NCBI GenBank assembly: GCA_965649825.1
Contig: OZ287696.1
Coordinates: 1,770,081 to 1,834,080 of the forward strand
Direction: 5' to 3'
DNA: 64,000 nt
Origin: Penicillus capitatus
Taxonomy: Eukaryota > Plantae > Chlorophyta
Shown here: in pieces, positions 1 to 64,000 of the stretch
How positions within the stretch are numbered: the first letter of the stretch is position 1
Layout of the letters: every line of letters starts with the position of its first letter
The notes under the pieces: generated by a model
Database searches by the model: none
The model's input: the letters and a program-made list of their open reading frames with translations, nothing else
Told to the model about the DNA's origin: nothing
Translations under genes and position numbers: made by a program

Positions 1-3000
1 AAATCTTCTTAGAGAGCCTTGCCCGACACTGGTGCATAACAGCGAAGGGCTTGAAGCGGACCATGACTGGGGCACCCTTTGAAGACTTTGTCCGAGAGCT
101 AGCGTCACTAGAGAGCGGTGATGCAATGGACATCGATCTGGCTAAGGCATACGAGGAGCCAGAACAAAGCGCTCATGTCGTGAGACGTGGAGGAAGGGGG
201 CAACCCCCAAGCGGACAGGTCGTGGTCGACGGGAGGATATACTTCGAGAACATAACGAACATCAGACGCCTTATGGTGGCCGCCCGAGAGGCAATGAAGA
301 GCAGTCCGAGGGAAGCAGCCGGTATGCGACGCTTCCTTAAGAATTTGGATCGAGGAACGGACACTCGGCGATCGCACCGACCCAAGGCGCACAGGGCGAC
401 CCTGGAGGAGGAGTTCACTGAGATAGACCTTCCTGAGATGATAGAACGGATCGATGACGAGGACGGATCGTCTTCGGGAGGCGGCGAGGAATACGGCGCA
501 TGTCATGCCGCCCGAGTCTACCATTCACAAGGAGGAAGTGCGGGAAACTCGAACGCTCGACCAGCTGGACGCGTTATGAAACTCCCAATGGTGCTTTTTC
601 CAAGCGAGGGCATAGTCACCCTGGCCGCAACAGGGCTCGTGGATACGGGAGCCAAAAAGTCGATCGTTAGCGAGGATGTGGTTCGAAAACTGGACTTGGT
701 CACCGAACCTTGTAACAGTCGACTTTGCATCGCTGAAGGATCGCATGTAGAAATCCGCAGCAAAGCGACAATCAAGGCGAAGCTGAAGGGAGACCAATGG
801 GACAAGACGTTCAACGTGGAGTGTCTTGTGATGCCACGTCCGGGCTACGACATCCTGCTAGGCATGGATTTCCTCCAGGCCAACGATGCGACAGTGCATC
901 CCAGGAAGAGAGCGGTGATGATGAATGGCAGAACATTCCAATGCCAGAAGGTCACTCAGGAAGTGACCGTAGCACAAGGAGGCACCGTAACGATTGGACG
1001 GCCGACCGAAGATATCGATATCCTGCCAGTACGATCCGGAGATCGAATCCTCTTCTCGGCCAACAGGTCCACGTACCTGGGTCCGCGAGAGCGCCGTCTC
1101 ATCAAGGTCCCGGTGAATCTATACGCGCCGCATAAGTGGCGCCGGAACGGGGTGGTTAATCCTCACTTTTCCACCCAATTGGGCGGGACTTACAAGGATT
1201 TCTGCTCGATCTTGGTGACGAATCACAAGACAGAGCCGCTAAAGATCACACCGCGGACGGTGTTGTTTGATGTCGGGATCGAGACTGAGAACGAGAAATG
1301 TCAAGTCGAGCTGAGCAGTGGCAACTTCCGGATGCTCAACCATCAAGGGAAGTCGAGACGTTTGCAACAAGGGGCGTGATAACGCAGTCGTATGACGCCC
1401 CCGTGATTAACAAATTAACGACTGCTGCGATACTACAATCAGAGTGTCAGAGGTGTTTCGGAGATGTCCTTTCTGCCGATATCGGACTCTTTAAGAAATG
1501 GACTCTGTCCTCTGCTGATGTGTGTGGAGCAGCAAGGTATGTACCGACGAAGGCCGCTCACATCCGGAAAGCCGAGGCGGACAGCGTGTGCGAGGAATTG
1601 GAAGAGCTCGCCAGACAACGGATTGTCCTCCCTTTCAGAGGCAAGGTTCATCAATTAATCCCTTGGTTTTCCGTTAGCAAGAAGGGGCAGCTATCCCGTA
1701 GGGTGGTCATGGACTTCAGGGCCGTTAATTGCCTGTCTATGGCCACCCCCACAATACCCCTCGACCGCGACGGAGCAATCGAGATCGTTGCTGGGAGGAA
1801 ATACTACACCAAGTTAGATCTGACGTCTGGCTATTTTCAAATCGGACTCCACGAGGACACCCGCGCTTACTTCGTATTCGCTTGGAAGGGCGAGCTCTGG
1901 GCATTTGCTCGGCTACCGATGGGTTGGAAGAACAGCAGTTCGTGGTTTATGATGGCTGTCAACGAGACCGTCGCCGACATACGAGCCGAATTTCGCAGAC
2001 GAAGTATCAATGCTCAGATCGCGAGCTATGTCGATGATCTGGCAATCGCAAGTGACGAAATGGAAGACCATGCAAGAGCCGTAATGACGTGCTTCGAAGT
2101 TTTTAGAGCACACGGATGGACCATCAAGCCGGATAAGATTGTATTGGCATCAACCCACATCGAGTTTCTAGGAAGGACCCTATCGCAAGAAGGAGTGAAC
2201 GTGTCAGACGACATCAGAAGCCGTGTGCAGCGGATGTCACCGCCCAGGAACGTGCACGAAGTTAGATCGGCTCTGGGCTTGATGAGGTGCATGCTAAGCC
2301 ACTGTCGAATCGACACGCGAGGCTTGGCGGTGTTGCATACCATGCTGAACTGGAAGAGCGTCCAGATCGCCGAATACTGGAGACAACACAGCGAAGAGTG
2401 GAACAAAGTGCTCAGACAGTTTAACAAATGTTGGTATCTCTCTCAGGGAAGACCGAACAAGCGTCTGGATCTGTACATCGACGCGTGTGGACATGGCTAC
2501 GGGTTCGCGCTATTCGACGCGGACAGCCAACGATTGGTCCACATGGGGTGTGGACATCTCGACGCGGCGGAGTTCAAATCGTCTGGTCATGCAGAGACAA
2601 TAGCATTGAAGAAATCGTTGCACAGCTGCCGACCATTCATCATAGGCGGGCAATTCCGAGTATTCACAGATTCCACAGTGGTGTTAAACGGATCGAATCC
2701 CAAGAACCAGAGTTTGATCGTGCAGCGCTTTCTGGACGCGCTGAATCTGACTGCTGGCAGTCTACACCATGTGGACGGCGTTAGCAACACGATGGCAGAC
2801 ATCCTCTCCAGATCCAAGTTTTGGCAGGCCAGTCTTTCGGATCACAAACCAGACGAAGAGAAGCAGGTGAGTCAGGCATGCAATCAAGCAGGAAGAGATG
2901 AGGCCGCAGCGGAAGAAAAAGAAGGCCCAGAGGATGTCGCTGCAGGCGGCTGGTACAAACATCTGCCTGAATTCCTGACGAAGAACACGTATCCACACGG

Positions 3001-4154
3001 TTGGAACGAGATCAAGAAGAAGAGATTGCGGGAACGAGCGAGGAACTTCCGTCTGCACGGTGCGCGCCTCGAGTACTTCAACGGCGCACAGTGGGTGCAG
3101 TGCTGCAAGCACAGCGAAGATAAAATCGAAGCCCTCACTACCGCACATGACAACCAGGGGCATTATGGCGAGGCCGAGACCGAACGAAGAGAGACGCTTC
3201 GCATACTGGCCGGAGATGTGCAGGGATGTCGAAAGACACGTTCGTACCTGCATCAAGTGCCAGAAGCAGGCTCGAAGGGACACACCGCGTGCATTCAGGA
3301 ATATGTCATGGATCGAAGCGAATGAGGCAATAGCGATGAACTTTTTTGGTCCATTGAGAAGCCACAATAGAAAGAAGTACATTCTTGTCTGTGTGGACTT
3401 ATGTACCCGGTTTCCGATGCTGGCAGCAGAGACAGAGGCGTCCGCCGACGTGGTGGTAAAAATGTTAGATCGGTGGTCGGGCCTATTTGGCTACCCCGCC
3501 ATGTTTGTGGCGGACAATGCGACTGCCTTCACCTCCAGGAAAGTGACTTCTTGGCTGGCTGAACACGGAGTACGAAGAAGAGCCATACCAGCATATACCC
3601 CGCAATGCAACGGGAGCTGCGAACGTCTAAACCAAGAAGTTCTGCGAAGGCTGCGAAGGATCGTGAGCCAGGAAGACAAGTGGATGCAGCACCTCCCCGC
3701 AGTCGAACAAATGCTTCGCTTGAATAAGAACAGAGTCAGTGGACTGTCAGCATTCCAGATGATGCTTGGCTATGAGCCGCGATTCGAGCTGAGCTATCCT
3801 TCTGAACCATCGACAGCTATAGAGCATCATCATGGTGGAGACGACGGGACGAGATTTGCTTGCGTATTGGCACTCCGGCAAAGCGGTGTAGACAAGAACA
3901 TTGCATACCAAGAGAAGAAGACACTCAAGGATAAAAGTCCGCAAGATGAGCTCCGTGTGGAAGACACGGTGTGGGTATACGAGGCAACCCTAGATAAGCA
4001 ATGGAGCGGAAAGCTAAGACCTCGTTGGAAAGAACCGTACATCCTCGTAGACAAGACGGCCCATAATATTTGGAGGGCAAGAGTACTAGATGCCGACAAG
4101 ACAATCGTGATGCACAGAAGTTTGCTGAAGAAAGCCCACTTGCGTTCGGCATAA
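1..4154 (+). mobile_element. Ty3/Gypsy LTR retrotransposon internal region (gag end-PR-dUTPase-like-RT-RNase H-IN), two frameshifts, 5' end outside window
   Basis: Frame is open from base 3. Aspartic protease LVDTGA; RT YTKLDLTSGYFQI, LPMGWKNS and YVDDL; RNase H YIDAC/ETIAL/FTDS/ADILSR; integrase HxxxxH..CxxC, core D..D..E (D replaced by N in MNFFGP, ADNATAF, GSCERLN) and KLRPRWKEPY. Order PR-RT-RH-IN indicates Ty3/Gypsy. Frame changes near 1300-1380 and 3170-3200. LTRs not identified. Confidence 0.93.
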
Positions 4155-4352
4155 TTTTTGGATTCTCCTATTATTTCATTGTCATTCTTATGCACTGAAA
4201 TTCCTTACTATTGTTTATTGTTGTTTTTAACATTGTCATCGGGACATGTCCAGATTGAGCGCAGTGGAAGTTTTGTCGTGGTATTAAAGGATGTTGACAT
4301 TTGAAAAGATTGTAATAGCGTTTTCATCGCCACCGTTACACCGTCTATCTTC

Positions 4353-5428
4353 TTCCAGAACTGCCCACTTACGCCACAACCCTCACTTCGTTACTTGGGA
4401 ATCCAAATCGACGACCGCCTGCTTATGAACCATCACGTGAATCAGATCAGAGCCACCGCACTTCGAAGACTGACCCAGATGAAGGTGATTGCTTCCACGT
4501 ATTTCGGCTCCCGTCCAGCGATCCTCCGACAACTTGTAAGGGGAGCTATTCTTCCCGTACTCACATATGCAATAGAAGCATGGGGCTTCCGTCTCGCTGT
4601 CAACTCCATCCGCAACACTCTGGATCGCAACATTCGCCTGTGCAGTATCTGGATCATCGGAGCACTACCCTCCTCACCAACCTTCGAAACAACTCACCTC
4701 GCCGGGCCTTACATACAGCAAATATCGTTATCAAGAGCTACTACTTCGCTTAGCTTATTTCGCTCCACGCAAAGAGTTAGAACATGTCTATGAAGATCGC
4801 AGAACCATGACATTGGCCCAGAAGCCCACTTACACCTCTGGAAAGCTAGAACCGCAAGAAGAACTTCAAGCGAGGATCCAGGCTGGCCTCAAACCGCCAT
4901 GGAGTTTCTCCAAGTATACTGAATGGAAAGACGAGATTCGCTTGTGTCTACTCCAGGAGCAGGAACAGCTCTGGCAACAATCGCAGCCGTCAGTTGGCAG
5001 AAAAACTTTCCTATGGGGACCGTTCCGGGCTTGGCCCAAATGGCCTTTCCGTCGATATCGACGGCCTCACTTGGCTCTCCTTTCACAGTTCCTCTTGGCA
5101 CACTGGCCAGTCATGAGTCATCTTCACCGCATTGGTAAAGCGACTTCGCCTCTCTGCAGATTCTGTTCCATGCACAATGAAGACCAGGAGCACCTCTTCT
5201 CATGTTTACACTTTCAAGACGCAAGGCTGAGACTATGGGGAGCACCAAAAAGTCAAAGAGTGAACACACTAATCCATAATCGCAACTTCATTAATTCACT
5301 GATTCGCTTTCTGGGTGTGATTTACAAAAAATGGGGAATGTCTCAAATCCATCTCTGAACAGCTTTCAATGATGTATATTTCCCCCACATGCCACTGGCA
5401 CACGGGGCTGTAAGACCTGATTTATATA
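4353..5428 (+). mobile_element. LINE-A: 5'-truncated non-LTR retrotransposon 3' end (RT thumb + C-terminal zinc motif + 3' UTR)
   Basis: RYLGIQIDDRL..H, AILPVLTYAIEAWG, IIGALPSSP; SPLCRFCS..EDQEHLFSC. Ends in a hairpin, TGTAA (5409-5413) and a (TA)n tail. One frame disruption near 4790. Confidence 0.88.
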
Positions 5429-7502
5429 TATCTTCATCCGATCTGACATTCAGCACCAAACCATTCCCCTCTCGACGCCCTCTGACCGAGTACTAGCACT
5501 ATCACTCAATACGCTAATTGGAGAAATGGTGATCATTGCGTGATACATTCAACACTCTAGTGGCGAAGGACTCGAGGCCCTTGAACAGGCTATTCGCCTG
5601 GCAAGACGTCGAACATCATTTATTCTAGTAGGTGGAGACCTAAATGGCCACTCGCCGCTCTGGGGACCTCAAGAAACCTACTCCCTAGGAAGCCGAATCG
5701 AAGACCTCCTGGGAGCAACAGACCTAATTGTCCTTAGTTCACCCTCATCAGATGAGACATTCCGAAACGGTAGAGGGCATTCGAGCTGGATAGATGTGAC
5801 CTTAGGCACCTGAAAACTCGCTGACCCACTCCACAGTCATGAGATCTTGCCAGATGCACTGTCTTCGGACCAATCAACTACTCGCACAGTTCTAAAGATC
5901 CCAAGCCCGACAACAACAAGAAGGAAAATATGGCACTGGAACCAAACGGACTGGCCTACTTTTCAGGCAAGACTGGAAAACCGTCCACCTGACTGGTTGC
6001 TCGAGGGAACTTTAGACTCGACCATGCAAATTGAAGAAGGGGTAGCTGCCCTCACAGACGCCATCCGCCAAACCCGGCAAGAACTAGTGCGCTGCAGCAA
6101 GTCTAGACCAAAACCCAAACCTTGGTTCACCCCAGCAGTACGTTTAGCACACCAACGACTACGGAAAGCAAAGAAGAAACTGACCAAAGAACAGGGCGCT
6201 TCCCAGATGGACAAGCCCCACAGAGCATTGTGATCGAGTACCGCGAGACCAGAAAAGAGTTTTCAGCATTGGTCAAAATCACCAAACAAAACTGTTTTCG
6301 GGCTTTCTGCGAGCTAACAAAACCTGAAACAGACATGTGGGACAAATTTCGACAAATCTGTGGCAGCTGTCACCTTGAACCCATCCCGGCCCCAGCACAG
6401 AAGGTCGGCTCATTATACACCCAACGAAAAAAGCAGACCTCTTGCTCAAAAGTTTCTTTCCGGAGGCAAGTCCAGAGACCGACAAGAATGACCCAAACTC
6501 AGAAGTTGAACTGAACATGAGACCGACAGAAAACCAGCTAACACTCCTGGAAGTAGTGGATACAATCTCCTCGGCACGTCGAACCGCACTTGGAAGAGAT
6601 GAAATTCCTGTGATTTGCTGGCAAGCATGTTCCCCGTTCCTCGCCCCGTTCCTCCTCCGAATATACAATGCCTGCCTGCAATGGCACTACTACCCCCGTC
6701 CCTGGAAACATGCACAGATGTTACCATTACCCAAGGGAACGAAAAACCCCTCGAGCCCTTGTTCTTGGCGCCCGATCAGCCTGCTCTGCAACGCAAGCAA
6801 ATTCATGGAGAAGATTCTACAACGCAGACTCTCCAAAAACACTAAGTAAACCACAACATGGCTTCAGGAGAAATCGCTCCACAGAATCGGCCCTCTTAGC
6901 CCTTGCTGAAGACACACTGCAAGCCTTCAACCGAAGGAAACAAATCTTGGCGATTGGACTAGACATCTCCAAAGCCTTTGACTCGGTCTCACACCCACAC
7001 ATCCTTAGCCGCCTGCGAGAACTAGAAGTCCCTCAGTACATCACAGTCTTCCTTAGCTCGTTCTTGTCTGGACGCCGCGCCACGCTGACACCGGATGATA
7101 CGCCTAGCTCGGTCATGGTATCTTAGGGAGTACCCCAGGGTAACAGTCTGTCGCCGACACTCTTCTCGATCTACATGGACGCGCTTGCAAAGGTCATCCG
7201 CCCACAAGTACGACTACCGATGTTCGCATATGACTGTCTTCTATACCAAGAAGTAAACCGGATCTAAAAAGATAATAAGCCGATACAAACCGCGCTGGAC
7301 CAAACAACTCAGTGGGGATTTAACTGGGAACTCACCTTCAACGCAGCTAAGACTCAACTCTGTTGATTTAGTCGACTACGCAAAACGCAGCCGATGACTC
7401 TCAGACAAGAAACGACACAACTGAGAGAACAAACGTCGATCCGCTCCCTTGGACTTGACATTGACGCCGCATGGACATTCCGAGAACATCTCAAGAACAA
7501 GA

Positions 7503-7996
7503 GAGAGAAATTCCGTGGTTACAAAGCCCCGTTACATCGCATGTGGGGCGGAACATAGATCGAGAGGTCAAGGGTAAGGAGAAGACAATGTAGCAGTTGG
7601 AGTAACATGAAAACGCAATAACAGATCATGCAAAAAGCAGCAAAGCGGAAAAACAGACCACCATTGGAGGCCGTTGGTGAATAGAAGGGAGAGTTCGACA
7701 GAGGACAGCCACGAAGAACGCAGAAACTGAAGTGCCGTACAGTCGAAGAGAAGATGCTTGCGGGTCTCCGGCGATAAGGAACAAAAACGGCACATAGGAG
7801 AGGCAGCCAGATGAACACGAAAAAGATAGGTACGGTGAGGAAAGTGGCCAGAATGGAACCGGGCAAGAGGTTTGGCCAGAGGGCGGGAGAGATGTCGATA
7901 CCATCCAAGGTGGCTAATCGGACAGAAACTGAAAGCACGAGCCTTGCGCGAGTGATCATCAGTCTTCCACAGCACAGTTACTCCGTGGTGAAGGAA
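7503..7996 (-). mobile_element. LINE-C: 5'-truncated LINE 3' end inserted antisense into LINE-B
   Basis: LARFHSGH..SPMCRFCS..ETRKHLLFDC zinc motif; 3' hairpin plus TGTAA. Flanked by a 15-bp TSD ATCTCAAGA(A/G)CAAGA at 7488-7502 and 7997-8011 with one mismatch. Confidence 0.88.
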
Positions 7997-8982
7997 ATCT
8001 CAAGAGCAAGAAAATACTCTGCCAACGACGCCTCAGCCAGATCTGCCGCCACAGCCACCCTTGTTGGGGCTCCTCTCCCGTAGTCACTAAACGGATTGTC
8101 GACAGGTGTATCCTACCAGCATGCCTATATGGAGCTCCAATATTCGGACCACTCTCGGGGGCGCTCCTCTATACCTTTTCCACCCCAGTTTCAATAACAG
8201 TAAAAGCATATTCAAAACGAGAAAATCAAGTACAATATGCGTATTATCAATCTGAAAAACTGAATTTCATCTCCGAATCCAATGAATTCATTTTCAAATA
8301 CTCCATGTCCGAATTCAAATCGAATGATTTCATTTAAGAAGAACGTCATCTTTTTTCAAGAGCGAACCGTTCATTTTGAAAATCTGTCGACAACTTACAT
8401 CAACTGTTACTTCAATTTAATTTTCTGTCATCCCTTTTTCAATTACTGCCAAAGCGATTTGAAATCTGTCTCAAGATGTCAAGAGTGACATCACACCTAT
8501 GAGACTGACTACAAAAAAAAGCAAAAACAATTCAAAACAATTCTTTGCCGCCCATCCTCTTGCAGTTGAATATGGAATGCCATTCTTGGAAGCCATGTCC
8601 TTCCAGTCCCTACCTTGCCTCGCTTATTCTACCACCCTGAGGCGAGCTGAACGTCGAGTCTTCTTGTAAACTCCACGTTTTGATCCTGGCTTAGTCCCTC
8701 TTCTTCGAGGCTGTGGAGTTGTTTCTTCATTCATACCTAAAACAAAGTAAAGAAACACCAAGGGACAAACGCCACTCACTTGTTGCCGAAGTACTCGTGT
8801 CGAGAACGCTCCAAAGGGGGCGAAGAATCCCTTGTCCAATTGGAACGTTGAAGTTGTAACAGATTGGAACGTCTGCAAGCTCCATTGACGGGACACAGAA
8901 TTGAGATTATTTTTATAATTGCTTTAATCTTTTTTGAAGATGAGATAATGTTCATTGAAAATGAATGGGTACCTTTTGTAAA

Positions 8983-10435
8983 TGTCAGACAAGACTGTCA
9001 CATCACCTGTAGCGTATGAACACATGGATGTGAACGCATTTGTACCTTTAGCTCTGTAATCAGTGAAGCCCTCCTTTGACATGGTTTCGGAGCTGAGTCT
9101 ACGCTCCTTCGTTTGAATCCGTCTGTGTGACGTTACGCGTTTTGCTGCGTACTTTACGCGTCTTCCTGTGTGGAACTCGAGACCTGTCTAGACGCGTCTA
9201 GGCATATCTAGGAATTTCAAGAAGCCTCGACAAGGATGAGTCGAGCACAACCAAGAGAGCAAGGTCAAACAGAAGAGAGAAGGAGTAGCTTATACGGAAC
9301 GTATCAACTGGGTGATTATGGCTTCGTGAATGTCATCACTGAAGCGGGCGAAGACGAAAACTGTTTCCCTAAACTGAGGGGACGCCCGGTGTTGACGCAG
9401 CCAGAGGACGTTGTCGACGATGCGTGGTACTGGTTGGTGGACATGAATAAGATGAAGCGTTTTCTCGAGCGGATTGGCGCATGGGTACGGGAGAGACGTG
9501 ACCTGCCGCAGAGGCTGCAGGAAGAAAGACAAGCGAGTGATGGACTGCGGCGCGAGCTGACCGCAACAGGTGAAAACCTCACCAACGCACAAAGGGCGTT
9601 GCGCGTGGTTCGCGCGGAAAAGGAAGAATTGCTGAAAAGCCTGCAGGAAGAGCGGCGAATTAACGAGAAACTGCGAAGAGACATCACTGAGGATGTCCAC
9701 CAGACCAAACACGAAGTGGACAAGGCCCGCATGGAAACCTTTTCTCTTCAAGAGAAACTGACAGAGACTGAAACGGCCTTCACAGAGGCGAAAAAGAATT
9801 TCATTTCGGCACCCGATTTGGTGCCATGTCTACAATCGCTAGCCAACGAGGTGAAGACACTACAAAAGGATGTGCAGACGAGCTTCGAAAGGGCAGCTGA
9901 GGTGATGTCGACGAGGACACTAGAAAGACAACGAAGTTCGAAGACGTTGCAGCAGATGAAGCGAGTGCTGCATGACATAGGGCGGTATCCGAAAAGACAG
10001 CGAACGAGAGCTGACGGGACTGATGGAATGAGGAACGTCAAGCACGGCAGAATTTGTTACTGCTGCCGAAGTAAAGGACATCTGGCAAACGATTGTCCGC
10101 GAGCGCGGAATTCGGATATGGTCGAGTCACCAGCGGGTCCAAGTACGTCGTATACGCAACAGCGTACGGAAAGTCCACGGGAACCAGAGGTTAATGAAAC
10201 TGCATCAACGGGTTGGAACGTCTTTTCAATGTTTAAAAGGACGTTTACCTCGGGTATCGATTGACTTAATTCTGTTCATTTTTCGGAGGGTTTTCACGTT
10301 TTCGGAGTCTGCACAAACGGAAGGTGGATGGGACCATGTCAGACAAGACTGTCACATCACCTGTAGCGTATGAACACATGGATGTGGACGCATTTGTACC
10401 TTTAGCTCTGTAATCAGTGAAGCCCTCCTTTGACA
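8983..10435 (+). mobile_element. Complete 1453-bp gag-only (TR-GAG/TRIM-like) LTR retroelement
   Basis: 99-bp LTRs at 8983-9081 and 10337-10435 (98/99 identical, TGTCA...TGACA). 5-bp TSD GTAAA at 8978-8982 and 10436-10440. PBS-like TGGTTTCGGAGC directly after the 5' LTR; purine-rich tract before the 3' LTR. Confidence 0.95.
9236..10264 (+). CDS. 342-aa Gag-like protein: coiled coil + CCHC zinc knuckle
   Basis: Intact single ORF; long heptad-rich E/K/R segment; CYCCRSKGHLANDC fits CX2CX4HX4C. No PR, RT or IN motifs. Confidence 0.85.
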   Translation: MSRAQPREQGQTEERRSSLYGTYQLGDYGFVNVITEAGEDENCFPKLRGRPVLTQPEDVVDDAWYWLVDMNKMKRFLERIGAWVRERRDLPQRLQEERQASDGLRRELTATGENLTNAQRALRVVRAEKEELLKSLQEERRINEKLRRDITEDVHQTKHEVDKARMETFSLQEKLTETETAFTEAKKNFISAPDLVPCLQSLANEVKTLQKDVQTSFERAAEVMSTRTLERQRSSKTLQQMKRVLHDIGRYPKRQRTRADGTDGMRNVKHGRICYCCRSKGHLANDCPRARNSDMVESPAGPSTSYTQQRTESPREPEVNETASTGWNVFSMFKRTFTSGID

Positions 10436-11059
10436 GTAAACCAATGCCATATTTTTAAATGAAATGACTTGTTTTGAAATGAGAAATTATTGTTTCAATT
10501 TGATGTTACCGGATGGGAAATCGTTGTCATGGAGATTGAAAATGGAGTCGTCATTTGTGAAAGTAAAATATTGGGGTTCAAAATGATTCTGTACATTTTA
10601 AAAACCATTTTTCTGTTTTGATTACGTTCTTACTTTTATTGAAATTGGGGTGGAAAAGGTATAGAGTGCAAATCTTACAAGCAATATACAGGTCCGGCAG
10701 CATTTTAATTACTGGAGCACACTGCGCGACGCCCACAAGTTCACTACTCTCCCTCGCTGGCCTCAAACCGCCTAAAACTGACATCCAAGATCGTCTCACC
10801 AATTGCAAATACTTTTCGGCGCTGGTAAAGAACAAGTCGAAGACGAAGAAAACACACAACACACCTTCACAGAGCTACCAAAAAGCATTACAGTGTATCG
10901 TCACTCAAGAATGGATCCCTCCAAACATAAGAAGACATCTCGCTGAAGACATCTTAAAAGACCACCGAAGCCCTCTTCTTCGCACAGCACGACAAACTTT
11001 CCTCAATATCCAAGCATACGATCCCAGACCGAACGGATACTCTCTGACCATCGCCGCCG

Positions 11060-11777
11060 AACTCCCCAGCGTTGCCACATAGCCGGTGTTGATCTCCTTT
11101 ATCCTTTCGTGGCCTTGGGATCCGACAGGAATCTGATACCTAAACTCGAAGGGCGTTTGAAAGTCGCGCCGCCGAAGGATCGTGACGTAATCCACAGGCA
11201 CGGTCATTGGTTTGAATTGCAGAGAGAGTTTTGCAATGGCCTCTTCTGCCCATTGCTGCGTCGGCCACTGACCCACAGACAAATGGGGTACGAATGACTC
11301 TACGCCGCGAGAGGGATCCCTGTTCAAATGATGGCATTCCGGAAACGCCTTGACCAGAGCAGCCTGCAGCGCTTCGAGCATCTCAGACTCGGGTTCAAGC
11401 AACACGGTGCACGTGTTGCCGTGGTTAAAGAAGCGAAACTGTTTGAAGGAGATGGAGAACGGAGGGAATTCTGCCAGACACTGATGTATGCGCTCGGCGG
11501 CGTTCTGAAAGTTCTCTCCCGTGTCCTGCCGGAAGGGCTAGAGGAGATTGACGTGGGGCGGCCAGCGGACGAATTGCGTGTCATTGAAACACCGGATTTC
11601 TTGAATGGGGCGATCCCAGAAGGGACGAGGCGGCACGAAACAGAGCGCACTCTTGTAGACCAGCCCGGGAGAAGCCATGCGGACCGCCGACGGTTCGACT
11701 CGGAACAATCGTCTCGTGCAAATATGGACGCGAGGAACGACATGGTGGATTCGACGTCCGAGAAATGACGGTGTCAT
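11060..11777 (-). pseudogene. 2H-phosphoesterase (LigT-like) gene with in-frame TAG; 3' end runs into LINE-B
   Basis: SALCFVPP..W..IQEIR..D..F.RWPPHVNLL*PF and a second motif FVPHLSVGQ. TAG at 11538-11540, with the same frame open on both sides. Start (11777 or 11678) and the 3' junction are approximate. Confidence 0.7.
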
Positions 11778-13161
11778 TTGCAGAGCGGCTTGATGATATC
11801 CCACTGTCTGCTGCCCATCTGCACTCTGACTCCTCCTCACCCTCACTTGAGGTCTGTCAAGGCAAGACGCGTGGACAGGGTCCTGGTCTGTGAGGAGGAT
11901 CGAGGAGAAGGTGCGGCAGGCGACATGCAGGAGTCAGACACATGTGCACCTCCTGACATTCCTCGCGACCTAGGGAGCTGTCCGCGATCAGAGCGACTAT
12001 TTCTCCAGACGATCCCGATAACTGTTGAACGTTCAGGTGGAAGCAAATCCCGTCTCTCATGTGCTCGGCGCCTGCATCGTATGCAAAAGAGTGTCTTCCA
12101 ACCGATCGGGATCAAAGACAGGCAAGAAGCAAGGATGGGGAGGTCGACTCAACAGCGCACGATGTCGGCAACACAATCGCCTGCATTTTGCGTCTTACGA
12201 ACCAAAAGTGGAGGGAAATGCTAGTGTGTGGTCCCCCGTGTAGAATCTAACCGATCAGCCAATCCATCAAACCAAAAGTAGAAACTTTGAATGATCTGTC
12301 ACTCTTTTTCTCACTCACCCATCACACGTGCGTATCAAACAAAATAGCGTGCGAGAAACTGGAGCGAAGATGCTTTGATCATTGCGACATCATAAGAAGA
12401 CATCGTGTAACAGTTCCATGCATGTCGTCGGATCAGCAAAGAAGCCTTCCACGTGTCGCGAATAGAAGAAAAGAGACAGTGCTTCGACGAAGAGGCAGTC
12501 CTCGTGTTCAGATCTCGCCTCCAGTTCCTGAGTCTTTATCCACCTTCTGTCAGTGTCGACTCCATTCGTGTGTCAAGACCGACCTTCAGAGGTGCCACAG
12601 GTTGCCGTAGAAGTACGGTCGCAGCTGTCGCCGAACAATGTCTCGACAGCCGACTTTGCAAAGAATCCGTCCTCTATTGCCCTTCCGTAAACGGCGAGTT
12701 ATCTTCGTACACCTGTGTTTCAGTTAAACTAGCCTCCTCGCGCTTCCAGAACAAAGAGTGTCGCTTCCACTCAGATTTAGATGCTCATTAACTGCAAAGG
12801 AGATGCCATCTGCTACCCTCCGGAAGACGCATCGACATTCTGCTCTCATTCGGCGACAACCGACACATTCTCAGAAGACAATGTCACAGGGAGCGTTCGT
12901 TTCGTACTTGACGACGTTGATGGATCGATGCAGCAAGTCGTCTTTCTCGGGCCGCGCCCCGCGTATTTTAGAACGCATAACGCTAATCGTCCGAAGCATG
13001 TCCGAATATTCTCTTAGCTTATGCTCGCGGACGGATCAACGAGTCAGGCATATTGTTTTCGAACTTTTTAACTGACGTCCAAGTTTTGCCTCCCGCCGAG
13101 CGTGTTGAGAGTTTGTGCATCCATGAGGAGTGCGAGAGTTTCCCTTGGATACCAGGAAATC

Positions 13162-13521
13162 ATGTTTGCGACGATTTGGGGCGCAGCTGGCATACTATTC
13201 GTCGTTTCCCTGGTGACATCGGTTGCGATATTCTCGTTTACGGCGAAAGAAATCTGTCCGACTGACGCCGTGACTGTCTGCTACGCGGATAGCCGCCAAT
13301 GTCCCGGAGAAACGCACTGCTACTGTCCTGCACCCTATTCGAGTTACAATCGAGAAGACAACCTCGAAGACTGGCGCTTTTGTCGCAGCTCAGATTTTCA
13401 TTTACCGTACCCTGCAGAGGTTTGCTACTGGACCACACGAGTCCTGACGTTCATTGGCCTCATTACGCTGTTCATGCTGTTTGTTTATGGCCGGTTTTTG
13501 CAGTTTACATGTAATGTCTGA
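13162..13521 (+). CDS. Putative small membrane protein: two hydrophobic segments flanking a Cys-rich loop (possibly last exon of a longer gene)
   Basis: IWGAAGILFVVSLVTSVAIF..6-Cys loop..VLTFIGLITLFMLFVYG; no family recognised. Confidence 0.35.
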   Translation: MFATIWGAAGILFVVSLVTSVAIFSFTAKEICPTDAVTVCYADSRQCPGETHCYCPAPYSSYNREDNLEDWRFCRSSDFHLPYPAEVCYWTTRVLTFIGLITLFMLFVYGRFLQFTCNV

Positions 13522-13940
13522 AGTGGCGCTGTCGGACAACAAAATAAGAACAACTAGAAGAACTGCTCGAATGGCTCTGCAACGGCAACGATATTGTTTT
13601 TTTGTTTCATTATGTATCGCTCCCCTTTGGTCAATTCATTTGGCGAATATCTTTGTAGTGATGGCTGTAATTATGACGTTCCTAGTACACCCTTTTTACC
13701 CTTCCTGTTCTGGATGCATCATAATCGAGAACTCAACCAGAACAATCTGCATACTGGCCTCAGTTCCCCGCGAAACATAAAATGTGTGTGCTTCAAGAAT
13801 CCAACGATAACGGGAATGATGGGTCTGTTTTTTTTTTGTAAGTCGTTGTCTACTGTACAGATCCGGCAGCAAACGAACCAACGCGTCGTACAAGAGACGA
13901 TCGGCGGCGCCACGCGTTTGGGCATTCCTTGAGCCACAAG

Positions 13941-14488
13941 ATGTCGAAGCCATACGAAAAGGAGGGCTACGAAGAGGCAGCTCCCGTCCAAACACGCCGT
14001 ATTCGTATCACGCTAACGTCGAAGGACGTCAAGAATCTTGAGAAAGGTAGGGGCCTGAAGACCTATTGTTACAAGTCGACCACGTCGTCTGTAAACACCC
14101 AGTGTGCTCGGAGTTGATCGCGGGAGCCAAGAACAAGGACTTGCGCGTCAAGGGACCCGTTCGGATTCCGACCAAGACGTTGCGCATCACCACAAGGAAG
14201 TCTCCCTGCGGAGAGGGCACCAACACATGGGATCGATTCGAAATGAGGTAGATCTGTTGGAACGGACACGTGCCCATTCGAAGCAGAGAGCGGGGAAGCG
14301 ACTGAGAGGCTTTGTTGTCTGCAAGGATCCACAAAAGACTGATCGATCTGCATGCATCCGTGGACGTTGTTAAGCAGATTACATCCATTTCGTAAGCAAC
14401 AGATCTCTGTCGGATGCTTCGTGGACGTTTTGTTGTCTGCAGAATCGAGCCAGGCGTCGAAGTGGAAGTGACGATTGCAGATGTCTGA
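13941..14488 (+). CDS. RPS20: 40S ribosomal protein S20 (uS10), 4 exons
   Basis: [16 protein letters not shown]|[40 protein letters not shown]|IHKRLIDL..|[14 protein letters not shown]; three short GT-AG introns. Confidence 0.97.
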
Positions 14489-14545
14489 GATGAAACGGAC
14501 GGGACAGTCGGAGTTGGTTGATTGTTAGACCCTCTGTAATCTCTC

Positions 14546-15428
14546 TCAGAGATAGCCCAGTTCCCGTAGCTTGTCGAAAGCCAAGTAACACGTCACAGTC
14601 GTCGGAGGGAGTACCTGATCGGATAGTAACGTAACCTTGAGTGTGTCCAAATCCATTCGGCGGATCTAGGCAGGCAGACAGACAGTATATGTATCTCGAT
14701 TTGCTCGATCGACCAGACGCGCCTGGATGTATTCTTCTCGATCGCGTTGTGGAGGGGCGGCAGCGACCTACACGGAGTCTGTCAGTTTTCGGGCAGGAAC
14801 CGCGTGAAATGCACTCTGGGGTCGACGACGAGAAACGGAGTGAACCTGTTGGCACACCATTTGACCTCTGGAATGCCAGGATGATCGGGAGGTATGAGGC
14901 ACACGAATTTTCCCCCTTCCAGACGAGCCTACTGCAAAACATGCGCCGATAGAGGTACAGATCCGTCAGAGGCGTCGGAGGGGGCACCTCTTCCGCGAGC
15001 TCCTGTGCAGCACAGTCTTCCACAGATCGGTGCTTACTCGGATCGTAGCCGCCCGTAGGCAGACAGTACACCATGTCATGCGGCCCCTGAGCATACTCAC
15101 GCAGCAGCGTCACCTGAAGCATCCCACTCTCAAACCATTTATCCTAGCGGCGCAAGCGGATCCGCATTACCTCTCCTCCTTTTCCATTCTCGTCTGGATG
15201 AAAAGGAAAGATCACACAGAAACGTGGATGCCGGCTGGATACGACATCATAGGAGTGAACGGACACCTGGAACACGGACGACATGAATCCTCGTTCTTTG
15301 GAGCTGGAGAGCGTATCAACGGATCCTGTATCCGTGGGAGGGTGTTTCACTCGGCTGTCATAGACGGTCAAGTAACGCCTGTACGCCACTTCCTCGGAAA
15401 GACGGCAAAAACCTTCTTCCTCCGCCAT
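14546..15428 (-). CDS. NUDIX hydrolase, multi-exon
   Basis: VTLLREYAQG..YCLPTGGYDPSKH..DCAAQELAEE nudix box; last exon TTVTCYLAFDKLRELGYL*. Exon limits partly inferred. Confidence 0.8.
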
Positions 15429-16899
15429 GACTGTCTAATACACATCATAAGCATAGGCTGTCTTCCGCTGCGCGTCATAGCATACCGTTTCTCTGGCGTC
15501 TCTCTTTCGACGTGCCAATGGATGTCGAAACGAGAGACGTTGGCCTTTCAGACGCGCAAAAGGGTGAGGTTTTCGGCAATGCCTCAATCTGCTTAACTGC
15601 ACGGAGAAGTCATGCCTCCATATGTGCGATCGCGTGCGGAGCATGAGAAGATGGCGGAGATCCGTTAGATGTCTTCCGGTATTCATCGACGGCGCCATGC
15701 ATCCAGGTCAAGGCATGAAGTCGCTGCTCTACGGCTGCGAAGATGATCAAGTCCACCTGCAGACATGGACGGGCGGCAAAAAACGTCCGCCGTCTTACGC
15801 CGACGTCTATTCGTGGACGCGACGAAGAGTCGCGTTCTGCAGGACTCGTGGCCGGATCGACCGATGTGCCGTTTGCGACGACGGAACAAGATCCCAAGAG
15901 AGTCTTCTCGAGTGCATACGTGAAGAAAGACAGAAAACTGCATGTGCACGAGAAAGTGAAGATCGAGAGCATCCCTATCTCGATGGCGCGAGGATTCTAG
16001 ATCGGGACGTCGCGCGTGTTCGATCCGGAGATCTATTCGACAAACTACGAACGCGGTTTGAGCAACCGCAAAAGCAGCAGCTTGCGCAATTTCGAGGGAA
16101 ACGGCGACATCTTGGCGCATCCTGTCTGCTCGGCTGCCGAAAAGAGCAGCGTCCGAGACAAGGTGCCAGAAAAGGACGCTTGGGAAGCATCGGCCGAGTC
16201 AGATGTGCGTCCTCACGGACAAGAAGAGACGAGTGATCGCGAACTGAGCCCTGCGCCGGAGGTTTTACTGGATGCATCTGAATCTGCAATGTAAAAAACG
16301 CGACAGTTCACGCGGTTGGGCACGGCGAAGTTCTTTTGTAAGAAGAACGGTGCCGATCAAATACATACTTGCTCTTCTCGTGATTTGCGTTCGAACACCG
16401 GTCTCAGATGACATGCAAAGCAGCGGCTTTACGGAAAGCGGGGGAGTTTGTGCCGGAGTCGCTTCGGGAAAGAGAAGTCGGTCGGCATCACGATAGATTT
16501 AGTGCGCTGTCATACACGCAGACGCTTGCGTTTTATCTCGAGAGGTGTTGTCTGTCGAGCAATTCTCTGGCAATGCACCGACGACGGTACAGATGTCGAA
16601 GATTCCAGCCCGGACGTCGGTCCACGATCTGCGCGAAGGACTCTCGCCTTCATCACTCTCCATCCCATTGATAAGCTTTTGTTCTTCTTCGGTCGTCTCC
16701 TAAATGCTAAAACGAATCTCCTGATCGCCTGGATCTCGCGAATAGTGAATGCTCAGCGAACCAATGGCGCCACTCGGCCAGGAAAGAGTTTACATCTCGA
16801 TTGCTGTCCGCGAAATGCTTGACTGTTCTAGCCTAAAACGCTTGTGGCAAAGAGGCTGCTGTGAACTGACTGCGAAGAGACATATATAGATAGGAATGA

Positions 16900-17847
16900 T
16901 GTCTCCGTTTGTGACCATTTTTGTAACTCCTGATCTTCCTCGTACCTCGTTAACGACACTGCCAAACATGGCACCCACGCTTCCGCTCAACATCCAGAGG
17001 CCAAAGGCACGGCCCCTGCATCTGCTGTGTAATAGTCTGCAATAACGCTCGGTGAATTCGGAATGACAAGCGAGAAGCCGAGTCTGTTCATGCCCAGACG
17101 ATGGCTCCCATCATAAATGGGTTTGGAGCCTATTGCGAAATCCCGACAACCACGTTATCGTTGCCCAAATAAGGCAACCCGTCATAATCACGCGGATGCG
17201 ATTTGTCATGCTTCCTAGATGGAATGCGACCTCTTTAAGAACAGCAGCAAGTAGGAGACACTGTCATGGCGATGAAGGGCAGAAGGGGAGTAGTTCAAGA
17301 AACGCCTCGTCATCACAAGAGGCATGATGGTCAGCAGTCATTAATGGTCACGGCAAGTCAAAACCTACTATTGTCACATCAAAACCCTAACCCTATGAGA
17401 GGAAGGTTCACGAAACGTCGAGGTAAGGCGACAAACACTGAATGGGTTACAAACGAGGCAGAGTTTCTACAGGGGACGTGTTTAAGTATCCCGGTGTTGA
17501 TGTGACCCGGAGGGGGATAGCAGTCCAAGGATTACAACAGCGAAGCTAACAGCTGTCCCCTACGACACGAAACCTCAAACATCTTTGTAAGAAACTTTGT
17601 TGCGTTGTCTATTGTCACGTACTTACCCGTATCAACACTCACCCAGCACTCCGCCGACCGAAGACGTTAGTGCCTGAGTAAGGCCGCAAACGGTGATGGC
17701 TCCCATCTCGCTGGGAGAGGCGTGGAAGTCTTTCGAGATGTACTTACACATCGCAGGAAGCAAGGACTCATCGGCCCTTTCGAAGATGCCTGTCAGGTTG
17801 ATGACGAACGCGCTCCTCGTGCGTATTTGCAAAAACGTCAGAGCCAT
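16900..17847 (-). pseudogene. MFS transporter pseudogene (frameshifted, solo LTR in intron 1)
   Basis: INLTGIFERADESLLPAM, NRIRVIMTGCLIWATIT, LGFSLVIPN..VIADYY and RGRAFGLWMLSGSVGAMFG lie in different frames. May extend further toward 16300. Confidence 0.75.
17262..17634. mobile_element. Putative solo LTR (373 bp)
   Basis: TG...CA ends; ACAC at 17258-17261 and 17635-17638. Removing it shrinks the MFS intron (17215-17642) from 428 to 51 nt, the size typical here. Its first ~70 nt recur at 47567. Confidence 0.7.
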
Positions 17848-18599
17848 GAACGGACTTCAAGAGTAAGTAGGTAGGCAGATATGGAGCATGAGCGTTTGCA
17901 GCCGCGCCTCTGTTTGATGAGAGTCGCCGTACAGATGTGACTCTTTCGGGCGAACGACTATCGGACTTGACACGAACTGTACTGAATTGATAATCAATAA
18001 GTGTCGAACAAACGTGCGAGATTCTTCGAATGGTCGCAATGCGTGTTTGGTTGGTCGCGGTGAGCAGATTGAGCTGCTTCTCTTTCGTCCCTGCGACGCG
18101 TGAGAAACGTAGAAACACAGTCGGCATTCAGTCGGAGTGTTTCGGTTCAACCACCAACTGTAGCGAGACTGTCTAAGGAGTGAACTAACAAACGTCGAAG
18201 CTCCGAGGATCGTCGGATCCCTCCAAACTCTCCTGCCACATCGGAGATGACGCACATTCTCTTTGTCATATCGAACAAAACCAGTGCTGTCAACTGCTCA
18301 ACGTGGATCCACAAGTGATCGATCAATAAAGAAACTTCCCGGCAATACAAATCTTGATCGACACAGTCGGTACAGAATCAGACGAACGGATGCGGGAGGT
18401 GAGTCTTTAGACCGCACTGGCACAACCATTACCACCGTTGCAGATCCAATAACCACCAAGTCGCCGTTGAGCCATCGAGAGCGACTGTTGGATGACTTTC
18501 TCGCGGCATCCTCATACCCGTGGCGATGTTTATGAAACATAACCAGAAGTTCGCATCTGTGAGGACGGAAAGATGGACCACCCCGAACCACATAGTGTC

Positions 18600-19650
18600 T
18601 AAAGACGCATTCTTTCGCGAGTATCTCGTGTTGTTGCGCTGCGTTCTGGAGCGTTTTGCGCCGCTGTGCGCGTTGTTCTTGGCGGCGTTTTCTCGCGTTG
18701 TTGCGAAGATTCCTGACACGAAGACGCTAGCCAAAGCCTTCCGTGGCATCAAACAAGCCTGCAACAAAGTGGACAGGGACCTCCAACTGCACCGTCTAAA
18801 TACCCTGCAAACCCTTAGTCGAGTTGTTAAGCTCATTTCCTCCTTTCTGCAGGCACCGAGCTTATCTATAGTAATCCGATAACACAAGCACACACACGAT
18901 GTTCGGATGGATGTCCCCACAAGGAAGCTGTTCACCTTAATCCCTGTTTCTCGCTGTATCGACACGGCGACCGGAACTTGTGTGAAGATCATTCAGAAAC
19001 TGTTTATTATACGCGGACGATCGCAAACTCAATCGAAGGCTGGACCGAAGAAATGAATTAAAACCAGAGTCGTATAGGGCACTTGTGAGAGTAGAGAAAT
19101 AGGCACCCAGATGGAGATAACCCTCAATTCGTCTAAGACTTCTGCGATGCGTTTCGGAAGTCCGAGGAAAGTCCATTTAATGACACTGCACTTTTTGGGA
19201 CGACTTTCTGAACAACAGACCATTCGTTGTTTAAGCCCTCAATGTTACAAGAAACTCATCTCGACAACATTGCAAGACAAAAAATCTGCATCAGGAGATT
19301 AACTCAGATTAAACGAATCGGCTCCGAGAGCTGGGCTCGTTTCTCGTCGCCACCAGGCAGATCGTTTGTCGAGCAATGATGAAAGCCTTAATACACGGAC
19401 ACGCGACGTGGAATGCGATTCGAAGACATACAAACGAGAAGATGAAACCTGTTATACAGATGTATCAGGAAGAAAGTCTACTTATTACTGAACGGCCTCG
19501 TCCAACGTCCAACGTCTCATTTCTAGTCCCGGCGGGCCTAGATCCCTTAGAACTAAACATGCGAACCTGGCAACATGAAGGACCACTTACGTCCCGCTAC
19601 CTACTTGAGCTTTCCACAGCTCCTAGAACATCTCGCTACTCCTCTTCGCT
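18600..19650 (+). mobile_element. LINE-D: highly degenerate LINE RT remnant
   Basis: LAKAFRGI, KLISSFLQ, PQGS..P, LLYADD (~19005-19022) and EITLNSSKTSAMRF in RT order, with frameshifts. Confidence 0.72.
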
Positions 19651-19942
19651 CTCAGCAAAGACTCGACTTTGACAAATCGTTTATGTACGGCGCCGACGGA
19701 TGGACCGTTCTGCTGAAGCGTTCGATGGCTTCATAACACTGGCGTCACATCAACATGGGGGTGACTGTGTATACACACACAGCACCATCCACATTCTGTT
19801 TTTGTTTCCTTGCGAGGCACCTTTGCTGCCATCACTGTTCGCGTCTCTTTGTCGTCAGGGGAGTGCGCGAGACAAGGCTGAACACGAACGGGAAACTCCG
19901 GACTCTCGGCGGACTACAACCTGAGTCGCAGAATTCCTTCTG

Positions 19943-21255
19943 ATGGAAATCGCGGCATGGCGCTCTTTTATGGAGGGCCTCATGTCAAAGGTCGCAGAAC
20001 TCAATCTAGACTTCTCGACACGCTTCTATATTTTTGTCGCTGGGCACTTTGTCCTGTACTACTGGATGCGCTATGTGGTGGCACCGGCACGTCCTGGTTG
20101 GCCGCGTGGCATGCGAGCCATGATTCTGACTCCATTCCTGACGGTCATGTGCGTCTTGTTCGACGCACAGAAGAATGAGGAAGCCACAGCAGCAGTGTAC
20201 AGCATTCTTGGGTTTCTCTGCATGACACCGGCAAAGATCATCTCATTTTGCATGAATCGGGGCCCGATCGTCAAGGCATACGACAGCAAGAGCACACTCG
20301 CTTTCGTTCTCAGTCTCCTCTTCCCGGTCTCGGTCGCCTTCGATGAAAAGAAGGCGGCAGACGAGAACGAGGAGAAGGCGACTGAACCACATGCCTACAA
20401 AGATGCTCGCTTCTCTGTTCTTCGCTTCGAAAAGACTGAGCGCTGGATGCGAGTGACAACGATGATTTTCCAGACGATCGGGAAAGTACATCAATTTCTC
20501 CTTCCCTTTGCTCCCAACTCATTCATGTCTTCGTCATTAGACCATATTCATGTTGACTTTGAGACACAGTGCACAATACTTTCACGGATCTGGACAGGAT
20601 TTTCTGAGAAATGTGTGCATCGGATGGTTCTGCTACGCATACGGGTCAACAATTGAAGATACGGTCAGTTTGATCTTGCTGCTTACAGCCAATGTGAAGA
20701 TAAACCATAACTTTGACCGTCCATGGCTCTCCCAATCTGTCAGAGAATTCTGGTCTCGTCGCTGGAACATCCTTGTCTCTGAGATGCTGAGAGGTCTGAG
20801 TTACGAACCGGTCTGCGAAGGTAAGGTCACACTCGTATCGCCTTGCGTTAGGATTCTGGACAGGTTGCTGGGTGCGCGGATCGAAGTACTTCGGAAGAAG
20901 AAAGCCGTCGGGACTGCGCAAATCCATGGCTCTGATCGCAGCGTTTGCGGCCAGCTGCTTCTTTCACATCGCCCTTCTCATGTTTATATCTCCGTTTCGA
21001 ATCTGCCTCTCGCACGGATTCTTCTTTGTGGCGAATGGCCTCGTCATCGTCCTCGAGGATGTCGCCAAATTCTTCGTGTCGAGGCAGAAAGGGGGACTTG
21101 CGTTATCCAGAAGCATTCCGAAGCTGTTCTGGCAGATCTATGCTGTTTCCACCGTTATTGTGTTGGGTCATTTCTTTTTCTGTCCGGAATTTGTAGAATT
21201 CGGATATGCGGACATCATGATGAACGCAGACCTTTCCTCTTCGCCGCGCAATTAA
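19943..21255 (+). CDS. MBOAT wax-synthase/sterol-acyltransferase-like protein, copy 1 (3 exons)
   Basis: Multi-TM; HNFDRPWLSQSVREFWSRRWN and AFAASCFFH (catalytic His); two short introns. Confidence 0.88.
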
Positions 21256-22745
21256 CTGTATGTTCATCAACTTCTTTAAATCTGTCTTTGTGCTGGGCAA
21301 CACTTGTTCGATGACGTACCTCATTCGATTTCGATGCATTTCAATCCTCCGAACGAGAGGTATTGTAGAGGGGCACCAGATAATGACGGACTGCAAATAA
21401 CCCAGAAGATCCAGCCTGTCTGCTATGGTATATGTAGATCGCATAACTGTCTGTTGCTTTGAAGGGCTTTGCTTAAGGTAACCAGGTTTGCAGACAGTTT
21501 GCCTGAATCGGCTTGACATGTACTACCAGCTTTTCGTAAAGAGCTGAGAGAAGAGATGGATCGTGCCTAAGGCCATCTCAAGTTCAATGGTCCGAAGAGA
21601 TCGTTGTTCTCTAATGTCCTCCATCGAACCATCCATTGGACGTGAGTAGATCTCGAGCAAACAAACTCTTCTTTGCATGGCAGTGCCACAATCAGACTGC
21701 AACAGCAGCAGTGGTGTGCCAAGGATCCTTCCTGCATTCAATTCGGGATCGGATCGAGATGGGAGATGGCATTGTTGAAAGTGTTAAACCGGCCAGAAAT
21801 GACGAACCAGAAGATACTTTGCTCACCTGCTTTTAGGTTCCGCCGTGTCGGGAACAAAGGGAATGCCGATAAAAGGTGGCACAACTGCAGGCATTTTGCG
21901 ACGCAAGAAACTATCGTGCTAACAAAAAACGCATCCTTGTGGGCGTGTTCGGAATGGACTGGAAAAGGTTGACGGAAAACGATGGAAAGTGCTTCTCGTA
22001 TCAAGTGCAGCTGATCTATACCTGAGCTAGATACACACGCTCGTATAAGCAGCATTCTTTTTTGGACATCGTCGAGGGTCTCAAATTGCCCAGGGCGTTG
22101 AAGACCATCGATATCGACAACCAGGAGGATATAGGTCACGGTCAATACATTCATCCGAAAGATCTCAACAAGCCGACCGATCCAGAAATCCGTTGACCAG
22201 ACAGACAACCACAACGTCAGTTTTCATTTCGACTACACGTGCAATGTTGAAATGCGTTCGGTGTCGCAGTGCTGCTAGAAGGGATGGGGAGACCCTGCTG
22301 TCATCGGCGCGATCACATAAAAGAGATTCTCACCTGTCTTTTCAGTGACGGCCGGCCGAATGTGGAGAAAACGTGCTTTTGCCATATATCGACCCAGAAT
22401 CGACGTCCTACACGCTTACAGTGTCATCTTCAAAGCGATTCCAAACAAGACGACAACATCTCTCACAAGTGAACCCTCAACGACATCAACCGAGTATGTG
22501 ATCTTCTGCAAAGGCAAGAGACCGAGGACAGGTATGGGTATGTTAGCACACGGGGTGGTCGGCAGCTGAGAGATGATGGTTTTGATGCGTCATTGATGTT
22601 CATGTGGCGGTGCATGAAAACAAGATCTCACCGCTGTCACTGTCTTTCGTTTTTAACGCCTTTAAATCTAGTGGTGTTGTTGTTGGACGGCCGCTGTCGT
22701 GCACCGTCCCCTTCCCTCTCTTCTTTATTCTTTACGGACAGTGTC

Positions 22746-24048
22746 ATGCATTCTGCAACGAGTGCGAGTCTTCTGGGGTACTCTGTGCCGCTACTACCTA
22801 AGGTCAAGAGATGTCGACTCACCACTGCACGCGAGCGCTTCTCGCTGCCATCGCTGGCGGTGGCGGCGCCAACGATAGAGCCCGATGTCTCGGACGCTGA
22901 GCGTCAACGCCTTGCATTGGAAACAGGATATCGTTCGATCGGCAAAGACTTGCCGAGAGGGGTCACTTTGAGTCAGATCGTCCAGACAATGCCACAAGAT
23001 GTGTTCCAAATCGACGACTGGAAAGCGTGGCGGTCAGTCGCCATCTCTGTTGGTGCCGTGACGCTATCTCTCGCACTCGTGGCCGTTTCTCCATGGTATC
23101 TTCTGCCATTCTCCTATGTTTTTGCGGGTCAGTGCGCCCCCTTAAGTACTACATCTTCTAAAAAGAGTGACTGATGTGACAGGGACGGCAGCGACGGGTC
23201 TGTTTGTCATTGGACATGACTGCGGCCATCGCAGTTTCAGCAACAACAAACTTCTGGAGGACATTGTGGGGACATTGGTCTTTGCTCCACTGATCTATCC
23301 TTTCGAGCCATGGAGAATCAAACACAACCATCACCATGCACACACGAACAAGCTTAATGAAGATACAGCCTGGCATCCCATGACAGAAAAGGACATCGAA
23401 GAATTCAATCCCATCACAAAACTGCTCTACACTGTATTTATGGCATCTCCACTCAAATGCTGGGCATCTGTGGGTCACTGGCTGGCATACCATTTCGACA
23501 AGGATAAATTCACGAAAAAGCAAATGCCACGAGTGATCGTCAGCTGGATAGCGGTAGCTGCCTTTGCATTGGGAGTGTTGCCATATGTGGGTGTCACTTA
23601 TGGCTGGATGGCTGTCGTGAAATTCTGGCTCGTGCCGTGGTTCGGTTACCATTTCTGGATGTCGACATTTACCGTCGTGCATCATACGGCACCTCACATT
23701 CCATTCAATCATGCCGAGAACTGGAACGCCGCCAAAGCACAGCTCAGTGGATCCGTGCACTGTGACTATCCTGGATGGGTCGATTTCCTGACCCACGATA
23801 TCAGTTGGCATGTTCCGCATCACGTTTCTTCCAAGATCCCATGGTACAATCTCCGCAAAGCCACAGCGTCTCTACGGGAAAACTGGTCCGATTACATGAC
23901 AGAGTGCACATTCAATTGGAGAATGATGAAGCAGATTTTTACAGAGCTTCATGTCTACCATCCAGAAAAGAACTATGTCCCACTCGACGACCAAAAAGAG
24001 GCGTCCTTCCTAAAATGGCAGAGGAAGCTGATCCCGGAGACCATGTGA
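22746..24048 (+). CDS. FAD6: Plastid omega-6 fatty acid desaturase, 2 exons
   Basis: His boxes GHDCGH, HNHHH and HVPHH; N-terminal transit peptide; intron at ~23128-23182. Confidence 0.93.
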
Positions 24049-24401
24049 AAAACACAAGCAGCGATCGAAGATGCTGAATTTCATCAATGTGGGTGTCGAT
24101 GTCATGCATTTATTAAATGAGAGTGAAGACATATCTTTCCATGCAAAAATCCCAACACTCTACCACGTCTCTACCGACTTCTATGCGCGATATCCGATGG
24201 ACGACGCCCGTCACAGATTGCAGACAGTAGATGGTGAGGTGTGGCCTGTCTTGTGATCCAGAAAGGGTATGATTGACTGGACATGTTGTCATTCTTCAGT
24301 AATGACATCTGAAGCGCATCGCCATTTGAGATCTGTAATCTCCGTCCAACAGACATTTCTCGTTTGCCCGTTTCTACGTTTCCGATCCTTCTCTCCTCGA
24401 C

Positions 24402-25334
24402 ATGAATTCGCTACAGAAAACGGTACCGGGTCCGTCCAATGGATCCCTCACGGTCATGAGGAGGGCCGGAACGAAGAAAGTCGCAAGGCCATCCGGCGCA
24501 GGCAGCCAACGTCTTGGCGGTGCAGGTTACAAAAGATACGACCGCGATGCTCGTTGGCTGCCGGCTATTGAACGTCCCTTCTGGTTGGACGGCTCAATGC
24601 CTGGCGACAGAGCTTTTGATCCACTCGGCCTCGCCAAGCCCGTCGAATACATTCAATACGAGTTGGATTCGTTGGACCAAAACTTGGCGGTGAATCCGAA
24701 GGGAGAGCCGATTGGCTTGTACGAAGGTGTAGGGAATACCACCGTCTCGGAAGATCGACTGCAGCCCTATTCCGAAGTCTTTGGCATTCAGCGATTCCGC
24801 GAATGCGAACTCATTCATGGAAGATGGTGCATGTTAGCCACACTTGGCTGTTTCGCAGCTGAGGCTGTCACCGGCATCCCATGGTGAGATGCTTTTGTCT
24901 GTAAGGCATCTTTGATGATGTGACGGAGGAATGTGTAGGAATGAAGCCGGAAAGAGAATTCTGGAAGAGGGTGGAACGTATTTTGGATTCCAATTGCCGT
25001 TTTCTCTCACTCAGCTGGTCTGGATCGAAGTCATTTTGGTCGGCGGTGCAGAACTGTACAGAAATACCGAACTGGATCCCGAGAAGAGATGCTATCCAGG
25101 AAACCTCTTTGATCCATTGAACTTTGCCTCAGGCGATCCCGAACGCGTCTTCAGACTGAAAGAGGCCGAAATCAAACACGGACGCCTCGCCATGGTTGCG
25201 TTCCTCGGTAAACACCCAGCCACACAACCCGGTTTGATGTGACGGATGGGACGTGTGTCGCAGGGTTCTCTGTCCAAGCATTGGTAACGGGACAGGGAGT
25301 ATTTGGAAGTCTGAAACAGGCGACTGGATTCTAA
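24402..25334 (+). CDS. LHCB4: Chlorophyll a/b-binding protein CP29, 3 exons
   Basis: [10 protein letters not shown], the CP29-specific [29 protein letters not shown], and [17 protein letters not shown]; TAA at 25332-25334. Confidence 0.95.
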
Positions 25335-25510
25335 GCCAAAGACAGATGTGTCAGCCATTCATCCGATTTTGATTCTGGCTCCGAATGTTGTTGTCCTCTA
25401 CTGTGACATGGAACAGATTTTTGAATCTCTCTTCCCTGGACACGATTTGTGAAGAAAACTCGTTTTGAACGAACGAACAATTAGACATCGCGGCGTGACG
25501 CTGTTGCCCA

Positions 25511-26545
25511 ATGTGGAGCATTTGCATTCACGGTGGCGCGGGTAGTATTCCGAGGTCGTATGATGACGGCCCGAACTTAGCCGTTCTGCGCATCGCGATG
25601 CAGAGAGCACAGGCCGTCGTGAAGGGCGAGACGCCTGGTGTGCTGCGGCAGAGTTCTCCATCGGCACCGGTGGCACTCGCCGCGGCTGTGGAAGCTGTTC
25701 TCATCCTGGAAGATTCACCGCTTTTTAATGCCGGTCACGGCTCTTGCCTCAACGCCGCTGGTGGAAAAGGATCATAAAAGAGCCAGTGATCAACGTGCTG
25801 ACGTGTACAGGGCATTGCGAGCTCGAGGCCGCGGTGATGGTCGGGACGGATCTATCCAACGGTGCCGTATGCGGTCTGACGCGTGTCAAGAATCCCATTC
25901 TCCTGGCAGAGCATGTCCGGACACAGACACCGCATACGTTTATCGGATTCCAAGCCGCTGAGAAAATGGCAGAAGAGGCAGGGCACGAACTGAAGGATCC
26001 AGAATGGTTTCTCAGCGAAAAGCGCCGACGACAACAGGCAATCGCTCAAAAACGAGGCACCACAGATCGCGATCACGACATCCAGACATCGCAACAAGTG
26101 ATATCGCCATCTCATGACATCGTCTCCTGCGAGGGATCCTCAGTCAGGCGATACCGTCGGCGCTGTGGTGCGCGACATGGATGGGAATCTTGCTGGCGCC
26201 GTATCGACAGGGGGCATGACGAATAAGTATGTCGGTCGCATCGGCGATTCGCCGTGCATTGGCTGTGGACTCTACGTGTCGCCCCTCGCTGCCGTGTGTG
26301 GCACGGGGAATGGCGAAGACTTCGTTCGCGGCAACATCTGTGCGCAAGTGTGTCATGCGATGAAGTATGGGAGCATGTCACTCAAGGAAGCGATGGATCA
26401 TGTCATGGCCGAGTTGCCAGATGACAGTGGCGGCATCATAGCTGTCGATGCAGACGGCGAAGTCGTCATGGATTTGAACTGCAGCGGTATGCACCGTGCC
26501 TTTGCCAGATCCGATGGCCAAGAAGACTACGCGACATTCCGATGA
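25511..26545 (+). CDS. Isoaspartyl peptidase/L-asparaginase (Ntn hydrolase), multi-exon
   Basis: IHGGAG, LEDSPLFNAG, ELEAAVM, and GDTVGAV..STGGMTNK..GRIGDSP with the nucleophile Thr. Confidence 0.93.
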
Positions 26546-27644
26546 TGTCAGGCGGAATCGGGATGGTAAGTGATGTGACGTGCCGCGTCCCGCCGTACAT
26601 TAGCCTTGTTGCCTCCTGCTAAAACGTTCTTGCTGTACCGATTCGCGACTCGTCCTTGTGGCCTCTATTTAATTCCCGAAGCCTGGTCTGGCTGTGAACT
26701 TTTTGGCGTCGTCTGTCACTTGATTGAAATTCTTTCCGCGTCGTCGTCTTTTATGTTCAACTATGGCAGGGTTTCTGAACCTTTTTGCCTTTTCGGCCAC
26801 TTCTGGGATGATTGGCTTTTATGGCACCAAAGCAAAACGTCTCAATGTTAGAGTGCACTCTCCAACACCTTGCCTTGCCTCGTAGGTCGCTTTTCCATAC
26901 TGTAAACATCTTTTCCCGAGTGACGACGAAGATAAAGAAGACTTTACGGCACGGGAGAGAGTGGTAGCAAGCAACCCGGCACCGACCCTTCTAGGAATCG
27001 CCGCACCGACACAACAGACGCAGCCCATAGCGTGCGCCTCGTACATTGAAGCACTAAGGGAAACGCAACGCGTCACACCGAAGAGTCTATAAAGTGCGAA
27101 AAACGTCTCCGCATCGGACAGCTCAACAAAGTTTCTTGTGTGCAGCCTTTGACTGATTAAATTATTAAGGATAGAACTGTACATCTGTTAAGCACGAGCG
27201 AAGCTGTGTAGGGTCGAACATGATTTTGGCAAGTAGGAACAATTCGTGCCGCGCGTGCACAATTCTTATCGTCAGCCCTATCCTCATGTCTACAATAAGT
27301 GCACTTGGATGCAATGAGCCGGGATTTTGAAGAAATCTGCGGAAGGGTGCAACGCGCTTGGAGCTGTGTATTACTAATCTCTAGCCGGACGAGCATAAGG
27401 TTCTCTGAGTGTTTGTCCTCATCATGAGTCGGCAACATTGTCAAGTCAGTCGTACTTCTGCACGAGATTCGATGAGTACAAGCTGTCTCACTCATTCGAA
27501 AGGCTCCTCTGGCCCAACTACCAATTAACGGATTACGGCAGAAAGTGTTTGAGTACTAATGAGACAGACAGATTGTTGTTAATTCCACAAAGACATCGTT
27601 GTTAATCGCAGCTGTTCGAATCTATTGATCGATACATCGACGTG

Positions 27645-30600
27645 ATGGGAGACGCTGAGCTCATTGCCGAAACACGCGCGTCACTCGAGGCCATGCGCAA
27701 GCCTGAGCGACCCGACTCTTCAAAAGTTCAACTGCAGACGCAGAAACTCACGACGACGATAGAGGAGTATGCGACACGGATTCAAGAAATAAAGGAGAAA
27801 ACGGCCCATCGGAGGGGAAACCGTAATGAACGCTCGCCCGAGGAACGTGACCTGCTGGACGCGCTGCACAAAACAAAGAACGAGAGACAGAGAGCTTGGG
27901 TACCATCCATTCTGTCCATCCATATTTTATGAGGCTTGTGCGTGTCAGCGAGAAAAGCAGTCCATCCGCAATGCTCTAAATAAAGCCAATCAGGTTCGCG
28001 AGTCTGCTCGGGTCAAAGTGCGTCAGATAAAAGAGAATTCAAGGGTCTCCAGTATCGAAGAGATCGATGGTCAAATCAAACGATTGGAGGAGAAGATCAA
28101 TAGCTCCGAGTTAACGGAAAAGGAAGAGCAGGAGAGCATCGAGAACATCCGTCAGTTAGTGAAATCCAGAGAGACGGTCCGCAGTTTGCGGCGACAGCTG
28201 GATGACATGCAGTCACAGGAGAATAACAGCGAGGATCTTATGGATCAGTTAAAAGACATCGATAGCAAGATGGATGAATGCACGGCACAGGAGAAAGAAA
28301 TAAACAAACAGTTGGATGCCATTCAAAAGAAGAGGGAAGAGGAAGACATCGATGTGCATGCGCTGATCGAGGAGAAGGAAGAATGCTGGCAAGTGCTGTG
28401 TGCACTTAGACAGAAGCGAAAGGAGATCAATGATGCCTTCACAGTCGAGATGGATCACTACAAACAGGAGCTAAAGGAATATCACAAAGCTAAAAGAGAA
28501 CTCGAACAGAAACTGCAAGAAATCTGTTGTTTTGAGTGCGATGAGGAATGTGGGTCTGTGTTGTGGCAGGGAAAATGAAACGAGGGCGGAGCAGAAAAAA
28601 GAAACACACGCCAGCAAAGTGATCGAGAGACCCAGGCAAAAGAATACCTCGCAGACGGAGACAAAGCTGCAAGCAGAGATGAGACCGTCTCCAGTGAGAG
28701 AGAGCTTTGCAAGGCAGGAAGAGAGAGAAAAAAAGAAAGAAGAGCAACGTCGGCAACGTCTGAGACAGATGGAACAATCTAAGTATCAGGAGAAGGTATC
28801 CTTCCTTTTGAAGTGGTATGGATGGATAGAGTGATAAGAGATGATGTAGGCAGAGACCTGTGTTGATCTCTTGAAATACTTGATGCTGTTAAAGCCAGCA
28901 GCGAAGGAAGAGGAATCTCTGCCGTTACCACAAGAGTCGGTGCCATCCCAAATCCCACCGCCTCTGGAAGCTGGCATGAAGCCGCTGAAGAAGGGAGATA
29001 ATGAACACGATGCTTGGATGATGGGAGGAAAAGGAAAGAAGAATAAGCATAAGAAAATGAAAAAGTGTGGAAAGGTGGAGAAACCAGAAGATAAGATTTT
29101 GATGCATTCTCGGCAGACGCTCAAAGCATTTGAAAATCTTAAGGTGGCTGCGCCTGACACATTGGCTGACGTTCCTTCCTCTGTACGGAAACTTGAAGAG
29201 CTGAAACTGTACTACGAGGCAAAGAAGGCAAATCCAGATTTCTCTCTGTCGGAAAAGAAAACGGCCAACACTGATGCGACGACGCTAGAGACAGTTCTGC
29301 AAAAGACTTCTCCCGGTCAAACAGAAGAGCCCCAAGAAGAGGACACTGCGAAGAAGGCTCCCAGTCAAACAGAGGAGTTCCAGGAGGAGAGCCCTGTGCC
29401 CAAGACATTTGGTCAAGCAGAACAGCTTCAAGAGAAAAACCCTGTGCTAAAGACACCTGCTCAGAAAGAAGAGCACCGAGAGGAGGACACCGTGCAAAAG
29501 GCTCCTCCTCGCAAAACAGAAGAGCTCCAAGAAGAGAGCCCCGTGCCGAAGACACTTGGTCAAACAGAAGATCTCCACATGGAGAGCTCTGTGCCTAAGG
29601 CTCTCTGTCAGACAGAAGAGCGTAGAGAAGAGAACCCCGTGCCGAAGACACTTGGTCAAACAGAAGATCTCCGAGAGGAGAGCCCTGTGCAGAAGGCTTC
29701 CCATCACACAAAATATCTTCGAGAGGAGAGCCCTGTGGAGAAGAAAACACTTGGTCAAACAGAAAAACTTCAAGAAGAGAGCCCCGTGCCCAAGACTCAA
29801 TGTCAAACAGAAGATCTCCAAGAAGAGGACACTGCAAAGAAGGCTCCATGTCAAACAGAAGAGCTCCAGGAGGAGGACACTGCGAAGAAGGCTCCATGTC
29901 AAACGGAAGAGCTTCAAGAAGAGAGCCCCGTGCCAAAGACACTTGGTCAAACAGAAGATCTCCAGGTGGACAGCTCTGTGCCTAAGGCTCCCCATCAAAC
30001 AGAAGATCTCCGAGAGGAGACCCCTGAGAAGAAGACTCCCCGTCAGACAGAACAGCTCCAAGAGGAGAACACCGTGCTAAAGACACCTGGTCAGACAGAA
30101 GATCGCCAAGAGGAGGACACCGTGAAAAAGACCTCTCCAAGTCAGACAGAAGAGCTCCAAGAAGCGGACGCTGCGAAGAAGGTCCTCCGACAAACAGAAG
30201 ATTGCCAAGAAGAAAACACTCTGCTAAAGACACCTGCTCAGACAGAAGAACGTCGAGAGGAGAACCCCGTGCAGAAGGCTCCTCCTATTCAGACGGATGA
30301 GCGCAGAGAGGAGAACACTCCACAGAAGACACCGGCTCAGACAGAAGATCGCCAAGAAGAGGACACCGTGGAGAAGACGCTTGATCAGACAGAAGAACGC
30401 CGAGAAGAGAGCCCTGTGACAAAGACGGCTCCTTGTCAAACAGAAGAGCTCCAAGAAGAAAACACTCTGCTAAAGGCAACTTCCTGTCAGACAGAAGAGA
30501 GCCAAGAAAAGAACCCTGTGCTGAAGGCTCCTATTCAGAACGAAGAGAGCCAAGAAAAGAACCCTGTGCAGAAGACACCTGGTCAGACAGAAGAGCGCCG

Positions 30601-30844
30601 AGAAGAGAACATTGTGCAGAAGACACCTGGTCAGACCGAAGAGCGCCGAGAAGAGGGCACTGGTGCTGAGGCAAAGAAGGTCGATCCTCCATCTGTGGAG
30701 ATGCTTCATCAAAGAGTCATTGGCACAGACAGCACCATCCCCGACAGTTGTCCACAGAAGACTGGCGATTCTGTTGTTCGCTGCACGTTCACTATGAAAG
30801 GAGAAACAGAGATTCTCTTGGAGCTCCGTTGCGTGGATCGCTGA
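27645..30844 (+). CDS. Bfr1/proton-pump-interactor-like coiled-coil protein with long acidic repeat tail, multi-exon
   Basis: SIEEIDGQIKRLE..EEQESIENIRQL.KSR and LMHSRQTLKAFENL..VP..KLEELKLYY; the final exon is an open 657-aa frame. One exon junction near 28530-28570 is uncertain. Confidence 0.7.
29318..30660 (+). repeat. Coding minisatellite: ~28 units of 48/51 bp (16-17 aa, QTEELQEESPVPKTLG-like)
   Basis: Units counted directly in the 28871-30844 translation; all indels keep the frame. Confidence 0.95.
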
Positions 30845-30998
30845 ATGCATATTCCACGCGACGACGACAACCCCTTCTCTATCACCCAAGTTCCAATTTC
30901 AAATTGATGTTCTCTACATTGGTTCTTGTGAAGATGGATTCACTGATGGTTGACGCTGTGATTAACCAAGATCATTTAATCATTTCTCTGTTAGTCAC

Positions 30999-32496
30999 TC
31001 ACGAAACAGCTTGCATTTCCATCTTTGGCTGTTTGCCTTCTCTCTGGATCGGAACATGCCACGTCATAAAATCCTTTGCCGGAACGACAGTATCCTTGCC
31101 AAAAGCACGAGAGGCTTCGGCCACGAGCATCTGGACATCTCCGCGATGACTGTCTGCTGATGCGCCTCTCTTGGCGCGATAACGCGCGGAGAAATGCGTG
31201 AGGACCAGTTGCTTGGCATTCAGCCGTTTTGCAAATTTCCCTGCCATTTCCGCTGTCGAATGCTGCGCGATCATCGCTTTCTCCTCCATGACCTTTGAAA
31301 ACGTCGCCTCGTGCGACAGGAGATCAGCATTGGCGCCGATCGACAACATCGAATCGGAGTTGCAGGTATCACCCAGAATCACAACTTTACGTCCAGCATA
31401 TCCCAATATCTGTTGAATCGTTGCGTCGTCCACCACATCGCTCTCTGACATACCCTGCTGTTTCTTCCAGAGATCAATTTCCCATGGCGCTGGATGATAG
31501 TCTGCCTCCTGTATGACATATCCCCAACAGAGGACGCGATGCTGCAACTGAAGAACACGATAAGGGATGATCAATAAACGGAGGCAGCGTTGGGCACACT
31601 TGAGCAGCTCTTACTGTCACACCATTTCCTCCATCGATCTCCCAATAAAGCTCCTTCCACTTTCCACTCTGCGATGCTGCCAAAGAGGACGCACGCCAAT
31701 CGACCGTCGTTCGTCCAGTAGGCGGGAACTGCTCGAGCAGTACATGGCCGTTGGGATCGAGAGGCTGCGGTGTGACATCGGCATTGAAATTGGTTGTGAA
31801 CTCTTTCGCCGTGATCGGCATACGGAAACGATCAAACCAATGCGGCAATGACATACGCAGCAGTTCCTACAACACACATACCCCATCCATGAGCGCCTCT
31901 GGTGTTCTCTGTTCCTTACCCCTAGACCCGGCGGGCCGTAAATGTCTAACTGCTCTCCTCTATCATGAAAGATCCGCACTTGGTTGATCAAACTCAACAG
32001 ACCCGGCAATCCAAAGCAGTGATCTCCATGTAGATGGGTGAGAAAGATCCTAGACAACAACTGCCATCGGATTTTCTCGACAGAGAGCGTCCGATCACTT
32101 TTTGATGGACGAAGGAAAGATTTCGGTTTTCATGAGTTGCATCTGTGTCCCCTCTCCGGCGTCAAAAACGAACGTCTTTTGCGGGAGACGCAGCAGAATG
32201 CTGGAGACGTTGCGGAATGGCGTCGGGGCACTTGATGAGGTGCCTAACCATGTCACCGCCATCCCTGTTGTCAATCCCGTCGTTTTGGAGACCAAGTCAT
32301 CTCGGCTCCCGTAATCGCCGTCCTCCCCCACAGGACGGTAATCTGTTTTCCGCACCCATCGGTTGTATTTATACGGTTTCCTTATGCGTTCGCGTCGCTG
32401 ACGGCGATTGAGGCAAACGACGGGCAGCGTTCCTCTCTGAGCCACCCATCGACTGGGTGCCACTTCGGCCCTCGTTGCCGTTTGTGTGGATGACAT
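30999..32496 (-). CDS. Short-form tRNase Z (ElaC-type metallo-beta-lactamase), multi-exon
   Basis: [57 protein letters not shown]. Confidence 0.93.
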
Positions 32497-32600
32497 GCGT
32501 TTCTTAATGGTACGTCAATTGAATCGATACGTCCTGAAGGGGAGCTCTATTGCGCGAGACGTCGTCGCTGTTGCTGTGCATTTACAGTGCCTACGGTGTC

Positions 32601-34850
32601 ATGGGAGGGAACGTTTCGCGTCCTGCCTTGAAGTCGCATGAAAAGCATTTGGGTCATCTCTGCGGACCGATGGCGATTCATATTGGCGACCCCTTTTGGT
32701 CCAACTTGGCCCATATCCCTGTCCAGCTCGCCAGTTTGAATCCCAGAGAAGTGCTGCACGTTATGGATCCCTATTGTCAACAATTGAGTGAGAAAATGAC
32801 AAAGAGTGACGGACGTCAACATGTGTTTAGTTGTGAACAGCCGGAAAACGCGAAACCTGCAGACATTGATGCTGCGTGTCATCGGCGTCGTGCAAAATGC
32901 CGAAGACGAAGAACAGCAACGCATGGCAGCAAACGGGATTTGCTTTCTGAAACTCGTGATAAAATGTATTTTGGAAAAAATGTCAGGTCCGGAATTCTTA
33001 ACGTTTATGGATGGTGATTCTCTTGCCGGTCACACATGGCACGATCGTCGACCAGGTGCATCAATTAACCCTCTCTCCACACGGCGACATCATCGATGTG
33101 CTGGTGCAGATCCTAACGGTCCACTCGTGCGCTTGGTGAAGAGTCTGGTGTACGTGGTGTTGAACAGTTTGTCGTATGTGATGGTCGTTGAGGCTCTGCA
33201 GTGTCTCTTGGTCGGATGTTCAACACAGTTGTATATAGAATACGTAACGTGGAGTCCAGGAACGCATCCCGTTATGGAAATTCTGATGGATGAAAGGGAA
33301 ACGGCTGGCGCCGTCATCGAAAGTCTACTGCAGTTTTACATTCAGCGACGCATCCCACCGCTGGGAACCCGAATCTTTGAAGAAGGGGCGGAAGACAGCC
33401 CTGGGGTCTTCAAGTTTGTCAGACGTGCTGCAGGTAAGGCACGCTGCATCGCTGTCTGCCGTTTCCTGACGTCTGGTTTTGCAAGCCTCGGTGTTGTGGC
33501 TGCCAGTAACGGCCTATAAGTATTTTGTGGGTTCTCCATCGGCATCAAGGGCCAGTCCTCTGGCGGATGCTGCACAGCATCTTTTCTTTGTCTTGGTGCA
33601 TCATGTTCCTTACCAAACCTCTTCGATCAATCCCTACCGAACGGCACTCAGAGCACTGCACGATCGAACGTATGTCGGCGGTGTTGCTGCAGAGCCGCCA
33701 AGAGATCAGAGCTGTCCCGCCATCTCGTTTGCCGATCTCTACGGACGGCTGTCGACTTCGCTGGATGACGAAAGGGGGACGTTGATGCTCTATACCCTGC
33801 TGCAGTGTGTGCAGACATTCCGCGATTACTCTCTGGTCCGCAGCGACACGGAGACGCTGCTGTTGCCTGTTCTGAAGCAGGTCTATCATGTCTCGCACGG
33901 CAGTCAGAGTCAGCTCTATCTCCTTTCCATCGTCCTCCTCATCTTCAGCCAAGACACATCGTTCAGTCAAAATGTCCACAAAATCTGGATGAGCGGTCCG
34001 GAATGGTATAAGGAACGTGCGTTGGGCAAACTGACGGTTGGGAGCTTCATGATCTTGTTGCTGCTACGGATGGCGCATTCGAATCTGACATCGCTTCAAG
34101 ATCTCTACCTCCATACCAACACCGTTGCCGCACTGGCGAACATGACCTGCTCCTCTGTCAAGATGCATGCCTTTGCAGCACAACGTTTTGTCAGTCTCAT
34201 CGAGCTCTTGAGTCGAAGGTATCGCAAGGCATTGGCCTCTGGGACAACACATGGAGGAAAGAACATTGAATTCCGTCTGCAGTTCTATAGCGATTTCCTG
34301 CAGATGATGCTGGACGTGCTCAATGGCACCGTCTGCACCAAGCCTGAAAATAATCCCAACCTCCTCTACGCCGCTCTCCAAAAACAGAGCCTCTTTGATG
34401 ACATTGCTCAGATCAGTCCAGACTTCGCCGAACTGATTGAGACCCTCCAGGTACGGCCCATACTGCGACAGCTGTTGTAACAAGGTCACATCATAGGTGA
34501 TGCTGCAAGACTTCAATGCGGAGATCGATAAGGCCAAAGTGGGCGAATCCAGTGTCGTTTGGACTGTATCAGATGTCCTGTCCGTCCTGCAAAAGGTCGC
34601 ACCGATCTGGGCATCTTCGCATCCCACGTCATCTCAACAGCTTCGGTTTTCCTATGAAGAGGAGTCATCGCCTGAGCAGTTTTTTGTTCCTGTGGTGTGG
34701 ACACTCATCGTCTCTTTTGCCGGAATGCCATGGGATCCCGATAGTATTACGCTGTTTTCGCCCCAGACGCCAACGGTCAGTGCCCTGGACAGTGAGGACG
34801 TTCCAACCGAGCCCATGACATCGACCTCCAACGGCACTCATGAAGTTTGA
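32601..34850 (+). CDS. DYM: Dymeclin, multi-exon
   Basis: N-terminal MG (myristoylation-type); LMLYTLL, LYLLSIVLLIFSQDTSF, DLYLHTNTVAALANM, NPNLLYAALQ, YEEESSPEQFFVPVVW. Confidence 0.88.
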
Positions 34851-35064
34851 GATCAGACAGGATTGGATCAGTTGGATCATCTCCATGGCTACATCACCGC
34901 ATCTGCTTAAAGTGCCGCGTTGGATACGATTATTGTTCTTTCCTTGACTCTCTCGCTTTTTCGTATACCTTTAGCGTTTGTTCCGTGTAGACTTTGTCTT
35001 TCGCATTGGTGCGTGCGTGCGTTCGTGTGTTCGTTGGTGCGTACGTGAGCTTGCAGCTGTGCTC

Positions 35065-35736
35065 ATGTCATCGGCATCCGAGAGTCAAGAGCGCTCGGCG
35101 TTCTTGAAGACATGTCTCGTGAAGGATTTGCGTACCGAGTGCCGCAACCGTGGCATCAATCCCGCCGGCAGTCGCGACACTCTTGTCGATAAGCTCGCAT
35201 CGTCCATGTCTGCCAAGGGAGAGACGTAGGACACGTGACCCTCCTGTCGTGTCTGACCGCTTGTGCCATGATGCAGTTCCTTTGGACGTATGGGCATATC
35301 GGACTCCCAGAATAAGGCAGACGTTTCTGTGAATAACTACGCTCGTCCCGAGGGACAGAACGTCGGGAACTTTGTGACAGACCGTTCATCTTCGCGTGTA
35401 TTGGCACCTCCGGGTGGAAAGTCTTCTGTGCACTTTTTTGGAGAGACAACGCCTTCTGCAACGGTGATAGACCGAACACGACGTTCCATGTCACCACCGG
35501 CCGAAAAACAACCTGTTGCTGAGAAGCCTCAACGACGGCCTGCCGTAAAGGAGGAAGCACTGTCATTGGCACACAATGATTATCCGCCGAATCCACCTCC
35601 TGTTGGAGAACGTGGCGGCGCAAATAATTACTCACGGCCTGGCGAACGGCAGAATGTGGGGAACTATATCACGGGGCGAAACACGTCGCGTGTTTTGGCC
35701 CCTCCTGGAGGCGGTTCCAGCATCAGCTTTGGTTGA
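35065..35736 (+). CDS. SAP-domain + two SPIRAL1-type motifs, 2 exons
   Basis: Exon 1 has LVKDLRTECRNRGINPAGSRDTLVDKL (SAP-like). Intron 35226-35276 splices in frame. Two NNYxRxxxQNVGNxxTxRxxSRVLAPPGGxSS motifs follow. Confidence 0.8.
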
Positions 35737-36354
35737 GCAGAAGGTCGAAGAAGGACTGGTGGGCAATCTGGTTTTGATGCAACGAGGCTGACTGTGTATA
35801 CAACATCAACTACAAGAGTAACAACAAGAAGAATAATAACACAGCAATCTGTAACTGCTAGAGCTGGTCCGAGATTTGTGGGCAATAGAGTGAGACACAT
35901 AAGAAGAGATTTTAAAAATCTGAGTCTGAAAGTATTTAACATGTGTTCGACGCCAACGACAGAAGCACCGTCATGAACGCATGGCATGAGACGGGTGCAG
36001 AGAGCCGAGGCTTCGAGTGGAGGAACATCGACATCGCCTGGGCGCGATGCTAAAAACAGAGACCATGAGATGTGAAGGAGGTGATCTTAAACACTGAGTG
36101 TGTGTGACCTAGATGAATAGCCGTTTGTGCCAATCGGCGGTACTCGTGTGGACTATGTGCGATGCCCTTCGCCAGCGAGCGAGGTAGTGCAATGAGATGT
36201 ATGCGAATCTCAACATGCATACGTATGTACCAAGCAATCCTGAATGCGCTATGTCGCATCGAATTTTGATTTCCATCCATTCTCAGACAGCAGCACATTT
36301 CTCTCTCGATTCACATCTCCTCTTGACTAAAGCGAGGCCGACGTATAACATAAT

Positions 36355-36640
36355 TGTCTCTCATGGGCGCGACAAGGGAAGGACTTTGAAGGTAGAGTCG
36401 TGTGTGTCATGAATGGCTATGATCTGAAGGAGATCTCCTTCCTCAACGCAGATCTCTTTTACCTATTGTACAGCTGGATGCCACGTGCCTCCTGTCTCCG
36501 ATGGCATCGGTTCTGTCGTGAGTGTCACATCGTCGTCCAGGTAGAGTACAAACCAAAAGAGAACGGCATTTTCTTCGACGGAAGAAACGTTGGCCGCCTG
36601 GCTGTCTTCGTTGACGTGGCTCTTACAGAGAGAAACAGCT
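36355..36640 (-). pseudogene. Fragment resembling PRMT7-type methyltransferase beta-barrel, with in-frame TAG
   Basis: NAVLFWFVLYLDDDVTLTTEP..TWHPAVQ*VKEICVEEGDLLQIIAIHDT; no SAM-binding part found nearby. Confidence 0.45.
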
Positions 36641-37059
36641 GAACATCCTCTTCGTAATCTTCGAGATCCCACTACGGATGCGTCATGGATTTTTTGAACT
36701 GTTTATTGGAGTCTCTCTTGCATCTATCTGTGGAAAACTGTCGATTCTGTCAGACAAAGTGTCCACACCTGTCGTGTGCGCTTCAGTCGGAAAGCGACAT
36801 CTCGTTGGGCGAGACCCCTTTGCATCTTCAGTCGCACATTTCGCCTTCCTTTCGATCCAGTGCCGACTCGTACTTTGTCGTCTGCACATAGATGATGTCA
36901 TACTCGCCGGAGAAGGCGAAAAGGCAAACGCGTTGCGCTTTGTTTTTGACCGGCGATTCGACTTCCGTAGTGATCAGAGCATCCGTCACTCGCGCCGTTT
37001 CGATGAACCGGCGCGACAATCGCAGTGTTGACCGAGAGGTCGGTCCAAGAAGTGATGGT

Positions 37060-38570
37060 CTACCAGCCGCCACCGTCTTTATATAGCGTCTCTTGCAAAG
37101 CAAAGTAATACTCGGCGATCAGTTTCGATTTCCAGACAGCTTCCCATATTCCTTGGCATTGATTCAGCCAGGACTGCTCACACAACACATTCTGCCTCGT
37201 CTGCTTCAGCATCAACAACGTGCGCTTGAGATCCGTCAAGTATGACTAGAATCAGATCACTTAAGTACTGTCCGATGGAAAATGTCTATGTCCACTTCAA
37301 AGTCGTCCGAGTGCCCTGCGTCGCTTCCGTGACGTCGAGGTTGGGGTAGAGCGAAGAAACTGCTCCAGGGCATGGGCTTGCGCAGACTTGCGGGTTCTGC
37401 CTCGACTGTCGAGCACTCCACGTTGCCTGCGCCTTCGCGTCCTTCTCTGGATCCTTCTCCTCTGCTATGTCGGCGGAGTTTTGACGAGGCCGTTCGTTTG
37501 TCAAACTCGGTTCTCATCCATTCGATGTTCTTCTTGTCCATTTTCTCCTCTGGGAGATTGACGCACACAAAAATGGCGTCTGCCAATGGGCCACCTACGC
37601 GTCCGTTGTGCAAAGAGTGTCAGACGTTTGATCGGGGCTTCGCACTTTCGGGCGAAGACGAGAGAACATCAATCGCAAACAGTTCAGCCGCATTCAACAG
37701 CTCGAAAACCTTCTGATCTTGAGGGCCATCGAACACAAAGAGAACCTGTCACACTTTCAAGCATATACATCCGCACGTGCGTTTCGAGAGAAGGTTCGAT
37801 GGTTCACCACATGACAGACGCAGAGCAGGAATGTCGTGATCTGCAAAGACATGATCTTGTACAGCGCCTCCGATGACGCTTTGGGCGGCCGAGCGCCTCT
37901 CAATGCGGCAACCGAGAGACGCCGTGCAAGTTCCATTGCTGGACTGGCATTCGTTAAGAACTGCAATAGTATGGATGGGGATCCAATAGGCGGTGTATCC
38001 AAAGCAATCACTCTTTTTCCGCTGATCTAGAAGACGCGGAGTTGTGTCCAACGACAAGAGGTAACGATGATACTCTCAAATCGACGCCCTGTGTCGTATG
38101 CTCTCCATTGTCCACGACCTTCTGCGTTGCTTGTTTGAAAGGAGGCAAGTATGAGGTGTTGTCATCTTGGTCTGAAAGCTCTTGATAAACAACGGCTGAC
38201 ATCGAGTCGAAGAAGAGTGAGAAGTGTGACTTACCGCATAGGTAGTTGAGAATAGCACTCTTCCCTACATTTGGCCCTACTCGTGAGATATTGGCGAAGG
38301 AATAGAATCAAGGAGAAGCTGACCCCCGACAATGCCAACGACAATGTAATCCATGTTTCCAGCACGCACACACTGTGCAGCGAATGAACATCTGTTTGTT
38401 TGATAGTGCAGCTGATGACCTTACGCAACGTGTTGCCAATTGCGAACTCCAAGTTCTTGAGTGAGATGAGCTGTAAATCTTTGGCCTACTGAAGAACGTC
38501 TATCGCCGGTTGGCACTCTGTCCCCGACCTGTTCGGCGGAGACTCTTTGCCGTCGAGTGGGTGCCTTCAT
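37060..38570 (-). CDS. SMG9: SMG9-like NMD factor (P-loop), multi-exon
   Basis: Spliced DYIVVGIVG|GPNVGKSAILN, PPFK..HTTQGVDLRVS, VIALDTPP, LQITTFLLCVCHV and LCEQSWL..WEAVWKSKLIAEY. Start codon inferred. Confidence 0.75.
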
Positions 38571-38794
38571 GATACGTGGCTCGGTCATGAGGAGATGCCT
38601 CCCTGGCCAATATAGCACGAGAGGGCAAATTGGCAATGCACGTACCACAATCGAAGTATCGTTGCTAACCGTAAGCCCATCCCGTTGTTGGTCTGTGCAC
38701 GCCCGTCACATCGCACAGACCCGGTCCCTGATGTGACATCCACCTTCTTGGAGAGAATTTCTCTCATGCACACGAGCGATAACTGATCGGCCTC

Positions 38795-40710
38795 ATGAAT
38801 ATGCTTTTCGGTCTAAGACCGAACACCGCACTCGACGTCCGTTGCCATCGCCCACGACGTTTTTCGCAAAGGCATGCCAACCATGTCATGGCAGCTTTGT
38901 TAGCAGACCTGTTTCTGTATTCCTCAGGCGACGAGTGTCGATCTTTCGCTCGGCGAAGAGAACAGGTCGAGATCCGAGCACCCGCCATCTGCGTTGTTGT
39001 TTCATGCTCATTCTCTTTGATCTAACTGCGATGTTCTAATAGCGTAGTTCGCACGGGACTGTCTCTAAATGATTTCCATCACCTAGTGACAACAGAAAAC
39101 GTGGAAATCATCAACTACTTTGGTCTTGTCGTTGTATCGACGGCCTTGGGATTCTATTCTGGACAACAGACGTCGAACAAGACAGGTATGCACGACAGCC
39201 CGTCATTAAAGATTCGCGTTCTCCCATCCCATCCTTTCAGAATCGATCGATTCGATGGAATCTGTGACGACATCAGAGTCGCATCAGCATGAGAGTGTCA
39301 CCACGTTGGAAGTTTCGGTGGTGCCCAGCGCCAATGAGGTAAGAGAGATGACAAATGACAATGAGAAGAACAAGAGGACGGCTGTGCAGATTTGGTCATC
39401 TGTTAGGCAAGATGTGACATCCCTTGTCACTCAAAAGAATGAGGCACCTGGAGTGCAGAGACAAAAAGAAGATCGACAGAAGAAGAAGAGGCGGAGCTTG
39501 TTTGCATCGATGCAGATGGGACTTCAGGCGCTGAGGATTTCTTCCAGACATCAGCTCATTCTCCTCTCGCTGAATGAGCTTGAGCGATCGATTGCGTCGA
39601 TGACTTGGAAAGAGTGCCCGTCGGGTGAGTTGAGAGAGGCCGTGTTAGAAATGGTGATCGCGACGTACAAGGCAACGGGAAAACAATGGCTGGGCTACGA
39701 ACCTGTCTACGAACGCTGCTTTGAAAGGTGCGTTCTCGCGAATCTTGGCGAACAGATCGCCGATGTGTGTTGGAAGGGGAGAAGAGGACGAAGATGACAC
39801 AGAGGAGTGGACAGGCGAAGGATCGTGCCATGGGCAGTGGTATCTTATCGAAGAGAAACTGCCGATATATACTGTCGTCATAAGATACCTAGCATGTCCT
39901 CCGCAGCCCCTCTATCGTCCTCCATCTCTCGACACTGCAAACGAGAGTTCGTTCACGGAACCCAGTCCGTTTGCGACGGATGATCAAAATCCGAAGCCTG
40001 TGAATGGCTTGATTATTGAGAAAGCGAATGAATGGGGAGTGTCTATGAGTGAACGTGTGCGTGGAGGCTGCCTCATCTCTGCATCTCCTCAGATCATTGA
40101 AGACATGGTACTGAACATTGCAGAACTGGTGGCGCTTGAGTATCTGGACCATCTTTGCAACGGGAAGCAGCTCACTTCCATGAATCCAAGCAGGACACTC
40201 AAACTTCAATGGGAGGTTCTTTAACACGCATTGTGTCGCAGATATGTCGGGCGAAGGTTGGCCACTTATTCTGCAGTCCAGTCTACACAATACACGCACT
40301 GTGGAGCGGTTCAGAAATCAGATCTTTCTTGGATGGTGGCTGCACAGGAACATCGCGTCTGTTGTGGCCACGTTTGAAGACTACCACTATCTCTGGGGCA
40401 TCCACAGCGGCAAATTCATCCGTCGAAAGTGCTTTGCCAGACGATCACAGGCATCGCATTCTTTCACTCTGTTCCCCTTTCTCACATCACCTCACAGGAG
40501 CTATCGCGATTGAAGGGGTGGCGTTTGGGCGTGAGCTATTTTCTAGAGGCATTGGATGCTCTCGAGCCTTTCCTTAAGGGTCTTCTGCATCGCATCGGAG
40601 ATATCCTGTCTTTCATTTTGGTGACCTTCATCGGTCGATCGCTAGGATTGATTCTCAAAGGCGTTCAAAGCAGTATACAGATTCCGTGGGGCAAAGCCAA
40701 CAAGCCTTGA
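38795..40710 (+). CDS. DUF3685-like plastid protein, multi-exon
   Basis: TRTVERFRNQ..W..FEDYHYL, ELSRLKGWR..LEALDA..P and FILVTFIGRSLGLILKGV; transit-like N-terminus. Exon limits inferred. Confidence 0.68.
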
Positions 40711-40738
40711 CAGCGCACGGCTCTCTGCAGGGCGTCCG

Positions 40739-41193
40739 TTAGGATGCTGTTTCTGGCGTTGTCTTGGACAGTTCTTGCAAATTTTGCTCGATTTCTTTGA
40801 GTTCGGCCTCGAGTTTCGTCTGACCCGTTTTCAGCACCTCTAACTCCTTAGCAGCAGTCTCGGCTGTCGTTTTTAATCCCTCCAAAATCACATCCTTGGG
40901 TGCCAAGAAATACCTGTCCATGCATCTCCACTCCAAAACAGCACTCTATTGTTGAGAGACAGACGCTCGGCCATTCGATTTATACATCTTCACATCCGTC
41001 GACAGTGTCTGCAGTTGCTCGTTCACGAGGGTGCATTCTTTGATGCTTCTCTCCTTCGTCCTTCGCTGGAGGGTCAGCTGCCAGCCGAGCCATCGTTATG
41101 AAATGACATCTCTATCGTGCTCTGCCGCCTTACCTGCTTGAGTTGTGTGTGTGCATCGATCATGCGTTCCTGAAGACCGCGCAGTGCCTCCAT
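40739..41193 (-). CDS. PFD1: Prefoldin subunit 1, 3 exons
   Basis: MEALRGLQERMIDAHTQLKQ|LTLQ..LQTLSTDVKMYKSNGRA|YFLAPKD..coiled coil. Confidence 0.75.
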
Positions 41194-41231
41194 GTCGCAA
41201 GTCGTTGTTGTACGACAGTGGATCTGGATCG

Positions 41232-43287
41232 ATGTCTGTCGTGGGCACTAGGGTGCGAGGTCTTCCATCCGTCCAAACACCATCGATACCTCGACGACGT
41301 GCATTCTGCAACCCCTTTCCGCTTAAGGTTCGTTATCAGAAGTGAAGAAGCGCGTATAAAGTGAGAGACAGTGGAAGGGGTCAGGTCGATGGGTCAGCAA
41401 AGATCTGCGTCCGACAGAGTTCGTCGTTCGTGCCGCTATGTTTGATAACTTGACGAAGTCTTTAACGAAAGCGTGGGATCTCTTACAGAAGGACTCGAAA
41501 TTGACGCCCGAGAACGTCAAAGGGCCCATTCGCGAAGTTCGTCGGTGAGCAAGTTGCATCATCGCTCGATTGCGACAAACAACGACGTCTTTGCCAGGGC
41601 CTTGCTGGAAGCAGATGTCAGTCTTCCTGTCGTTCGGAGTTTTGTTAAGAGAGTCGAGTTGAAGGCACTCGGTGTGCAAGTGAAGAGGCCGAAAGATGCG
41701 ATCGGCGATCTGAATGGGTCACTCTATTCGTCTAGGTGATCAAGGGTGTCACACCCACTGTGCAGTTCGTCAAGATCGTCAGCGATGAGCTTACGGCACT
41801 GATGGGCGGCGAGCGGTTCGTTCTAGACGAGCCCGATGACGGTCCACAAATCGTGCTGATGGCCGGTTTGCAAGGTGTGGGCAAAACGACCGCCTCGGCG
41901 AAAATTGCCCATTACCTGCAGCAAAAAGAGAACAGAAAAGTGGCAGACGGCAACAGGATCTCCGCCTTCATGTTGTTTGCTGGATAGGTTCTGTTGATTG
42001 CCGCGGATGTGTATCGCCCAGCCGCCATCGATCAGCTCGTGAAACTGGGAGAGAAGATCGAAGTGGACGTCTACCATTCCGATACAGAACGCCGTCCTGT
42101 TGCCATTGTGGAGAAAGGCATCGCCTATGGCCGATCGATGGAGGCAGACACATTGATCGTGGACACAGCCGGTCGCTTGCAGGTGATATCTCTGTCGAGT
42201 GCAATTCTGTGAATAGATGGGTGAACGCGGGCATAGATCAATGAAGAACTGATGAATGAGCTTCGTGAGATGAAAGCGACGGCCAAACCGTCGGACATCC
42301 TCTTGGTGGTTGATGCCATGACAGGACAGGAGGCAGCAGCACTTGTCAAATCCTTTAACGAATCACTCGAGCTGACCGGTACCTGTCTGCCTCTTCATCG
42401 CAGCAAAGCAGATGCGTATCCCCAGGCGCTGTGCTGACCAAGATGGATGGGGACAGCAGAGGAGGCGCTGCCTTGAGTGTGTATGAAGTATCCAAGAAGC
42501 CGATTAAGTTTGTCGGGACAGGAGAGAAGATGAATGCACTGGAGCCGTTCTATCCAGAGCGCATGGCGAGTCGCATCTTGGGAATGGGTGATATGCTGAC
42601 GCTCTATGAAAAAGCAGAAACGGCGATTAAGGTATGGACCTGCGACAATGGGCCCCTCTTCGCCAGTGATGTTGCTCTGCAGGAAGAAGATGCAGCAGAG
42701 ATGGCAAGGAAGATGATGGAGGCCAAGTTTGACTTCAATGACTTTATTAAGCAGTATGAGATGGTGTCCAGAATGGGCTCCATGGGAAATCTCATGAAGC
42801 TGATGCCAGGAATGGCAGAGGTCTCAGAGAAACAGATCTTTGCCGCCGAGAAGCAGTTCAAGATATACGATTCGCTCATCAAGTCCATGCGAAGAGTCGA
42901 ACGCTCCAATCCCGATCTCCTGGCCAAGAGTTCAGCTAGGCGACGTCGCATCGCCAAGGGTGCGGGAAGATCAGAGTTCGATGTCAACAGCCTGATCGGA
43001 ACGTTCGCTGCCATGCGGAGCTCGATGCAGAATCTCACACGTCTCATGGCCCTGCGACAAGGAGGCACAAGTAAACACACCTCTCACACGGACGACGTCG
43101 TGTCATCAGAAAGATCACATCTGATTATGTAGATATTCCTGGTATGCCGTCGCTGTCGAATGAGGAGCTGCTCAATTCCATGGTGGAGAGCTCCATGAGC
43201 TCCATGAGCTCCATCCCGCCAGGAATGGTCCGTCGTCGCAAGGATCGCCGTACGAAATCTGCGGCGCAGATGAAAGTGATGCGTTGA
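41232..43287 (+). CDS. cpSRP54: Chloroplast signal recognition particle 54 kDa subunit, multi-exon
   Basis: Transit peptide then MFDNL; GLQGVGKTT, DVYRPAA, DTAGR, TKMDGD, FYPERMASRILGMGD; M domain; C-tail GMVRRRK. Confidence 0.95.
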
Positions 43288-43380
43288 CTGACAACACTTA
43301 TACTGTAGACTTCCACATAATCATACAGAAGATCTCAGGCATGCATGATCATCAGGGACATCATTATGGAGAGCATTGCA

Positions 43381-44067
43381 TCACTTTGAGAAGAATGGAA
43401 CAGAAATCCATCCCATCATGGCTGCAGCGACAGCAAACAGCGAGAAAGAGACAAGCACACCCATATTGGTATCCCAGGCAACCAAACGGTTATCTACTTC
43501 ACCGCCGTTCTTAAAACTCTCGATCTCTCTCTTCACCGTCTCTATGTCTTTGCCTTGTTTTAGCAGTTCTCTTTGCATCTGATCCTCGAATCTCTTCACC
43601 AGGTCTGGAAACATTTTCCGGAAAGTTGGATGTTTGACGTTGTACTCCAACGATGCCTTTGCCAATTCGCGTTTCTTTTTCGAGGCGCTTGTGATGCTCC
43701 CTGTTGTGGCTTGCGTGTCATGGAGAAAAGACAGGAGTCCTGCCAGGATGGTTCCAACACTCCACACAGGGTTCCAGCTCTCCGGATGGTAATCCGTCAT
43801 CGACATACAGATTTTCATATTCGTCGCAAAACGCCCATTCGGGGTCAACAGCAGAATCGACGGCGGTCGAAAGGGATAGTCTGTCGTGAACATAATCTTG
43901 CCGTGATAGTATCCACCTTCGTAGTCTGTTCCTTTGGCGCCTTCCAATACGAAGTGCCACTCGAGGAGATTCGTTGGCGTCGGCAGGGCTGTCACATTAT
44001 CGACGGGTTCGCGCATGAGTGACTTATATTCGCGCTGTAGACGGACATAGCACCCTCGATTACTCAT
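43381..44067 (-). CDS. UBC6: Tail-anchored E2 ubiquitin-conjugating enzyme (Ubc6/UBE2J2 class), intronless
   Basis: RLQREY, LEWHFV, YHGK..YPFRPP, TPNGRF..KICMSMTDYHPESWNP; C-terminal TM segment. Confidence 0.93.
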   Translation of the reverse strand: MSNRGCYVRLQREYKSLMREPVDNVTALPTPTNLLEWHFVLEGAKGTDYEGGYYHGKIMFTTDYPFRPPSILLLTPNGRFATNMKICMSMTDYHPESWNPVWSVGTILAGLLSFLHDTQATTGSITSASKKKRELAKASLEYNVKHPTFRKMFPDLVKRFEDQMQRELLKQGKDIETVKREIESFKNGGEVDNRLVAWDTNMGVLVSFSLFAVAAAMMGWISVPFFSK

Positions 44068-44103
44068 CGCGCTGTCCTCCGCGGCAACCGGCACAGGGAG
44101 AGA

Positions 44104-45751
44104 TTAGACGGAATCTATCACTGGCATCGAACGCATGTCGTCAATTATCAGTGCCGAAACGACGGTCCCGATGTCGAGCACACCTTCTCTCTACACACAG
44201 CGGCTGCTCGAGGGGACGGATGTGACGCAGGTGCACGGAACCTGTGGTAGCTCGAGGAGAACATTGGCGGAACGGGCACTCAGCAAACGACTGCTGATCT
44301 GCTTACCAGTGGTGACCACGTGAAAACGACCTCTGAAGACATGGAGGGGGATAAGGCCAAGAATGATCAACTGGATCTCACTCTTTCCAATGCGCAATAG
44401 CTCGGGCGAATTCGGGACGATTGGGGTCCAACTGGATGCTGTTGTCGAGTTGGACATCGATGCGACGCAGTCCAGGTGTTTTCCATCCTTGGAGTCGGTA
44501 GAGAGCGGGCAGGACGAAAATGTGAAAACAGGCATAGCTGCTTACTGGATTGCCTACGCAACGGATCATTTAGATCATTGCACTCTTTGGATGAAAATGT
44601 CGCCTACCAGGTAGACCGAAGAAAAGGGCTCTATGGCCTTCGGCCTCAAGCGTTGCGAACGTCAACGGCTTTCCGGGTTTCATCTTCACTTTGCCAAAAT
44701 GCACCGTACCCATGGATTCCAATACTGGTTTGATGGCGTCCTTTGATCCCATAGATACGCCGCCTGCATTCTCACAGTCACATATTTGGGTTGCAAAGTG
44801 TAAGATGTGTGACCAGAGCAGATGATCACATTGATCTGATGTGCCATGGCGGAATGGATCTTCATTCGGGTTTCGACCTCATCGTCTTGTACGATGCCCA
44901 GATCCATTGTGTCGAACCCAACCTCTCGACAGGCAGAGAGAAGCATGGGTCGATTGGCATCGCGGATTTCACCGAACTGCACTTCCTTTGACGACGTAAA
45001 GTCCACCAATTCATCGCCAGTCGACAGGATGGCGATTTTTGGCTTCCGGATGACTTGGACGGAAGGTTGGGCCACAGTGGCCAGCAATCCAATCTCGGCT
45101 GCCCCGATTTTGTCCCCCGCTGTCAATATCTTGGCTCCTGCTCTGCAAACCCACTTCTTAATAGAACACTCGCCATCCCTTGTATCATGTACTCGATGTC
45201 GGAGCCGACAGGTCGAATGTCTAAACCCGGTGTTGCCTTGACATTGATTTTGACGTAATCTGCCCCGGAGCGTTGTCCCAAGAATTCGGTGTCCTCGATT
45301 TGCACCACAGCATCGGCTCCATCAGGCACAGGTGCACCTGATTTCAAGGAAGAGCATACAAGAGAAGAGGGAAGCTGTAAGGAACCTGTGGCAATGTAAT
45401 CGACCGTCCCTGGGTGTAACTGGACTTTTCCAGACTTCCCAGCATAACACACCTTCTCAACGGGATACTCTCCCGGACCATCTTCCGAATTTACAGCATA
45501 CCCGTCCTGTTGTCGACATCTTTCTCATCTCTTGTCGAGCTCGTTGGCGGGCAAACTTTGATAGAAGCCGGAAAGGGTGGAAGGGGATCTGTTGCGTGTA
45601 CATCGATCGCCGCGACGTATCCAACCGCCGCCGGTGTCGGCAACGTCGTTATCGCAAGAGGCGCACTCGCGTCCAGCACAATGCGTTGCGCTTCGTCGAC
45701 AGAGATCATGCCATAAGAACTGGCAGGAGTTGCAGGACAACCCTCCGTCAT
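44104..45751 (-). CDS. CNX1E: Molybdopterin molybdotransferase, E domain only (MoeA-like), multi-exon
   Basis: MISVDEA, LPPFPASIK, GAPVPDGADAVVQIEDT, STGDEL, DANRPML, KMKPGKP, SSRLLS..ANVLLELP; last exon ends TAA at 44104-44106. No G domain. Confidence 0.92.
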
Positions 45752-45825
45752 GACGCACGCACGTACGAACACTATCAACAACGGCGGTGGCCAAAATCAC
45801 ATAACACATATAGCATCGTCATGCG

Positions 45826-46575
45826 TCAGTTTCGGTAAGTGGGCAATGTCTTCGAGAATTCTTCTTTCTCCTCTTCCTGCACTTGAGGACCTTCGACATT
45901 CGTCGGCGTTGAAGCTTTAAAGCGCCGCCGGGATCCGCATCCTAATGATTGACGCGTGCTGACGCCTGTTATGGGATTGGTGCCATCGGCATAACGACAC
46001 AGCGAGATCTGCTGCGTTCGATCGAGAAGCGCGTTCGAAAAATCGGCTCCTTCGATGTCGGCTTTGTTTAGGTCACTGCGTGTGAATACGACTCTCTGGA
46101 GAATACTGTTCTTCAGGTTTGCTTCCACTAGAACGGCTCGGTCCATGAGGACATCGCTCAGATCGGCCCCTTCGAAGTTGGCTTGGTAGGTCACAGTTTT
46201 GATGAAGTAAGCCCCGACGAGTTTTGAATTCTTGAAGTTGCATTGACGACAATCTGCGGCGGTGAAGTTGGAACGGGTGAGGTCTTGGTTTGAGAAATCG
46301 CGTCCTCGAAGGTCAGCTTCGCCGTACTGCTGGGCCGTGCCAATACCGAACTCGCCTCCAGCTGCCGCTTCGAATTTGTTGAGATCGGCGAGAACAGGTG
46401 ACGTGCTGAACAAGGCGCCTGCTGCGAGGACGCTTGCACTGAAAAGACCCAGTCGTGTAGCAGGACTCCTGTCTTCGGCTTCGGGAAGGACTCGACACAC
46501 GGTACGCGAGACGTGTCGCCGAGTGGACCGCGTCGCGATCGCCGGTGCTATGCGATTATGCGCGACAACCTTCAT
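45826..46575 (-). CDS. Thylakoid lumen pentapeptide-repeat protein (TL20.3-like), intronless
   Basis: Bipartite transit peptide ending VLA|DLNKFEA..GEFGIG.AQQYGEADL; pentapeptide repeats; LCRYADGTNP.TGVSTRQSLGC. Confidence 0.92.
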   Translation of the reverse strand: MKVVAHNRIAPAIATRSTRRHVSRTVCRVLPEAEDRSPATRLGLFSASVLAAGALFSTSPVLADLNKFEAAAGGEFGIGTAQQYGEADLRGRDFSNQDLTRSNFTAADCRQCNFKNSKLVGAYFIKTVTYQANFEGADLSDVLMDRAVLVEANLKNSILQRVVFTRSDLNKADIEGADFSNALLDRTQQISLCRYADGTNPITGVSTRQSLGCGSRRRFKASTPTNVEGPQVQEEEKEEFSKTLPTYRN

Positions 46576-47566
46576 TGCGATGATCTGACAGCTTGTGGGG
46601 AGCTGTGATGCGGTGGTAGTAGACAAAAAAGCCCGTAGTCCGTAGTGGAATTTCACAAAGCATTTGATGATGGAGCGATGCGTGGTCTTTTGGTTAAGGA
46701 CTGCCGATTCTTGATTCCATTTGCCTGCAGTGTGTCAACTGTAACTTGTGTGAAATGTTAGACGAACCTATTACATCATGTATTTCACGGTTCCAGACGA
46801 AGCAGAAAATCAAAGTGTTCAGGTTTATACATGCTTCAGGAATTGAGACTGTTGAGCGGGAAAGCACTGGAAAGAGCGTCTCAATTCGAATGAAGTTCGC
46901 CTAACAAGAGATGAGCGTTTCTGAAGCATCAAGGAGACTAGTTCTCGCTCTGTATAAAGAAAGATAGACAAATCACGAGAAACAACAAAAGAAACCATAT
47001 CATGCGACAACCAAGATGGCAACGCAAATGTAGGTAGATACTCAGCTTGACCAATTCTTCGTTTTTGTCGTCCGTTTGAGTCCCTACCTTGCATTGCACA
47101 AAGGAGAAAGATGGAAGGAATAAACTTTGAAAAAGAGGGCGTTAACGATGATCTGTTGAAGTGACATTCGCCGATGTTATAGGAAAAAGCAACAGGTTCT
47201 TAAATAAAATGCTGCGCGGTGACGGGATGAAGTGTAGTCAGCTGATCCAAGGGTTCGATTAGCTAAAGCCTGAAGGACCAGAGGATCAATTATCTACAAA
47301 GTGAAGCTTGTGGCAGAGCCACTTGAGCTCTTCCGGTATCAGAAGCTCGTGGAGAAGTTGCCCTTGAGATCGGCAAACTTCTTGGTGTCCGAGACAGCAC
47401 TCTGTTTTTATCGTTCCTTGAGTTGCGTTGTGTTCTTAGCGATTGTTGTGTGTTCTGTTGTTATCTTTTCTCCACACTTTCCACTTTCGAACTCTGACTG
47501 TAACTCGATTTCTGCGAACCTTCCCCTGTTCATTCCGACGAGTATTGCTGGGCTCACCATAAGTGT

Positions 47567-47640
47567 TGTCATGATAATGAAGGGTAGGAGAGGAACGATT
47601 CAAGAAGCACCACATACATCCTCACAAGAGGCATGATGAC
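47567..47640. repeat. Second copy of the left end of the 17262 solo-LTR family
   Basis: TGTCATG..ATGAAGGG..TTCAAGAA..CACAAGAGGCATGATG is shared with 17262-17330. Confidence 0.65.
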
Positions 47641-48350
47641 GACATGACGTCATATATGTCGCGCATTTGGAGAACGACGCGATTACGACGAAGACTTATC
47701 GGTTACAAAGACTGTCGAAACGTTCATTAGTTCGGATTATATACGCGTCAAACGTGCACGAACGTCATATCAATGCGTCTCCGTGGTAGCTGCACGAAGG
47801 TGAGCAGCTGTTTGCTGACAATACACAAATATAAGGGGGATTAAAAGCCATCCTAAAAACCTGTCTCGTTTCTTTCGCATTTTCGCTCGTACCAAAATCC
47901 TCCCTATCTATGTCTTGCGTTAAAATCCATTGCATTTACGTCTGCCATGTCCAGAATGCCGAGCACGAAATAAAACAGTCGTAAGCTGTGTATCCGTGAT
48001 GACCACGCTCTTTTTTATAACGCAATTAAACTATTGCCGCGATCAAGAAATGAGCATGGCTGATACTGGCATTTGTATTTATCTCACTCGCCATCGGTAT
48101 GATTCATTAGCATTTACTTTTTGGCATTGTCGTCTGTCATCGCCGAAATGGCCGCTCGGGCTGACAGAACCGCCAGCCACTGTACGACGCATTACCATCC
48201 GGTGACATGCACATGCTCGCTATGCGCTACAAGGCACTTCAGAATTCCGCTTTCCGACTAAAGTCCCGTGCGAGTTCTTGACACTTGGATTTGAGATCAG
48301 CAAAACGTAAGTTGACAGAGAACAAACACACCGATGCTTGCCATCCCAGT

Positions 48351-48683
48351 TCAAAAGCATGCCAAAGCTGTGATCAATATGACAGCCAGAGTGGTGTACA
48401 CCAATGTGGCGACGACACTGGCACGTCCAGCCAATCTCTCATGCGGTTGATTTGAATACAACCCAAGCATGCCACAAAGGAGGAACAATGGCGAAAAGAA
48501 CAAGCCCATAAAAAAGAAAAACATGTAGACACTACAAAACGGCTCGGCCTTGGACGGGACGACCTCTTGGACCTCCAAAGCGATGATGCGATTCGAAGGG
48601 GCGACAACAGTGTCGACAGGTCTTGTAGAGATTGCGGCCTCAGAGGGATCTTTGTTCAACAATGGTTCCCTTGCCGCGGCCAT
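48351..48683 (-). CDS. Small 2-TM protein, paralogue A (110 aa)
   Basis: REPLL..EPFCS-TM(FFFMGLFFSPLFLLCGMLG)-HERLAGRAS-TM; clear similarity to paralogue B. Confidence 0.8.
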   Translation of the reverse strand: MAAAREPLLNKDPSEAAISTRPVDTVVAPSNRIIALEVQEVVPSKAEPFCSVYMFFFFMGLFFSPLFLLCGMLGLYSNQPHERLAGRASVVATLVYTTLAVILITALACF

Positions 48684-49187
48684 CGATGGATGCTGTGTTG
48701 CCTTCTACGATGACAGACTGTTGGAATCGAAAGGACGATTTCGAATAGATAAACGGACTTGGCCAGCTGTCTTCTCGACGTCGCGCATCCTTCTCGGGCA
48801 GCTACGGAACGCACGCAACGAAAGCTTTTGAACTTGAAGTCGACGTTTGGTGACGGCGTAACGCTCATTAGTACATTGTGGGCGGCATTAACCGGCGAGC
48901 ACTGATGTCAGTGATGTGAAGATGTGAATATCTGTGGTTTGCTGTAGTGGCTTAATGACTTGACGCAGCACAGGCGAATTCGTGTTAGATTTGGATGCCA
49001 TCTCTTTCAGATCAGAGCGTGCAGTTGTGCGATCGTCACACAGAATGTTTAGCGCCCACGCAGTAGAGGGGTTATTAAACAACGACATGAAACTGAGTTT
49101 CAATTCATGGTATAACAGAGTTCATACGAATGAGATTCCCCGATACGTTAGAAAAGACGAAAGGCGTAAAATGAACAATGGAGTGGA

Positions 49188-49664
49188 CTAATATTCAGAA
49201 TCGCCATTCTCCGATGACCATGTTGTCGAGGATCCAGTCATGCAGAGCGCAAACAAGACAAGTGCCACAAGAACGCCATAGAGAATGCCAGCAATGCTGC
49301 TGGCTCTACCGGCCCATCTTTCATGTGCCTTGTTTGAACTCATGCCGAGCATGCCGCAGATGAGGAACAATGGCGAGAGGAAGATGCCCATAAAGAAGAA
49401 CATAGCGTAGATACTGCAAAATGGTTCGTTGTCGGTGTTTGCCGACTGCAAATGCAAAGTGGCCATGTTCGTCACTGGCGTGACCACTGCTGAAACGGGC
49501 TGTGGAGCTGCCAACGCAGACTTGCGGTTTTCATGAAGCAACGGTTCCTGTTCCACCTTGCCGGAGACATAGCCTGCGTCCTAGGTATGACGCACGTCAG
49601 TAACGAGGTTCGGAAAATGCACCGCACGACTTACGTAAGCTTTTGCTTCTTGTCCTTCACCCAT
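49188..49664 (-). CDS. Small 2-TM protein, paralogue B (2 exons)
   Basis: MGEGQEAKAY|DAGYVSGKVEQEPLL; 54-nt intron 49581-49634 (GTAAGT..CTGAC..CTAG); EPFCS-TM-HERWAGRAS-TM. Confidence 0.82.
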
Positions 49665-49890
49665 GGTATTTCTTCGAGGCTTCTGGAAATAGCGAACGTT
49701 TAGCAACAATCAATCAACAAACAGAACTCGCGGTCAAATGCACAACGTCATTACTTTTATGATGCCCGTCAATAATAATAGTATTGCGTTCTGAATGTTC
49801 ACGGTTCTTTTCGTATTGAATTGCCCCTTCTAGACACATTCTCGCCTTTTCTGACCGTTCTCGTATCGAGAGCGTGTGACAGTTACGAAG

Positions 49891-52800
49891 ATGCATCCCC
49901 GAGCCGCCGACGAAGGGTCAAGCAGTGGAGGGCCGCCGGAGAGAAGCTTTGTTTCCGAAAAATCTTCTTCCCTTACTGAATTTGACAAAGCCAAAATGTC
50001 GCGTAAACTCTCTCGCATGCACAGCATCGTGGACACGCCTTCGTTAGTCAAAGCCTATAACGACGAGCCCGAAAAAACGAAACAACAGATTCTGGCTGAA
50101 TGGATCTACCGTTACAGAGAAATCCAAGACAAAAGCCAAATCTCAGATGCTATCCGTGAGCTCGCAGAGCTGACGAAAATCAAACCGCGTGCCGATCAGG
50201 ACTTAAGTCTTCTCAGATTCATCTTCGGCGAGATCCGTGATCGCTTGAAGCCAAGGGGATATCCCGAAAAGAATGTCGGCAAAGCGCTTTACGAAGCACT
50301 TCTCTGGACGCATCCAGATCACTTCCTGAATGAATCGCTGACGAAGATGACTCAAAACGTTCTGTCGAGTCTGTCATCGAGTCCACAAATGTACAACACC
50401 ATCTTTGAGGACTACGAAGCCACTTTCCTGTCACTGAGACAAGCGATTGTCAGATTGCGTGATCTATCGCATGCAGAGGTGTCGTGGACCGACTGGCAAG
50501 CCCTTCGAAAAACGGTTAAGGAGAAGAGACAGACGCTGATGAGCTCATTCAAATACTATCCAGTCTCTTTCCACTTCAATATTATTGAAAAAGGCATCGA
50601 ATGCCTCGACGTCACAGATCTTCCATTTGTCGCACAGTTATTGAACTGTGCTAGCTGCGATTCGTGCAGTCTGATGAAACTGGTCCGAGGTTCCAGTTCA
50701 TCAAATGCGCACGGGGATGCGTCGTTCTCGAGAAGAGGGATGGGTGCAAACTCCGCACAGTGGTACCAGCTGTACTGCGAGTTGGAAGATGCCAGACTGA
50801 AAACACTGAGAAACAAAACAGACGCCGTGAAGTTTCTTCGCAAATATGATGAACTGAAAAAGAGACAGGAAACGATCGTCAAAGGCGAAAGTCGGACTGC
50901 ATTGAGATTTGGCATTATCCACGAACTATGTCAGCTTTCACTCCACGGAACCGACGACGTTCGACAAGAAACAACAATGAAGCTGCTTGAGCTTTCAAGC
51001 ACTGATGTCAGGAACAACGATTGGATAAACGAAAGGGTCATCTTCGAAGCGCTTCTTGAAGCGGTGTATCGTGTGCACAAGAAAGGAAATCTGAGGAGAG
51101 AAACGGCGGAGGCATTGCGTGAGATGACTAAGATGGAATCGCCCTTGCAGCAAGAAGTCGTAGTCGAGTGGCTGGGTAGTGTGACTGTTGAAGACAAGCT
51201 CAGAATGCAAGACGACGAAATGACGGCAACGTGGCAACGGAACCTTCTGTTCAATGCCATTGCACGACAGGTGGGGTACATTCCATTTGCCGTAATCCGC
51301 AAAAATATCGAAGGATTGAAAAAAGCATACACGTCAGACTCCTTTACGACAGTACGTGCTGATGAGTAGAGAGGTCGGGACTAAAGAGTTCGTTTGTTGA
51401 TGCAGGTGCAACCCGTGTTTGATCGCGAGTCCTATGCACAAATTAACGATATGCAACATTACATTGTCCATTACGATAAGATCGAAGACCATGGCGAAGA
51501 TGGTCAACCTAGATGTGCTGCACATGAGAACCACCATGCCACAGAGGACTATGACCGAAGAGAGAGGCCTCACAGAGAGATAGCCCTCGAGGACTTGTTC
51601 GGAGACCGCAAGCCTGAGTCGGGTGGTAGAAGTGCGGAGAGACGGAAAGTCTTGCTGTACGGAAACCCAGGCAGCGGAAAGACATGTATCGGAAAAGTGA
51701 TAGGCTACAAATGGGCAAACAACAGGTTTAAGGATGACGTGGATGTTGTTTACGTCGTCCCCGTCATCAAACTTAACAGTTCTAATCTCGAAAGGCAAGA
51801 ATGGAAGACGCTCGCGGAGGCTGTGACCAACATATGCTATTCGCATCAAAACAAGCCAATCACTGACAATCTTTTGACACAAGTGGATGACGATCTTGAC
51901 GACTTACGCACCTTGCTCGTGCTCGACGGAGTTGATGAAGGCGATGAAAAAGGAAAGGATATGATCACGTTGGCCAAAAAACGTCAGTGCAAGATTCTTA
52001 TGTTGAGTCGTCCGTACAACCTATTCGATGAGAAGGCATTCACCGAATTGGAGGTGGAATGCCTTGGCTTTAGAGAAGAGCAGCTCAAAGCGTATATAAA
52101 CAAAGAGTTGCCGAAGGAAGGAAAAAAACTCATTGAGCGTGCGAAGAAAGAAAAGGATATGTGGAGATCCATGCACAACCCCGTGAAGGCATGCATCGTT
52201 TGTTTACTGTGGAAGGAAGGAGAGCCGGCGCTTGTTGATGAAGATCGAAAGACAAGCGATTTCGCAATGTATGGAAGAATATCTAACTTCATGTGGTCGC
52301 GTTTTGCAAAAAGGCCGAATATGGGCGAGGTGTCTAGAGACGATATTTTCCAGCGTCTCGAGTCGATTGCTTTTGAGGCTTTTAGGAAAAAAACAACTCT
52401 CGTCAATCAAACTCTTGTCGAAGAACATGCTTCGACGGCATTCATAAGGGAAATACTAAGAGATAGTGGTTTCTTGTTGTACAACATCGAAAAGATGCAG
52501 TATCAATTTCCGCATAAACATGTCCAAGAGTACTTCGTTGGAAGATACGTTGCCCGAACTCTTGAAGGAGAAACGGTGAAAGATCAAACGTCGGTGGCGT
52601 TTTTGACAAACGGAAAGTACACAGCGGATAATAGAGACGTGATTTCTTTTATGACTCAAGCCATCGCACAAAGCCGGCGAGGTATTGGACTCCAGAAACT
52701 GTTTTCGTTTATCGATCAGGAACCACGAGAGATCATCGGAGTCCGACACTTTCTACTAAAGCTTTGTCTTCTTGACAAATTTCTAGCGGGATTGTGGAGA

Positions 52801-53970
52801 TCGGAAATCGATGAGACCACAAGCAATGACGCAGCATCCCAGATCATTCACACGTTGACCCTCATCATCAAGGAATTGAAACCTGGTAACGACCTGTGGA
52901 ATATCATCATCACTAAACTGAGAGAATATCCAAACGTCTTGAGACAATATCACGACGAAGTGATCGGTGCTCTGACCGAAGAGTCTAAGCTCCAAGAGGT
53001 GGTGGATGCGGATTGTTTTGAAGATATCGTAATGTTGACGATATTTTGCCCAAGACATACGGCCGATTTGGTGGACGCGGCACGAGAGAAACTTGAAGAC
53101 CAATCAAACCCAAGGATCCGTTTAGCAGGCCTGTGTATGGTAAGGGATATCCTTGGACATCATCAAGACCGTGCCAGAGATTTGGTTCCGATGTTGAGGA
53201 AAGGGTGCGAGGACAGCGAGAGAGATAACCGCAGAATGACGATGTTCTTTGTCCGAAGAGTGTGCGCACTAACGCATAACGTTTCTGGCGGTCTCTTGGA
53301 GGTGCTCAAGAGCGGATTCCAAGACGAAGACGCGTCCGTGAGAATCGCCGCAATGATGACAGTCAAGTGTTTGGCAGTGCACATTGAAGGTGTATCCGAA
53401 GAACTTTTCTCACTGATAAAAGAAGGATGCAAAAGTACGAACAAGGACATGCAAATCATAGCCCTCAGAACGCTCGGGTATCTCCGGTCGGAAGATAAGG
53501 ATCCAAAGAAGTTTGACGAATTGATTGAAGAGGCAGAAAAAAATGAGGACGAGAAAGTGAAAAGCGCAGCAGAATCAAGTAAGAAACCAAAGGACAAGAA
53601 GCGCATGTGCGAATGTAAGGAAGAGACGAAGGATCTGTCTGACGATACACAGAAGATGATTGAAAACTTATGCAAAAAGGAGAAAACAAAGCCTCGCGAA
53701 GCTTCGACCGTCAATGATTTGACAGATCTCTGGCAGAAAGCTGTGGAAGCAGAAAAGGAATTTGATGTCGGAGAACTCGTGCCACACCTGATCCAGTTAC
53801 CTGTTACGGTGGAGCAAACTTCGAAGAAACAGCAGCAAAAGCCAGTGGTGCACACCGATGGTTCGGATGCAATGCAACTTTGTGACCGTAACACAGTGAA
53901 CAACCTTATCACCGCGATCGAGGAGCGTTTCGAAAAGATGTATCCTGGCATTCTGAATCTTCTACGCTAG
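49891..53970 (+). CDS. ~1340-aa STAND NTPase: helical N-terminal domain + NACHT + HEAT-like repeats (2 exons)
   Basis: Intron 51352-51405 joins two long ORFs in frame. Walker A YGNPGSGKT, Walker B LLVLDGVDE, LSRP, VECLGF, winged-helix YQFPHKHVQEYF; ~40-aa repeats of type D...VR.AA..L. Confidence 0.9.
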
Positions 53971-54795
53971 GCGTGAGCACGCACCATCTAGTTTATTCTC
54001 AGCTAGGAACGCCATTCAGAAACACCCGTCCTTATCTGCTCTGCCCGTTTTCTTCACCCGATTAACCTTGTCTGAACATCTCAAAACTGTTACCCCATTT
54101 GCTATGTTTGACAGTTACCTTTCTTAGTGGACAGTGATTTAGGCCAGTTTTATCATGGGCACTAAGGGTGAAAGTGCAGAGTTTGTAAACACAGTCTTTT
54201 CTCCGATGGATGTCGAAACGCTAACAACGGTAGTATTTTGCTCTGTAAGTGGCGTTGACCGACATTTGTTGGAAATCTCATCTCTCTTCTCGATCCGATC
54301 CCGAATTGAATACAGGAAAGATCCTTAGCACACCATTACTGCCGCTGCAGTCTGATGGTGAAGATTGCCATGTAGAGAAGAGGTCGTTGGCTCGATATAT
54401 TCTCAACTCCACTAAACGGTTCGATAAATGTTAGTAAAGAACAGCCACTTCTTCCGACCATTATACTCGAGATTGTCTTAGGGAAAACAATCTCTTCCGT
54501 CAGCTCTTTACAAAGATTAGTTGCGTTTGTCAACCCGAATCCGCGACGTAAACTGCCTGCAAACCTGGATACCTTGAGCAAGACCCTTCAGAGCAACAAA
54601 CAGTTATGCGATCGATCGTACGGCATACAGAAAAGTATTGTAAAGAGGCACCGGATAATGACTGACACTGTGAATAAACCCAGAAGATCCAACCGTTTGA
54701 AGGATTAGAGTTTATCGGAATCGATTGAGACATCTCATCGAACAAGTGAAATAACCCAGCACAAGGCAGATTAAAGCAAGTCGAAAAACAAACAA

Positions 54796-56113
54796 TTAAT
54801 TGGGAGGCACGAAGGAGAGGCCTGCGTTCATCAACACGTCCACATATCCGAATTCTACAAACTCCGAACAGAAAAAGAGATGACCCAATAAGGTAACGGT
54901 GGAAACGGCGTAAATCTGCCAGAATAGCTTCGGAATGCTTTTGGAAAATGCAAGTCCTCCTTTCTGCTTGGAGACAAAGAATTTGACGACGTCCTCGAGG
55001 ACGATGACGAGGCCATTGGCCACAAAGAAGAATCCGTGTGAGGGGCAGACTCGAAACGGAGATATGAACATGAGAATGCCCATGTGAAAGAAGCAGCTGG
55101 CCGCGAACGCTGCGATAAGCGCCATGGATTTGCGCAGTCCCGATGGCTTCTTCCTCTCGAAGTACTGCGATCCGCGCACCCAGCAACCTGTCCAGATTCG
55201 TAAGTAACACATGGCGTAACCAGAAGAGGCCTTACCTTCATAGATCGGTTCGTAACTCAGACTTCGCAGTATTTCAGAGACAACCATGTTATACCGACGA
55301 GACCAGAGTTCTCTAACAGATTGGGAGAGCCATGGACGGTCGAAGTTGTGGTTTATCTTCACATTGGCTGTAAGCAGCAAGACCAGACCGATTGTATCTT
55401 CGATTGCAGACCCGTATGCATAAACGAACCATCCGATGCACACGTTTCGCATAAAAATCTGTCCAGATAAGTGAAAGTATTGTGCACTGTGCCTCAAAGT
55501 CAACATCAACATGATCTAATGATGCAGGCATGAATGAATTGGAAGCAAAGGGAAGGAGAAATTGATGTACTTTCCCGATCGTCTGGAAAAGCAGCATTGT
55601 CACTCGCATCCAGCGCTCAGTCTTTTCGAAGCGAAGAACAGAGAAGCGAGCATCTTTATAGGCATGCGGCTCAGTCGCCTTCTCCTCGTTCTTACCCGTC
55701 ACCTTCTTTTCATCGAAGGCGACCGATACCGGGAAGAGTAGACTGAGAACAAAAGCGAGTGTGCTCTTGCTGTCGTACGCCTTGACGATCGGTCCCCGAT
55801 TCATGCAAAAGCAGATGATCTTTGACGGTGCCATGCAGAGAAACGTAGCAATGCTGTATACGGATGTTGTGGCTTCCTCATTCTTCTGTGCGTCGAACAA
55901 GATGCACATGATTGCCAGGATTGGAGCCAGAATCATGGCTCGCACTCCTCGCGACCAACCAGGACGTGCCGGTGCCACCACATAGCGCATCCAGTAGTAC
56001 AGGACAAAGTGTCCAGCGACGAAAACATAGAAGCGTGTCGAGAGGTCTAGATTGAGTTCGGCGACCTTTGCCATGATGCCCTCCATAAGAGCGCTCCATC
56101 CCGCGGTTTCCAT
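54796..56113 (-). CDS. MBOAT wax-synthase-like protein, copy 2
   Basis: Same three-exon structure and motifs as copy 1; frames intact across both introns. Confidence 0.88.
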
Positions 56114-56699
56114 CAGAACAAACACTGCGACTCAGGTTGTAGTCCGCCCACTGTCCAGAGTTTCCTGTTCTTGTTCAGCTGTGCCTCGCGCACTCCCCTG
56201 ACGACAGAGAGACGCAGACAGCGATGGCAGCGAAGGTGGCTCGCAAGATACAAGACGCGAATGATTGGTGCTGCGTGTATATTAGTCACCCCTCGTGTTG
56301 ATGGGACGTCGATGGATTGAAGCCATCGACCGCTTCAATAGACGATCTATTGTCACCTTCTATGGAGCTCTGCTGCTCAAAATCGTGTTCTGGGTACACG
56401 TCGCTGTTATCGCACGGAGTATGTTTTTTTGTCTGGCTCTGAAGCGACGCGGGCTTGGAATTGCGATCAAGGAAAGCCAAGATAGACGGAGGCGAAGCGC
56501 AACAAGCCTCATTGACGGTTTAAGAAAACCTCGGACGGACGACCGCCCCATCGGACTGTATAGTCAAAGGGAATCAACGCCGTCCATGACGCTATTGAGT
56601 ATCTTTCTATCTGTCTCGGACGGACGTTAACACTCGCCCCTCATCGACATTTCAAAGAGTGAGACTCGACAGATGAAACAGTAATTGGCACGAGAGGGT

Positions 56700-57300
56700 G
56701 GATGTGCAGAACATATCAATGTAAATACCCAGATGTTTGTGTTCGTGTGCAAATACTCGCGGCAGTATTTTATCCGAAATCGGCATTGTGATGTATGTGT
56801 CTACGTAATGCTTGAGTTCTTGCCATAGGGCTTTCGAGGTTCATGTCTCCGGGGCTGCGTTCACTGTGCAGAGCTCTCCTAGGTTAATGAGATCGAGAAG
56901 GTGTTCGCCGCAGTACAGAACGTGCTTGTAACAGAAAATGTTAGCTGCTTAAGCAACTGCTGTGCGCACGTGGCCATGGGCGGTTCCCGAATCTTCAGAC
57001 CGAGGTGCATTAAGATGCATCGTTCGCGGTTAGCTTTGCATAGACACGTGCGCTAAAGGTGAGGGGTTCGAGCAAAACGCCAAACTTCTTGCGAGAGAAG
57101 TAAGTTAGGGAAATATGGTTGGCAAAACATTAACTATTGTAGCCATCAAAAGACGCATATTCTTCTGTAACATCTCTCATTTTTGAGTTGCATTCAAGTG
57201 TTTTCTGTTGCTACTGTTCGCGTCGCATCGACTCTGACATGTGTTAAGTGCACTAAAAGATACCCGACAGAAGGTGTCTCGAGTACTTATTGCAGAAGGT
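56700..57300 (-). mobile_element. Possible hAT-like transposase remnant
   Basis: SFDGY, TANDAS and YCGEHLLDLI (CxxH) appear in DDE order but are broken by stops; spacing is short. Confidence 0.3.
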
Positions 57301-57599
57301 CAATATCGGCTGAGAGGAACAGGTTTCATCATGACTGTGAATTAAGAAACGTGTTCGAATATTCAGTCAGCGTTCTTTTTCTGAACTTCGAATAACTCGT
57401 GGAAATGCTAACTTTAAGGCTTCTAGTTGCGATAGGAATAACATTTACAGCACGAGAACTTTGCCGAGAACGGATTTAGAAGTGAGGGTTGAATTCTAGC
57501 GTTATTTCAGAAAAATGTGGACAGAATTCAAGGCCTTTTTTCGAACATATGTATGTGCTTGAAAGGTGAGTGAAGAGTGATTCGACTAAAACTTCGAGC

Positions 57600-58750
57600 C
57601 GCATGACTAAGACGCATGATAAACAAGGTGTGCTTCTGCCTACAGGTCCTGTTCAAGTAGCTACGATGACATGGATGGACTTTAAACCCGTTGAAGGCGA
57701 GATTTGAAACGTCCGAAGTAGATTCCCTCTGCCGTCGTTTCATTGCTGAATGAATCGAATTGGACTCGGGTCTCGTCACGAAATTGGACGAGCTCTCATT
57801 ATGTCGAGCAACAAACAACAACAAGCGCTCATTCTTCTACCTTTAATTCGACTTGACAGGTTCGCTTGGAAACTCAGAGACTCGACAGTGAACAGGGGCC
57901 TTTGTTGAAAAGGCTCCAACAGATTTTGACACTCCCAAATTCAGGGAGACGTGGAATTAAGTTATCAAAGAGGTTGCAGAACGGATTGTGAAGTAAGATA
58001 TTTATGCGAAGATGAAGACCTCGAGATTGAACTCGACGCATCAAGAGACGGATATGGAGCGGTTTTGATGAGTGTCAGACGGCCCATTGCTTTCTTTAGC
58101 CGAAGAGCTACAAAACAATAGAAGCACACTTCAGATTTAGAAATCGGCGTAGTACTGAAGGCTCTTCAAGCGTTCCAGATTTTTATCGCATATCGACCAG
58201 TCAAGATGCAGACTGACAATTGGTCCGCATACCGCATTGCAATTTTGTTGAAAAGCGGAGCGTCCCTTCTGAATCGCATCGAAGAGGTTCTTTATTTCAA
58301 TTCAAATGTCAAATTCATTGCGGGAATACAACACCTTAGCGAATTTCTCCAGCAGAGACTTGTATATTGCTACAGTTTGGTATCGAAGGCAGGAGAGGCC
58401 ATTATGACTAAATAGACACAATTGATCAGGATATCGAGCGTGTTGAGCTTTTATAAGTACGAAAAAGAGCATGTGGTTATTGTGCCATTAGAGCAATGTT
58501 TTGTTGAAGGAACTCAAATGCAAAAGAATGGGAAGAGAAGTGATGATGTTGATAGTTGCGACGCGTGCAAGAGATGACGAAAAAAAAAACCTCGGGGAGA
58601 ACTTCTTGGTCAACGAAAGGCTGCCGAGATCTGTGCTGTGGTTAGCCTAGACTTCAAAGGGCGGAAAAAGCCACCAAGGGACGCTAATCGAAACACTTAA
58701 GTGTAACAGCAGACAGACTTAACCGATTGATGAAATCCATCCCGATGGAG
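57600..58750 (+). mobile_element. Degenerate Ty3/Gypsy pol remnant (RT-RNase H-IN)
   Basis: ELDASRDGYGAVL..RPIAFFSR..DLEI..LKAL..F..MQTDN (58025-58220); MDFKPV/RFPLPS upstream; CDAC and VVSLDFKG downstream. Confidence 0.78.
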
Positions 58751-59989
58751 ACCTGTTCGACTGCCGAAGTGCAGGTGGTGAAAATATGGGAAGATAGAAT
58801 ACTTCCTACGTGATGCATAATAAAGTTCTTAAGTCGAGAGCTTAAACTTGTGTTAAAAAGACATCAATTACCAGATAGCAGCGCCATGTCATCAAAGCAG
58901 TAATGGATTGGTGGAGAGAGCGATACATAGTCTTATAACCTTATCCAAAAAATGTGTGTCGGCAGACAGCGATCTTAGGCAGCCTTTAAAAAGCATGAGA
59001 CTTTTAACGAAACACCTTACGAAATTACCTCATTCTCAACGAATGCGCTACGCTACAGAAATTCTTAAAGGGGCAGGATAAGTGAAGAGGAACTTCAGAA
59101 GGCAAGAAAGGCTGCAGGTTTGAAGACAAGAATCCCGCCGAGAAATACGGCAACGTAGACGGCAGAAAGATATTATGTCAAAATGATGATGTCTGTGACG
59201 GAAGCTCAAAACCAAAACCGCGTGTACGTGAGAAGTCACAGAAGATGTGACTCTTACTGCGAAAGCTGTATTGGATGTCGGTGACTGTATCTCGCGTTTC
59301 CTCTTCTGCATCAAGTACGAACGTTTTTATCGTATCGCTAACGCAGACTTCGCTGGTTTACGCAGCGACGCTCCTCAAAGCATCGCCTTTTTCGTGGGCG
59401 GCAGAAGCAGCTAGTATTTGCGCTGCGAACGCCATACTAAGCAAAGGCCGTAAAGATACCGGTTCCCAATTCGAGAACCAGAACGTTTTCCGTTAACCTT
59501 TTCGCTAAACAGAAGAAGATCACAGCGTCGGCAGAAAGAACTCAGAGCTTGCCGGAAATTCTGACAGTTCTTACGGTGCCTAGGGTGGACGATTTCGAGC
59601 AGAACCGTCGCTGACAACCGAAGTCTATGACGCTTCTTCGGTCAGCATTTCTACAGGGTGGACACGATTGCATCAGACAACTGGGCTTCCTAGTATTGTA
59701 GAGACTTCTGAACCGAAGAAAGTCAACAAGGCATGGATGAGCGAGCTGTACTGCGTGTCTCGATATTCCTCGCGAGATGCAACGAATGGCATAGAAGCCT
59801 CGATCCAGCTCATTATGCAGGACAATAGCCACAGAGTTCGGCCACGTGTCTTCGAGCCGCGGCAGGCATGTGAAGAAGCGTGCTATTCTTAACACAACGT
59901 CAGTATAAATCTGAGGTCGTTGTTCGCTTTTCTGATTTTTGTTTGTCGTTGTTGTTGTTCCGACCATCCGAGGTCACAAAACATCCATC

Positions 59990-60336
59990 ATGGCGCGTGG
60001 GTTGCGTTCTTGTGTCCTGCTTGTGTTGGCAGCAATTATTATCTCATGTGTGTCAGCTCGCCGTAAGCTACCTCTCTTGCCTCGAGGGAACTTACGAACT
60101 TTCGTTGTCTGCATGCAGTCCAGAACGACATGCTTGCAACGAAGCGCATTGAGGATGGCACCAATGGCCACGAATACGGCCATGGCGCAGTTGACGCCGA
60201 CTGGAATCATATCGGCGAACCGGGACGTTTGCTTAAGAAAGACTATGAAGGACCTCCGAAAGAAGATCCGGGCAGACGCCTTCTTATGGAGCCACATTGC
60301 GAGGATGGAAGCCTTCCTGATCCTGTCTGCCCGTAA
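59990..60336 (+). CDS. 96-aa secreted prepropeptide-like protein (2 exons)
   Basis: Signal peptide MARGLRSCVLLVLAAIIISCVSA. 56-nt intron 60063-60118 (GTAAG..GCAG) joins in frame to ..TKR..EPGRLLKK..DPGRRLL..CEDGSLPDPVCP*. Confidence 0.72.
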
Positions 60337-61293
60337 CTTGTCGCCAATGTCTAAGCCGACTCGTGGCGGGGCGTCAAGCAGTATTTGCCATACTTTGTTT
60401 GAACCGAGCAGTATTTCATGAAGAGTCCATTTGTTTGTTCAGTGTTTTGCGCAACGTAAACGATGTTTCGCTTTTATGTGTTGCAAGTGGGTCAGTCTCA
60501 GGAAGAAGAACGTCACATCGATTTCTGCCACATCCCATGCTGTAGAAGCGCTATGTTCGCTTCTGGTTTTTTTTTTTCTTTGCGACAACAGACAACCTAG
60601 CATTATTTTTGGGAACATCCATTGCCTTTAACAACAGTTGCGACGAAATCGAATTCCGCGTTCGCGAGAATGACTGCCTCCAACGATCGACGTCTACAAA
60701 ATTCGCGATTCAAGACGTATGCGACCTTCTCGTTGTCACGCCGCACGCGTATCCGAATTCATAGACAACAAGAGAATAGGGTCTGCCAAATCCGAAGATA
60801 TGAACGGATGAAAGCTTAGAAGCGCTGTTAGGCGGACGACGTCGTTAGGACATCTCTGCAAAAGCAACGACAGCAGAAACCTCGAAGATATCACATCCTA
60901 ACCCAAGTACTGTGTGTCTTACGAATACAGATGCTGTTGCATTTAGAGGACGCGTGATGTACAGTGACCCTCTTCCCTCTCGACCAGACATTCCGATTAG
61001 ACATAGAACGAAACAGAATGCTCAAATATCATCCACATGCGTCTGGAGGCCTCTGCTAAGTGTTCTAACCTTCTGGTCTACCACAAGCATTCATCTCGGG
61101 CGGTCTACAGAATCTGTGATCTGTGTGCATTCGCAAGGATGGACGCATAGAAGAGGTAGCATGAGAGACCATCCGGCGATCTCTTGTAGATGCCGGGATT
61201 AACCTGCTTGCGGGTCGATCGAACGTGCACCTCATCAACAAGTGTACCCCAACATGAAGACAGGTTCAAAAAAGTTGCTGAACTGATAAACAA

Positions 61294-62610
61294 TTAACTG
61301 CGAGGCAGGGAGGACATGCCTGCATTCATCGTGACGTCCGCATATCCGAAATCCACATATTCTGGACAGAAAAGGAAATGACCCAGTACAGAAACCGTGG
61401 AAACGGCGTAAATCTGCCAGAATAGCTTCGGAATGCTTTTGGAAAATGCAAGCCCCCCTTTCTGCCTTGAGACAAAGAATTTGGCGACATCCTCGAGGAC
61501 GACGACGAGGCCATTCACCACAAAGAAGAATCCGTGTGCGGGACAGACTCGAAACGGAGATGTGAACATGAGAACACCAATGTGAAAGAAGCAGCTGGCC
61601 GCGAACGCTGCGATCAGAGCCATGGATTTGCGCAGTCCCGATGGCTTCTTCCTCTCGAAGTACTGCGATCCGCGCACCCAGCAACCTGTCCAGATTCGTA
61701 TGTAACACATGGCGTAACCAGATGAGGCCTTACCTTCATAGATCGGTTCGTAACTCAGACTTCGCAGCATTTCAGAGACAAGGATGTTCCAGCGACGAGA
61801 CCAGAATTCTCTGACAGATTGGGAGAGCCATGGACGGTCGAAGTTGTGGTTTATCTTCACATTGGCTGTAAGCAGCAAGACCAGACTGACCGTATCTTCA
61901 ACTGCAGACCCGTATACATAGACAAAAAGTCCGACGCATGCGTTTCTCAGAAAATCCTGTCCAGATCCGTGAAAGTGTTGTGCACCGCGTTTCAAAGCCT
62001 CTGAGAATATGATCTAATGATGCAGACATGAATGAGTAAGATCAAAGTGAAGGAGAAATTGACATACTTTTCCGATCGTCTGGAAAAAAATTCTTGCGAC
62101 CTGCATCCAGCGCTCCGTCTTTTCGTAGTGAAGCACAGAGAAGCGAGCATCTTTGTAGGCATGCAGCTCTGTCGCCTTCTCCTCGTTCTTATCCGTCACC
62201 TTCTTTTCATCGAAGGTGACCGATACCGGGAAGAGGAGACTGAGAACGAAAGCGAGTGTGCTCTTGCTGTCGTACGCCTTGACGATCGGGCCTCGATTCA
62301 TGCAAAACGCGATGATCCTTGCTGGTGTCATGAAAAGAAACTCAATAATGCTATACACTGCTGCTATGGCTTCCTCATTCTTCTGTGCGTCGAACAAGAT
62401 GCACATGATCGCCAGAACTGGAGTCAGAATCATGGCTCGCACTCCTCGCGACCAACCAGGACGTGCCGGTGCCACCACACAGCGCATCCAGTAGTACAGG
62501 ACAAAGTGTCCAGCGACAAAAACATAGAAGCGTGTTGAGAAGTCCAGATTAAGTTCTGCGACCTTTGCCATGATGCCCTCCATGAGAGCGCTCCATCCCG
62601 CGGTTTCCAT
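61294..62610 (-). CDS. MBOAT wax-synthase-like protein, copy 3
   Basis: Same three-exon structure and motifs as copies 1 and 2. Confidence 0.88.
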
Positions 62611-62856
62611 CAGATGAAACACTGCGACTCAGGTTGTAGTCCGCCCAGTGTCCAGAGTTTCCCGTTCGTGTTCAGCTGTGCCTCGCGCACTCTCCTGACG
62701 ACAGAGAGACGCAGACAGTGATGGCAGCGAAGGTGGCTCGCAAGATACAAGACGCGAATGATTGGTGCTGCGTGTATATTAGTCACCCCTCGTGTTGATG
62801 TGACGTCGGTGGATTGAAGCCATCGAACGCTTCAACGACCGATCCATCGTCACCGT

Positions 62857-64000
62857 ATGCCCCTCCGCAAAAAAGTTCGCTCCGCCGATAGTTTTAACGT
62901 TTTAGCTTCGTGGCTACAACAACCTAGCCACCTCGTCGGCGACAGTCAGCTAATAGAAAACTCGACTGGAAGTGCTTCTCTGGGCTATCTCTCGACTGCC
63001 GAGGATTTACTGAACGCCGACCAAAAGTCTGAACCTGGCACGCATCTCCGACACGACAGCTGCATTTCTCCATTCAGCCATCAGACACGAAAAGAGGGAC
63101 ACCGAACGCATCGCCAGGCGCATTCTCTTAGTGAAGGTATTTCTTTCTGTCGCCGCTTCACATCTGATGCACTGTACAGTTTCGTCGCGCGTTTGGCATC
63201 CAGGAGTGGAAACGCTGCTAACAGAGTACTACAAGGTAAGCCTTCGCTATCAAGGTATGAGATGATGGCGGATGTACAGTTGTTGGACACGACAGCCCCG
63301 AGGGACTCCTCGTTCGTCGCTGAGCGCTATCGCAAGTCGTTGATGGAGTGCCTGTTTGGTGCGTTGACCACAAAGCTGCCGACCTTTCTTCAGCTCCGCA
63401 CGATTTCCCAGAACTTTGGAGCATGGATGGATCGCTGCACGACAGAATCGCCAATAATTCTGTTGATTGCTCTGGTGACTGGGCTGCAGTTTCTGCGGTT
63501 CTTGTACATAAGCGTCGGGCTCCCACTCATCGTCTGCGTTGTATTGGGGAGTCTGGGACTCTTCATTTTGCAAAAAAGTGAGAAGAAGTACAAGGCATCG
63601 ATGCGCAAGAAAAACGACAACATCGCCACCCTCAGCGTATTCGAAGGCGGAAAACACGCAAACGCCCTTTCGAATGGAGCACGGTCTTATCGTACAGCGA
63701 ACCCCGCTGGTAAGTCCCCTTCTGCAATGCCCTGTATCCAAGTGTCCCGGCAGATGCGTCACAGCTTCCTCTGGCCAGTATCGAATGGTCTTCAGAGTTG
63801 AGGCGAGTCGCCGTTCCTGAGACCGATGGCAGCGATGCTTTTCAAGACACATCACCTCTTCAGAATCCACCGAATACCATCCATACGATGACAGAGAGCG
63901 AAATGCTTGAGCACGACATCCGGCAAATCCGGATAGCGCTTTTGGGATCCAGAGAGGGCGATTTAGTGCCACCATCCGGCAGCAATAACACAAGCTGGAT
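62857..64000 (+). CDS. Uncharacterised membrane protein, probably continuing past the window
   Basis: 314-aa open frame with two hydrophobic segments (IILLIALVTGLQFL; GLPLIVCVVLGSLGLFIL) and a GTAAG donor near 63710. Family not recognised. Confidence 0.45.

Follow-up and report, generated by a model that had tools for sequence, protein, structure and literature searches.

A candidate orphan gene for a small secreted pro-protein with protease-type motifs in a bryopsidalean green alga

Conotoxins and amphibian skin peptides are encoded by large multigene families in which a conserved prepro region is joined to a hypervariable mature peptide. Fungal Kex2-processed repeat proteins and alpha-factor-type pheromone precursors are small secreted proteins that contain a KR site and in which a processing motif is repeated. 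We know of nothing that has been described on peptide signalling in siphonous green algae. In plants, the processing sites of pro-pectin methylesterases (pro-PMEs) are RRLL-, RKLL- and RKLK-type motifs, and SBT6.1/S1P processes RALF23. Cleavage by basic convertases follows (K/R)-Xn-(K/R), in which n is 0, 2, 4 or 6, and cleavage by S1P follows R-X-aliphatic-Z, in which Leu is the best residue at Z (PMC8310232). PAM or PHM is widespread in chlorophytes and was reported for Chlamydomonas, Gonium, Volvox, Ostreococcus, Coccomyxa and Chlorella (PMC6529398). Amidated products are documented in Chlamydomonas, where the GATI-amide precursor Cre03.g204500, a 94-kDa member of a gene family, is amidated at its C-terminal -GRRR (PMC6919629). 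Our literature search found no paper linking PAM to the Bryopsidales.

The putative gene described here lies in a window of 64 kb, which is the whole stretch of DNA that was analysed, and it is predicted to encode a pre-pro-protein of 96 aa. Like the S1P/SBT6.1 substrates (RALF23, pro-PMEs and the animal SKI-1/S1P substrates), the product is predicted to enter the secretory pathway, and it shares two conserved R-X-aliphatic-Z motifs, one of which is the optimal RRLL. However, it has no sequence homology to RALFs, PMEs or known substrates, and it has Pro-Gly before Arg in both motif copies, whereas the S1P motif contains no Pro-Gly. With the PAM-dependent precursors (pro-TRH and Cre03.g204500) it shares a signal peptide, dibasic sites and, at its second site, Gly before Arg-Arg, but its first site is non-canonical for a convertase. 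In contrast to Cre03.g204500, the present gene is single-copy, encodes 96 aa and is unrelated in sequence. As in the conotoxin and skin-peptide genes, a near-invariant N-terminal part is followed by a tail in which 14 of 33 codons are altered while the Cys residues and the sites are kept; those genes have been compared over many sequences, whereas one gene with two alleles was compared here. The small, predicted secreted layout, the KR site and the repeated motif are shared with Kex2-processed and alpha-factor-type precursors, but the product has no repeated peptide units, as the repeat is confined to a motif of 5-6 residues, and it comes from an alga.

Host, homologue and gene model

The plastid-type omega-6 desaturase (FAD6) encoded in the window was nearest to two proteins of Caulerpa lentillifera (79% and 76%), while the values for other named chlorophytes were 63-71%. 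Since FAD6 was nearest to Caulerpa, the host was taken to be a bryopsidalean (siphonous) green alga, an ulvophyte. The GC content of the window was about 50%, and that of Ostreobium quekettii, Bryopsis and Caulerpa is 52.4%, 45.9% and 40.4%, respectively, so that among these Ostreobium comes nearest. Dymeclin, UBC6 and a pentapeptide-repeat protein are also encoded in the window.

A word-indexed search of 5.8 billion proteins returned one match to the product, the 67-aa protein P0001. It is located on a 488-kb contig (L001) of the ENA metagenome assembly ERZ25074695, and this contig was collinear with positions 50120-64000 of the window (13.9 kb) at 98.4% DNA identity. The same sample also held an identical UBC6 and a 99% identical FAD6. 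Because of this collinearity and these identities, the copy on L001 was considered to be an allele or a sister-strain copy of the gene. Ostreobium has been reported to be diploid with a heterozygosity of about 1.3%. A HMMER profile search of 1.84 billion representatives yielded nothing further that was genuine; P0127, a bacterial cell-surface repeat protein of 2796 aa, was rejected as a compositional match through its G/D/T-rich repeats. The product had no match in Pfam or among PDB sequences, nor in JGI metagenome contigs, which were scanned both for peptide patterns and for an exact 29-mer.

Splicing in silico of the region 59000-61500 gave a product of 96 aa, MARGLRSCVLLVLAAIIISCVSA / RLQNDMLATKR / IEDGTNGHEYGHGAVDADWNHIGEPGRLLKKDYEGPPKEDPGRRLLMEPHCEDGSLPDPVCP, which reproduced exactly the spliced gene model and the product of the original prediction. 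The coordinates of the gene and its features are listed in Table 1. The start codon has a Kozak-type context (cATCATGG). Codons 1-23 are signal-peptide-like, with the n-region MARGLR, a hydrophobic core of 13 residues (SCVLLVLAAIIIS) and then CVSA, and the predicted cleavage context has Val at -3 and Ala at -1 (V-S-A at -3 to -1). The signal peptide and KR site of the original prediction were both present, the former as called by simple rules and the latter kept in L001. After KR follow IEDGTNGHEYGHGAVDADWNHIGEP-GRLLKK, DYEGPPKEDP-GRRLL and then MEPHCEDGSLPDPVCP. The predicted loop of two Cys residues also held, with both residues and their spacing retained in L001.

Table 1. Position of the putative gene and its features in the window (L001, contig with the second copy).
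Feature	Position	Strand	Remarks
Lineage-specific 1.33-kb segment	59310..60640		Holds the whole gene; blastn and manual alignment
TATAAA box	59904..59909	+	86 nt upstream of ATG; identical in L001
Exon 1	59990..60062	+	ATG at 59990 is the first ATG after the TATA box
Intron	60063..60118	+	56 nt, GT-AG, GTAAGC...TGCAG; identical in L001
Exon 2	60119..60336	+	Stop TAA 60334-60336; L001 counterpart is the 67-aa ORF P0001
Lys33-Arg34	60142..60147	+	Dibasic kexin/convertase-type site; ends the 11-residue pro-piece; kept in L001
Motif copy 1, Pro59-Gly-Arg-Leu-Leu-Lys64	60220..60237	+	Identical in L001; next residue Lys65 is Glu in L001
Hypervariable stretch	60238..60326	+	Highest divergence of any 90 nt in the 13.9-kb alignment
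Motif copy 2, Pro75-Gly-Arg-Arg-Leu-Leu80	60268..60285	+	Nucleotide-identical in L001; both flanking codons changed
C-terminal Cys85-x9-Cys95 loop, CEDGSLPDPVC	60298..60330	+	CEDGSLNDPNC in L001; spacing and both Cys kept

The mature 73-mer is acidic, with a pI of 5.0 (4.6 for the other allele) and a net charge of about -6 to -7. It contains 15 Asp and Glu, 8 Pro and 9 Gly residues, as well as 3-4 His including HEYGH. AlphaFold2 gave a pLDDT of 54 and no secondary structure, and such a disordered, acidic product would be in keeping with a precursor of peptides or with a secreted protein that has no fold. The HEYGH at 60166-60180 (+) lies in the conserved N-terminal piece; it has an HExxH-like spacing with one more His (GHEYGHGAVDADWNH), and it could serve in metal binding or could be due to chance.

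Several features of the locus were compared with the rest of the window. TATAAA was found 5 times on the plus strand and 10 times on the minus strand of the 64-kb window, and it is strongly under-represented there; two of the five plus-strand copies (41355 and 59904) precede start codons by 83-86 nt. One of these belongs to the SRP54 gene, in which TATAAA lies 83 nt upstream of the ATG, and this is a hint that the alga keeps the distance from TATA to ATG fixed. A crude signal-peptide filter was passed by 3 ATG starts in the 64 kb on both strands, one of which is an internal Met within a membrane helix of the desaturase. Neighbouring introns have a length of 55 nt in the FAD6-type desaturase and of about 48-56 nt in SRP54, so the intron of 56 nt is typical here. 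The spliced frame had the best codon-usage score of the six frames (+12.8 bits), compared with 22 +/- 7.5 for real genes and -18 +/- 12 for intergenic DNA, with the score trained on 13 ORFs of the window and the intergenic control penalised by stop codons. The spliced frame was also the only overlapping frame that is open in L001, where it survived about 24 nucleotide changes. The intron-retained frame reaches a stop in L001, and this 144-aa frame was rejected as broken or truncated there; the antisense 107-aa ORF at 59974-60297 and the minus-strand 141-aa ORF at 59542-59967 were discarded on the same ground. All three indels between the two copies that fall within the CDS are of 3 nt, while 7 of the 25 outside the CDS are multiples of 3. 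No RNA family of Rfam matched in the window. Judged from these sequence features, the 96-aa ORF is probably a real gene.

The remaining ATG that passed the filter is at 39831 (-). Its frame runs down to about 39560, begins MARSFACPLLCVIFVLFSPS... and continues as a Ser/Pro/Arg-rich low-complexity ORF; it could be a second small secreted protein or a piece of a larger gene.

Absence from the sister lineage and divergence of the two copies

Contigs L004 and L005 of sample ERZ26696514 represent a sister lineage, with a FAD6 that is 94% identical to that of the window and a regional DNA identity of about 78%. The gene order on both contigs is that of the window: the 497-499-aa gene, the NACHT gene, MBOAT and the homologue of the 314-aa ORF, which was called as a 177-aa ORF in the sister lineage. 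At the site of the 1.33-kb segment, the sister contigs have about 36 bp of unrelated filler. The flanks could be aligned on both sides, as positions 59209-59309 of the window correspond to L004 7255-7362 and positions 60641-64000 to L004 7399-10733. Positions 54705-59208, which include the duplicated MBOAT copy, are likewise lineage-specific. In a tblastn search, the product had no match at the loci of the sister lineage. A mobile-element origin of the segment was rejected, as neither inverted nor direct repeats occur at its ends, a target-site duplication is lacking and the window contains it only once. The segment may reflect either an insertion in one lineage or a deletion in the other, and its absence from the sister lineage would fit a young gene of uncertain function.

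The original prediction had recommended a search for paralogues with the same motif spacing and had raised the possibility of an algal peptide signal. Neither tblastn of the product nor six-frame regex scans for G[RK]{1,2}LL, RRLL and PG[RK][RK] found a paralogue in the window or the related loci, nor did the called proteins of the metagenome with the other allele include one. As a conserved system, an algal peptide signal was thus not borne out, since neither a paralogue nor a family was found and the sister lineage lacks the gene at the syntenic site. On these searches, the candidate gene is an orphan limited to one lineage. To judge from sequence comparison, it is most likely a genuine but very young gene of single copy, and its predicted product is a small secreted pro-protein that carries conserved protease-type motifs and whose C-terminal half changes fast.

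The two copies hardly differ in the promoter region, exon 1, the intron, the first 119 nt of exon 2 and the 3' flank; in exon 1, L001 has A14V, I17V and one silent change. Of the last 33 codons, 14 are altered (13 replacements and 1 deletion) and there is 1 further silent change. Here pN and pS were 0.27 and 0.18, respectively, compared with 0.021 and 0.022 in the first 63 codons and with 0.001-0.016 and 0.005-0.04 in six neighbouring genes. The dN/dS of the tail was about 1.6, a value that is not distinguishable from 1 with two sequences. PGRLLK, PGRRLL, CEDGSL, DP and the final CP are nucleotide-identical in both copies. Both P-G-R sites are therefore unchanged in the only homologue, although they lie at the most variable stretch, and the original prediction, which called for G-R sites conserved in homologues, passes this check. 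The conservation outside this stretch carries little weight because only two sequences, which differ by about 1.6%, were compared. Gene conversion was rejected as the source of the variable stretch, as no donor was found within the 64 kb or the related loci.

Diversifying selection on the tail is suggested by these values. An arrangement in which the prepro region is conserved and the mature peptide varies suggests a role in recognition, not that of a conserved hormone, and candidate partners would be mates, self versus non-self, or microbes. The control haplotype pair L004 and L005 had a non-coding stretch of 90 nt with 15 substitutions (L004 7781-7870), which indicates that complex mutation clusters arise neutrally in these genomes. 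Since the control pair also has such a cluster, the variable stretch may itself be a neutral complex-mutation cluster. Dense multinucleotide clusters with small complex indels were also seen in non-coding DNA between the window and L001, at 56780-56900 and 59060-59120, and the background divergence around the non-coding clusters of the haplotype or strain pairs was about 1-1.6%. Such clusters bear on any inference of positive selection at a single site.

Processing motifs and competing explanations

The conserved unit is [E/D/I]-P-G-R-(R)-L-L, in two copies that are 16 residues apart. Of 200,000 shuffles of the mature sequence, 142 contained even one PGR(R)LL. The two copies are encoded by different codons (GGA CGT TTG CTT and GGC AGA CGC CTT CTT), so they do not come from a recent DNA duplication, and this argues for selection on the amino acids. 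The S1P motif was scored with X not Pro or Cys and Z not Val, Pro, Cys or Glu. Both R61-L-L-K64 and R77-R-L-L80 match R-X-aliphatic-Z, and RRLL80 is an optimal S1P-type site. The convertase motif fits at KR34 and RR78, and RLLK64 fits both the convertase and the S1P motifs. Arg61 alone fits neither motif, with Gly, Glu, Ile and Asn at P2, P4, P6 and P8, respectively. The S1P-type reading fits better because it explains both motif copies and the invariant Leu-Leu, while the amidation reading fits less well because it explains only the Gly of site 2. RRLL had been named a plant subtilase site in the original prediction, in agreement with the RRLL-type motifs that process plant pro-PMEs. Readings of RRLL as an apicomplexan PEXEL/TEXEL motif (RRLxx) or an oomycete RxLR motif were rejected as the host is a green alga; in the former case, the motif is also near the C-terminus.

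We favour a lineage-restricted bryopsidalean orphan gene that would encode a 96-aa pre-pro-protein with S1P-like processing and variable C-terminal pieces, and we give this reading a probability of roughly 0.45. A short two-exon transcript would be made from the TATA promoter, and the 23-residue signal peptide would direct the product into the secretory pathway. The remaining 73 residues, acidic (pI about 5), rich in Pro and Gly and unstructured, would be cut by subtilisin-type proteases at KR34 and at P-G-R-(R)-L-L. Most economically, an S1P-like enzyme would cut after RLLK64 and RRLL80 and leave non-amidated ends. Three pieces would be released: a conserved N-terminal one that is His-rich and acidic, a short and variable one from the middle, and a C-terminal one of 16 residues that contains a single disulfide loop. 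When the two known copies are compared, the latter two pieces change far faster than the rest.

In the original prediction, convertases would cut after Arg61 and after Arg77-Arg78, a carboxypeptidase would trim the ends and PAM would amidate the Gly, giving ..GEP-NH2, ..EDP-NH2 (..DIP-NH2 in the other allele) and a Cys-loop peptide. The homologue retains P-G-R at both sites, and the Pro-Gly-basic arrangement is the one that leads to the Pro-amide ends of TRH and calcitonin. Of the two amidation-type sites, the second (PGRR) stood as the only canonical Gly-dibasic site of the product, at which a convertase and amidation could act, but the first is a lone Arg followed by Leu, with no basic residue at P2, P4, P6 or P8, and lies off the convertase motif. 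The proposed cleavage at KK was lost, since KK is not conserved and reads KE in L001. Amidation would also leave the strict Leu-Leu after each Arg without a reason, and the product has no sequence relation to known precursors of amidated peptides. The wide occurrence of PAM and PHM in chlorophytes (PMC6529398) and the amidated product in Chlamydomonas, which the original prediction also mentions (PMC6919629), do favour the model; however, dibasic sites with potential amidation sites are present in 331 of the 771 signal-peptide proteins of Chlamydomonas (PMC6919629), so Gly-plus-dibasic motifs are very common in secreted proteins and poor predictors. The precursor-like layout of the original prediction held, but the amidation model as a whole was considered quite unlikely. 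A Pro-amide at site 2 may still be formed, as PAM or PHM is widespread in chlorophytes and Chlamydomonas makes amidated products. Since the conserved residues neither require nor favour amidation, the wider question of amidated signalling in algae is not opened by this gene. It would also be conceivable that the 73 residues are secreted uncleaved and bind cations, the cell wall or carbonate, with PGR(R)LL as a binding motif. The charge of about -6 to -7, the acidic, Pro, Gly and His composition and the lack of a fold predicted by AlphaFold2 agree with such a protein, and the GC content and haplotype divergence resemble those of Ostreobium, a limestone-boring alga in which binding of this kind could matter. 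Yet composition is the sole basis of this explanation, Ostreobium is not established as the host, and three conserved basic motifs that match protease specificities are explained more simply as cleavage sites, so we regard it as unlikely.

The S1P-like reading also has to be weighed against a proto-gene or chance ORF without function, in which a 1.33-kb insertion happened to bring an open frame together with a promoter-like box, and a neutral mutation cluster altered the tail. Absence from the syntenic site of the sister lineage, the single copy with no family, the similar non-coding cluster in the L004/L005 control pair, a dN/dS not significantly different from 1 and a codon score under the mean of real genes would all be expected from it. 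However, a TATA box, a Kozak context, a signal peptide and a typical intron coincide at this ORF, PGR(R)LL is repeated with different codons, and only the spliced frame survives about 24 changes, with all CDS indels in frame. Placed at random, the top mutation cluster of the 13.9 kb would hit the 291-nt CDS in about 2% of cases. A chance ORF thus appears somewhat unlikely. A further reading is a fast-diversifying, convertase-processed peptide signal, possibly Pro-amidated at site 2, with a role in mate, self or microbe recognition in one Ostreobium-like lineage, but we hold it to be quite unlikely.

If the gene is real and its product is processed, a siphonous green alga that is probably associated with corals would possess a secreted peptide peculiar to its lineage. 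This peptide would be a candidate recognition molecule, given how strongly two haplotypes that are otherwise almost the same diverge at this place. If the reading as a recognition peptide were true, siphonous ulvophytes would gain their first described peptide signal, with a layout resembling that of animal toxin and defence peptides. A real gene at this site would be very young and would already have a promoter, a signal peptide, an intron and protease motifs.

Other features of the window

Three paralogues of an MBOAT_2 acyltransferase are encoded in the window, at 19943-21314 (+), 54530-56125 (-) and 61294-62622 (-). The two minus-strand copies flank the peptide gene and are 89% identical to each other in DNA. 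The copy at 54.7-56.4 kb was considered to be a lineage-specific duplication because the sister lineage has one copy only. A possibility still weaker than that of a recognition signal is that the place of the gene between the tandem MBOAT_2 genes is functional, through acylation of the peptide, and not accidental.

The pol region of an LTR retroelement of the Ty3/gypsy order lies at 51-4154 (+), with aspartic protease, reverse transcriptase, RNase H and integrase; it extends over three overlapping ORFs, which makes a frameshift probable. At 9236-10264 there is a gag-like ORF that contains a CCHC knuckle. The 657-aa ORF at 28871-30844 (+) consists almost entirely of repeats of about 14 residues (QTEE-x-QEE-x-PV-x-KT), and its one Pfam match, G7C_GBD, was below the gathering threshold (E 1.3e-4, 22.2 bits against a cut-off of 27). 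The gene of the Ffh/cpSRP54 type at 41438-43132 (+) begins with MFDNL, and no obvious transit peptide follows its TATA box; it has at least 5 introns, each about 48-56 nt long. At 49876-53970 (+), a 497-aa ORF that belongs to no family is directly followed by an 858-aa STAND NTPase with NACHT/NB-ARC and HEAT domains, and this pair is kept in the sister lineage (L004 2210-6303).
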